A DNA stretch of 64,000 nucleotides from Antedon mediterranea (lineage: Eukaryota > Animalia > Echinodermata). This document shows, one piece after another, positions 1 to 64,000 of this stretch. Position 1 is the stretch's first letter; each line of letters begins with the position of its first letter. The stretch is taken from the NCBI RefSeq assembly GCF_964355755.1, contig NC_092680.1, forward strand, positions 2,976,001 to 3,040,000, in the 5' to 3' direction. The position numbers and the translations under genes were made by a program. A model generated the notes under the pieces. That model was not told the DNA's origin, ran no database searches, and worked only from the letters and a program-made list of their open reading frames with translations.

Positions 1-432
1 AATTAACTGTATTTTCGTTTAAAGATATTGTCCCTGCTCTAAAACATGAACAATGAAGATGAATGAAATGTTTGAATATACAATTTTTTTCAGTTTTCAT
101 TTCATTGTTTGTTCTATGATGTTTTTAAAGACAAATATCTTTTGTATATTTCTTTTGCGAAAATCTGCTTTCTCCAGCTATTATTCCATTATTTATTGAT
201 CTACTTATCACATTACTTAGTATAAAGTAATATACATATACAATATACATAAAAGTAGGGCCGGAAAACATCTCAATTACTCAACTCCCTAACGCAAAAG
301 CTACCCCACAGTACTAGTTAACTGCAATTATCACATTCATTTGTCATAGTAAAACGTATTCGTGGCTCACTTATTTGCCGTTTCATTCTTGCAAACTGTT
401 TTCATTTCCGTTATTATTTGTTTATCTTCAAG

Positions 433-2835
433 ATGCGTACGCTAAATCCCAAATTCAAAAGGCGATAGACAGATACAGCGCTGAGACCTGCATTAAATGG
501 GTTGCCAGGACCTCTGAAAGCAATTATGTCAAGATTGTTTCAAAAGACGGGTAAGTGAATTAAAGAAGCAACATATTTGTTTGAAACTTAATAACTTAAA
601 TAGTTTTATCAGGGAATTAGAGTGAGTCTCTGGTTTTACAGTGTCAATGGTCATTTTCATTACATAACATACGTATTATGATACACACATAGATTTTGGT
701 AGGCTTACGATAGGTTTCCATATTGTAAGTATAGCAATAATTTCAAATCGTTTTTCTTCAGTTGTTATTCATCTGTTGGTGTAGTAGGTGGTGTACAAGA
801 ATTATCGTTGGGTAACGGTTGCTACCAATCAGTTGGTATCATAATGCATGAGATGATGCACGCTATTGGCTTCTACCACGAACAAAGCAGAACTGATCGT
901 GACAGTTACGTCTCAATCCAGTGGCAAAATATTCAAGATGGTGAGTTAAAAAATACCACGCAATGGGAAGAATGAGTCCATGTTAATGTCCATTGTAATA
1001 ATATACAATGGCATTCGGTGAATAATGAAACGAGGCGAAGCCGAGTTGAAATATAACCTTTCATCATTCACCGAATGCCTAAATTGTACAATTACACGAA
1101 ATATAAAGCATTCATTATTATATAACATCTACAGATTGAATAAAAGGTAGGCTTATATTTGATTCACATAGAAATTGTAAAGTTGTTTCCATTAATTATT
1201 CAAAATCATACAAACGATCTAAAGCTAATTTAAATGCTTTTTTGGCTTAAATTAATATGTATATCTCTCCAAAAATTTCGTCGCGAAAAGAGAGTTCAAT
1301 GTTTCAACGTTTGTTATTGGTTTTAAAAAATAGGCGGCGCTGTTGTATGTTACGTTCAGAATTACAGTTAATGGTCGTAAATATTTTTTTCGTACCTGAA
1401 AAAAAGTATTTATTGAACGACCGTTCAATAGTGCGTACTATTGCACGCCATGTGACCCACAATCGTTCAATCAAATGACAGGAATGTATTTAGGTGTTGT
1501 ATAAAAGGGAATATCACTACTTTCCGATAAATTTCATGTGAGACTGAGTCTAAAATATTTGTTATTAATGTATCGCAGGTATGGAATACAATTTCGACAG
1601 CTACCCATCATCTTATATTGACGACGTTGGCGTATCATATGATTACAATTCTATTATGCATTATGATGCGTACGCCTTCTCGAAGAATGGTTATGAAACA
1701 ATTATACCATATCAAAGTGGAGCTAACATCGGAAACCGAGCCGATTTCAGCAGTAAAGACATTGATAAGATTAACAAGTACTATGAGTGTGGTAGGTTTC
1801 TAATACAATATTACATACATTAAAATGGATCTTTATCTATTAGTAGATTTTAAACAGTAGATGTCTTTTACGGACATTGATTTCACTTATTGAATGTTAT
1901 TTTATTAATGTTATATATTCCTATGAATATCTTTCAACCACTACTTTCAGATTTAATTTTATCGAACTGTTTATGTGTGTACTCATTTTTTTTTATTATT
2001 AACTTTGTAGACGGTAACGGGGCAGGAGGAGGAGGGGGAGGTGGCAGTAAGTATTTTGCAAAGTGTTTTAAACATTTACTCTTAAATTCTAATGCATATC
2101 TTATTTTATTGTTCTGTCTCACATTTATCCATACCTTGCAATCAAATTTAAAAAGAAATTTTATAAAAATTAGCCAATTACCTAATAATGTTGCTATTAA
2201 TGGTATTAATAATGGTTTTTTTTTTATGATATGATATTTATTATTATTAATAATAATCATTAATATTGGGTAATCAAAAATTAAAGAAGGAAATGATCCC
2301 TACATTTTAAAAATAATAAGAAATTGAATGAATTTCGATAATAAAATCTATCAGACATAATTATGTATGTGTAGATAAACTTCCTAACGTTGATTAAACT
2401 GAATACGGCAGGTTGTTATGACTACGATACTAACTGTGGCTACTGGGCTGGACAAGGATACTGCTCATCCAGCAGCGAATACTACAGTTACATGTCATCT
2501 AACTGTCCGATGAGCTGTTCATTTTGCTGTAAGTTTTTAAAAGGTGTTATTCATAAAAACAAGGCCATATACATGGCTGCAGTCGCGTGCTCAAGTTAGT
2601 GTTTACCGACCAACCAACCAACCAACCGACTGACTAAAACAACCGACTGACTAAAAATATAAAATGTACTGTACTCTACTGGTTAACATTAACTAGATAT
2701 AGAGAATACTACATGACAAGTTACCGCCAGAGTAGCTGGAACTTCTGCTGTACTTACGCAGCCTAAAATGGGATACATTACAGTTACAAGTTTGTCAATT
2801 TCAGCCTGGCCATTCCTATGTTTCTTTACAGTTGT

Positions 2836-2866
<31 letters not shown>

Positions 2867-4117
2867 CAATGTTGGTCGTGACTACTGTACACTTACTTAT
2901 TTTTAAGGCGACTATGTTGTAGGCCATAAAGACAAGAGTAGAGAGAAAAGCCGAAAAAAAAATGTTGACGACGGACGAAATAGTTTGAATGAAACTTCAT
3001 GGTTTATCTTAAGCTTGGTTCCCACTACCAGCTAACGCAATGACGCAAGCACAACTCAAGCGAGTTGAACAATGACAAGCGGATCTATCGGTTATGGTTG
3101 GTTCCCACTAGAGACGCAACAGAAGGTCATACCGCAACGCAATTGACCAATCACAAGCGATGGATTATTCGAACTATCGCTTGTCATTGGTTAACACGCT
3201 TGCGTTGCGTGTACGTGCTTGCGTTACGTTCTAGTGGGAACCGAGCTTCAATGATTATTCAAATTACTTGCGTGGCGGTTCCTTCATTATGTTGCGTCCG
3301 AGTGGGAACCAGGTTTAGTTCCTCTGCTATTTAGAAATGTAACGTTCTTAGCTTCAGCATCTGCTTGTGCTGACATTGACAGTCGTAGTTGTCAGACCTG
3401 GGCTTACGACGGACACTGTTCATCAGACAGTATTTACTACCCTTACATGAAAACTAACTGTCAGAAGAGCTGTCATTTCTGCTGTAAGTTTACACTCTTT
3501 ACCGGTACTTTCGTAGGCCAAAAATTAATTTCTCAATTTAGGCTAGAAATATATTTTTGTTCCTATGAAATGACAAATCTTTTTTTTAAACCCACCCATT
3601 TTGTTACAATAATGTGAAATGACATTTTTCCTACAAGTAGAGTGTCCAACACTTTTGTAGGCCTACCTGCCAAGTTGACAAACATGTAAATGTAATATAC
3701 TACGTTTTAGGCTACGCAAGCAATTAAAGTAGCTTGTTACACGTACACGCTTGCGTACAGACATTTGTTTGGATGAGCAATATAGCTGTATTATGTGTAT
3801 ATAGATATATATATATATATATATATAAATCATACTGTAAATTATAGAAACAGATATATATATATATATACGACAACGTTCCAACCTTTCGTTTGTTCAA
3901 GATATTTTTGACAATTATAACACAAGAAACAATAAACAAATTATTTTAACACTGAATAATCTAAGCATTTTTGCCATATGAAAGATACACATCTTTGTAT
4001 CCCCTCAAATGATCTGACAAGGAAATGGAAATTTATTTCAAAGTCTAATTATAATATTTGTTTGTAATTTGAATTATAAAAACAAAGCTTACGTTTTCCA
4101 TTTTCTTGATTTCAGAA
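433..4117 (+). CDS. Astacin-family (M12A) zinc metalloprotease with Gly linker and two C-terminal ShK domains; 5' end outside window. Exons 433-550, 762-940, 1579-1791, 2011-2046, 2412-2528, 3352(or 3358)-3483, 4116-4117 (split stop)
   Basis: GT-AG exons join in frame: ...[17 protein letters not shown]... / CYSSVG...[19 protein letters not shown] (astacin HExxHxxGFxHExxRxDRD) / ...YDYNSIMHY (Met-turn) / [12 protein letters not shown] / [17 protein letters not shown]...[12 protein letters not shown] / [18 protein letters not shown]...[12 protein letters not shown] (six-Cys ShK pattern). AATAAA near 4256. Confidence 0.93.
3012..3316. mobile_element. Nested MITE pair (family B, termini like AGCTTGGTTCCCACTAG...CTAGTGGGAACC) in an astacin intron
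   Basis: Two left ends ttggttcccacta (~3015, ~3098) and two right ends agtgggaacc (~3233, ~3301), around a central palindrome ttgaccaatcacaagcga...tcgcttgtcattggttaa; TA-rich flanks suggest PIF/Harbinger. Confidence 0.7.
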
Positions 4118-4322
4118 CACGCCTCCAAAAATGAGTTCCAAAAGGCAAGAGAAGAAAACTGTTTAAAATAAAAACAAAAGAAAGTAATTGTACAATGATC
4201 TACAGTATCAGTTTAAGATACAAAAACCAATGTTATTTAGAATAATAATAATATGAATAAATAAATACGGAATCATGAAAAATGCTTCATTAATTTGTAT
4301 GAATACCGAACATCAGATTTAG

Positions 4323-7300
4323 AGGATGATGATGATGTATGATGATGTATGATGATGTATGATGATGATGATGTATGATGATGATGATGATGTATGATGT
4401 ATGATGATGATGTATGATGATGATGATGTATGATGATGTATGATGATGTATGATGATGATGTATGATGATGATGTATGATGATGATGATGTATGATGATG
4501 ATGTATGATGATGATGTATTATGATGATGATGTTTTATGACGATGATGTATTATGATGATGATGTTTTATGACGATGATGTATGATGATGTATGATGATG
4601 ATGATGATGTATGATAATGATGATGATGATGATGTATGATGATGATGTATGATGATGATGTATGATGATGTATGATGATGATGATGTATGATAATGATGT
4701 ATGATGATGATGTATGATAATGATGTATGATGATGATGTATGATGATGATGTATGATGATGATGATGTATGATGATGATGTATGATAATGTATGATGTAT
4801 GATGATGATGATGATGCTGATGTATGATGATGATGTATGATAATGTATGATGATGTATTATGATGATGTATGATGATGATGATGTATGATGATGATGTAT
4901 GATGATGATGATGATGATGTATGATGATGATGTATGATGATGATGTATGATGATGTATGATGATGATGATGATGTATGATGGATGATGATGATGTATGAT
5001 GATGATGTATGATAATGATGTATGATGTATGATGATGTATGATGATGTATGATGATGTATGATGATGATGTATGATGATGTATGATGATGATGATGATGT
5101 ATGATAATGATGTATGATGATGATGTATGATGTATGATGATGTATGATGATGTATGATGATGTATGATGATGATGATGTATGATAATGATGATGATGACG
5201 ATGATGTATGATGATGTATTATGATGATGTATGATGATGATGTATGATGATGATGTATGATGATGATGTATGATGATGATGTATGATGATGATGATGATG
5301 TATGATAATGATGATGATGACGATGATGTATGATGATGTATTATGATGATGTATGATGATGATGTATGATGATGATGTATGATGATGATGATGCTGATGT
5401 ATGATGATGATGTATGATAATGTATGATGATGTATTATGATGATGTATGATGATGATGATGTATGATGATGATGTATGATGATGATGATGATGATGTATG
5501 ATGATGATGTATGATGATGATGTATGATGATGTATGATGATGATGATGATGTATGATGGATGATGATGATGTATGATGATGATGTATGATAATGATGTAT
5601 GATGTATGATGATGTATGATGATGTATGATGATGTATGATGATGATGTATGATGATGTATGATGATGATGATGATGTATGATAATGATGTATGATGATGA
5701 TGTATGATGTATGATGATGTATGATGATGTATGATGATGTATGATGATGATGATGTATGATAATGATGATGATGACGATGATGTATGATGATGTATTATG
5801 ATGATGTATGATGATGATGTATGATGATGATGTATGATGATGATGTATGATGATGATGTATGATGATGATGATGATGTATGATAATGATGATGATGACGA
5901 TGATGTATGATGATGTATTATGATGATGTATGATGATGATGTATGATGATGATGTATGATGATGATGATGCTGATGTATGATGATGATGTATGATAATGT
6001 ATGATGATGTATTATGATGATGTATGATGATGATGATGTATGATGATGATGTATGATGATGATGATGATGAGGATGATGTATGATGATGATGTATGATGA
6101 TGTATGATGATGATGATGATGTATGATGGATGATGATGATGTATGATGATGATGTATGATAATGATGTATGATGTATGATGATGTATGATGATGTATGAT
6201 GATGTATGATGATGATGTATGATGATGTATGATGATGATGATGATGTATGATAAATGATAATGATGTATGATGATGATGTATGATGTATGATGATGTATG
6301 ATGATGTATGATGATGTATGATGATGATGATGATGATGATGTATGATAATGATGATGATGACGATGATGTATGATGATGTATTATGATGATGTATGATGA
6401 AGATGATGTATGATGATGATGATGATGATGATGTATGATAATGATGATGATGACGATGATGTATGATGATGTATTATGATGATGTATGATGATGATGTAT
6501 GATGATGATGTATGATGATGATGTATGATGATGATGATGATGTATGATAATGATGATGATGACGATGATGTATGATGATGTATTATGATGATGTATGATG
6601 ATGATGTATGATGATGATGATGATGTATGATGATGATGATGATGATGTATGATGATGATGTATGATGATGATGTATGATGTATGATGTATGATGATGATG
6701 TATGATGTATGATGATGTATGATGATGTATGATGATGATGTATGATGTATGATGATGTATGATGATGATGATGTATGATGTATGATGATGATGATGATGT
6801 ATGATGATGATGTATGATGATGATGATGATGTATGATGATGATGATGATGATGATGATGTATGATGATGTATGATGATGATGATGTATGATAATGTATGA
6901 TGATGATGTATGATGATGATGATGTATGATGAAGATGATGTATGATGATGATGATGTATGATGATGATGTATGATGAAGATGATGTATGATGATGTATGA
7001 TGATGATGATGTATGATAATGTATGATGTATGATGATGATGGATGATGATGATGATGATGATGTATGATGATGATGATGATGTATGATGATGATGATGAT
7101 GATGTATGATGATGATGTATGATGATGATGTATGATGATGATGTATGATAATGTATGATGATGTATGATGATGATGATGATGATGTATGATAATGATGTA
7201 TGATGATGTATGATGATGATGATGTATGATGATGTATGGTGATGTATGATGATGATGTATGATGATGATGTATGATGATGATGATGTATGATGATGATGA

Positions 7301-9039
7301 TGATGTATGATAATGATGTATGATGATGATGAATGATGTATGATGATGTATGATGTATGGTGATGATGTATGATGATGTATGATGATGATGATGATGTAT
7401 TATGATGATGTATGATGATGATGATGATGATGATGTATGATAATGATGATGATGATGATGATGTATGATGATGATGTATGATGATGATGATGTATGATGT
7501 ATGATGATGTATGATGATGATGTATGATGATGATGTATGATGATGATGTATGATAATGTATGATGATGTATGATGATGTATGATGATGATGATGATGTAT
7601 GATAATGATGATGATGATGAGGATGTATGATGATGTTGTATGATGATGTATGATAATGTATGATGATGATGTATGATGATGATGTATGATGATGATGATG
7701 TATGATGATGATGTATGATGATGATGTATGATGATGATAATGTTTGATGATGATGTATGATGATGATGTATGATGATGATGTATGATGATGATGATGATG
7801 TATGATGATGTATGATGATGATGATGTATGATAATGTATGATGATGATGTATGATGATGATGATGTATGATGATGATGTATGATGATGATGTATGATGAT
7901 GATGTATGATGATGATGATGTATGGTGATGATGTATGATGATGATGTATGATGTATGATGATGATGTATGATGTATGATGTATGATGTATGATGATGATG
8001 ATGATGTATGATGATGATGATGATGTATGATGATGATGTATGATGATGATGTATGATGATGATGTATGATAATGTATGATGATGTATGATGATGTATGAT
8101 GATGATGATGATGTATGATAATGATGTATGATGATGTATGATGATGATGTATGATGATGATGTATGATGATGTATGATGATGATGATGTATGATGATGAT
8201 GATGTATGATAATGATGTATGATAATGATGTATGATGATGATGTATGATGTATGATGATGATGTATGATGATGATGTATGATGATGTATGATGATGATGA
8301 GGATGATGTATGATAATGATGATGATGATGAGGATGTATGATGATGATGTATGATGATGATGTATGATGATGATGATGTATGATGTATGATGATGTATGA
8401 TGATGATGTATGATGATGATGTATGATAATGTATGATGATGTATGATGATGTATGATGATGATGATGTATGATAATGATGATGATGATGAGGATGTATGA
8501 TGATGATGTATGATGATGATGTATGATGATGTATGATAATGTATGATGATGATGTATGATGATGATGTATGATGATGTATGATAATGTATGATGATGATG
8601 TATGATGATGATGTATGATGATGATGTATGATGATGATGTATGATGATGATGATGTATGATGATGTATGATGATGATGTATGATGATGATGATGTATGAT
8701 ATGATGTATGATGATGAGGTATGATGATGTATGATGATGATGCATGATGATGATGTATGATGATGTATGATAATGTATGATGATGATGTATGATGATGAT
8801 GATGATGATGATGTATGATGATGATGATGATGATGATGTATGATGGTGATGATGATGATGATGTATGATGATGATGATGATGTATGATGATGATGTATGA
8901 TGATGATGTATGATGATGTATGATGATGATGATGATGTATGATAATGATGTATGATAATGATGTATGATGATGATGTATGATGATGTATGATGATGATGA
9001 TGATGTATGATGATGTATGATGATGTATGATGATGATGT

Positions 9040-9075
<36 letters not shown>

Positions 9076-9965
9076 TATGATAATGATGATGATGACGATG
9101 ATGTATGATGTATGATGATGTATGATGATGATGTATGATGGTGATGTATGATGATGTATGATGATGATGATGTATGATAATGATGTATGATGTATGATGA
9201 TGTATGATGATGTATAATGATGTATGATGATGTATGATGATGTATGATGATGATGTATGATAATGATGATGTATGATGATGTATTATGATGATGTATGAT
9301 AATGATGTATGATGATGTATGATTCATGATGATGATGTATGATGATGTATGATGATGTATGATGATGATGATGATGATGTATGATAATGATGTATGATGA
9401 TGATGTATGATGTATGATGATGTATGATGATGTATGATGATGATGATGATGATGTATGATAATGATGATGACGATGATGTATGATGATGTATTATGATGA
9501 TGTATGATGATGATGTATGATGATGATGATGATGTATGATGATGATGATGATGATGATGTATAATGTATGATGTATGATGATGATGTATGATGATGATGT
9601 ATGATGATGATGTATGATGATGATGATGATGATGATGTATGATGATGATGTATGATGATGATGTATGATAATGATGTATGATGATGATGTATGATGATGA
9701 TGATGTATGATGATGATGATGTATGATCATGATGTATTATGATGATGATGTATGATGATGTATGATGATGTATGATGTTTTATGATGATGATGTATGATG
9801 ATGTATGATGATGATGATGTATGATGATGATGATGTATGATCATGATGTATTATGATGATGATGTATGATGATGATTGATTTAAAATCAATGATGTATGA
9901 TTAATGATGTATGATTATGATGTAATTTATGATGAATGAATAATGACTTTTGATGATGACGATGT
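4323..9965. repeat. ~5.6-kb compound microsatellite of (GAT)n interrupted by GATGTAT, with a higher-order ~577-bp period in its left part
   Basis: Directly visible. Rare variant gatgctgat at 4817, 5394, 5971 and gatggatg at 4981, 5558, 6128. Confidence 0.97.
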
Positions 9966-12900
9966 ATCTTTAACAGTCAGTTGGAAGATTAGTCTATAAA
10001 TTTCAAAAAATGAAACAGCATGCACTAGTTTAAGTCATGTGTATGCGGTAGCAATTTTAGAACGATTGAAGCGTCAAAATCATAGATAAGAATGTATTGC
10101 TAACATTCGCAATAATATCAACGTCCCTGGAGCATGTCAAGTTTTATAGCTCGATCAACAGACAGGCTTTTTTACGCTGACCTGGAGCAGAACTATGGAT
10201 TAAAGTTATAGTACGTCCATATACGGCACATAATGGAAGCATCATTTCCGATATGTAATAATTGAATATTCACATATCCAATCAGAGACAAGTAACGGTT
10301 ACAAACAGATGACTTTTTGTAAAACGTATCGTAGGCCCGCGAGTATACGCTCCGAATGATAGTGAAACAAGCACCCAGCTGATTCATTCATGTACTATAG
10401 GCTAGTATACTACTAACAATTAATAGGCCTACTATCAGAATAAACATCGATTTATATGTTAGGTAAGTTTTAAACATGCACTATTATTAACTTTTATAGT
10501 ATTTTGAGTCACGGCAATACATGTACATACTTATTGTTATATAAGGTGAATTTATATGCATCATTTACTTTCAACGGATTAATACGCTGTTTGGCTTCAT
10601 GCCTAAACTTTTTGCACACATATTTCCAGTGACGTTTTTAAAGTGTTTTCTGTCGTGTAAAATCTAATTTGCCATTGTGACACAGTTTGTCATTTGCTGG
10701 AATGTAATTGATACACATTTCAATTGCTTGCAAATTAAATAATATTGGTCTATAGTTAGTTGAAATTTAATTTTAAAAGGTTTTAATATGATATTATTAT
10801 TATTATATTTTTTGCAAACGAATTACTATAATTACGCATGTACCAGTAATTACCATTTTCTAATTACCGCTGGATAAGTAGGCTAATTTTATAGTTGATT
10901 TGGTTTCTATGGAAAAAATAGGTTTGACCTAAATTATAATGTACCAATCAACCACAGGGCGTGGTCGTCACTCTAAGTAATTCAGAAATGAAGCGTGGCG
11001 ATGACCAAGAACACATGAGGGAAGTTGTATCTTACTTTACATGTTATCATACCATGATAATTGAGGTGGTGACGATGATGATAATGACGTTGATGATAAT
11101 GATGATGGGTTAAAGATAATGATGATTTCACCTATTATTTTATTATTACAATTGCAATAACTTGTTATTATCTTTTGATATATTAAAATATAACAAATTA
11201 GGAATCAAGAAACAGTGCGTCCTACTTTTAATTTCCTTACTACAAAATCCAACAGAAAGGAAGTTAGAATGTTAGTTTAACATTCGATGCGGTAAAAATT
11301 GAAGGCGTCGAAAAGACTATCGGCAAAGCTAAATGTTGGCAGTATTTCAGAGTTCCAAATAGCCAAAATAGATAAATAAACAATTAAAACACAAACATCA
11401 TAATATTAAATGCAAGAATATTTGGATGAATTTCAGACTACATTTGTTAATTGTAATTTGGCGTTTGCCAAATAAACGTCATTTAAATCCCGAGATCTCA
11501 CTACATGCTATCTTGTACTACTCATATCATTTAAAGGATTTCATTCTGTTTTGTTGGTATAAGATAACAAATCTTTTGCCAAATTTTGTTGGAGAAATAG
11601 ATTAATCAATGAATCAATATGGATCAATTTAAAAAAATTTAATTTTTTTTTTTTAAAGATCCTCTTTTTTTCTAGCATTTCATGTCCTGTGTCCACCATG
11701 GAAGTAGTTCAATCGACTGCTACAAAGTGTAAGAAGCAAATTATAAGCTTTGCATCTTATACTGCTTAGGTCATCATTTTATATTATTGTACACGGATAT
11801 CACAAGACTTATTCTGTAATAAGAATACGCGCCAAACTAATTACTATTCATTATAGTCTGCTATTGACGAAAACTTTAAAAGGAAGAGAGTTTTGAAACA
11901 GGATATCTGTGGTAACACTACGGTTTCTACTATGGTTTCTTTTCGCACTCTTCCTTTAAAAACAAGTTTACACGAAATTGAGTTTAATGTTATCAATAAA
12001 CTATCTGGATCTGTGTCTCACATAATACAGTATGCAAATTTAACACATTCAATCAGAAATATTCACTCATTTTTGTTTTGTTTTCAACATTTGAATTAAT
12101 CATTTGTCTAAAAGACATTAATTATTGCAACGAGGAAAAAAACACATTCTGCTGCAGACTACCCTGGAACAATTATTATTACATTGGCGACCTTCCAATT
12201 GTTATTTCTTTAATAAAAGGTCGGCTTAATGCTAGGCTGGACATTTGCCAGATTCTTAATTCATAATTTACAAAAACACACAAACTAAATATAATTTTAG
12301 TAGCTAAACATGTTCTAATTTTATAGGTCAAACCCATCAATATTAAGTATATAAACTATCACCTTTGAAATATACCATCGATAACACACGAGTTTACTTA
12401 TGTTTGTCTCAGGTACCGTTAATACCTTTAAATTTCCTTTTATAATTTACAAAATATATAGCAATTAATGGTGCAAGGCTGATGATAATGATTGGTTTTT
12501 ATAAAGATGTTTACGGTAATGATTATTAATGATAAAATTTATTAGATATTAAACCGAAATTAAACAATAAATATTTCTTACAAAAAACGCCGCTCGACTT
12601 TTTTGACGTAACAGTTTTAATTATTGTTCTTTCCTCATTAAATGACGATTTTTCTTTCGATTCTTTTAATCAGTAGTACCATAAACATTTTGTGTAACGT
12701 AAAATAGTCAGTATAGAACAAAGTCCGTGGCCTACTGATGTACAGAACAAAAATATAATCTTAAACTAAACTATAGTACTGTTTATATTCCCTAAGGTTC
12801 CCTATACCCCAATATTTCAGTAAAAACAGTGATATATTATAAGAGGACAAAGGCATTAATGCTTTTGTCCCTCTTGAATAAATATAACTGCCTAAGGCGC

Positions 12901-13163
12901 GTCGAGATAAAAGATTTTTGGATAGTTTTGGATTTAACTGTTGGAATTTGATGACGTCATATTGTATTCTTCTATATTAATTCTAATTCGGACAGTGGTA
13001 GTTTTGGCCACGTCAGCAGTTATGATGAATATATTATTTTGTACAACTTTTCAATGCAAGTCAAAAGTGTGAATCTTACTAAGGTGTTTTAATTGACGAA
13101 TATATTAGGCCTACCTCCTCGTTGATTTAACTATAATCATTACATCATATTTTCTTTCCAGAA

Positions 13164-15705
13164 ATGAAAGCGTACAGTAATACCAATGACGATGGTGATG
13201 GAAACGAACTAGATATGGTGAGGGACAGAGGTAGTGTCGTTGGCGTATCCTGCATTGTACGACAATACGAAGAATCAAGGTTCATTGTGACTATACCAGG
13301 TCTGCCTTTGCAGCCAAAAACGGTACGGAATTCACAAACTGACAGCAGACTTCAGGCAGCAACTAACGGAGCCAATAATCACAAGTATAACTTAAGAAGT
13401 TCTCGCAAATTACCAAAAATCCCTCCTAAGCCAGTGGAAATCTGCCAAAGAACACATAAAGATTTACAAGATGCCAAAAATGGAAACACCTCTCACAGCA
13501 AGAATGTTGGTGTCCAATCGATGCAAATAAAACAACATAGAAACTGTAAGTAGGCCTAACATTATTCTATTACAGCGTCTTCCGACAGACTTCAGTGCTG
13601 GACAACCATTCCTACCAGACCATGTCTGTATTTCTTCACAGTGAAGTTTGTATAAAGTAAAATTAAATACCAGGCCTGTATTATCAATTGCTTATCATTC
13701 ATCTTTAAATTAATAATGTTTATTTATTTATTTATTTGAGAAATGACATAGATAAGAAGAACATTATGATATACTGTACCGCATAATAACGCCTTTCACT
13801 GAACAAAACCATCTGATGTAATTAGAAAAAAAGTTAATAATGATTTTATTTAGATAGGCCTAAGTGAAAATTAACACAGACAAAAATGTTTTAAAATAAT
13901 GGCAAAACTGTCCATGATAAAGTTTATCTTTTAAACGGCAGATTTATGGTCAATCTCTCAGTTGAAAAAAACTAATGTAGGGTAAACGATAACAAATTAA
14001 ATTTAAGTTTGACAGCAATATTTCAGGTCTAGGCAAGAAATTAATTGAACAGAAAAACCGCTTCCTAAACCATTCCTCGCCATTGTGTCATATCTACAAA
14101 TAGATTCTGAATACAACCTATAAATAAATATAATTAGGACTTAAAGTTGAAGAGTTCGATAGAGGGGACTTGTTTCCTGTAGAATAATTCTTTTAAATCG
14201 ATTAAATAGTACTTGGTGTTTTTTCGTTTGATTTTATAAAAACACACAAAAGAAAGTACTATTAATCTAACGTTTAAACACGCGGTACACACTTTAATTT
14301 ACAAGGATAAATTAAATCATTAAAAATATATAGAAATAAATAAATTTATTGAAAGTGATACCGGAATAAATTCTAAAATTAATAATTATATGAACAATTA
14401 ACCAACATGAAATTAATAAATAAAATTAAGACATTTTTAGAAATAAGATTTTTTTTAATTCTTTAATTGTCCTAACATTACCCACATTGTACGAATAAAA
14501 ATGAGAACAGAAACTTTGCACATTTGTTGCGTACAATATTTTGATTCAAAATTATGTTTGAAATATGATTCATTAGTCATTAAACATATTTGTTAATGTT
14601 TTAGGCGTGTTAACAGAACCAGTACTCCTTCGCATTGCCGAACAACTCGGCAGCGAGTGGCAGTCTCTACTAATCCACTTAGGCTTGAAGAAGGCCCAGA
14701 TCGACCTTATTAAATCAGAAACGCAATGGAGTGGAGGCTTACACCAAACTATCTTCCGTGGGCTACTGAAGTGGAAACAACGATGTAGAAAAGAAGACAA
14801 GGCCGTTCATCAGTTGCAGCTAGGTCTTCAACAAGTTGGACGGAATGATATATCAGAAGATCTCGATGGTATGTCTTTGTTCTTTGTAGCTGCTGCCAAT
14901 CACTGAGCAGTACCTTTGTGGAGATCAACGTTGTGTTACTTATTGAATAATAATCAAGCAGTATGGATTATGATTTTGGTAAAACTATGTTATGTTTAAA
15001 TTTATTGTTTCAATTCAGTTCTATTTATTCAAACGATACTTAAAACAACATTCGGTTGTGTACAATAAAATGTTAAATGCAAAATATGAAATAATGAATG
15101 TACAATATAGTAATAAACGAATAAAACAAAGTTTGGGTTGACTAACATCATTGCGGCCATTTGACATCTGTAAACTTATTGAATTTAAAAAGCGGCGTGT
15201 TTTATTTGACGGTTTTACTGAAATCGTAGTTCACGATTTATCAACAAAGTATCTCTACGACCTACTTATCCTCATAATTACGCAGAGATTCACAAATAAG
15301 TACCGTTACGTATTAGATATAAATGCAAGATTATTTTAAAATCTTTTTATAGAAAAAATCGAAGTAAACGGCAACGACTGTTCATTCCAGAAGGTACCAT
15401 CTCTCCAGGAGAGAGTTGACGCTTTAGAGAAGCGAGTGTCCACTTTAGAACGCCGACGACAATGCCGCTGTGATATGACATCGGCTACTGATGCCACAGA
15501 CGGCGGGGGAGAAGAGGAGTTCGAAATAGTGTCCTTTGAGGAGGTCGGCCTAGCCCAGGATCATTATTACACCGGGCATCAGAATCCAAAGAGCTCAATA
15601 CAAGACTGGATGGAATGCGGTCTGCAACGGGTTACCAGTTGGAGTTACTCCGTAGAACACGTGCAGCATGAAGAAGAAGCTATGGAATTAGATTTTGGTT
15701 TTTAA
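13164..15705 (+). CDS. Death-domain-containing protein (N-terminal region, death domain, short coiled coil, acidic tail). Exons 13164-13545, 14605-14868, 15353-15705; possible non-coding first exon ending at 10462
   Basis: Phase-1 GT-AG junctions join the three ORFs in frame. The middle exon VLTEPVLLRIAEQLGSEWQSLLIHLGLKKAQIDLIKSE...IFRGLLKWKQR...LQLGLQQVGRNDISEDL is a typical death domain (CRADD/PIDD/FADD-like pattern). Confidence 0.85.
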
Positions 15706-18136
15706 CAAATCAAAAATTAATAATGATAAAAAATGAACTTTAGGCTGGCCTTTTAAAAATTCCAATGTTCCTGTATTATGTATTGGACAGTTGTTTCTTC
15801 CTAATCATGTTGGGCATTTAAATTATTTTATTTTTTTATTTCATTCCACAGTGACAGTAAATCTTCGTTATACAGTCCTTAACAACATCGAAAAATCCTT
15901 TGATCTTTTTTCAAGACTCATTTTACCTGAAGACATGCTATCATAATATTGCCCTCATTTTGAGATCCAGTAAAATTATACTGCATGTACTTAAAAACAA
16001 CAAAGTTGTCTGGAACAATTATTTTTTAAATGTATATATACTGTAAATAATAAACGAATAACATAAACGGTTTCATAAATAGTAATTTATTTATTACGCT
16101 CGCTGATGTTACGTTCGGCAACGATGTAATTGCAGAAAACGCCAGCAGCAGCCAGGGAAGCTGTTCCCGCAAAAATTTATTTAGGCATGCGCAATGTTGA
16201 TTTCTGCTAACCAAGAGTGCAGTCGAGAAAATACACGAACTTATTGAAAATAAATCGGAGCTGATCATCAACAGGCAGCAATGATGCAAAATCATTCACT
16301 GTCTTGCAATCGAAGAAATATAATTACCTTTCAAATATAAAGCGAGGATTGAAATAACATTCAATTCAATTAACTTGTTTTGTGTTTATTTAAATATACA
16401 TCATTCATACTACACTTACATTACACAATTAGAAAATATATTTACAATATTTTGTTACGAGAATCCTAATTTAACTATACTCATTTTGAAATATATGTAC
16501 TTTACAAGAACAAAGTAAAGGGTTGAAATTGAAATGATAATATACAAAATAAAAGAATACCTTTATCATACTAAAATGCACTGTTATCGATGATTTGTGC
16601 GCTTACAGCGTTTTCCCGCAAAAGTCCCGCCACATTTGTATCCTGACTTAATAATAATTATGTTTTTTTTTACACGCAAACAAATAAACGCTTCTCGATC
16701 AAACGCCTTATTTTTCCACATGTTTAACCGTTTAAAGACGAAACATTTTTATCACTATAGTTAAATGCAATTTGTGACGTTACATTAGATCGAAACGATG
16801 TAGGAATGGTCTCTTTAATCGCCCAGTATAAATAAAATATTTCAATATTTCATAGGCCTATTACCATTATTTTTACACGCAAACAAAAAGATATACGGCT
16901 TTCAATCAAACGCCTCCGCCTTTTTTCCCTTCATATTTTAACCATTTAAAGAACATTTTTTTATCGCAATAGGCCCATATAGTACTTATTTTTACATAAA
17001 ATGTAGTTTGTGACTTTAAATTAGATCGAACGATGTAGGAATAGTGTCTTTAATGTGTATTCCGTCCACGTTTCCGCCTTGATCCCAATCGTCAAACGAA
17101 TTTCGCAGTTTTTGAGAGATTGTGGTATTCCGTACAAACATGGAGTATAACCATGTATTAAGGAATAATCCACGGTATAACCAACTCCACGATACAAATA
17201 ATAATTAACTTAAAAATCATTCACTTTGTTTTATCACAAATTATTGTATTCCTATAAAACTATAATATAAACACTAAAAAAGCATAAAAATCCTAGGAAC
17301 ATTATAATTATTCTTAAATTCATACCGTTTCATCCAATAAATGCATATTGGACGTAAAACCTTGTCTGCTCATTCCTCCCAGGACCAAACTTTGTATAAT
17401 ATAGTTTTAATTTGTTTTACGATCAGGAATCTGAATCAGAAAAGTAAAACACAAATATAACATAAGTTTGTGCAATATTTTTAGAGGTAGATAACATTTA
17501 CAACTTGAGTTGTAAAATTCATAACAGTGACTTATCTGTGATATATTAAATAAATAATTGCAGTTAAATAAACTGGACTTTCTCAAAATGAGTAAAGCGA
17601 TGAAATTAACTTAATCCTGTACATACCTTACAGTTTCCTCCAAAATGTTAGGGCGGGGCAGGGGAGGGGTTGGGTGAGTGATGTGGAGACAGGGGATGCA
17701 GGGGAAGGGGGATGCGGAGGCAAGGTCATGTGTCTTCTACTGTTGCTTTGTGGAAACAAATTTTAAATATATAACAATAATGTTATCTTGAATTTTATCT
17801 TTTGTATAACCACACAATTCAGTTAAACATAATAATAATATAATTTTGCAAATCTACTATACAACAACTACAGTATATTGCCATTTTTGTTTGGCGAAAA
17901 ATATTATATGGCTACTATACATACACCAGTAGATACATTTGTACACATTTTAAAAGTTGTTCATAATAATTTAGTCTATGCAGCCAGATTAAATTGATCT
18001 TTCTACATAGTATATACACTACTGCTATCTACATAAAACACTTAGGAAAATAAAGCTTTGTATTAACAATTATAAACAATATACCCTGCTATAAAAAACA
18101 TAATTATACTAATTGAATTCAGAATTGATATGGGTA

Positions 18137-18432
18137 TCGTAAATCTTCTAATAGTAACCCACACTCTAATAGTAACCCCTCTTTCAATAGTAACCCACCT
18201 TATAAGTCAATCTATAATAATAACCCACTGCTCTAATAGTAACCCATAGGGGTCACTATTAGAGCCACAAAAACTTATGATGCAGCCGTATTTTGAAAAT
18301 AAGGAGATACTGTACTGCATGTTGATCTCGGCAGTTCTAATAGTAACCCACCCCCCCCCCTTCTAATAGTAACCCACCCTAAAAAAAATCAAATCAAAGA
18401 ATAACCCAGGGTTACAATTAGAAGATTTACGT
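18137..18432. mobile_element. Tc1/mariner-pogo-type MITE with internal TAATAGTAACCC repeats, in the probable PDE 3' UTR
   Basis: TIR cgtaaatcttctaatagtaaccc / gggttacaattagaagatttacg flanked by TA; about six internal copies of aatagtaaccc. Confidence 0.75.
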
Positions 18433-18880
18433 TAGATGTGAAGTTTGTAACCTGATGGTGGTAAAAATTAACATAATTAATCAGTAGTTATATCAATCTA
18501 ATAAACATTAACTCTAATCTGGGAAGAGTGAAATTTTATTAAGAGAATTTCACTCTTCTCTGCTCTAATCAATTTAATCATGATAGGCTAAGTTCTAGCA
18601 TGGTGATTCGGCTCAATATTGTAAAAATCAAAGCGGCTGCTAGTGCCGCTCGTAAAGAAATATCATAGTCAAAAAAAGCAGAACCAGAGACATCGGGCAC
18701 GTCTAAATCCATGAGTATAAATATCAAAATTAAAACTATTTTCAATTTTAATTTCAAAACTTTTAAAAAAGTCAAAAGTTTTACAAATTAAATTATGAGA
18801 GAATAGTGATGCTTTGTTTTTAAAAACCTCATTTTTTGTTCAATTTTATTTCCCTCTCTATCCTTGCTGACAAACTAGCT

Positions 18881-21800
18881 TTATTCATCTACACTTTCCT
18901 TTGAAACCGCTAATGTTGATTTTTTAAGCAATGGTATTTTCTTTCCATTGTCACTTTCTGACTTTTTGTCTTCACTCTCTTTTAAGGCTTTTGAAATTTC
19001 AGCAATGCTCTGTTTTCGTTCTACTTTCTTCTCCTTGTCCTCTTGATCTGTCCGCTGCTTGGCGACCAGTGCTGACCAATTCTGCAAATTTTTCCTATTA
19101 AGTGGTAACAAACAAAATAACACATTTTAATACACATTAAAGAATAAATAATTGCAATTTTTTAGTTTAATTTAGTTTTTCCAACTTTTCTAAATCCTTG
19201 ATTTACACCGAAGTGTTTAAGGCGATGTCATGTATAATGTTACCAAAGTTGCTGGGCCAATTTGGATTTTGAAAGTACTTACGATGCACCATCATATAGT
19301 GGCTTACTCCCTGGTACTAATTTGTATAGTAACTCATAGCATGGCAAACATATACCAACAATAAACGAAACCTGAAAAGTAAAAACATAAATAAAAAATA
19401 AATGATGTTATACTTGTAAGCCACAGATTAAAACTGTATTTACATCATTTAATATAAAAATAGTACATTCTTATGTGGTTTCATAATCTGAACTGGTTAT
19501 TCCTTTACCATATACTAATAAATATATAAACATTAAAAAAAATTATATTTATGGATATCTTTATTAACCTATAATTCAAATTCTTACTTGGTTGGCAGGT
19601 AGTTCATGTGCTTTGTCCCTATCCATCATTGGAATTGGCTTTTGGCCTTGTGCTTTCTCTTCATCTCCCTAAACATAAATTAAACAAAATCGTAGAAATA
19701 TTGCAGGCTAATTATGTTTTAAAATTGGAACCCTTTACTTAGACCTTGTTTCTATATGATACAAACTAAACATATATATTATCTACCTGGGCCCTCTTAT
19801 CTTATCTGGGAAAACAGTTTTTAAATGAATAGGTCACCCAGTATAACAAATAAATTATTAAATCTAGGCCCTTAAAACAAGAGAGTGTCTTTGACTAAAG
19901 AGTATAAAGAATAAATTAATAAATAAATCTAGGCCTAATATGATACTTATGGCAAATGAATTATAAATATAAATTCTATTCAATATCAACAATGTTTTAT
20001 AACATTCAAACAAAAGCACATACATGCACTAAAGATGTGGAACACAACTTAATGTGACAATTATCATCTCAACACTGGTGGAAAATTACAATAATTACGA
20101 TTATATATCCAGTAAACAGCACACATTTTTCTACAAATTTTATATAAGAATTTTGTAATAAGGATGTCATTGGAAAGATTAAAATTCGACAAAAACAAAG
20201 TTAAAAACCTGTTGGTAGAATTCCTCGAATATATCATAAACAACTTTACTGTGAACATCAAATGGTTTGCTAATAGCTGTTAGATCACATGCAGACATAA
20301 TAACATCATGCGCTAAAGATCTACATTAAAACAGAAATTAACATAATAATGCATATGCAAATAAAGCTTGATGAATATTTAAACATATGCTAATTTTTTA
20401 TACATGCTATACAAAAACATAAATCATGCAAATAAATATTTGATTCTCAGTGCTGTATCTCCACCTACAGCAATATTTGCCAGTATCATAGGAATATTTG
20501 GTAATACAGCATCTCTGTATCATGTTAGGTTACGGTCTATCATGCAAGGTGAAACACATGTGATGGTGTATTATAGAATTCTCCTGTGATGCTGTATTAT
20601 GGAATTCTTTTGTGGTGCTGTATTATGGCATTCTCCTAAGATAGCTAGATACAGTACTGAGAATCGGATTAAAAAAAAAAGTTCATTTTTACTTGGAATG
20701 CAAATATTTATGATTAGCATTAGCAATTATGTTCAATCAATAGGGAAGTTTTGATTTGTAACGACCAAACTACATCGTGTTTAGTTCATTGTGCGCATGT
20801 GGAGATATTGGGACGTGTGTCCTTGCTCTTCATCTCGACACAGGTTTGGTGGTCTCTAGGTCAAGAGGACGATGACCGACGCCAACTTCATTGGGTTGAT
20901 CGTCAGTCGTCACAAATCAAAAGCTCCCTATTTACAGTATAAAATTCAGTATACAAGATTTATAACAACAAAAAATGACAATAAACGATACAAAAAAGCA
21001 TATACAATATGCAATAAGCAATTAGTGAAAACAAGATGCTGAAATGAGTGAAATGACGTTACACAAAACCACTGAACTGAGCCATTCCAAGCTGTGCTCA
21101 TCACCCACCTGCTGATAAAATTCATCAAATATAACTTTAACGGTCTGTTGTTGAATTGACCACGGTTTACTGCTAGCCGAAAGGTCACAGGCTGTCATCG
21201 TGATCGACTTTATGAAGTTTCTAGATTGAGGAGGTTCAATGGCATTATGGATAGATAACTATGTGTTGGAATAGGAAAGTTCTTTTATAAGAATATACTA
21301 TGTTTAAATTGTATTCATACTGCCCTCTTTTAGGCTAAAGCTCTGTCTACACTATCATTTGACAACAAAAGTGTGATGTGCCCAAATATGGTAGTGATAT
21401 ACCCAAATATGGTATTGGTCTGACATCATGTCCATATATGGCCAGGGCACATCACATTTTGTTGTCACATAAAATTTGATAGTGTAGAGAGAGCTTAACA
21501 CTCAACCTTTTAAATACTGTACTGTATATATATATATTCATTCCAAAATTTCTAAAAGTATTGGAATTATTTATAAAGTAAAACATTTACTAAATACATC
21601 AGCTTTATTTAAATTATATAATTCATTAGTTTTGCCTTATTTTACATATTGTTGTGAAGTCTGGGGTAATACCTTTAAAACTAATTTAAATTGTTTATAC
21701 ATATTACAAAAAAAGGCACTCAGACTTGTTATGAAAGTCCCATACACCAGTCCAAGTAAACCAATTTTTAATTTTTTTAAAACTCTTGATCTTTATAATT

Positions 21801-23337
21801 TAATAAAACTATATACCGTCTCTCTAATGCATAAAGCTTTTCATAACTTACTCCCAGTGATTGTTCAAAATAATTTCATTTTATGCTCAGCTGTCCACGA
21901 TAAATACACGCGACAAAAACACCATTTCTACCCACAATTTAAAAGAACCACTCAAAAATCATTAAGTTTAGTTAGTAAAGGGGTTGAACTTTGGAGTGAT
22001 ATACCTGAGACTCTTAAGTTACTTAAGAATCCTATAACTTTTAAAATAAAATACAAAAATAAATTACTTTTGCAATACTCTGATTAGAACAGGTTTTTTT
22101 TTTTATCTTTTTTCTTTTTACAATTACATCTTACTCTCTGAGAAATCTTTTTTTTTTTAAGATAAAGAAAAAAAAAGAAACTTTCTTAAAAGTTACATTT
22201 TGTTTGCCTATGCCGTTGTGCCTTTGTTTCATATTACTATTTATAAACTGTTTTGTAACAGGGGGTTTCTACTTATAAGCTGTGCTTCAGAGATTCCCCC
22301 TTTCCATTCTTTCATTTTTGTAATGAATATTTATGTATGTTAATGGTTTTATTTTGTTGTGAATGGAAATAAAGAAACAAACAAACAAATATCACGCATA
22401 TATTATAAAATAGACATTTAGGGTTTGTAGGAAAAGAATAGATCATCACATTTCCAATTTTGGAATTGGTTGTTTTTGGGCAAAAAAATAATTAAATAAT
22501 AATAAAGTAGTATCCAACTTATTACATCTCTGATAAAGTACAATTTTTTTCAAATCGATGCAATATAAAAGATATATACAATATTATATAACAAAACCCA
22601 AATATGATTTAACTTCACGAATAAGTAATAATAATGAAACAGACAATAAGTACCTATGTGATTGATCCTCCCAGCTAAACTGCTTCTTTTCAATGAGACC
22701 CTTTAACTTGCCCTTGTTTCCAAAGAACAATGCCAGATCTGTTGCCAATATCGAATGTCGTATCTCATTCAGCACAATCTTGTACTCTTCTGAAGTCAGG
22801 TGTCGAAAAATGTTATGGCCGTCATTCTAATAGTACGTAGAAAATGTTTTATTCAAATCTTAATTTAGCATTGACAGCAGATTCACTGTGACAATTTTGT
22901 GAACATGAAGTGAACATAAGCCCTATAAAGATGTGCACTAGTTTGAGCTGTAAACAACCACCAATTGTTTTTTTCTTAAACCTCTGTCTACACTACACTA
23001 GTTTGACAAAAAAAGTGTAATGTGCCCAAAGATGGTAGTGATATGCCCAAATATGGTAGTGATATAACATCATCATGTCCATATATGGGCACATCACATT
23101 AAGTTTGATAGTGTAGACAGAGCTTTATACTGTGTATTCTATTATATCCTATATAAGATTTTTCTAACAAAGTGGCTACATCTATTGTATGCCTATATCT
23201 ACACCTATTGAGAAGATTGGGGCTCTGGGCCTCTAACCTTTAAGAAAAACCATCCCACTAGGCAATGGGTGAGAAAATATGATTTTTTAAAATGGTACAA
23301 ATGGGTTCGAACCATAGCTAGGAGAGTAACCAATAAA

Positions 23338-23371
<34 letters not shown>

Positions 23372-26300
23372 ACCATTAGCACGAAGTTGCAAGACCTATG
23401 CACAGCCCATTCGACCATGATGTTGCGAGACCTACACACTGCCCATTCGACCTGCTTGCGATACCATTAACTCACCTGTAGTATGGTAACAGTCTGGTTG
23501 AAGTGATGATGTTCCATCGTCGACGTTGAATAGATTGCAGCTAGAGGTGTTGCGTTGTTTACCATGTACGAGTTGTTCTTTCCTCTGTGATCAAGGTCAT
23601 GGCACAGACAGGCTATAAACAAAGCCAGTGACTGAAGCAAAAAAGAAATATGTTCATTTTACCGTTTTTGGTAAAAACTGTATGAAGCTGAATGTTCAAG
23701 TATTTATTGTTTGTTGTTTATTGTTGTTTATTGATTTCAACAAATAATATAATTATTTCTTTATAAATGTGGATGGTGGTCAAAATAAATCTAGAAGCAG
23801 ACTTTAAGCAGAGACCACCATTTACAAAATAAAAATAAAAACTGATGACTATCGATTTTGTTCTGATTATTGTCAATGGGTCTATAGAAAAAATATTTCT
23901 CTCTGCTTAGATTAGATGCACCTTGTATTCAGTATCAGTGGCACTGGCTAATTGTAACAATTGTTTCAAATTTAATTTATTTTTGTAATAAAAAAAGAAA
24001 AAATTATAATGCATTTTGAATATTATTTTCTTTACTGATCAATAATAGTTTCTTTAATTATTGCCTCATTTAAATACAATTGTGTAGTTGGTATATAAGT
24101 ACCCTAGGCGCTGATTTCTGTTCTGATGACGAGAATAGTATTCTCAAAACATGTCAAGTAATTTAAGGCAGGTTTGCCTGTTCATTAAATGCTTTACGAA
24201 TTTGATTTTATCTGATCAATAATAGTATTATAATAATTGTATCCAAATGCAGACTGTTTTGATTTTTATTAGTTATCAAAATAAACATGAACCACAGTAA
24301 CACAAAGGAAAAATAAATTTTGTTTTCAATAAGTCTAGTTTTTGTGATGCAATACATTCTTTAAAATTAGCTAGTTATTAAAAAAATATTGACACACAAA
24401 GATAAAAGGATTAAGATAAAAAACATACTTCAAGAAATGTAAAATTGTTGATGTCTGATTTCTTTATGATGGTGTAGACAGTGTGAGCGACCGAGAACGC
24501 ATGAGTCCAGTTGTGGTAAGGTACGTGGCGATAGTTCTTGCGTACAGTTAATACAAACCGACACAGATCATGGTAATCAAACCTAAAATAAAAAAATAAT
24601 GTTTATATTTTATAAATAAACAATAACAACATAATCATTGGTATATGAACAAATATATAATATAAATAAATAAATGTTTTGCCTTAATTTTATGATGCAA
24701 TGCGTCTGATGAGTATTTGAAATGGTTCAACCATTAAAGACTATGTTGTCTAATGATATGATGCTTGCCTTGGTATCAAGAGAGGTTGCAGGTTCGAATC
24801 CTGCAGGTAGCATTTTATCACATGATCATTTTATGGAACTTTAATCTGTTGAGAGCTAATGCTACGCAGAACAATGGTTAATTAAGCACTTTGTTTAAAT
24901 CTTTTTTAATAAGGATAAGAATACGGGCATAAACACCATCTGAAGAATTTGAAAGTAGCATATACAGTACAAAGAGAAAAAGGTGGTATTTGATTTATTT
25001 CTTCTTTTTACTGGGTAACCTCTTCAGTATAAGCTCTGTCCCAAATATGGTGGTGATATTCCCAAATATAGTAGTGATATGACATCATCATGTCCATATA
25101 TGGGCACATCAAATTTTGTTGTCACATACACTTTGATAGTGTAGACAGAGCTTAAGACAGTTCAAAATGGAATTGACTATTTATCTATGTGTTAATCATG
25201 GTAGATACTGTTCTGTGGCATGCCTTAGGCCAGTATATGGTCACCAATGCATATTTTTTCATAAATTGGGACTATTAGTGTCGGTTAAACATTTTATTTG
25301 ATGTAAATGATCAATTATTCTTTCGATAATTGGGTAAGATTAGTGTAAAAAACTATTTATTGATCAAATTATTCATGAACAAGGTTAACATTTTGCAAAC
25401 ATTAAAATGTATGCAATCTATGTGTGAGCACTTTCTATGTTTCCTCATAAAGATGTCTGCCAAGTTTATGCTGATAATAGTCATGTACAGTGTACATTTT
25501 TATTTTGCTTTTTATTCACATAATATAGTTATTTTATTCATGGCCAAGGAATTTACTAGAAATTGTGAATCGGATAACTTGGAATATTAATTATTATATA
25601 AATATTTTTGCATAAAAATACATTAAATGTTATTATCATAATTGAACAAAAACGATTGAGTTATATATAATATTAAATCAACAACAAAATATTAATCATA
25701 ATAGGAGGGATAGAAAAAGGAAATTTAGAAAAGTTTTTTTTTTAAAGGGTTGGATTTTGGAGAGATAGGGACCAAATTGTTAACACAGAAATTAAAAGTT
25801 GCAATATTACCATCATGTCATTTGCATTCATTAAGGCGTTGGCTTTAAAAGTGGAGAGCAAAAGGTTTTATAGAAAATAATATATATAATTATTAATTTT
25901 AATTAGTTAAAACAGTAAGCAAAATAAAACTAAGGTTTTATAAAGACCTTTTTAAATTGAATTAACAGACTATTATAACAAAGAAATATATTTTCAATTG
26001 TATTAGATTTTTCTTACCATAAGCCATATTATGTTAACAAAAATGTAAATCAAAGTGAAGATAAAATTTCAAAAACAATTTAATACATAAACAAAAAATA
26101 TAATAAGGAAAATGATTAAAGAAGAATTGAACCATTGAAGAATTTAATATTTAGAAAAAAGGATATTCTTGCTGAACCAAAAAGATTATTAGTAATATAG
26201 CATTTGGTTTTAAAACAATTAATAAAAAGAATCATATTAAAATTATTAACCACAAAAGGGAAGAAGCATGCGGACAAGTTGTTAAAGTCAAAAAGCAACT

Positions 26301-29300
26301 TGAAGTAGATTCTTCTACCTTTCTTCAAACGACAAAGGACCTTTTCCTGGCCTGAAATAATTATCCAATATACTACTAGTCAAAACATACACACTTGTAT
26401 ACAAATTATGCTAAATAAAATGTGTTATCATTAATGAACATTTAGACACTTTGAAGTATTTAATATTAACAACAGCACAATATACATATCACATTCACAC
26501 CCCAACCTGCCGCAACCACACTTCCTCCAAACCCGCAACCTCATCCTCACCCCTCTTTAAAAAAATGCCAAAAAGAGAGATCTAAGTACAGATAACAATA
26601 TAGCTGATGAACAACTGTTGATATGATTATGTGAGGGCGTGTGCCGCAATGTGTTTACTGATTACTGATTGTGAGATCGTGGTTCGAATTCAACTTTTGC
26701 TCCATTGCTTGTATCCTTTAGGCAAACACTTTACTTACGTTTGCCTCTCTCCACCCAGGTGTATACATCGGTACCCGATTAGGTCAAGAAAAAATTTTGC
26801 ACCGATTACTAGCTGCATTATGGGAGTATGTTTCCATACAAGATCCAAAATAATGTGCAGCGCATTCAGAGATTGCTTATATACGATAAGAATGAACTAT
26901 TATATTATAATGATTGATAATGATGACAATGACAGGGGTTAATAAGAACAGTATTAATGACGCTATGGTAAAAACCCATTAGCAAATACATTACACTATC
27001 TGTAAACAATTAAATACTTTGTTACCTTTGCAAGTCAAACAGCTCCTTAAACATACAGATTACATACAAAGGTTTAGTATCCTCATCTAAACTCCAGGGT
27101 GAAAAATCATATCTGTAAATAAATTATTACATAACAACAGTAAATATTATTGTGTGTAATAGTAAAAAAAATAAGAATATTGAGCAAAAAATATAGCTGT
27201 CTCTGGGATAAAAGAAAACATGACATCCGATATAAAAGAAATTAATTATGGAGCATATAACAAGGATTATTACATAACAACAGTAAATATCATTGTGTGT
27301 AACAGTGAACAAAAATAAGAATATTGAGCCAAAAATATAGCTGTCTCTGGGATAAAAGAAAACATGACATCCGATATAAAAAAAATTAATTATGGAGCAT
27401 ATAGGATTGTATACAGTAGAAACACTATTTATTAAGCTCTGTTTACACTATCAAACTTTATGTGACAAAAAAATGTGATGTGCCCATATAATATGGACAT
27501 GATGATGTCATATCACTACCATATTTGGTTATATCACTACCATGTTTGGGCACATCACAGTAGTTTGATAGTGTAGACAGAGCTTAAATCAGGTTACCTT
27601 GCAAGGTCTGGCACAGGATCAGGCACTTGCATATTTATTAGCTTGGTGAACTCCTCTTCTGAACATTGGCGATGGTAGCTTAAGATCTCTAAGGCTACCC
27701 GGTGTTTTTGCTCTGACCGGCGTATCTTGTCGTACAGTTTGGCGTGATGTAATGCCAGGCCACAGTAAACCGCAAACGTTTCAAAAGCTTGTTCGTCTGC
27801 CCGAGTAAATGCGCCACTCTTTTTATTCACCATCTGCACTACACCGATAATGCTTCAGAAACAAAATGTACAGTATATAGGAGATTGATACCTATGTGCA
27901 TGAAAATGAGCAATAGGAAGATGCTATGACAAATTAGATCTCTAAAGTAGATCATTTTCATCAGGTTTTAATAATGATAATTAATTTCGAGGTTGAATCG
28001 TTGTTTCAAAATGTTTGTCTACCAATCAGAGAGAGTAACAAAATCCTGAAGGAAACAGAGAACAAACCTCTGACATCACAACCTTGAATTGACCAATGAC
28101 AAGCGACAGTACGAATAATCCATCGATTGTTATTGGTCAATCTACTTGCGTTGCAAACAAACAAACTTTATGTGACAACAAAAAGTGATGTGCCTATATA
28201 TGGTGATGATGTCATATTACTACCATATTTGGGAATATCACTACCATATTTGGGCACATCACACTGGTTTGATAGTGTAGACAGAGCTTTAAGCCATGTT
28301 GTACTTACTGTCCTCTTATCTTAATTGGCATACAGAGTAGAGACTTTGTAACATAACCTGTCTGTATATCAACTTGTCTATTAAACCTATCGTCAAGATA
28401 GGCATCAGGGATGTTGAGGATCTCTCCAGATGTTGCTACGTGTCCAGCTACTCCTTTACCAATCGGAAACCTACAGAATGAAAGCAATTATATCTTAAGC
28501 TCTATATACACTATCAAACTAGTTTGACAAAAAAAGTGTGATGTGCCCAAATATGGCAGTGATATTATCAAATACAGTATGTCCATATCATGGGCACATC
28601 ACACATTTTTGTCAAACTAGTTTGATAGTGTGGACAGAGTTTAAATATTTCTTAGGGGAATAATATATCTTTTTATAGTGAGGAAACTGCAATTCTTTAC
28701 AGCTATAGCCCTCTCTTTTCCTTCATCATGTGATCTCACTGTGTGTACTTATATTTCAGAAATTCAGAAATTATTCTGACAGCGCAATCCATCATCGATA
28801 TATCAAATTTCAGATAATTATATGGATTATAGATCAGGTATTAAAATTGATGACATAAAGCTAACTGACTGAAGATAATAAGGTTTGGATATTACAGGTA
28901 AACTATCAAGAAAGTGACACATTCTTTATATTAACATATTGACATATATCAGTAGTCAGAATCATCATCTACACTGATCCAAACTGACTTGCTGTAATGT
29001 ATATGAACGTAAAAAAAACAACAGTATTTTGGTTATCACACACAGTTGCATGGTGTTCAGGAGACAAGTTGAACATCTGGGACGCCTCCCTGGTGACTTG
29101 GGAGGTTTGAACATTGTATTGCCCTGTATAGGTACTAGAGAATGTTTGAGATTGTTCTACAGTAACTACAGTTCAGTAGCTGGAAATACTCCATTAACTA
29201 AATATGGAAATGTAGTCCACTTTATTTACCGTATCTCTTTGTGATCTTTCGTAACAACTTGGCTCCCTTGGCCATCACCTACATCAAATATTCTGGCATA

Positions 29301-32300
29301 TAGCTCTTTGCTTTTGTTGTCCACCAGAAAAAGAGATGCCCTGTCTGCACTTACAAGACGCTGAGCAAAATTCTAAATATAATATATATATATATATATT
29401 AACATATTATTTATTAAATATATGGCCGCTAAAGTGGCACATCATGCATGTACCATACAATTCTAAGTGATTTTATTTTTATAAGGTATATTAGTAGGGG
29501 ATCACGGATGGGAAAATAGCTAGGGCAAGGAAAAACAAAATGTAAGGTGTTTTTAACCATTCAAAAGTGTGAATCATCATCACAACAAGAAGTATAGTAA
29601 TAATTTAGCAAACAGCCTTTTTTGAACTCTTCCAAGAAATATATTTTTCAAAAAACATCAATTTTGGGGTCATTTTAGGATGTTGTCTGACCTTTTAAAA
29701 TTGGCAGTAGAACCCCTATTAAGGGGAGACTTTCCCATGAAACACACACAAAATAATATGTTGCCAATTTTAGTCAATGCCTATTCAGGGGACACCTGTA
29801 AAATAAGGGAAGACATTTTTGTATCTAAAAGGTGTCTATTTCAGCATAGAGATATTATAGTGAATATCTCTATGATTTCAGGTACTGTATCTATACTTGT
29901 ATCTTTTTGAGGAAAGAGTAATATTTGAGGAATTTTAAATGTGTAGTAGTACTTCTGTGTATAATTGTAAGTAAATGAAAATGATACCTGTCATAGGTCC
30001 CACTTAAGAACTATTATTAATGTGAAATATCCGAAAAAGATTAGCAATAATAAGTTATATTTGGTAACAAATACTAAACCTTTATCTGAGAATGTAAATA
30101 AACTTAGGTGGTCTATGCTTGGCCATATACTTAGAATGAGTGAAGATACTCCTGCTTTTTCAGCATTGGTGTTTGGTATAGTACACTCTAATTCAATAAA
30201 AGGGCGAATTGGAAAACATCAAACCAATCTGTTAAGTACACTTAGAAATGATTTATTTATCAGATTTTTAAGATAAATAATTTTAACGACCTAATTAATT
30301 TGCGTGAGATTGCCAGTAACAGAAATAAGTGGCTTTTGTTATTTTGAATCTTTATTTTTACATTATTTTATATTTTTTGTTGTTGTAGGATGCATGCATA
30401 TAAGAACGTATCAGATTTTGTAAATCCACAGTGCGTGGTTTTGTTACATTTTTTGGAATAAAGTTACCTATATATATATATATATAAATGAAAATTATAT
30501 TGATTGACACATGAATGTAATAGCTACCAGGGAACTAAAAATCAATAAAGCTGCATTATGAAATATATATCTCACCATTATTTTCATAATGACACTGTCC
30601 ATACTTATTATATCTTGAAATATCGATCTATATGAAATAATAATGAGGGTGGGAAAAGCATTCAATATAAAAATAACACAATTAACATCAAGCATTTGGT
30701 TAGGTACATCAAAATATAAACTCTACTAAGCATAACCTTGGTAACAAACAATTAAATTATTTTTGAATATTAAACAAAACTAATCAAACGACAGGCTTTG
30801 ATGTGATTAAGTTTCACAAATTTCATTTCTTAATCAGCCCTTGATTATATTTTTCAATCAATAATGTGATTAATTTTCCTCATGGTTAATTGACGCCAGT
30901 GCATATTTTTTCATCAGTTTAAATGCCCACACGTCTTTGATTCTTGCATATTTTTTTATTTATTATATAACTTTACATTTCAAAGATGTATACACTTTAA
31001 ATTACTCTTTGAGATTGAGATGTTTAAAGCTCTGTCTACACTATCAAACTTTATTTGACAAAAAATGTGATGTGCCCATATATGGACATGATGATGTCAT
31101 ATCACTACCATATTTGGGCATATTACTACCATATTTTGGCACAACACACCTTTTTTGTAAAACTAGTTTGATAGTGTAGACAGAGCTTTCGACAACCAGG
31201 TTGACGATCTAAGTTTGGCCGCCCTGTGGTTCATAAAACTTCTTTGTTATTTTACAAATATTCAGATACATATTGGATGAAAATACAGTGATTACATTTG
31301 CTATTGGCAAAACTTGGCAATATGCCAATGTAATCAATAAAAATATAAATCATAATTAATTATTACTCCACTTACTTCGTAACGTTCATTATAAAATCGT
31401 TGAGTTTTCTTTGCCGCGTCATGTTTTGATAAATCTAATAAAAAAAAAATAATGTAATATAAAAATTATAATAATTTTTTTTAAAAATACAAAAAATGAT
31501 GAAATAGATTGTGCTATTTTAGATTATAGATCAAATTATTATATATACAATAATATAAACAATATTTTATTTTAGATTGCAAGATAAAATTTAAAACACA
31601 AGGGTCTTATGTAATAAAATAAAATTACTAGTAATGTAAAAAAAAATAATTGAAGATGTTTTTAAAGATATTTAAAGAGTTTAACCATTTTAAAAACATA
31701 TCAATTCCCTCACATCTATTAAGCCGTGAATTTAATGTTCTCTAAAAACATAAGCAGGAAATCCTCTTTATATAAATCTGTTGACCTTTTAAACTAAAAA
31801 CAAGATAATCAAGAATCTGTTTACATTACTACATTGTACAATTCTATTTTTCTTATTCGTCTGTATATTATTATTATAAAAATGTAATATAATTTTATGT
31901 ATGAAAAACTCAAATTACATTTATCAGTTGTATTTGTAAAATGTTATCTTAAAATGCTGAAGTGATAATTTGGATGTTGTTTATGTTTATTACTCTTTTT
32001 CAATACATCAAAACAAATTTAAAACAAAAAAAATATGTCTCAGGGTGGGCTTAAATCCAGATTGGGACCTCAGGGTGAGCTTGTACAAAGATACACTTAT
32101 GTGTGAAAAACTTAAATTACATTTATCAGTTGTATTTGTAAAATGTTCTCTTAAAATGTTGACGTAATAATACATATCCATTTGGATGTTTTTTTGCATT
32201 TATTACTCTCATTCAATTCATCAAAACAAATTTAAAACAAAAAACCTTACAACTTGCACGTCATTGTAAGATAAGTACGTGTTTGCTGTACTATTGAAAC

Positions 32301-35300
32301 ATGTAATAAACAACTAATTAAAATTATGAGTTAAATTCTCAAAATGCTGAGCATGCAATATAGAATTATCAAATAGAACGTTTTACAGTGCAAGGAACAA
32401 ATACTGTTTGATATTAACCGATCAACTTCCAAGAACGGACATCAAATTAATCAGTTTTATCAACATACTGTATGTAGTATATGCGTTCATTCATTATACC
32501 TATACAAACAATGTTTAAGAACATTAATGTTTTTAAACTAGCAAAAGATAATGTCCATCTAATACTACTTCCAATCTCATAATGTTGCCATTAAAATATC
32601 TAAAACAAATTAATTTCCCAAAATAGGAGTAATTAATTTCAAGAAAGCTACCTTCAATCAGAGAATTTGAATTTAATTATAGTAATAAAGTATAGCATGA
32701 TCTTGTTCATATAGATCAATACAATCATTAGCAATAACTACTTACAGGTATAAATATATTTTTTAGTCGAGCAGGTTGTGTTTTATCTTATGATGGGCTT
32801 ACAGATACAGATTCCTTTTATTATCCAATATAATGGAAATTAAAGTGCTCATAGTGCTTGGCTTGCCTAAATATAAAAATATGTCTGAGTCTCAGGGTGG
32901 GCTTAAATCCAGGTTGGGACCTCAGGGTGTGAGCTTTACAAACTGAATATGCACTCAGAATATAACTATCAATACTGTTCTTTTTCTAAATTATTTGTCA
33001 ATTTTGTTTTTCTAATTTTTTCCTTGTTTTCTTTATACTTGCCCCAAGTCTATATTTATTGTCTTTTTATGTATATTTAACCAGTCGACGTTTTAATACG
33101 TATGAAACGCCATATGTGCCAAAATATTTATCTTTTTACTAATATTAAGCCATATAAACGTCTGTATGAATTGATTGAATATTTCAGATTTTTTTTTTAA
33201 TATCACGAAAGATAATCTCAATTTGCCAAAGTAGTAATTATTACATTCATGTTTCATAATATTCTCATTAAAACCTCTAACAAGGAATTAATTCCCCAAA
33301 AGTAATGCATTTCATGAATGATTATGTACTTTCATTGTAACCTGAGGCTAGAATAAGCATCTACTGTACATTAATATTTAAAATCAAGATTTATAACTAT
33401 ATAGTTGCACTGATGAAGGGCTAGTGTTGCCCGAAAGCTCTACTAATTTTTCTGGCTGTTTTACTTTATCGTTTTGATTTAGCTTTCTGCTTACTTTATT
33501 TTGTATCTCCATTGATATCCAGCCACTGATACCCACAGCATTGCCATCTTGTCAGTAATTTGCCTTTGAATTACTGTATAATATTTAAAAGGAACAATAA
33601 CAATGTTGGCTATAAACTATGAAAGTATTTTATTATTTTACAAAGATGTATTGTTATTAATATTTATTTCTTAAAACTGGACCTAGTATTGATATTTCAC
33701 CTAAAACATGGTTATCTATTTGTATAGTGTAATCTTTTAAGTTTCCTTTAAGCATGGAGGGTGGAATATGATGTTGTTTAGGCTTTTCTGTCTGTGTAGT
33801 ATATGTATTTATTATTGAATTCATTCTTGTTGTATATTAATTTATGAAAATATTGTACTGTAATTTTCGGTGAAATTCAATAAGTGAATAGAAATGTATT
33901 CATGTGCAGAATTAGGAGAAACAGAGGATATTATATACTGAAGTGGAGTGTAGCCTGGGGAGAATGACATTTATCTGCAATCAACCCCCACGCTCTGCTG
34001 TTAAACTTGTTTGTGAGGAAATAAATCACCATTAGGAACTACATGTAGATAAATGGTTTATGACAACACATCAAATTTAAGACAACAATGTTGTCACAAT
34101 CTGTGCATAAATCCTCAGGAATTATATAATAATGAATCTTTATGAATTGAAATATTCCTTAATTTAACGAATACAAAACATTTATTATTTGTTTTATAAC
34201 ACACCTACTATGAATAATTTCAACAACAGTACTACATAGGTCTAGGCACAGGACTAGACTTTTAGGAGACAGAAATCCTAGCAAAACGGAAAATTTCACT
34301 GATAAACTCCTGTTCTAATAGAGCTAATATTGAACGACATGTGAAACATAATTAACAAATCAAATGGCAAGAAAACACAAAATTTCACTGATAAACTCCT
34401 GTTCTAATAGAGCTAATATTGAACGACATGTGACACATAATTAACAAATAAAATGGCCAGGAAACACTCTGGTATGTTATAACTCATAGTACACTCATTA
34501 TTTGTTCAATAGTGCCTTTGAAAAGCTATACCTTTTTGGGACACCTTTATTAAGGAGACACTAGTTCTACAAACAAAATGCAGTATATGCCAGGATTGGC
34601 TGTACTGTTTGCCTTTTTAAAACACTACAGCCAATCCCTATTTAGAGGATACCCGTACTGAGGGTCGACCCGAGGGTGTCCACTAATAGAGGTTCTACTG
34701 TAATTCTTTAATAGTGTAGTGCGAGAACTTACCTCATTCTCATAGTTTGAAGAACTAACGTGCTATAGACAAATATTCACCAAACAACATTGATTAGGTA
34801 CATAAAAAAAGAAAAAAAAAGGTAGTGAAAGGATTTAAATTATAATGTGAGAATACAATGATAGATAGAACAAGAAAATAACATATAAGATTTTTTTTGA
34901 CAAAAAAAAAATATACATATATATAAATTTACATCAAGTTTGTTTAAGTACTAATACTTGAAATGATGAAGGGCTAGTGTTGTCCGAAAACTCTGCTAAT
35001 TTTTATGGCTGTTTTACTTTATCGTTTTAATTTAGCTTTTTGCTTATTTTATTTTGTATCTCCATTGAGATCCAGCCACTGATACCCACAGCATTATTTT
35101 CAGTAATTTGCCTTTGGATTTATATATACATTTACATTTACAATTATTTTAAAATTAAAAATAATTATTATTATTTTTTTTTTAAATCAAACTTTTAATA
35201 CACGATTTTATTTTCCTATTTAACTTCTGACAATTGGAAACTGTATGCATTCTGTGATAATAAACACACCGATCCTAGAAGTGGGTATGTAACACAAGTT

Positions 35301-38300
35301 CATACCTTTCATGTTTAAATCCAACTTTTAATAAAAGATTTTATTTTGCTAATAATAAATCACATAGCGTCGATCCTAAGGGGTGGGTATGTATATTTCT
35401 AAACACAATTTTATATCTTTCATGTTTAAAATAACTAAATACACGATAAATTTTATTAAGCTATGCCACAGCAGATGCTGTCAAACTGCATGCAAAGACA
35501 TATGTATCATAAATGCCAGTTGCTTTATATATTGATGTCAATTTGTTTTTATGTGAATTTTTTTTGCGTTACATAATTTTCTCATTTTTTTGACACAACA
35601 TCGTGTTTATTGAATAAAATTTATATGGCACATTGAAAGGAAACGTGTGACTTCATTATCAATAGCCTCTGAACTGGACTGCATTGCTGTTATCAATAAT
35701 AATGTAAAGAATCGTAATTATGTAAAGACAGTTAATAGTTAAAGATGATGTATTTTCTCCATTAAAAACATAAAACATCATATTTTGAATAGGCCATTTT
35801 GCAGTTTCAATAAAATCATTCATTGCATAGTAAAAAAAGGAACAAAAATAAAAACAAAATAAATGGTTGCATTTAACCAAAAACCATTGTGACAAAATAT
35901 TGACTATTTTTTACTTAAATTACAGTTTTTTCAGGTAAATATTAATATTTTTCCAACTTTTGGTCAAAGTGAATAACTATTATGTTATAAAAAATTATTT
36001 TATAAGGGGGACGATACATCATCCGCAACCACGCCCACATGTGGGAACGTACCAACGTACCACCGTCATCATTTCATTTTCACGATATAGACTATAATAA
36101 TGTTAAGCTCTGTTTACACTATCAAACTTGATGTGACAACAAATGTGATTTTCCCATATATGGACATGATGATGTCATATCACAACCACATTTGGACATA
36201 CCACTAACATATTTAGGTACATCACTACCATATTTAGGCACATCACTACCATATTTAGGCACATCACTACCATATTTAGGCACATCACTACCATATTTAA
36301 GCCTTAAATGATGAGGTATCAACTACTATAAAGTAACAAATGTCAACGTCAGCAATCATCTCAAACGTCATTTAACTGCTATTTTTAAATAAATTGATAT
36401 TAACCTTTGTAGAATGCACTAAAAGCTTGACATTTAAAAGTCAGTATAATGATTATTGAATGTGTTTTGTATGTCTTGTCATACTATATTAATTAGAAAA
36501 AAACTTTTATTGCAGCATGTCGTTTAAGCAAATCATTAAAGTATTACATTTGTTTGAAATAAAAACAATAATTTACAAGACTGTGTCACACTAGTATTTG
36601 TTGACGAGAGAGACTGCAATCCAATTTCTCACTATGAATGCTTGATGTGTGTCCCCTATCCCTACCACCTTCTTTTCCAACTACCAGTATTAGGAAGCTT
36701 TTGATTTGCAACAAATGTTGTATACAAATAAAGTGTTCAACACTCTGTACACTATCAAACTAGTTTGACAAAAAAAATGTGATGTGCCCAAATATGGTAG
36801 TGATATGACATCATCCATATATGGGCACATCACATTTTTTGTCACATAAATTTTGATAATGTAGACAGAGCTTAATGTAATGATGGGTAAACAAAATACA
36901 AAACATGAATAAATATTAAAAGAAAAGTGTAACAATTTTTTTTTTAAATACACAAAATAAATACAATGGCGAGTGATGATGAGTAAGATGAGAAAACTTT
37001 TATATATATATATATTAATGTTATGTAATAATGTTCCTACCTCTGCATAGTAGTAGGCAAGGCTTCCCCATACTAAAAAGTTGCTTGCAATCTAAAAAGG
37101 AAGAAATATCCACAAATCATAATTATCAAAGCCATCTCCTAGTCCTATCTCAATTAAATTCTACATTTAATAAAAAAATATACATTAATCTGTACCCTTC
37201 ATCATTAAAATATGGGACATACCAAAGCATATCAATATTTATGTAATAATAATATATGTTCTAAACTAATTTTTTATGAACGTCAATTTTAGTTCGCAAA
37301 CTTCTGATGGGTGACAAGATCCCTGTTTAAGTCTACAATTATTTGATTATTTATTTTTATATATTTATTATTTTTGTTGGTACTGTATGTAAATCATAGT
37401 GTGTTGGCGACTGTCCAGCAGAACTTTATAAAATATTTATAAAATTAATTTGTTATCATAAATTCAATATAAAAAATATTCTATGCTGTGAATAACAGAT
37501 AATTATATAAAAAAATTGTTATTTAATATAATCATAATTTTCTTGCCAATGACAATATTTTAGGTGACAATACACCTTTAATTTACCTCTTCCTCCGATT
37601 CTGTAAAACCGGGATGGTTGGTCTTTTTATGGAATTCTAGGACACCTGCAACGAACATTACACAAAAAGACTAATAAAAAATGTATCATTGAATCAATAA
37701 AGAGAAAAACAACTTAAGCTCTGTCTACACTATCAAATTAGTTTAACAAAACAAATGTGATGTACCCAAATATGGTATTGGATTTGACATCATCCCTGTC
37801 CATATATGGGCACATTTTTTGTTGTCACATAAAGTGTGATAGTGTAGACAGAGCTACAGATTACAAAGAGATGACGGCAATTAAGGCAAGGAGATATTAT
37901 AAATTAATCCAAACTTGCATTCAGTATATTTTCAGTATAAATGAGGTACAACACACAATAATTTAAAATCAATTGAAACAAACAAAACTGTATGCAAACA
38001 ATTACATCATGCCAACACTTCCGTTTTACCAAGGAGAATCCAGTATTTTTAAGTTATCACCCAGCTTAACATTGATTTTCCCAGTTTTTCACACTTCTCC
38101 GGAAAACAAAATGTAGTTTATTTGAAAGTGTTTTATTAGGCCAGAGTCAACAATCCACACAATACTGTACACAGGCATCAGTTAAAGGTCTACTACAGAT
38201 TAAGTGCCAAAAACCTAGACTGTATTAAAATACTCACTAAACATACTACAGTGTGATGTGCAAAACTAAGAATGTGGAAAGCACAACAGTGTTAAATTGA

Positions 38301-41300
38301 AAGTGATGTAGGCTAAACCAATTTTACAGCATGGCCAAATCTACTATAAGTGTGTGAACTGAAACCACTATACAACAGTGTGAAAAACCTATTATAAATG
38401 TGCACAAAACTGCTATTACAAAACAGAGTGAAAAGTTGATCTAAATATGTATACTTTACAAGCTACTTGCAAAAGAAGATACTAAGAGTACAACAATTAC
38501 TAGAGATGGAACAACTAAACTTATTCACCAGTGTGCCACAAATACTACAGAAGTGCATCAATACTACAAATATACTACATGAGCGTGCCGCAAGAAGTGC
38601 AAAACCACAAAATTACTACAGTAATACATATAAAAAACTGCAGTAACTAGCAATATAGAGATGTTGGTGAAAGTAAAGTGTCCAAAAGTACTACATGGAA
38701 ATTTAGGGAATACTATTTAATATCTTTAAATCATTAGGCTAATATATTCGAATACCATGTATTCTGAAACTACTATAGTCATAAAAAAGTAAAAATCAAA
38801 ATATATTTTGAGCAGCATCTTATTCAATTTCATTTCATCTATTTCGTCTTACATATAACAACAAATAACAAACAATAGAGAGAGACAGGATTCCCAAAAG
38901 CGAACTAAATCAAACTGTCAAGTGGGTCTCCAAAACAACAATAGTGTTAAATAATATTAAAATAATATTAACATAAATCATCAATGAAAAACAAAGGTTA
39001 AATACTAACAGAAATGACTAAAAATAATATTACTGTACCAGCAACTTATATAAACTAATGAAATCATAATTAAAAATAATAATGATATGAAAGCTATGTG
39101 TTTTTTTTTTAAATACAGGTGGAGTTTGCCATAATATTTATGCAAATGAATCCAGGTGGCCGTGAAACACTAAGATGAGAATAGAGAAGAAACACAGTAC
39201 ATGTGAGGAGCTGTGTGTAGGATATGATTGTGTTAATATGTGTTGATACAATGTTGTATAAATACCCATAGCAGCTCCAAACATGTATATGCCTGGAAAT
39301 CCTGATGTTAAGACAAGGAGGGTTAGTCGGGATATTGTTAAGAATGTTTAAAAAAAAGCTTTGGAAAGTAGCAAGCAAGCAATTATGTAAGTTTAAACAG
39401 CAACTCTGGGTTTAATATTGCTTAAACCCTGTCTACACTATCAAACTTTATGAGACAAAAAAATGTGATATGCCCATATATGGACGTGATATGTTATATC
39501 ACTACCATATTTAAGCATATCACTACCATATTTGAGCACATTACTACCATATTTGGGCACATCACACATTTTTTGTCAAATTAGTTTGATAGTGTAGACA
39601 GAGCTTTACTGTGAATGTAGTCATAAATTAAAAAAAAAATACAACTTTCCTACACTGTCATTGTGAAAATATATGATTATTTATACTAAAAACATATTAA
39701 AAATTTGTAGTAATGCTTCCAAGAAAAAGCTATATAAATAGAAGTGTTGATTTACTGGAATGATGGGAATAAAAAATACATTAAATAACACATAGTTATG
39801 ATTGATGTCATAGTATAGCAATTTTAAACCCAGAATTGCTATGTAAATACTCAAAAAGATACACAATACAATAGAAGATAGGAAAATAGTTATATTAACT
39901 CTACTCTACAGTTATGTGTACAAGACAAATGACACAGTCCTTCATCTAAAACAAAACCTAAAGAATCCAAGAATGATAATTATGAGTATATTATAATTAA
40001 TTTAAAGATGGAGGCAGGTTAGTTTTGGTAAACATCAGTCAAAATTAAAGGGAATTGGTAATGTCATCTAGATAAAACTAATCCAAATATTTCTAATGTC
40101 AACTTGATGGCACCTAATACAATTCAATTTGGCATTTAAGTCACCTCATTCTGAGGGTAGAATATTGGGTTTTTTTTAATGTTGAAAATGACTTGCCAAC
40201 CAGTTCGGTTATGTAAATTACTGACAAAATAGTGCCTTGATTATGGAAAGAGTCATGTATTTACAATTTCTTTGCGCTTGTTATTTCAGACCTCACCTTT
40301 ATACCTTTTTTTGTCTTGATTATAAATTCTTTTCTTCTTATTTTAGCTTGGTCTGATAATGATAATTTTACTGGACTTACAGTTAGAATTTAATCAACAA
40401 AAACTTAATTTCGAAGCCTCTGAATTAGCAATTGGATATCAGATAATTTGAATAATCACTTTATGAATGACCTAGCAAGAAAATTATAGTTAAGATTCAT
40501 AAAATTGATTAACGACTGAACGTACTTACCAGATACATTGTTATTAGCATGAAAAATGGGTAGGCCTAGAGCGGCTTTGATTGTTGTGTCCTTAAGTGCA
40601 AGGCCTTCCGGATACTGCGTATGCTAAAGTTAACATATAAAGCTTGATTAATAATGAATCGTTAAGGGTAAAAAACATGATTACATTGAACATTCATTAC
40701 ACAGTATCCATCCAAATAATGGACTCGTTACTGAAGATTAATTTCTCTTCGTATCTTTAGGAGGCTACATTTTCTTATTTTTAATAGCATTAATGGAAGG
40801 TTATAATGGACATGATTAGTAATTACACACTGTGAGTGAGTGTGACTGTGACAGCAATTGTATGCAGAAAACCACATACTACATTTGATGGAAATTTGAA
40901 GTATAATCTCTCACAGTAGCTATACTGTAAAGCCTTGTCTACACTATCAAACTTAATGTGACAAAAAAATGTGATGTGCCCATATATGGACATGATGATG
41001 TCATATCACTACCATATTTAAGCATATTACACTTTTTTTGTCACACTAGTTTGATAGTGTAAACAGAGCTTAAAATGCAAAATATGGAACGGTATGAATA
41101 GTATTAAGGTACCTGTATTAAAGTTTATTGTTTAATAGATCAAGATGTTCTATTAAATTTATTTTAAAGACATTACTGAGTAAATTTGCATTGTTGCATT
41201 TAAATTAATTTATTTATATTTTACTGTTTAGATTTAAGATATTTGTTTGGTCGGATATTTTATAATAAGATATTTGGTGCATTTTAAGAAATTTGTTTAA

Positions 41301-44300
41301 TATAAGTTTGACCACTAATATCATGCGTGCTGCCACTTTTGCAAAAGTGAAATTCAATAAATTGATAATTTATTTACGTCAGAAGATTTCACTGTCTATA
41401 TAAAGGTAAATTGTTGTAAATAAATTTAATTTTGGCGCAACCGTTTATTTTTTCAGCATTGGTTCTAGATATAAATAAAAAAATCCTTGATGGCAATAAT
41501 CTTTATGCAGTAAACAACATCCAGGTACTGGTAACAAAACAAGACTTTGAACTAGGATTCAACTTCTAGGAATCGCTTATGGTCTATTACTATTAGAAAG
41601 AGAAATGTCAATAAGACGTCAATCAACTTACCATAGCAGCCAAATCATTTGTACAAACTGCGCTCTGTGAATAGGCCACAAAGCCAGCAAATGTTTTACC
41701 CTTTTCAATTGACCATCTTTGAGAAGAAGAGGTGTCAGGCCTAAAATAAATATGAAAGGATGGAGTTATTAACAACTATAAAGAACAGATTTATTTAAAG
41801 ATGTACAGCATCTTCATAAACATGAAAAAGTGAAAATTAATAAAATCAGACTATGAATACAGTAGGTCATTTTACAATTTTAATAAAGTTAAAGTATTCA
41901 CTTCTGTAGAAAAACAACCCCCAAAAAATACTTATTTCACTTAATAAACACAAAAGAAAACAATTTTTAGCAAAAAAAAAACCTTGTCTGACAGAAATTT
42001 AAGTATTTTTTGCTTTAAATTACATTTTTTCAGGTACATTTTTTTTTCAATCCAGTTTTCGGTCAACGTGAATACGGTAACTGTTACGTTACGATATGAT
42101 TAAAATCTCATATTAAATACAAAATATATAAAAAATTTTGTTAGGGGGACAATATACAGTATCTAAAGAACAGATTCATTTAAGAAATTGATACATAGAC
42201 ATCTCAGTGATTTGTCTGCGTTGGTGTCCCATCATTATTTTTGATAATTTTGTGGAACTCGGCGCTAATAATCTGCCCAAAGGCCAAATTCAAGCAATGT
42301 TTTTATTAAATATGCCAAAGCATTTGATTAAAAATGATTAAAATTTACTTCAGTATACAGTAGTGATGTGTAAAGAAACAAATAACTGCAATTAATTTAT
42401 TATTATAAATTTAATTAAAAATAGCAACTGATTAACAATCAACTCATAATCATTTTTTTTTTAATATTATATTGTGCATGCCCACATGTATGGTAGTGTA
42501 CTGATAGAGAAATGGACTGTATTTATTATATCAGTAAAAAATATCAGCAAGCATATTTTCATCAAATTTAAAATATGTTATGATGTCATCATACCGTAAC
42601 AGTCATGTAAACATTTTATCTACTGTAATTATGAAACTAAAATTTACAAAATGAAAAATATTTTTTAAAATATGTATTATGATCTTTCATCTTGAAATGT
42701 ATTTTAAGTTTAAAAAACCCAAAAAAAAAAACATACCAACTTTCTCCTGGTTTATATTCATACAACTCCTGAAATAAAAATGTGTCTATGTTTAAATTTA
42801 ATTTTTATTCATTTGGTGTTTGCATTTTTTAGAAAAGTTGGAGACAATAATGTCTGCAATAATAGCAAATAACATTTCCAGGCGCCATAATATAAGTTAA
42901 AATACATGCCATTAAAAATAATCTTATGGTGCCACATTAGAATTGTTAAAAACACACACATTATCCTTAATGGAAGAAATTACCAACCACATTACACACA
43001 AAATTGATACTATATTTTGACCTCAAAACCATTATTTATTAATAAGGGAAGTAGATGCTAAGCTTGTGGCTGTATATCACTGCAAGATGCAGAAATTGTG
43101 ACATTTCCAAGTAAATTGTACAAATTGTACAAGTGACATTTAAAGGTACTGTACTGATCAGACATGTAAAAAAAAACTATAAAAATATATTTAGAATCAC
43201 GTTTTGCTTTTCAAAAGGCTTTAGCTTACTGTACTATAATGTTTTTGTAAATTACAAAAACATTAGGTATATTACAAATTAGTATTGGATGTGTCCTGGT
43301 TTAGCAAGATCTACACAATATTAACTACGCACCATTTCTGTTTCATTCACAAGGTAAAGTCGATAACTGTCTGCGTTGATTAGCGCCGCAACGCACTCTG
43401 CCAGCTCGTGAAGTACAAACACTTTATGAGGCTGTTGCTGAAGATCTTGTGTAAGCTCAAACAAAACCTTCCGTCGATCTCTTTTATGCGGACTCTGAAA
43501 TGAAAATTAATAGCCATGATGTCTTCAGTATATATGTTAAAACTTGAAACATTCAATAAAGCTCTGTCTCCACTGTCACCACTACCATATTTGGGAATGT
43601 CACTACCATATTTGGGAATGTCACTACCATATTTGGGAATGTCACTACCATATTTGGGAATGTCACTACCATATTTGGGAAAATGACACCTTTTTGTCAA
43701 ACTATAGTTTGATAGAGTAGACAGAGCTTAAAGATATATCGTCCCCCAAAAACATAAAAAATGAAGATTAATTAAGTCAGACTTTGAATATGTTATTTTG
43801 TAGTTTTAATGTTTTTACTTATAAAAAGGCCAAAATAAATGGTTAATATCAACCAAAAATCCCTTGGCTGGCGGCAGCCAATTTGACCATTTTTTTGCTT
43901 TAAATTACATTTTTTCAGGTAAACACATTTTTTTTCCCATCCAATTTTTGGTCAAAGTGGACAACTATTATGTTACAATAAAATGGAATATTCAACAAAA
44001 AAATGTTAAGAATTATTTTTTCAGGGGGACAAAACATGTTTAAGAATTTCAATTCAAACACGTATATCAAATTTTAGAACAAAAACAAAACAAGGTAATC
44101 AGCAATTTGTTCTTATTTCGTTCATAATCATACATATAATATTAAGTCTATTACGTACTATCTTTTTCAAATTGCCCAATATATTATAATTATGGTTCAA
44201 ACATACCATCTATCAATTGGTTTGAAAGAGCATCACATGATTACGAAAAGATTTGACTATCTCGAACGGTGGCATGTTGGACAAATTACCAAATAATATA

Positions 44301-47300
44301 TTATAACTCCTAGTTACTCTTTCCATGCAGGTATTTTATACCTCCATGCTCTTTCCTATGTAAAATGATGTCAACTATCACAATAACATTGACAATTACA
44401 ATGACGTCAATTACATTTTGTTTTTGATCGTGTGCAGGTGTGGATAATGCCATAAACTGCTAGAAATAAACACAAGTCCCACATTTTACATGCTCATGGC
44501 TTGCATCGATATTCAATTTAATATGTACAGTAAGTTGCAGATAAATAAACAATTTGAACAGTACGGATTCATATTTTATAAAATAAATATACTTTGTTTA
44601 CTGTATATTATTCTTATTATGCAAAACTATCATTTGTTATTTAATTTGTAAATATTTTGTTAATAATACAAAAATAATTTGAAGCGTAGTTAATCATAAT
44701 AATGTTTGGACAATGACAAGACTGGCATTCTGTAGTATTTCTTCAGTTTTAATAACTTTAACCAGGGGACATTCACTGCATGCAATAACAACACATCCGT
44801 GGTTAATTGATCAAAATCGCGTCAGAAAATGTTGACTTTATCTCAAAAAGCTTGGCAGATGTAAAATGACTAAAACCTTTCTTGAATACATATTTCATGA
44901 ATATTTTATGATTTTTAACGAGTAAAGGCTGTTTGCTTTTCGTGAATTAACAGAGGAATTATTAACAATTTATTAGAGCCGACGGAATAATAAGTGTCCG
45001 AGGGTCGCGCGTGAGAATTAATAGGTCACGAGTCAAATAACAAACTAGAACACCAACGCTAATAGAAAGAGAATATTTGTGATTAGTCGTTGCTAGGCAA
45101 CAATTAGTAATCTGGCTCAGATGTAATAAGTTCTACTATGATATTTTCTAGAATACCATGACAACACTCTAGGCTAATGCTCCTAAATTGTAAAACATTT
45201 TGGTAATAAAATTTCAACAATAAATTACAAATCTCTCCTTTTTTGTATTTATAACTTTTTAGGATGCCGCTATAAACAAATTTATGATTTTAATAAAAAG
45301 ATTTTGAGCAACACATATTTTTGTAACTGCAGAGTTGAAGAAATATATATATAGGTACTGGTATACAGTACTGTAGGTCATTATGTTATAATTAATTGTA
45401 ATTTTTAAATTTATATGTACCTATTAAGGGCCACAATGGAAATAAGTTTGACCATTGGTTACATTTTTTGTGCTACCCTGAAATTTATTCCTGCCCTTTT
45501 TTTTTAAATGTTACAGTATATTGTTTGAAATTGAATAAAACAAATTAAAAAAATGAAAAAAGTTTTTGATAGCACATTCAGCCAATTTTCTTCATATCTT
45601 TGATTTAAACAGGGCAAAACAAGAGCTCAATATACTTACCATCCATCTCATTGATCTTTTGGTGTGGAAATCTCCTAAAAAGAAAACAAATGATTAAAAA
45701 ATGTAACAAAATTCTTTAAACATATCATATCAATCTAATTCCAATAACACTGAGATGATTTCTATAAAATAAAACACGTCGTCTGCCTGTGACGATATAT
45801 AACTTAAAAAGTATAGACGCTATCAGGCAAAAAAACCCCAGTTACAAACACAGAATTAAAGCAATAAGTTAAACTGTGACTATACTGATAATGATATTCT
45901 AGTTTATAAACTTAAGAATAAACTGCAAAAGAATAATACTTTCGTTTAAAACAAAAACAGACATAACATTAATATCCAACTGATTAAAATTTGTAGAATT
46001 ATTGAATTATATAAAAATATGAAATATAAATTTCTATTATAAATTATTTTGTAGATATTTGTCCATTAACATAGATTTGCAAAATAGATGTTTAACAAAA
46101 AAATACACCTTACCGGTGACAGCGTTTTATTTAATGCTTTTGTCTTTCCTCGGCCTCGTGTCTTGTATTTCATATATATATTTCTATGTTTTTTTTTAAA
46201 TTATTATTTTATGTTTATTGCCGAAAGGAATAAAATAAAAAATAAAATAATTATTTAGTTAAATTAATGTGATTGTGACCAATTTCATTTTAAGTTTTAT
46301 AAAGTGAAAGTGCAGCCTAGAGCGTTGGCTACAAAAGTCTTTAAAAAAAAAAAACCCTTGAGAATGGACTGTTTTGAAGGCCATGGCAACCAGAAGCAAA
46401 GGTTATTTGCTGATGTTTGACTGTGTTTAACCTATTGTAAGACCATGGCCCAGAGGTAAAAACCCCTCGAGATTAAATATCAAAGTTGAGAGAGAAGTTT
46501 ACAAAAGACTTGACAGTTATGGCAAGTCAAAGGTTACTGTCGATAAATATAAAATGAAATACTAGTACAATTTTGGTCTCAATTGTTTACTTTATAATGT
46601 ATTCTATTTTCTAAAAGCCAGAATTTTTCGCAATGTCCAAAAAGTCTTAAAATTCAGTTGAGATCATATCAAAATTATACTGTAGTTACTGCAGTAATTA
46701 CATTTGTTTACATTTTGTTTCACTGTACTATTATTTTATGATTACTCAGAAAAGCTTCCTAAATAATTGCATAAACCAGTTTTATATATAAAATGTAGTT
46801 TACTGTCAGTAGAATAATTGATAAATGGTTCCTATACATCTCTTATAGATTTATTGAGTTACTGTACCTTTCCCAAAGTCAGAATTTTTGCAATGTCAAA
46901 AGTCTCAAAGTTCAGTTGAGATATCATATAGGAATTATTTTACTGTGTGTTCCAATGTAATACGTTTATAATTACTCAGAAAAGCTTCCTAAATAATTGC
47001 ATAATAAGGTAGATATATATAAAATGTAGTTTACTAGCTGTCGTGTCAGTGTCAGTAGATTAATTAAATGGTTCCTATACATAGAATTGTATCTTATAGA
47101 ATTATTGAATTACTAATAAGACTAGAGTGAAGGTGCATTTATATAATAATAGTCTATCAACCAGAAGCCATTAGGTCTTCAATTTAAGACAAATCATATT
47201 GACCAATGGAATGATTGTCAAATATCAAGTGGTTAATTTAAACATGTGACTTTAATTGGGTAGATGTCAAGACATATGCTAAAGTGTTTTCTGAAACACT

Positions 47301-50300
47301 AATGGCATGAAAATCAATTTTCTATGACCATCAGAAAAACCTCTCTTCTCTAAGGAGATCCACTTAATGTATAGTGCATACAGTCTATCAGAAGAGATTG
47401 CTGAAAACATATTTCATCAATTCTATGATGTAATCGGATGCTTTTTATATTTAACAAAATGTAATTTTAACTCAGAAGAACACTGATCATCAAATAGAAT
47501 TTGAAAGAGTGTTTTAAATTCCGGATTTCAATTTTGAATTCACACCAAAATAAAACATCAACATTGTTGTCAGTCTTGTGTGTGCAAACTCTGGAGATTT
47601 ACTAGGAGATTCGAAATGGGTATTATAGAGTCCTGCAGTGCTGATGTCACGACGGTAGGTGGCACTGCGTGCGGGACTGCATGGTTGCTAGCCAACCATA
47701 AATTGCGTTCAAACTGCCCGAGTGACTCCAAGGTCATGGTTGGAATAGGCTTATTGAAGTAGTCATTTTAAAACATAATAATTTTCAATAAAAACAAACA
47801 GATCACTAAATATTTGTTTTTAATAATCTATTTATTCTTCAACTACAGTTTAAGTTTTAGAAAATCAAGCTATTAAAGATACATAATTTAATAGAAACAC
47901 AGATCTATAGTGTATATCAAATTTTGGTTGCACCAGCAACCACGCAGCGCCATCTATCGTTATGACGTCACACCGCAGAACTCTATATAGTATAATTAGA
48001 CTGCAATCTTTTTTGTAAAGCTGCTGACGTACCTGTTCCATTTACTATGTTATGATCAACATGATGATGCGAGTTGTCATGTTTTGTTAAATACTTTGCA
48101 GTCCACTTCTCCAGTTGTGACTGATTGATATTATTCAAAACATATTCTTCTACAAAGTCTGGGTTGTCATTCAAGTAGGTTTTTACTTGTTCTCTCATCA
48201 ATGGTTGTTCTGGAAGAAAACATAAGTTTAGTTATTTTTATGGAGAACAAATTATAGATTTTTTTTTTTTTTTATGCGCATCCAACAGCGAGTAACTTGA
48301 CAATTACAGGATGGATAAACTATTCAATAACTTTTCATGCTTATAAACTAAGTCTCATTGGAGTTGAAAGAGTCGTGAGTAATACAACCCTCGCACTAGG
48401 TCAGGATTGAACCCTGCATCTTGGGATTGGAAGGCAAGCATGTTAAACCACCAAGCTACAACTCCACTAGATTTAATTATAGACATACTGCAGCATGAGA
48501 GACCCAAAAAAAAAGCTGTAATTTTTATATAAATATAATTGTAAAGTATTGAAATATAATAGAACGCCCTCTATAATTTTGTGGATGTTGCTCCTAGGTC
48601 TAATATATAGGGGTGTGACCAAATTCCAGGAGAGATGAATTTTGGGTTTGAACAGCGACACATCTCCAACTCGACACTTTTCTAATTTTTTGTTGTGACA
48701 AATTGTTTATTTGGAACTTGTTTGTAACTTTTACAACTTGTTTATAACTTTGAAAGCTTGGTTAATTGTATGAAACATTTATGTGTAATTTGGCAACATT
48801 TGTGATTTCGACAACCTTGTTACTTTTTATATCTGTTTTGAACTGGGAGTAGTTCAAGTGCATCTGTTTACTGTGATTGGTATATTTGAGGCGTCAAAGT
48901 CAGAACAGAACGGAAGATCGGTCTATTGTAAATAAATTGTAGATATTGTATTTGCTGGATCAGTGTCTTTTGTTATCTGCGTCGATTGACCACACACGCC
49001 ACCAAGCGAACTCGCGTAGTACGCTACAGTGATTGACTAGCCTATACGAGTATGGCAGAAGATAGGAAGACTACGCTGACTTTGCAGCGCCGAAACAGAA
49101 AGGGATTGGTAACAAGAAGTTTGAACACTTTGAGCGCATTGTTAAAAACGGAAGGAGTTACTATTGTTGACATAGACGACCAATTAGAGCGGGTGGACGA
49201 GGCATTCAAAGTAGTAGAAAAGGCCCATCTCGCGTTGTTGGATGTCATTGATGACGATGACATATTTGAGCAAGAAGAGGAGTGGATGGCGAAAGTAGAA
49301 AAAGAATATACAGATCAGAGGAGGAGCGCATTGGCTCATTCTTGCGAATTGAGGAAAGTAGACCATGGTAATGGAAAGGTCGACGCTGCCAACAACCAAC
49401 AAGGAACTAAGGCGGTCGGTGAGCTAAAGACTAGTAGTAGTAATTTAAGTATGGATAGCCTAGTGAAGGCGATGTCTTTACCTAGGCCCGAATTACAAAT
49501 GTATGATGGCAATCCTTTAAGGTATTGGCCATTTATAAGAGCCTTTGATGTATTAATGTCGGAGGTATCTGACGACAATTTTAAACTGACTACCTTATTA
49601 AAATATTGTAGGGGTAGAGCAAGTGACGCCCTACAATGTTGCCTTATGCGGCCCCCAACTGAAGGGTACAAACTGGCAAGGGAAATCCTCTCAGAGAGGT
49701 TCGGAGATAAAGGGACGATCGTCCAGACCTGGGTAGATAAGATTGTAAATCGCCCTAAGATTGACGTTGCCGAGTTAAGGCAATTTACCGACGATTTATC
49801 ATCCTGCAGGGAAACGCTAGATGCGATGGGTTTTCTTGGGGAATTAAATAACCAACGTAGCCTTAGGTCAATAATTGACAAGTTACCACGATACTTACAG
49901 ATAAGGTGGGTTAAAGAATATCAAAGGATAAAGCTTAGAGGCAGTCCACCTACCATTGCACATGTTGTTGACTTTGTTAAATCGGCCTCTAAGGAGGCAA
50001 ATGATCCTGTATTTGGTAGCCTTGTCTCGGGTAGTGCAGGTAACAAGCCAGAGAGACAGACGACCAGCAACAGAGAACCCGAAAAACGCCGAAATAAGAA
50101 TTTTGCCATCGGATCCCCGTCCTGTCAAATGTGTGAAGGTTCTCATTCTTTATTTGGTTGTCTACAGTTTAAAGAAAAGAATGTTGAAGAAAGGCTATCA
50201 TTCGTAAAGAGGAACCGGCTATGCTTTAATTGCCTAAAACCTGGACATAACGCATCAAGATGTCTATTGAATAGGACATGCTCGGTAGCTGGATGTGGAC

Positions 50301-53300
50301 AGAAACACACCAAGTTCCTTCATATAATTAAGCCAAAGGCGACACAACAACAACAACAACAACAACAAGCCCCCGCATCTAAAGCTCAGCCACATCAAGC
50401 AGAGCAGACACCAGCTGCTAGTGTACCGCAGCAACCACAGACGCAGCCAGTTGGGCACGCCGACAAGATGAACACCTTCATCTCATTACCAATCTTGCCG
50501 GTCACAATACGATCACCGGAAAGTGGGATAGAGGTAGACGCATACGCACTATTGGACAGTGGGAGTACAAGCTCATTTTGTACAGAGAGATTGGCAAAGA
50601 CGTTGAAGGTGAGAGGTAGACCGGAGAACCTGATCATTAACACCATCGGTGATAATGAAAGCAGTGTACCCAGCAGAATAATCAGTCTGGAAGTGAGAGG
50701 CATGGGTGGAGGAGAACCTGTAGCACTCCCACTAGTATATTCCACACGAAAAATGACAATTCGCTCTTCGACAAGTCGAGCCTTGAAGTTGGATGAAGTG
50801 AACAAATGGCCTCATCTAAATGGAGTTAATCTCCCACGACTAGACAACTCAGAGGTGGACCTCCTAATTGGGCTAGATGTTCCAGATGCGTTACAACCGC
50901 TTGAAATAAGAGCCGGTGGAAAAGGGGAACCGTATGCCACACGAACATCCCTTGGGTGGTCCCTAAACGGTCCTGTTATGGGAAGAAATGAGAAGAGATC
51001 TTCCACGTTTGCTTGCGAGATTCAGAACAACGTGAGGCTTGATCAGATACTGGAGAGATTTTGGACAACTGATTGTGACGTACCTGCATTGGATGACGAT
51101 GACAGAATGATGTCTGTTAATGACAAAAGAGTAGTTAAACTATGGGATCAAAATGTACAGTTTAAGGATGGACATTACCATTTACCTATTCCCTTCAAGC
51201 AACGCCCGCCTATTTTACCGGACAATAGACATACTGCTGAAGTCAGACTTGGCCATCTCCGACGGAAATTGGTGAAGGATGTAAGCCTTAAAGCCAAATA
51301 TGCTGAGGTTATTAAAACCCTAGTTGAAGAAAATCATGCAGAACCTGTAGGTAACCGCAATTCGACGTTCCCAAATTGGTATCTGCCACACCACGCTGTC
51401 CCCAAGAAGAATGGTGACGTACGAGTAGTATTCGATTGCGCGGCAAAACATAGGGGTCTATCGCTAAATGACGTAGTCATGCAGGGACCAGATCTTGTCA
51501 ACAGCCTGATGGGGGTCCTTCTGAGATTCCGCCGGCGACAATACGCCATCATGGGTGACATCAAGGCTATGTTTCATCAGGTTAGGGTGCCACCAAATGA
51601 AAGGGAGGTTCTTCGATTTCTTTGGTGGACAGACGACGAAATGACGGAAGTGAGTACCTACCGTATGTGTGTGCACCTGTTTGGTGGAACCTGGTGCCCA
51701 AGCGCGAGCACTTATGCTCTAAGAAAGGCGGCACAAGATAACCGTGCTAAAGTTGATGTTAATATCACTGAGATTGTGAATGAAAATTTCTACGTGGACG
51801 ACGCTCTAATCTCTGTTTCAACTGAAGAAGAAGGAGTTAGAGTTTTAAAGAATCTGACGGCCTTGTTATCCATGGGAGGGTTCAAGTTGACGAAATGGAT
51901 AGCCAATAGCTCAGAAATCCTACGTCATGTTCCAGTGGAGGACAGGGCCACGACGGTTAAGGAGCTTGACCTAGAAGGTGCCATCCTACCATCCGAAAAG
52001 GCACTAGGGATGAAGTGGAATGTCGAAGACGACACGTTTGGATTTAATGTAAACCACAAGGACACACCAAAAACTCGTAGAGGGGTGTTAAGTGCATTAA
52101 GCTCGGTGTTCGATCCCCATGGATTCGCAGCACCATTCACGTTGAGGGGCAAACTCATCGTGCAACAACTCGTGCGTCGGGGCGTTGATTGGGATGAGTC
52201 GGTTCCGGATGACTTGTTGTCACGTTGGCAATCATGGCAGAACGATCTCCAGAACTTACAAAACCTAAAGATACCTAGATGTCTAGAAGACAACGTGTTC
52301 GGTACTGTGGTGGCACGAGAGTTACACCACTTCGCTGACGCTTCAGAAATAGCGTATGGGGTGACTACGTACCTACGTACGACAAATGAGGACAACTGCA
52401 CTAGGAGTGCACTTATACTAGCCAAGTCACGTCTATGCCCCATGAAAACTGTGACTATACCGCGATTAGAACTAATGGCGGCGACACTGGCAGTAAAGAT
52501 TGACAAGACACTGACTCGTGAAATTGGGCTGAAAATGGGGAAATCTTGTTTTTGGACTGACAGTATGATAGTTCTGCAGTACATCAAGAATGAAGAAAGG
52601 CGGTTTAAGACGTTCGTTAGCAACAGGTTAGCGACTATACACGACGGCTCTAATCCGGAACAATGGAGACATATCGAGGGGATACATAACCCGGCAGATA
52701 TTGTATCGAGAGGCCTCGAAGCGAGGCTGCTGGTAAACAACAAGTTTTGGTTGGAGGGTCCCACATTTTTAAGACAAGATACTGACAAAACCTGGCCTAT
52801 GCAACCAGATGGGTATGGTGATGTAAGCGCTGATGATCTAGAGGTGAAGAAATCTGTGAATGTGTGTACCAACGTGCAAGATAACGTTGTTATTCAACAC
52901 TATTTCGATCGATATTCGTCTTGGGTTGGATTAAAGCGAAGTGTAGCTTGGATATTGCGATTCAAAAGTTATGTCGTCCTTAAGAAAAGGAATGACATTC
53001 AGAGCCTTATCTGTGACAAACTCACGGTGGATGAAACCAAACAAGCAGAGAGGGTGATTATTCAGTATACCCAATCCACACGCTATAAAGACATCACAAA
53101 CATTAAGGGATTGGGAGCCTTCCTGGCTGACGATGGTATTATTCGGATTGGTGGTCGAATAGAACTGCAGACAACCCTCACCACTGACCAACGACATCAA
53201 ATTTTGTTGCCATGCGATAACCACGTAACCAACCTCGTTATACGGCATTACCATCTTCAAACAGGACATGGGGGTATTGAACGCACGCTGGCTGATATAA

Positions 53301-56300
53301 GACAGAAGTTTTGGTTGGTGAAGGGTCGGAGGAGCGTGAGACGGGAACTGTCACAGTGTATCGTGTGTAAGAGGATGAAAGCTCGGCCAACTGATCAAAT
53401 TATGGGTCTACTACCGAAGTCAAGGATGCAGATTGGCGAACCGCCATTCTCCAGGGTGGGTGTGGACTATTTTGGACCACTCGTCATTAAGCGTGGACGC
53501 ACAGAACATAAACGCTACGGTTGCGTGTTTACTTGCATGACGACACGAGCTGTCCATATAGAAGTCGCCCATTCTATGACGACGGATTCATTTATAAATG
53601 TATTGCAGAGGTTTATCGCTCGACGAGGAGTACCTCAAGAGATGGTCTCCGATAATGGCACGAACTTCGTTGGGGCCAAGCAAGAGCTCAGACGGGCCAT
53701 GACCGAATGGAATCGTCAACATATCGACAACTTTATGTTGCAGAAGGAAATCAGCTGGTCATTCAACCCACCGAAGGCGTCTCACATGGGCGGAGTCTGG
53801 GAAAGACAAATTCGCACTATAAGAACCATTATGTATAGTCTTGTGCGCCAACAGACACTTGATGATGAGAGTCTCACTACTCTGATGTGTGTCATCGAGA
53901 ACATCGTTAACAGCAGGCCTATTACGAAACTGTCCGACGATCCAAGTGATGATCAACCATTGACTCCTAACCATTTACTCCTGCTGAGGAGTGGACCATC
54001 CTTGCCTCCTGGACACTTTGCAGAGCAAGACATCTACAGGAGACGGTGGCGACAAGTCCAGTATCTCGCTGATATATTTTGGAGAAGGTGGGTGAAGGAA
54101 TACCTTCCATTGCTACAACATCGGCAAAAATGGGGTATGGAGAAAAGAGATCTTAAAATTGGTGATCTCGTCCTTATTACCGATAACTCTACTCCGCGCT
54201 ATCAATGGCCACTGGGGTTGGTGGTGGATGTGAATGTAGGTAGTGACGGACATGTAAGATCTGTACATATTAGAACTAAGGGTGGTGTCTATGAGAGACC
54301 TATAACCAAGTTATGTATGCTCGAAAGAGCTAATTAAGACCCTATAGTCGTGTTTACTATGTACATATGTATTTAGTTTTTATAATATTTCATTTACCTT
54401 TTTATTAAGTGATTGTTAAACCCGTTTGGTTTAAAGGGGGGAGTGTAAAGTATTGAAATATAATAGAACGCCCTCTATAATTTTGTGGATGTTGCTCCTA
54501 GGTCTAATATATAGGGGTGTGACCAAATTCCAGGAGAGATGAATTTTGGGTTTGAACAGCGACACATCTCCAACTCGACACTTTTCTAATTTTTTGTTGT
54601 GACAAATTGTTTATTTGGAACTTGTTTGTAACTTTTACAACTTGTTTATAACTTTGAAAGCTTGGTTAATTGTATGAAACATTTATGTGTAATTTGGCAA
54701 CATTTGTGATTTCGACAACCTTGTTACTTTTTATATCTGTTTTGAACTGGGAGTAGTTCAAGTGCATCTGTTTACTGTGATTGGTATATTTGAGGCGTCA
54801 AAGTCAGAACAGAACGGAAGATCGGTCTATTGTAAATAAATTGTAGATATTGTATTTGCTGGATCAGTGTCTTTTGTTATCTGCGTCGATTGACCACACA
54901 CGCCACCAAGCGAACTCGCGTAGTACGCTACAATAATAAAAGGCAATTTCAAAATTGTGACATTTCAAAATGTTATGCTTGGGTTGGTGAATTCTTCCAA
55001 AAACCTACAGTACATTGGTTTTTGTCTTAATTGTCATTTGGTGAATATTGAGAACTAACAGTACTTCAATATAGTAGATGGTCTAACATTTTTCACTAAC
55101 AACTTTTAAATCAACATAGCAAATTTACTTTACAATTTATATATGAAACATTATCTAAATCCAATATTTAGGTAATTTCCAGCAGGCGCCACATAATACT
55201 GCAATCTATACAGCTTCACTTACAAAGGAAATCAGTATTATTATTGGAGGTGGAGAAATTTCCAGCAATTATACTTTAATTGATAATAGAAGAGAATTGA
55301 TAGACTGTCTGTCATTTCCCAGTGTCATTAAATTGAGTACTTTGTAATTATATAACTATACAATATTGATATTACAGCCGCCTGATGGAATCTTAAATAC
55401 AGAAGTATACAATTCTTTGTGTCGTGTGAAAGTATAATGATAAAATTTGACATACAGCAGCGTACATTAAAGCAGCTAGTGTACCTTAATGGTAAAAAAA
55501 GATTCTACAAAATTATGAAATTGTTAATTGTTATTTGCATGCTAATTAATATACAACAAGATTAATTCCCATGCTGTATGTGTTTATTATGTTTACGTCA
55601 CATAAAGCTCTGTCTACACTATCAAACTAGTTTAACTTAGAGATACTATCGCCAGTGTTCAGAAGAGGAGTTTACCAAGCTAATAAATATGCAAGTACAG
55701 CACCTGATCCTGTGCCAGACCTTGCAAGGTAACCTGATTTAAACTCTGTCTACACTATCAAACTAGTTTGCCTTAGAGATCTTAAGCTACTATCGCCAGT
55801 GTTCAGAAGAGGAGTAATAGTAATACCAAGCTAATAAATATGCAAGTACAGCACCTGATCCTGTGCCAGATCTTGCAAGGTAACCTGATTTAAACTCTGT
55901 CTACACTATTAAACTAGTGTGATGTGTCCAAATATGCTTGTGATATGCTTAAATATGGTAGTGATATGACATCATCATGTCCATATATGGGCACATCACA
56001 TTTGTTTGTCACATAAAGTTTGATAGTGTAGACAGAGCTTAAGTGATGAAAACATACAAGCACCCATACAATTCTTTTTAGTTTATTTTTCTTAGGAACT
56101 AATATCACATATTTTATTAATTTAATTGAACATTTCAGAATACTTGTTTTTGTGATCAGTGAATGCTTTCTAATTATGATGTCACAAATAAGGCATCAAA
56201 TTACAGTACGTTACCATAGAAACTTGATAACAGAAATGATTAAAACTAGCTGTAATGAGCACTTTGTGTTTGTTGGCTATATAGTGTAGAAACACATTCG

Positions 56301-59300
56301 ATTATAATTTTTTTTACAAAATATTTTCATTTTCATTTTGTTGTGGCAGCTATCAGTATCACTCAGCATTATGGATTTCAGTATACATCTAAAATGTTTT
56401 AATCTATTGGTAATTTGGCCATGCACCTTTTGTGTTGTCTTTTTGCAGCTTTCTATAGATAAAAAAAAAATATACATAATTGCCTGCTATTAGTCTATGA
56501 CAATAATTTATTTCCTCACCTGAAGGAGGGATATAACCTTCCATAGAGTCAGTATGCACAAGTGTGTGATGGTGGTGATGGGAGTGATGGTTAAATGACG
56601 GTGCCATCAGATACTGTCTGGAACTACTCGGACCAATTGTAGTAGATTGACCTGAAATTAAAAACAAATTAATTATATTCTGATACTATCTTTTTGTCTT
56701 GTTGGCCTTTTGTTCATTCACAATTACAATAATTATAAGTGGGTAATAATATACATTAGTAATTTTATATTGTCTTGTATCTGTCAAATTTACCAAGCTG
56801 TTCTGTCACAGGGGGTTAGTGATAAGGGTGTTTTCACTGAAGAAAATCCTAAAATTTATTTAGAAATCATAGATATTTATGAATCGATCTCAATGGAGAG
56901 ACAGCGTAAAATTGGTTGAGATTCAGACTGTACTATTTTGTACAGTTTTTGGAAATACACAACTGTACTTTTGCCTCATCATTCAGATAGAGCAGTTTGT
57001 ACAATGCATGATAAATTAAGACGGTAGGGGATTGCTGTACAGATCAATATATGCACTGTAATAACAAGAATTTTTTTTTAGCAACCACACCGCTCATCTC
57101 ACGATAACTACCATCTACATGCATCTCAATATTTATCAGCAAATGTTCTCATTATAAATTCATAGACTCTTTTTTTTAGCAGACGTGCTTTTGGGTGTGG
57201 TGCGTATACCCAGAGAGTCTGACTTTCCATCTATTTTTTCAGTCGTGAGTTTTAAATTACTGTATAAGCTACTGCATGGTACAGTAACTGTTTCCTAATG
57301 CCTCCGTGCTCTTGAATAAAGGGCCTTTCACACCTGCTCCGGCACGCCTCTGGTCCGGCGACGGCAAATCCAATCGAACGTCAATGTTTCGTTTTTACGC
57401 GGCTACGCGCATATCGATTGGTGCTTGGCCGCGTGGAGCGCCGTGAAAACGAAACATTGGCGTTCGATTCGCCGGACTGGAACCGTGCCGGAACAGGTGT
57501 GAAACACCCTTAAAACTGTCTAAAGGAGCGGCGCGAAAATACTGTAGATTAATGTTAAGTTCGTAGTTTACTATATAAATAATTGAACAAGAAATGAATT
57601 AACATTGAATTTAAATATAAATAAATATATTTGCCACAAATAGGTCATAATACAAAACCTTAAGGCTGTTTGTATTAGGTTTTTCAAACATAATATTGTA
57701 AGCTTCATGCAGCTACTTAATCATGCCTTTGATAGTGTGTATGTTTATGCACTGATTTAAGCTCACATTTGTTTGCACTCTCCATGGCGACATCCCTGCA
57801 GCAAGTGGGCTTTATTTGTATGGAAACATTATGGCAGTATTGTAATATGAACTAGCATTGAATTAATTGCAAATAGTTGTATTGAGAAATATGTTAATGC
57901 TTCAATAACCATCTGTCACATCAATCTTAAGATTTTACATACGTTAGCATTTTTTTTCTTAATTAATGTACATTACTATAATAATAGGTGATTGACATTG
58001 ATTCATGCTAACATTCTGATTTACTGACACCAATTCTTTAAAGCTTTGTTTACACTATCAAACTTTATGTGACAAAAAAATATGATGTGCCCATAAATGG
58101 ACATGTCATATCACTACCATATTTGGGCATATCACTACCATTTTTGGCACATCACACTTTTTTGTCAAACGCTTGGTATAATTAATATAAAACCATTTTT
58201 TTTTTTTTTTTGTAAACAAAGGCAGCTAAAAAATCGGGCATTTTTTGGCATTTTCGCTTTTGAGTATCATAATAACATTTATCATTTATATTATTTTTTG
58301 AAATTGATAACTTGCTTATTCCTGTATCTTTAACTCACCTGGAACATTTTACCAATGATTTTAAATTTAAAAAAAAATTAAAAATAAATAATTTAAACAT
58401 CAGCTATTATTTTGAGCAACAATTTATATTCATTTGTTTTGTTTTTAAATCCTACAGAAACCCGTCAACTTTTTGTTTTCACAATGCGCAAATTAGTCAG
58501 TGTCAAGCTAAACAATCTACACAGAATCATACACCCTGTGACTGACGTAAAAATACTACTGAAATTTTCTATTCAAGTTGAGAATTCTGCATATTTGGAA
58601 TACGAAACAAAATCAAGAACATTAAATGTATTTGTGCATATCTAGAGATATCATTTGTATGATTTATGATTAATATACGATGAATCAACTAAACATTAAA
58701 GTATGTAATTTATGTCTGCAGTTTGCTTTTGAATATTGTCATATTATTTTTACCGCATAATTATCTACAGACAGATTTAAGACATTTTAAGAATTTTCTG
58801 TCATTAAAGTTTGGTAATACACGCTCAAAAATCATTCTTTCAACTTTTAAATAAAATATTTCCAATACAACATTCATTAATGTATACTATTTTATAACTG
58901 TTAATTTCCCATGGAAAATGCAATATTACCAGAGTTTTGTCAATTGAAACAAATTATTTAAAGATCGATCAACTATTAATTTTACTTTTTGAAAATGTTC
59001 ACCATCATCATACTCCATCATGTTTTTAACTTTAAAATTGTATTGTCCGCGAAAAACATGAAAAATGAAGATTTATTTATTAAATCAGACTTTGAACATG
59101 TTATTTTATAGTTTTAATCAAGTTGATCACTTCCGTACAACTAATTGTTAATATTAAATTGGAATATTCAACCCAAATTTTGTTAAAAAACAATACATCT
59201 TTAAACATAGATCTCTAGTAGTAAGAGATCTTGTAATACAGGTAGTACATTGTACTTTGTGTAGTCAACTGAAGACGTATGGTGATAATTGAGAATTTTC

Positions 59301-59984
59301 AGTTGCAGCACAGTGAACCAAACTGTGAAACAGCCTTCCCAATTATTATGAGTAACATTCCTTTCATCAAAGTTTTCAAAACCTTTTTGAAACACATCTT
59401 TTTAGTGGTAATTCATTTTTAGTTGTTTGTAATTTAATCTGACAATACTTCTTTCGTTTCGAACGCATTTTTTATTTTTAAGTGCTCTGCTTATTGTTAA
59501 AAAGTTAATAAATATGGCAACATTAACCTTAATAAATATAAAGCTAGTAGGTACTGTAAAAAAACTAAACAAATTTTTGCGTAAATCTCGGTTTAACACC
59601 TTCAGTATAAGTTCTTTCTTTGATGTATCATAAACACATGGATTTCATTCACCTTATCACATTGTTTCAAACAACCCCAACACTCAACACTTTTAAACGA
59701 ACATATGACGCGCACATAAAAACTAAGCATCATTTAAGGTAAGCAAATAAAAAACCAATACCTGTTACAACCATCTGATTTCCTGAACTATTTGTGCCAT
59801 TATTGCCACCACCAGAATGGAAAAACTGAGGTCTATTGCCAACAGTTGGATAAGGAGACGATGGCGAGTTGGTATTTAAGAAACCGCTGGTGCTTCTGTA
59901 TGGTTGGTACGGGCTCTGAACCCGCCTGTTCAAAGGGAGCGGAGGAAGTCTACGGGTCCCAACTTGACGTGCCGGGCTCGACAT
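18881..59984 (-). CDS. PDE10A: cAMP/cGMP phosphodiesterase 10A-like (GAF-A, GAF-B, PDEase I). Coding exons 5'->3': 59762-59984, 56520-56651, 48033-48209, 45640-45674, 43333-43494, 42737-42768, 41632-41740, 40530-40623, 37587-37645, 37041-37091, [optional 34733-34762], 31376-31434, 30576-30627, 29230-29372, 28309-28470, 27598-27852, 27026-27112, 24429-24582, 23476-23631, 22654-22826, {21109-21220 or 20209-20320}, 19588-19668, 19283-19371, 18881-19094
   Basis: All exons have GT-AG ends and compatible phases. [18 protein letters not shown]...LEKW matches the PDE10 N-terminus. GAF motifs: [31 protein letters not shown]...F...DE. Catalytic motifs: [39 protein letters not shown], and the invariant Gln in ELPANQ. 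Linkage of the two most 5' exons is by phase only. Confidence 0.92.
20209..20320 (-). CDS. PDE10A: PDE catalytic-domain mutually exclusive exon B ([38 protein letters not shown])
   Basis: 112 nt, TAG acceptor, CAG|GTTTTT donor, same phases as exon A; retains the metal-binding ACDL Asp and EFYQQ. Confidence 0.85.
21109..21220 (-). CDS. PDE10A: PDE catalytic-domain mutually exclusive exon A ([38 protein letters not shown])
   Basis: 112 nt, TAG acceptor, GTGGGT donor, phase 2->0, open and homologous to exon B. Confidence 0.9.
21339..21495 (+). mobile_element. MITE family A (PIF/Harbinger-type, TIR AGCTCTGTCTACACTATCAAACT, TAA/TTA TSD)
   Basis: Both TIRs present, TAA on both sides, internal 21-bp unit like cccaaatatggtagtgatatg. 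Confidence 0.88.
21537..22388 (+). mobile_element. 5'-truncated L2/Crack-group LINE (end of ORF2 plus 3' UTR)
   Basis: ORF 21632-22087 [13 protein letters not shown]...[10 protein letters not shown]...GVELWSDIP...FKIKYK is the post-RT C-terminus of CR1/L2-group LINEs; 3' hairpin ggggg...ccccc, AATAAA and (AAAC)n tail. Confidence 0.85.
22980..23124 (+). mobile_element. MITE family A copy
   Basis: ctctgtctacact ... agtttgatagtgtagacagagct, with internal 21-bp units. Confidence 0.85.
24123..24155 (+). ncRNA. Degenerate minimal hammerhead ribozyme motif (Penelope-type)
   Basis: CTGATGA-c-GAGAAT-agt-ATTCTC-aAAA-CATG-TC: core box, 6-bp stem II and palindromic helix-III loop, but the G of GAAA is replaced by A. 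Confidence 0.5.
24743..24815 (+). mobile_element. tRNA-derived SINE head or tRNA pseudogene
   Basis: Degenerate A box tgtctaatg and B box in stem-loop tgcagGTTCGAATCctgca; no complete cloverleaf. Confidence 0.5.
25032..25152 (+). mobile_element. MITE family A copy, internally deleted
   Basis: agctctgtc joined directly to the 21-bp units; full right TIR followed by TAA. Confidence 0.8.
26632..26910 (+). mobile_element. tRNA-derived SINE with CORE-like central domain
   Basis: B box ggttcgaattc, then tgtatcctttaggcaaacactttac...ttgcctctctccacccaggtgtata...ggtacc, and a tat/att-rich tail. Confidence 0.6.
27128..27402. repeat. Tandem duplication (~140-bp unit x2) in a PDE intron
   Basis: tacataacaacagtaaatat...gctgtctctgggataaaagaaaacatgacatccgatata...ggagcatata occurs twice. 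Confidence 0.85.
27435..27584 (-). mobile_element. MITE family A copy, 13 bp from the 5' splice site of PDE exon 27598-27852
   Basis: Both TIRs present; carries a diagnostic deletion next to one TIR (cacatcacagtagtttgat). Confidence 0.9.
28089..28288 (-). mobile_element. Chimeric MITE: family B central palindrome fused to a family A body
   Basis: ttgaccaatgacaagcga...ttattggtcaa...ttgcgttgc (cf. 3143-3210) runs into aaactttatgtgac...gtagacagagct. Confidence 0.75.
28498..28641 (+). mobile_element. MITE family A copy
   Basis: TIRs agctctatatacactatcaaact / agtttgatagtgtggacagagt. Confidence 0.85.
29705..29889. mobile_element. Degenerate pogo/Tigger-like MITE (CAGTAG...ACTG-TA ends); related copy near 34490-34702
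   Basis: cagtagaacccctattaagggg, repeated ggggacac motifs, end gtactgta; 34690 agaggttctactgta is the reverse complement of the same terminus. Confidence 0.5.
29985..30470 (+). mobile_element. 5'-truncated RTE-like LINE fragment
   Basis: [20 protein letters not shown]...[12 protein letters not shown]...GRIGK...[11 protein letters not shown] (with a frameshift) resembles the RTE-clade ORF C-terminus; AATAAA then (TA)n. Confidence 0.7.
31028..31187 (-). mobile_element. MITE family A copy
   Basis: Both TIRs, two 21-bp units. Confidence 0.88.
33405..33572 (+). mobile_element. Penelope-like element terminal fragment beginning with a minimal hammerhead ribozyme
   Basis: tgca-CTGATGA-a-GGGC-tagtgtt-GCCC-GAAA-GC-TC; the ~160-bp segment is repeated at 34964-35121. 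Confidence 0.65.
34733..34762 (-). CDS. Candidate 30-nt in-frame cassette microexon of the PDE ([10 protein letters not shown])
   Basis: TAG acceptor with upstream CTAAT and T-tract, perfect AG|GTAAGT donor, phase 0-0 matching the flanking exons. Confidence 0.5.
34964..35121 (+). mobile_element. Second, more decayed copy of the Penelope-like/hammerhead fragment
   Basis: tgatgaagggctagtgttgtccgaaaactctgc...atccagccactgatacccacagca...gtaatttgcctttg. Confidence 0.65.
36106..36300 (-). mobile_element. MITE family A copy with 21-bp unit expanded to ~5-6 copies, one TIR missing
   Basis: (catcactaccatatttaggca)n array after the TIR. Confidence 0.85.
36743..36872 (+). mobile_element. MITE family A copy
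   Basis: TIRs and one internal unit. Confidence 0.85.
37717..37855 (+). mobile_element. MITE family A copy
   Basis: TIRs and one internal unit. Confidence 0.85.
39426..39605 (-). mobile_element. MITE family A copy (three 21-bp units)
   Basis: TIRs and TTA on the right flank. Confidence 0.88.
40931..41070 (-). mobile_element. MITE family A copy
   Basis: TIRs, TAA on both flanks. Confidence 0.85.
43560..43728 (-). mobile_element. MITE family A copy with five 21-bp units
   Basis: (gtcactaccatatttgggaat)n between a truncated and a full TIR; TAA flanks. Confidence 0.85.
43732..44039. mobile_element. Kolobok-like MITE (TTAA TSD); relatives at 59036-59200, ~35880-36020, ~41990-42165 and ~23-140
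   Basis: TTAA-agatatatcgtcccc...ggggacaaaacatgt-TTAA; shared internal motifs aaaaatgaagatt, tcagactttgaa, ttttggtcaaagtg. Confidence 0.7.
46610..47112. repeat. Diverged tandem duplication (~255-bp unit x2)
   Basis: cagaattttt...ttcagttgagat...attactcagaaaagcttcctaaataattgcataa...aaatggttcctatacat occurs twice. Confidence 0.8.
48385..48470 (-). mobile_element. tRNA(Gly)-like SINE head
   Basis: Minus strand gtagcttggtggtttaacatgcttgccTTCCAAtcccaagatgcaggGTTCAATcctg: A box, tRNA-Gly(TCC)-like anticodon arm and B box; acceptor stem imperfect. Confidence 0.5.
48540..49028 (+). repeat. 5' LTR
   Basis: Direct repeat of 54444-54932 with TG...CA ends. Confidence 0.97.
49052..54337 (+). CDS. BEL/Pao Gag-Pol polyprotein (1761 aa)
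   Basis: Gag [11 protein letters not shown], three Cys/His knuckles (incl. [14 protein letters not shown]), protease LLDSGS, RT FYVDD, RNase H HHFADAS, integrase HHCC plus VDYFGP/SDNGTNF/WERQIR; PR-RT-RH-IN order and motifs typical of BEL/Pao. Confidence 0.97.
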   Translation: MAEDRKTTLTLQRRNRKGLVTRSLNTLSALLKTEGVTIVDIDDQLERVDEAFKVVEKAHLALLDVIDDDDIFEQEEEWMAKVEKEYTDQRRSALAHSCELRKVDHGNGKVDAANNQQGTKAVGELKTSSSNLSMDSLVKAMSLPRPELQMYDGNPLRYWPFIRAFDVLMSEVSDDNFKLTTLLKYCRGRASDALQCCLMRPPTEGYKLAREILSERFGDKGTIVQTWVDKIVNRPKIDVAELRQFTDDLSSCRETLDAMGFLGELNNQRSLRSIIDKLPRYLQIRWVKEYQRIKLRGSPPTIAHVVDFVKSASKEANDPVFGSLVSGSAGNKPERQTTSNREPEKRRNKNFAIGSPSCQMCEGSHSLFGCLQFKEKNVEERLSFVKRNRLCFNCLKPGHNASRCLLNRTCSVAGCGQKHTKFLHIIKPKATQQQQQQQQAPASKAQPHQAEQTPAASVPQQPQTQPVGHADKMNTFISLPILPVTIRSPESGIEVDAYALLDSGSTSSFCTERLAKTLKVRGRPENLIINTIGDNESSVPSRIISLEVRGMGGGEPVALPLVYSTRKMTIRSSTSRALKLDEVNKWPHLNGVNLPRLDNSEVDLLIGLDVPDALQPLEIRAGGKGEPYATRTSLGWSLNGPVMGRNEKRSSTFACEIQNNVRLDQILERFWTTDCDVPALDDDDRMMSVNDKRVVKLWDQNVQFKDGHYHLPIPFKQRPPILPDNRHTAEVRLGHLRRKLVKDVSLKAKYAEVIKTLVEENHAEPVGNRNSTFPNWYLPHHAVPKKNGDVRVVFDCAAKHRGLSLNDVVMQGPDLVNSLMGVLLRFRRRQYAIMGDIKAMFHQVRVPPNEREVLRFLWWTDDEMTEVSTYRMCVHLFGGTWCPSASTYALRKAAQDNRAKVDVNITEIVNENFYVDDALISVSTEEEGVRVLKNLTALLSMGGFKLTKWIANSSEILRHVPVEDRATTVKELDLEGAILPSEKALGMKWNVEDDTFGFNVNHKDTPKTRRGVLSALSSVFDPHGFAAPFTLRGKLIVQQLVRRGVDWDESVPDDLLSRWQSWQNDLQNLQNLKIPRCLEDNVFGTVVARELHHFADASEIAYGVTTYLRTTNEDNCTRSALILAKSRLCPMKTVTIPRLELMAATLAVKIDKTLTREIGLKMGKSCFWTDSMIVLQYIKNEERRFKTFVSNRLATIHDGSNPEQWRHIEGIHNPADIVSRGLEARLLVNNKFWLEGPTFLRQDTDKTWPMQPDGYGDVSADDLEVKKSVNVCTNVQDNVVIQHYFDRYSSWVGLKRSVAWILRFKSYVVLKKRNDIQSLICDKLTVDETKQAERVIIQYTQSTRYKDITNIKGLGAFLADDGIIRIGGRIELQTTLTTDQRHQILLPCDNHVTNLVIRHYHLQTGHGGIERTLADIRQKFWLVKGRRSVRRELSQCIVCKRMKARPTDQIMGLLPKSRMQIGEPPFSRVGVDYFGPLVIKRGRTEHKRYGCVFTCMTTRAVHIEVAHSMTTDSFINVLQRFIARRGVPQEMVSDNGTNFVGAKQELRRAMTEWNRQHIDNFMLQKEISWSFNPPKASHMGGVWERQIRTIRTIMYSLVRQQTLDDESLTTLMCVIENIVNSRPITKLSDDPSDDQPLTPNHLLLLRSGPSLPPGHFAEQDIYRRRWRQVQYLADIFWRRWVKEYLPLLQHRQKWGMEKRDLKIGDLVLITDNSTPRYQWPLGLVVDVNVGSDGHVRSVHIRTKGGVYERPITKLCMLERAN
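54444..54932 (+). repeat. 3' LTR
   Basis: Direct repeat of 48540-49028. Confidence 0.97.
55606..56039 (+). mobile_element. Composite family A MITE carrying two tandem copies of a captured PDE exon fragment
   Basis: TAA-[TIR + exon fragment]x2-[MITE]-TAA; the fragments are the reverse complement of ~27585-27695. Confidence 0.92.
57320..57510. mobile_element. GC-rich fold-back MITE (Harbinger-type)
   Basis: agggcctttcacacctg...caggtgtgaaacaccct, long internal arms (aatcgaacgtcaatgtttcgtttt / aaaacgaaacattggcgttcgatt), TAA on both sides. Confidence 0.85.
58042..58170 (-). mobile_element. MITE family A copy, one end truncated
   Basis: One TIR plus 21-bp units. Confidence 0.8.
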
Positions 59985-61220
59985 GCTCACACTTTGTCTT
60001 GTTTACCCTTTCTTTCGTTTTTATTCCGATATAAGTATAAATAATATGTTTCCTTGAATCATCATGTAAAGCATGTCCTGAAAAGAAGAAGAATTTAAAT
60101 ATAATTAGTTGTGCAAAGTATTATCAGAACCAAAGCATGATGACCCTACTAATAATTCTTATATTATAATTAATGCAAGTAATATTATTTATTAATAACT
60201 TAACAGAATAAAATGTATAACAAATATAAAGAATAAACTGATTTAATAAGTAAATAAAGAGACAAAAAATTAAAAGGCAAATCAGGACTACAGAACAATA
60301 GCCAGCTAGCCACAAAAACTTTACGAGATGCCACGATCCCCTCGCAGTCACATGTTGCGCAAGAACATTCCTGCGCAAATTAAAATTGTGAAAGTTACTT
60401 GCGCAATAAAATCCTTGTGGCAATTTTAAAATGCGCAAGAAATTTCTTGCGCAATTTCAAACATAACATTTTACATAAGCCTAAATATTAAAATGTACCT
60501 AGGCCTCCTACCCCTAGTCTCTAGGTTATCCTACAGTATCTAGGCTTAAAAAAACATAGGCCTATTTTTATCTACCTACTAAAATAGTGGTGGTGTACAG
60601 CAACATGCAGTGATTTGTAATGCATGTGTATTGTTTGTATGTAGAGGCCTAACTAGCCGATAGCCTGCACATTTACTGTACATGTGGCCGTCGAGATAGC
60701 TCTCACTCACTCATCAGACGGAGATTAAACTAAACAATATTAATTTCATGTTTATTGTCAGCTAAATATTATAAATAAACTTACTTCAATTGTTTACACC
60801 ACCCCGATTTCAGCTTGGCTCTAGGCCTAGCATACCAACACGTTTTGTTTCACCGCACTCTCTCCTCCGTAACTAGCCTGTCTCCATCCACTTGTTTATT
60901 TATATCTGAAATGACAGATTGAATTTTGTATTAAGTGTGGAATAGTCCATTATTTCAAAGGGAATTGTACAGATCATCTAAGATCGATCCACAACAAATA
61001 AGAGAACAAAAATAATCATCAATCATCATAAAGGATGCAAAGAATTGGCTAATAAATGACCATAATGAAGAAAATGTGTGTTTGGACTTCAAATTAAAAA
61101 TACTTATTTGCTGCTGCTTGTAATAAATTTCACCTGCAAACAATGTGACTGACAACACAAATAAAACAAAAACCAATATACATTTAGGTCACAGTAAATT
61201 TTATTGTCTTGCCAGAGCGC

Positions 61221-61286
61221 GTATCGCTACGTCACTCTGGACGCGAGCGACCGACCCTGTATGCTACGTCACATTGTACGCGAGCA
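61221..61286. promoter_or_regulatory. CpG-rich candidate PDE promoter element with duplicated CRE-like sites
   Basis: GCTACGTCAC at 61226 and 61263, each followed by ACGCGAGC; lies upstream of a GTAAGT donor (60779-60784, minus) of a likely non-coding exon. Confidence 0.4.
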
Positions 61287-63120
61287 TACATATATTTTAA
61301 AAAAACCCTCAATCATAAACTTAATCTTTGTACAAAACCAATTATTGCCTTTTATAAAGAACAATAAAAAAATAATAATTAATACAGTTAGTATTTTACG
61401 ACACAGCTTTTCTTTGCAAAAAAACAATAAACAAAAAAGTTGGTAACAGAGTATTGGTCAAAAAGGTGAAACCAATACATTTCTTGTAAGCTTTTGTGAG
61501 TTGCATTGCTAATTCTTTTTAAACCAATTAAACTATTTTATACATATATATTTACACTTTACCACACTGGGTAACAGATATAACATTGATAAAAATATAA
61601 ATTTCTCTATAAAAAATGTTTAGTACAAAAAAAATGTAAGCATAATACTGTAGTATTTTAGTATTTTATCATTGGTAAACACTATAACATTTCAGTCTAT
61701 TCAAAATGTGTTAACTCTTATAAAATATTGCTACACTATGCCACACTGTGCATGAAATATACAAATATTTTTCTTGTTTTCAAACAATTGTTTTCGCTGG
61801 AAAAAAAATTATGTTAGCGGAAATAGAGTGGAAATCTATTTTTAACACTTGGGCACATTTTTTTTTTTTTTATCACGGAGCAATAATTATAAAACTTTGC
61901 ATTATAACTTTGATGTCAAGACATAATAACTTGGTTCTAGTCCTTCTCCTTGCAAAGAATTCAAATTACTCATATCAACAAATTTATAATAGTACTGTAG
62001 TGTCAGACATACACGTGTAAAGCTAAATACATTAAATAATCAGAAATAAATAAATATTTCTACAATTAAAAATTAACCCTTTTTGGTTTTGTTGTTGATT
62101 AAGTTCATGACAGGCAAGACTTGACCACTTTATTTTTTAAGACTAAAAAGAAAACTATACTTTTATCGGTAATCTGAGTAGAATTACATCCTAACAATAT
62201 AATGGACAAAATCAATGTTACCTTATATGGTATATGGTTTTAACATCCAAGGTTGTAGCGAGAGGTTAAAAAAAGAAGCAACGATACTTTAAATATAATT
62301 ATTAATATAAAATATGACGATCTGTGCAGGGAAATTGTAGGAGGGGGGGGGGGGGGGCCATCAAAATTGAAAATTGCCGGCTGGCTACGGCCCTGACATT
62401 ATAAACAGTTGAAATGATTTACATAGACTGACACTAGTATAACAAAAATCATTGATATACACAAAAATAGTTGAAATATGTTAACATGAACATCAAGATG
62501 GGAATTAAAACGGATAAAACCTTACAACCTTGGGAAACGAGGCAATACTCAATGCTAGCTCTTTTAAGGGTAAACATTTTAAATGGGGTGAGATGATCTA
62601 CATTTGCTTAGAAATTACACAAACCAATAGTTATGTTTGTAGTGCGAGTGCTAGTTTACCTGGATAAACCGACAATAACTCTTTCTCCTTGAAATGCGAG
62701 AAAGGGCTATTTTCGGTTTATCCAAGTGAACTAGGCACGAAATAGACTAGATAATACCATCACCATTTAAGTCCATAATACTGTGTACCAATAATTACTA
62801 TTAAATACCAAATTAACCAAACAAGTATAATTAGTAGATATTCATTAATTTTCATCAACAGTTACAATTAATACCCAATCATAACATTTTTGGTACAATA
62901 ACGATCTTAATTATTAGATGTGGATTTTTAAACATTTCAATACTAACACAACTTTCAAACTTAAGAGTTAGTAAGATGCAAATTTATATCACAATGATCA
63001 AGGTAATCTGGGTAAAAGTTGGTTATAATAAAGATTTAAGGAAAACAATTTAAAGTGGAAAACTAGAGAAATCAAAACAAGGCTTTAGTATATCCTGTGA
63101 AGCAGTCTCAATGTAACTTA

Positions 63121-63262
63121 AGCTCTGTCCACACTATCAAACTTTATGTGCCCATATATGGACATGATGATGTCATATCACTACCATATTTGGGCATATC
63201 ACTACCCTATTTGGGCACATCACACTTTTTTTAAACACTAGTTTGATAGTGTAGACAGAGCT
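63121..63262 (-). mobile_element. MITE family A copy
   Basis: TIRs, TTA on both flanks. Confidence 0.88.
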
Positions 63263-63559
63263 TTAAACTAGTCAACCGATCTGAATCTAACAAGATTTAA
63301 CTAGCTGCATATAGCAATTGGTTATGGCTTTATTCATCAGTCACACACAGTAAAATACACAGTATTTAAGAGATATATATCACTTTAAGTCAATACATTT
63401 TTTAATTCCTTTAAGCTCTATCAGAGATTATTAAGTTGTTATTATAACTATTAAGTGTAAACGGCCAATGGAAATAAACGCCACCAAGACTAAATGACAT
63501 TGAAATTGCTTCACATTGATGACACAAAGCCTACTGCAAGATTTTATTTATAACGGTTA

Positions 63560-63826
63560 CTAGAATACACCAGCAAAGATGGTAAGCACAAGCGACAAAA
63601 TGACGACAACGGCGCTAGCCGCAGCTTGACTGGATCCACTAACAGACATGCAGGTGACCGCTTCGTAGGATTTCAAGTATTCTTGCCCAGCCCATTTCTG
63701 ATAGGTATTCTTCTCGCCAACATCGACCAACTTGATGGTTGAATCCTTAAATATCAAGTCCTTGCCAGAATAGTCGGCCGAGTCAAATATCTTGAACCTT
63801 GAACCGGTTTCATCTGCAAACAGCCT
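63560..63826 (-). CDS. MELTF: Melanotransferrin-like protein, last coding exon with GPI-anchor signal
   Basis: RLFADETGSRFKIFDSADYSGKDLIFKDSTIKLVDVGEKNTYQKWAGQEY...C matches the transferrin C-lobe end (F.FDS..Y.G.DL.FKD.T); followed by small-residue omega region SGSS and a hydrophobic tail; CAG acceptor at 63827-63829. Confidence 0.88.
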   Translation of the reverse strand, partial: RLFADETGSRFKIFDSADYSGKDLIFKDSTIKLVDVGEKNTYQKWAGQEYLKSYEAVTCMSVSGSSQAAASAVVVILSLVLTIFAGVF

Positions 63827-64000
63827 CTGTAAAATTAAATAATTTCATCAGTATACATCTTTTAGATTTAGATTCAATTCAACATACAATGAAAAAGTAA
63901 ATATATAACTATCAAACTAGAGTACACTAAAACATTTAAAACAAACAACCACATATTAGGGAGGTTTCGAAACGCTAAGAATATGATAATGAAAACAGAT

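Follow-up and report, generated by a model that had tools for sequence, protein, structure and literature searches.

An exon pair inside the PDE pocket

The PDE10/pde-5 gene of Antedon mediterranea carries two tandem-duplicated, mutually exclusive exons, A and B, inside its phosphodiesterase (PDE) nucleotide pocket, and comparison of their sequences across relatives indicates that one gene likely makes two differently tuned enzymes. The gene lies in a stretch of 64,000 nucleotides that was analysed as a whole (the window), and the features needed here are as follows.

18884..59984, minus strand: coding span of the PDE10/pde-5 orthologue, 969 aa, with a GAF region and PDEase_I
22654..22826, minus strand: upstream constitutive exon, end phase 2
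21109..21220, minus strand: exon A, ancestral-type, residues 806-842, with the metal-binding Asp817 and the N-terminal part of helix 14; pocket residues A,S,Q,V,I,F,F
20321..21108, minus strand: intron between A and B, 788 nt, GT-AG
20209..20320, minus strand: exon B, derived, encoding the same stretch of 37 residues as A and modelled in RefSeq isoform X2; pocket residues A,I,H,V,I,F,F
19588..19668, minus strand: downstream exon, with the M-loop and the invariant Gln869

As had been proposed from the letters of the window alone (hereafter the sequence-only reading), A and B are homologous 112-nt exons bounded by AG and GT, both running from phase 2 to 0 and both open, and the peptides quoted for them match; they share 62 of 112 nucleotides and 17 of 37 amino acids. 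Joining the flanking exons confirmed that double inclusion breaks the frame, A plus B leading to a premature stop. Inclusion of neither exon gives a premature stop as well, and A alone or B alone reads through without one. The isoforms X1 and X2 differ at 20 residues, all within 806-837, and each of the seven Antedon RefSeq isoforms carries one copy, six using A and one using B. Two of the predicted junctions, 22654->21220 and 21109->19668, were recovered in a single 2,075-nt contig of run X1, a run taken as RNA by guess only; this contig skips B, its gap from A to 19668 spanning 1,440 nt with CT..AC ends and containing B, and the DNA-like run X3 is continuous over B with no such joint. The other contigs of run X1 leave B uncovered and are uninformative on its absence, and the predicted use of exon B in Antedon rests on RefSeq model X2. 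The contig differs from the window at 21193 (exon A) and 19618 (next exon), both third codon positions. A tblastn search with 15 homologues revealed no further duplicated exons in the window, including no second copy of 19588..19668.

The host gene is a PDE10 orthologue

A neighbouring exon is a 100% match to A. mediterranea pde-5, and RefSeq isoforms X1 (row P0125) and X2 (row P0126) map over 59984-18884. Pfam scores for GAF and PDEase_I are above the cut-off in both isoforms, and the model of isoform B displays two GAF-like alpha/beta regions. In a quick family tree of 49 rows, from which the swapped exons were excluded and in which vertebrate and outgroup rows were labelled by sequence likeness, the Antedon protein falls with vertebrate PDE10, and PDE2, PDE5 and PDE11 lie outside this group (99 SH-aLRT). 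Vertebrate PDE10A and C. elegans PDE-5 belong to this same clade (99 SH-aLRT) and share the catalytic fold, with TM scores of 0.92-0.97 normalised by target; C. elegans pde-5 is described as a PDE10 orthologue without kinetic characterisation in the available part of PMC12346295. The metal-binding set H671, H706-D707 and D817 is invariant across 52 rows, and the invariant glutamine is present as Gln869. Enzymes of the PDE10 family break down both cAMP and cGMP, typically with the higher affinity for cAMP, and bind cAMP at GAF-B.

Several repeats share the window. The 3' end of the coding exon 27851-27597 is present twice more, in degenerate and inverted form, at 55605-56000 (plus strand) in an early intron of the gene, accompanied by flanking repeat DNA and probably carried in by a dispersed repeat. 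A very high-copy, short MITE-like element with terminal inverted repeats occurs at 21329-21505 and many other sites, and a degenerate short tandem repeat of about 6 kb with extreme GC skew occupies ~4300-10000. A possible LTR retroelement is a GC-rich intronic stretch (0.39-0.47) at ~49400-54300, which has nearly identical sequences on its two sides, at ~48600-49070 and ~54500-55000.

Both exons are kept in relatives

Both exons are conserved beyond Antedon: both forms are annotated in 10 of the 14 ambulacrarian species having the segment, out of 16 named echinoderm and hemichordate species looked at through annotations, not genome searches. Among the matches listed, both forms are found in Antedon, Anneissia, Lytechinus variegatus, Apostichopus, Patiria, two Asterias, Acanthaster, Ptychodera and Glandiceps, the A form alone in three ambulacrarian species (one protein each) and the B form alone in Saccoglossus (two proteins); the row labelled Holothuria B takes its label from that species' cluster, in which the protein sits. 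Same-length isoform pairs differ solely in the pocket exon in all ten two-form ambulacrarian species. Three Logan proteins of relatives (934-967 aa) also carry B, and they count as spliced because their contigs measure only 4.3-5.4 kb. Of 36 ambulacrarian species pairs, 35 show more divergence in B than in A. Starfish rows P0150, P0163, P0165 and P0177 and oyster row P0195 are RefSeq isoforms that end soon after the A-type exon; lacking the invariant Gln, they could be truncated or NMD-type products.

Outside the Ambulacraria, both forms are present in at least six bivalves (Crassostrea virginica, Saccostrea echinata, Mercenaria, Pecten, Argopecten and Mytilus edulis), and a model from the snail Bulinus holds both copies in tandem, A first as in Antedon. 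A single form is found among the matches listed in many other molluscs and in Cloeon, Montipora, Nematostella and Owenia, as well as in 19 of 19 amphioxus proteins listed.

Other swapped exons and the origin of the duplication

Exchange of exons in this gene extends beyond the pocket exon. The equivalent of the next exon (19668-19588) is swapped in C. virginica, giving Gln or Glu at the invariant glutamine (P0197 vs P0207), and in the mayfly Cloeon (P0066 vs P0350), and it is doubled in a Pinctada model (P0264); Magallana shows its Gln form, and most mollusc PDE10 proteins listed have Glu at this 'invariant' position. In five molluscs, same-length isoforms differ in 14-16 residues of the first GAF region (P0314/P0320, P0328/P0325, P0197/P0201, P0335/P0332 and P0222/P0091), which suggests a third exclusive exon pair.

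The pocket exons cluster by copy, not by species, with mean identities of 0.79 for A-A, 0.62 for B-B and 0.48 for A-B, and single-form lineages are nearer A than B (0.60 vs 0.51). The duplication is placed before the echinoderm-hemichordate split. Ambulacrarian and mollusc B exons join in exon trees with supports of 91/84 and 97/79, and two proteins with a mollusc-B-like exon sit outside the named molluscs in the gene tree. AU tests, run over 37 columns only, do not reject separate origins (p 0.359, 0.326 and 0.295); the long-branched row P0279 was omitted from the 97/79 tree and from all AU tests, and two exact duplicates from the test with p 0.295. A single older origin of the B copies is favoured. 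A wider scenario, which we consider rather unlikely, would put one duplication of the pocket exon in the protostome-deuterostome ancestor, since when invertebrates would have spliced this exon, its neighbour with the invariant glutamine (Gln/Glu in oysters) and a GAF exon in mutually exclusive fashion, giving enzymes with different cAMP/cGMP selectivity from one gene.

We also considered whether vertebrate PDE10A is a retained B. Its segment identity is 0.33-0.35 to ambulacrarian B vs 0.40-0.42 to A, and its long branch lies apart from the B exons, so this candidate was rejected as unsupported.

Pocket positions and the glutamine switch

Eleven residues after the metal-binding Asp817, exon A has Gln828 and exon B has His828, as the sequence-only reading had pointed out; the equivalents are Tyr329 in PDE4D and His381 in PDE1B. 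The residue letters that this reading gave are borne out by Fig S4 of PMC5617230, which gives Q in PDE5, Y in PDE4 and H in PDE1 at Asp+11, PDE5A Asp764/Gln775 aligning here. The Tyr at Asp+19 (human PDE10A Tyr693) is indeed replaced by Phe836 in both Antedon isoforms, where the same figure gives Y for PDE10; Tyr is not general in the family, being found at this position in the vertebrate rows, in two cnidarians and in Bulinus A. Seven of the 15 specificity positions listed in that figure are supplied by the exon (Asp+3, +4, +11, +15, +18, +19 and +22), and at these seven human PDE10A has S,V,T,A,I,Y,F (PMC5617230), unlike the Antedon exons. All 15 A/B pairs differ at one to four of the seven, the Antedon pair at two (Ser821Ile and Gln828His). 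Asp+4 differs in 14 of 15 pairs and Asp+11 in four; single-form lineages likewise show several residues at Asp+4 (S, C, I, N, A), a position that may be weakly constrained.

The claim that Gln/His at Asp+11 is the point of the system was not supported by the comparison. His occurs in two of 11 ambulacrarian B exons, crinoids only, the others having Gln (6), Ser (2) or Asn (1), and all 21 mollusc exons tabulated have Gln; His at Asp+11 thus reads as a crinoid detail. The likeness to PDE1 hangs on this one residue, PDE1 having His/Pro at Asp+3/+4 where B has Ala/Ile. The glutamine-switch model is itself contested, as the same reading had noted, the kinetics of PDE9 Q453E and E406A speaking against it in the available part of PMC3069055. 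Asn at Asp+3, typical of cAMP-specific PDEs, is found in neither Antedon exon; because both have Ala there, neither isoform is predicted to be cAMP-specific.

More regular contrasts lie elsewhere in the exon. Trp stands at Asp+8 in all 14 single-form rows and all 10 A exons but in none of 11 ambulacrarian B exons, and Asp+14 is Thr in 10/10 A and Val in 11/11 B, so that the contrasts from A to B fixed in ambulacrarians are Trp to Phe/Tyr at +8, Thr to Val at +14 and Asp to Glu at +20. Val is changed to Ala at Asp+15 in seven of 11 ambulacrarian B exons, and mollusc B has Met at both +4 and +19 (12/12). Across nine ambulacrarian pairs, A and B are more alike at the pocket positions (23/63 differing) than over the remainder of the exon (153/270 differing). 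In the AlphaFold model of isoform B, residues 801-850 have block pLDDT values of 94-97 and the model superposes on PDE10A catalytic domains with an rmsd of 1.5-2.2 Å; AlphaFold with a deep alignment would fold either exon.

Control of exon choice

Four TGCATG motifs of the Rbfox type lie in and around exon B.

20541..20546, minus strand: TGCATG upstream of B
20425..20430, minus strand: TGCATG upstream of B
20288..20293, minus strand: TGCATG within exon B
20023..20028, minus strand: TGCATG downstream of B

Exon B with 250 nt on either side, a span picked after the motifs were seen, thus holds four of the window's 19 sense-strand TGCATG, and each of the other 26 exons has at most one (Poisson p 7e-5; 0.002 over 27 exons). 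Only three of 1,412 hexamers of similar frequency reach four copies around B. Rbfox sites upstream of or inside an exon generally repress. From these motifs we infer putative Rbfox control of the A/B choice; (U)GCAUG, the motif of Rbfox, governs the duplicated exons of SCN, according to the available part of PMC12772994.

Two other means of exclusion were considered. Steric exclusion by a distant branch point left no sign, the previous AG lying 46 nt upstream of the B acceptor, an ordinary acceptor zone. Among the 25 longest of 88 inverted pairs, whose arms are mostly AT-rich or repeat, no convincing docking site for competing RNA pairings was found.

Competing explanations

We lean, with moderate confidence, towards the explanation that B in place of ancestral-type A would retune the nucleotide pocket, in affinity, turnover or cAMP:cGMP ratio, with no Gln/His flip. 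The exclusive exons, which encode 37 residues in the region of helix 14 and the metal-binding Asp, would do so through several positions acting together (Asp+4, Asp+8 Trp>Phe, Asp+14 Thr>Val and often Asp+15 Val>Ala), to which lineages would add extras such as His at Asp+11 in crinoids. Exon choice would be tissue-regulated via the Rbfox sites clustered on B and, because double or no inclusion breaks the frame, nonsense-mediated decay would clear double-inclusion and double-skipping transcripts. Differing kinetics of the A and B enzymes are plausible. Against pocket retuning, relaxed selection would equally yield the faster divergence of B, and the smaller difference at pocket positions than in the rest of the exon tells against a pure pocket story. 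That the exons alter regulation instead of substrate handling, with basal activity, GAF activation or partner binding differing, is less probable but the main competitor: the greater part of helix 14, a helix that gates the site and touches both the H-loop and the M-loop, is replaced by the swap, the majority of A/B differences fall outside the seven pocket positions, and the adjacent M-loop exon is swapped in other lineages. In simulations of PDE5, helix 14 (772-797) shifts between closed and open, with a Glu780-Lys810 bridge to the M-loop (available part of PMC10367598), and Asp+16, the equivalent of PDE5 Glu780, is Lys in 10/10 A exons but another residue in those B exons that were tallied. 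This gating is known from PDE5 simulation, however, not from PDE10, and every pair differs at some listed pocket position too.

Pocket retuning also has to be set against two explanations that we regard as improbable. One is a re-orientation of Gln869 by Gln vs His at Asp+11, turning a cGMP-specific A into a dual-specific B. Exon A does have Ala, Gln and Trp at PDE5 positions 767, 775 and 853, among which a hydrogen-bond relay runs in PDE5, and Asp+11 has changed in B twice (crinoid His, hemichordate Ser/Asn) while A keeps Gln in 10/10. His at Asp+11 marks the dual PDE1 and PDE3, but it also occurs in a Plasmodium PDE listed as cGMP (PMC5617230); moreover, 11 of 15 pairs keep Gln in both exons, and the PDE9 kinetics cited above (PMC3069055, in part) count against this switch. 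The other, given equally little credence, is that B, at least in crinoids, is a minor copy under weak constraint and makes no meaningful functional difference. B is used by one of seven Antedon and one of four Anneissia RefSeq isoforms, and between these two crinoids its identity is 25/37 vs 34/37 for A, roughly fourfold the divergence (12 vs 3 differences). Yet in four echinoderm classes and three hemichordates B keeps its reading frame and retains Asp, Lys-Pro and Glu-Phe; it also has fixed residues of its own, is identical at 33-36 of 37 positions among starfish and outnumbers A among the annotated isoforms of Apostichopus, Ptychodera and Glandiceps.

Known systems and significance

Exclusive homologous exons at enzyme sites are already known. 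KHK, PKM, PFKP, ACOX1 and CAMK2D have ancient ones at or beside the ligand site and, like Antedon, keep the catalytic residue in both copies, in the available part of PMC9741552; pocket positions are kept between copies at 63% here (40/63) vs 80.6% of ligand residues in that human set. Unlike these human enzymes, PDE10 has up to three of its exons swapped by lineages. The exons 5a/5b of SCN-alpha resemble A/B in being duplicated, exclusive and associated with clustered TGCATG; SCN-alpha, however, is an ion channel in which Rbfox control was tested, whereas in Antedon motifs were only counted, and the available part of that preprint holds that NMD is not the main cause of exclusivity (PMC12772994). 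Variation among human PDE10A forms lies mainly at the N- and C-termini in the available part of PMC12571622, and the available part of PMC12346295 lists one isoform of C. elegans pde-5, whereas Antedon swaps the pocket exon.

No described case of a PDE pocket exon swap was found in the literature searched, a coverage mostly excluding subscription journals, which agrees with what the sequence-only reading had held. In the supplements of the human exclusive-exon catalogues (PMC9741552, PMC8373072 and PMC5740500) no PDE was found save a 50-nt PDE4D exon with an intronic candidate, and the main text and supplement of PMC7954323 gave no PDE pocket case; the gene lists in these supplements may be incomplete. 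The PDE pocket pair is apparently undescribed, even though A/B exons are already present in automated annotations. It contradicts the usual view that PDE splice diversity lies at the termini.

How near-identical PDE pockets separate cAMP from cGMP is unsettled, according to the available parts of PMC3069055 and PMC12982385. The A/B isoforms are natural matched pairs, with the same scaffold and 15-22 residues changed, older than the echinoderm-hemichordate split and varied by lineage, Asp+11 being His, Gln, Ser or Asn, the clamp having Cys in starfish and the invariant site Gln or Glu in oysters. Such pairs would make the specificity question directly testable.

Follow-up and report, generated by a model that had tools for sequence, protein, structure and literature searches.

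How did the 3′ end of a coding exon, together with its 5′ splice site, come to lie twice and inverted within a transposable element in an intron of the gene to which the exon belongs, and does it act on that gene from there? The question is posed by the window analysed here, a stretch of 64,000 nucleotides of Antedon mediterranea DNA, for which an initial annotation, made from the letters alone, had described at 55606-56039 a MITE that captured and duplicated an exon of its host gene. Nine sequencing runs cover the region, all as contigs, and six of them (X1, X2, X5, X6, X7 and X9) were compared. Run X1 derives from organism A and may be the assembly's own sample; run X5 can only be guessed to be RNA, and run X9 is RNA-like, its pieces ending at exon borders. 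For contig ends on the minus strand, record position 1 was taken as the right-hand end, following the source contigs.

Host gene and composite element

The exon at 27.6-27.85 kb translates to the linker between the GAF and catalytic regions of a phosphodiesterase and is identical to the Antedon mediterranea protein 'probable pde-5'. The corresponding gene, 'probable 3′,5′-cyclic phosphodiesterase pde-5' (XP_071964649-55), occupies 18881-59984 on the minus strand; all seven RefSeq isoforms map there by exact match, from 59984 to about 18881, and isoform X1 contains 26 coding exons. Coding exon 17 of that isoform (27598-27852, minus strand; 255 nt, phase 2-2) encodes the end of the second GAF region and the linker to the catalytic domain, and it is present with an identical donor in 7/7 isoforms. 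The composite element is found 28 kb from it, inside intron 2 (about 48210-56519, minus strand), and 14 exons separate the two. Since the exact mapping of the seven isoforms spans both places, the captured tract does sit, as had been claimed, antisense within the same pre-mRNA as its source.

Several further features of the gene and its surroundings were observed. Two mutually exclusive, paralogous exons of 37 codons in the catalytic domain (21219-21109 and 20319-20209, minus strand) distinguish isoforms X1 and X2; of 122 homologues matched, 6 are closer to the second form, this gene's own X2 and five relatives, echinoderms among them, and the exon switch may be conserved in echinoderms. Small cassette exons at 39300-39266, 34762-34733 and 26351-26319 (12, 10 and 11 codons, respectively) vary among the RefSeq isoforms. 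The composite shares intron 2 with a full-length BEL/Pao LTR retrotransposon (48540-54932, plus strand), which has one open frame of 1766 aa, 489-bp LTRs that are 100% identical and a 5-bp ATAAT duplication, and is very recent; its 3′ LTR lies 670 bp from the composite and antisense to the gene, and flank contigs from the related organism B are unlike it past 54978. Neighbouring genes encode an astacin protease (703-3617, plus strand), a death-domain protein (13137-15705, plus strand) and a transferrin-domain protein, of which the end is seen (63560-63844, minus strand), and 4325-9967 is taken up by 5.6 kb of degenerate GAT/GATGATGTAT satellite, whose plus strand is nearly free of C.

The structure of the composite is confirmed: TIR, fragment, TIR, fragment and whole MITE follow one another within TAA repeats, and the initial annotation was accurate here down to the coordinates. 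Read on the plus strand, the left 3-bp TSD (TAA, 55603-55605), whose site is also found with flank and TIR in organism B, is followed by TIR stub 1 (55606-55635), some 30 nt of a MITE left end, and by fragment 1 (55636-55741), which comprises the 3′ end of exon 17, its donor (GT at 55729-30) and the spacer beyond it. TIR stub 2 (55742-55769) then precedes fragment 2 (55770-55892), a copy of 27695-27585 with its donor GT at 55880-81, and the terminal whole MITE (55893-56039), 147 bp long and carrying a TIR-proximal deletion of about 13 nt. The right TSD (TAA, 56040-56042) closes the element; a 1100-bp contig of run X1 covers this right end and its flank (56019-56750) with 0 differences. The fragments, 106 and 123 nt in length, lie inside intact outer TIRs, and with the TSD also intact the description of the outer ends as undamaged proved correct.

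Stub 2 is chimeric, starting like the terminal MITE and ending like stub 1, as expected from tandem duplication between TIRs. TIR position 27 is T in both stubs, in stub 1 as in most undeleted copies of the family, versus G in the terminal MITE. At its join to the fragment, stub 2 has 1 nt (G) in common with the source, which is within chance, and the join is blurred at stub 1. Three other tandem duplications of 90-260 bp occur outside MITEs within the 64-kb window. A simple pattern scan for a cryptic exon found no donor- or acceptor-like motif on the gene's strand over 55501-56150.

The donor tract (27585-27695, minus strand) is made up of the last 98 nt of coding exon 17, the 5′ splice site and a 13-nt spacer to the adjacent source MITE. 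On the minus strand, 27695-27585 is 85-91% identical to the fragments, in agreement with their first assignment as its reverse complement, and this tract is the sole match to them in the 64-kb window. Alignment of fragment 2 plus MITE against 27695-27432 gives 87.7% identity over 276 columns, and fragment 2 against the source reaches 141 bits, the best of 200 shuffles scoring 33.7. Of the 27 exons tested, only one occurs twice in the window. The two fragments have a 5-nt insertion and C>T changes in common, after which fragment 1 lost 8 nt and fragment 2, subsequent to the duplication, gained 7 nt and one private C>T; this succession of shared and then private changes upholds the view that capture preceded duplication. 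The difference 'agtacagcacc vs agtgcc', which had been offered as derived, is so with respect to the 5-nt insertion but not to the A, which is also the sister species' allele.

The MITE family and the route of capture

At least 16 MITE copies, in both orientations, are found at 21339-63262, and the set analysed comprised 16 copies, some partial, from 21-64 kb. Their ends read AGCT...AGCT. Identical TAA or TTA flanks on both sides were observed in 6 of the 11 two-ended copies, TTA/TAA flanks in two and a single altered flank in three. The TSD rule for PIF/Harbinger elements is a 3-bp TWA, as given in the available part of PMC4482050. The copies analysed here resemble PIF/Harbinger MITEs in their 3-bp TWA TSD, a TIR starting with A, a length of about 150 bp and a high copy number, and they depart from the rule in the 2/11 copies, source included, with TTA/TAA flanks; a TTAA or TA target site was rejected in favour of the 3-bp TWA. 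PIF/Harbinger MITEs of this kind are labelled 'Tourist-like'. A tree of the 16 copies is star-like, with support of 67 or less and with the terminal and source copies unpaired, and the copies lie at a median of 5.4% from the window consensus, which together point to an old burst.

Some members of the family and some nearby repeats have features of their own. The MITEs at 27435-27584 and 28498-28641 are flanked by TTA at one end and by TAA at the opposite end, with no true 3-bp duplication, and the 28498 copy has an identical inner end type on both sides; in the copies at 36106-36300 and 43560-43728, an internal 21-bp unit has expanded to 5-6 copies. Another repeat of high copy number, some 60 bp long (28085-28150), lies just upstream of exon 17 and is present in both organisms. 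RT-like remnants were recognised by eye at 21488-22087 and 29971-30276, the first without a Pfam match. Five matches to Rfam all fell below the gathering score and were discarded, the match to MIR1435 being the MITE hairpin. A TIR scan of metagenome contigs gave 0 matches, and hence neither outside copies nor a transposase.

The source, or sister, MITE (27435-27584, minus strand) lies 13 nt downstream of the exon 17 donor, a position at which organism B also has a TIR. It is identical to the terminal MITE at 134/147 aligned positions, ranking 6th of 15 by identity, and it gives the terminal MITE's best global score because of the TIR-proximal deletion that the two share. This deletion had been read as pointing to the source locus. 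The two copies do share it, but the copy at 28160-28288 carries it too, and as proof of source it was rejected on that account. Terminal and source MITEs have no derived substitution in common (0/8 and 0/5), and the terminal MITE has two in common with the copy at 40931-41070. What identifies the source, as judged by alignment, is the unbroken run of exon, donor, spacer and TIR, next to which the deletion is weak evidence.

The reading that we favour, with a probability of roughly 0.7, is that the composite is a repair-mediated duplication, that is, a single-copy Pack-TIR, produced by ectopic copying between sister MITEs and followed by tandem duplication and neutral decay. A Harbinger-type MITE flanked by TAA repeats would already have occupied 55606, pointing the opposite way to the sister copy next to the exon 17 donor. 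After a break or excision, its right-hand end would have invaded the sister 28 kb away, and copying would have proceeded through the sister's left end and then for about 110 nt into exon 17. A 1-nt microhomology would then have served to join the new strand to the left stub of 30 nt, the resulting stub-plus-fragment unit would have been duplicated in tandem, by slippage or by unequal exchange between TIRs, and both fragments would have decayed since. The contiguous copy of exon, donor, spacer and TIR supports the template switch or gap repair between sister MITEs that had been put forward, a repair pathway that we infer; the star-like MITE tree gives no position for the switch. Stub 1 is likely the left end of a MITE resident at the site, as suggested by the one diagnostic base at TIR position 27, and the resident-MITE step would rest on this base, the enclosing TSD and the organism B TIR at the site. 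The wording 'MITE that captured' is apt in that the exon copy lies inside a MITE and overstates the transposon's part, for there is no sign of post-capture movement. We also considered whether end bypass had run to a cryptic TIR within exon 17 and rejected this, the sequence upstream of 27695 not being TIR-like.

Composite transposition would yield an identical final anatomy and TSD if the end of an upstream MITE (e.g. 31187 or 28641) and the far end of the source MITE had moved together and an internal deletion had followed. The left end at 31187, which has the correct orientation, matches stub 1 over 28/28 nt, but these 28 nt hardly depart from the family consensus, which makes the match of little value as evidence, and the route requires a deletion of 1-3.5 kb ending exactly at the TIR edge. 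Also against it, the terminal MITE has no derived substitution in common with the source and has two in common with 40931-41070, which weakly hints that its body came from elsewhere than the source. According to the available text of Tan et al. (PMC8277862), parents with adjacent TEs were dropped from their survey, and the pipeline may miss this class. On balance we consider composite transposition unlikely.

Copy number, age and precedents

In run X1, a 137-bp contig covers 55747-55883 with 1 differing letter. The unit 2 contig has a depth of 344.5, versus the 342-376 expected for two collapsed units, and a second identical composite would raise the depth to about 685-750. Among the contigs listed for this run, only two, corresponding to unit 2 and to the source, cover 55816. 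In run X1 and among its listed contigs, depth and contig count fit one locus, and depth in that run gave no indication of the several copies with differing TSD flanks by which a mobilised multicopy Pack element would be recognised; diverged copies could have escaped this measure. A mobile Pack-MITE, formed elsewhere or since spread to other loci, would agree with the intact outer TIRs and TSD and with the great abundance of the family (16 copies in 21-64 kb, and tens of thousands of contigs with a match). It is nevertheless at odds with the one-locus depth and contig count and with residence in the same gene as the donor, as is the tendency of single-copy cases, and we hold it to be very improbable. 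An assembly artefact could be suspected wherever tandem units are bounded by a high-copy repeat and, as here, no contig spans the whole element; it is scarcely credible for this locus, where an ordered series of shared and private changes sets the units apart from the source and from one another, two of these changes matching another species, and where read-derived contigs run across the stub 2 junction and the right end.

Organism B, a related species, differs at 51/650 letters, or about 8%, in the left flank. In its runs X6 and X7 the orthologous flank runs into TAA and TIR, and the contigs stop in the TIR, with no plain MITE seen at the site; run X7 also has a TIR beside the exon 17 donor. 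Over fragment 2, run X6 contains a source-type contig only, and at 55848-55852 run X7 has a single contig of unexplained origin, perhaps of composite type; on 27632-27691 even the unit contigs of organism A did not align, so that an absence there carries little weight. The copied tract harbours three A/B differences, of which two, the synonymous sites 27666 and 27624, show the B state in both fragments and the third, a 2-nt insertion in the intron, shows the A state; a second organism A sample (run X5) matches the window at all exon positions. The B alleles at two sites of the fragments imply that the capture predates two changes in the A lineage. Judged from these alleles, the capture is about as old as the A/B split or older, and it is not recent. 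Decay amounts to 3-4 substitutions and 2 indels per unit. With the MITE median of 5.4% as reference, substitutions in the fragments are not fewer than neutral (P=0.15-0.29 for fewer), although some 110 nt of copied tract give such a test little power, and the copies are likely to be neutral.

Related events have been described in other animals. The available text of Pace 2009 (PMC2671141) reports that exons and splice sites are among the sequences copied by repair-mediated duplications within TEs, and that an inverted exon copy lies in an intron of its own gene in human ACSBG2. As in the duplications defined there, the insertion analysed here is at least 50 bp long, interrupts a TE, corresponds to one other locus (in the window and the run X1 contigs) and has neither poly(A) nor a TSD of its own. 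The definition also looks for an uninterrupted TE at the outgroup's orthologous site, where organism B shows flank, TAA and TIR up to the contig ends. Donor and acceptor are within 5 kb of each other in 824/1,136 of those cases, and the 28 kb observed here falls in the tail of the known distances. Unlike the cases in the text available, a sister copy of the TE accompanies the donor here and could have offered one end long homology, a later duplication affected the unit, and the host is an echinoderm, the published survey being one of vertebrates.

Animal Pack-TIRs, as characterised in the accessible portion of Tan 2021 (PMC8277862), are single-copy in 98.6% of cases, cis-biased and usually associated with microhomology, and the set is mostly hAT or TcMariner. 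The composite resembles them in having more than 100 bp of host sequence between two TIRs, a retained TSD, an exonic parent on the same chromosome and, apparently, a single copy, the 1 nt shared at the stub 2 join being within chance as a microhomology; both fragments fall within the 100-5000 bp of non-TE sequence between both termini used in that study, and the parent is unambiguous in the window and among the contigs listed for run X1. It differs from them in that its breakpoint is terminal (30 nt in) rather than internal, in an identity of 85-91% against a cut-off of at least 90%, and in the position of the source MITE at 13 nt, given that the published filter against segmental duplication and end bypass admits no TE within 100 bp of the parent. 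The case looks like, and likely arose like, these Pack-TIRs, even though the filter on neighbouring TEs would remove it. A literature search of incomplete coverage found no published report of an effect from a MITE-captured exon that lies antisense within its own gene, and nothing on such a case among Antedon transposons. The locus provides a clean, datable echinoderm example of what is probably repair-mediated exon capture, of a sub-type in which the donor adjoins a sister element and which the filters of published Pack-TIR screens remove, and it would show a dense MITE family steering ectopic repair within one gene.

Possible pairing with exon 17 and regulation of the gene

It had been proposed that the element could mask the exon 17 donor, serve as a partner strand for ADAR or yield siRNAs. 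The part of this proposal that stands is that a duplex is thermodynamically possible; the regulatory role itself is unsupported, with the donor used in 7/7 isoforms, and the element probably does not regulate the gene. As a co-opted cis-antisense regulator, the composite would act through fragments that pair with exon 17 and its donor in nascent RNA or yield small RNAs, and the outcome would be editing at a low level, exon 17 skipped in frame or exons 3-17 looped out. The predicted duplexes are strong (-165 and -182 kcal/mol), with 40 nt paired perfectly across the donor, and of the gene's 54 inverted matches these 2 alone touch an exon. The composite is also predicted to fold on itself (-146.5 kcal/mol, z -7.5), however, and its MITE parts have nearer inverted partners, at 0.9 and 2.0 kb. 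The copy has lasted through about one species split, but of the six substitutions that separate exon and TIR from the copies, four break pairs, two give G-U and none is compensatory, small as these numbers are, and the indels are likewise uncompensated.

Timing is a further obstacle to such pairing. With 14 exons between the partners, the 3′ splice site of intron 2 is transcribed 20.6 kb before the exon 17 donor, whereas in the available text of 10.1101/611020 a few kb suffice for the splicing of most introns, which occurs within about 2 kb in fly cells and, in human cells, after about 4 kb; these figures come from fly and human cells rather than echinoderms, and long introns are slower. Editing of Alu elements declines with distance on a scale of about 800 bp and is weaker across exon/intron segments, according to the part of PMC4066801 available. 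Pairing over 30 kb does control the splicing of ATE1 in the accessible text of Kalinina et al. 2021 (PMC7797038), and the R2-R5 elements of that gene are comparable to the present pair in being complementary, about 30 kb apart and within one pre-mRNA. The ATE1 elements, however, are conserved among vertebrates, enclose a single exon and have been tested, whereas the pair described here spans 14 exons, is decaying and has no effect seen. Sense/antisense pairing is called possible for Pack-TIRs by Tan et al., in the text available (PMC8277862).

Transcript evidence is in line with normal splicing. RNA-like contigs from organism A (run X5, 0 differences) and organism B (run X9) end at the normal exon borders, so that the normal donor is seen in both species as well as in 7/7 isoforms; flanking exons were left out of this comparison, so that junctions skipping exon 17 would not have shown, and contigs drop rare forms and NMD targets. 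Taken together, we regard a cis-antisense function as improbable, and the same small probability is attached to its most specific form, an antisense switch. In such a switch, a lingering intron 2 would allow the copies to pair over the exon 17 donor, causing in-frame loss of the 85 codons that join the GAF region to the catalytic domain, a frameshifting loop-out from exon 2 to exon 18, or editing at the A-C mismatch at 27666. If true, this would constitute pairing across 14 exons, and genomes dense in MITEs would have, in repair between sister MITEs, a general source of antisense regulators within genes; the importance of the locus would be far greater if an effect on exon 17 were shown. Position 27666 also sets a trap for analyses of editing: reads of the copies show G in place of the A of exon 17, and their mis-mapping would mimic A-to-I editing. 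Within the pre-mRNA, the 54 inverted matches counted above are those of at least 80 bp, and their nearer pairs, at 0.9-2.3 kb, are better candidates for editing than the composite.
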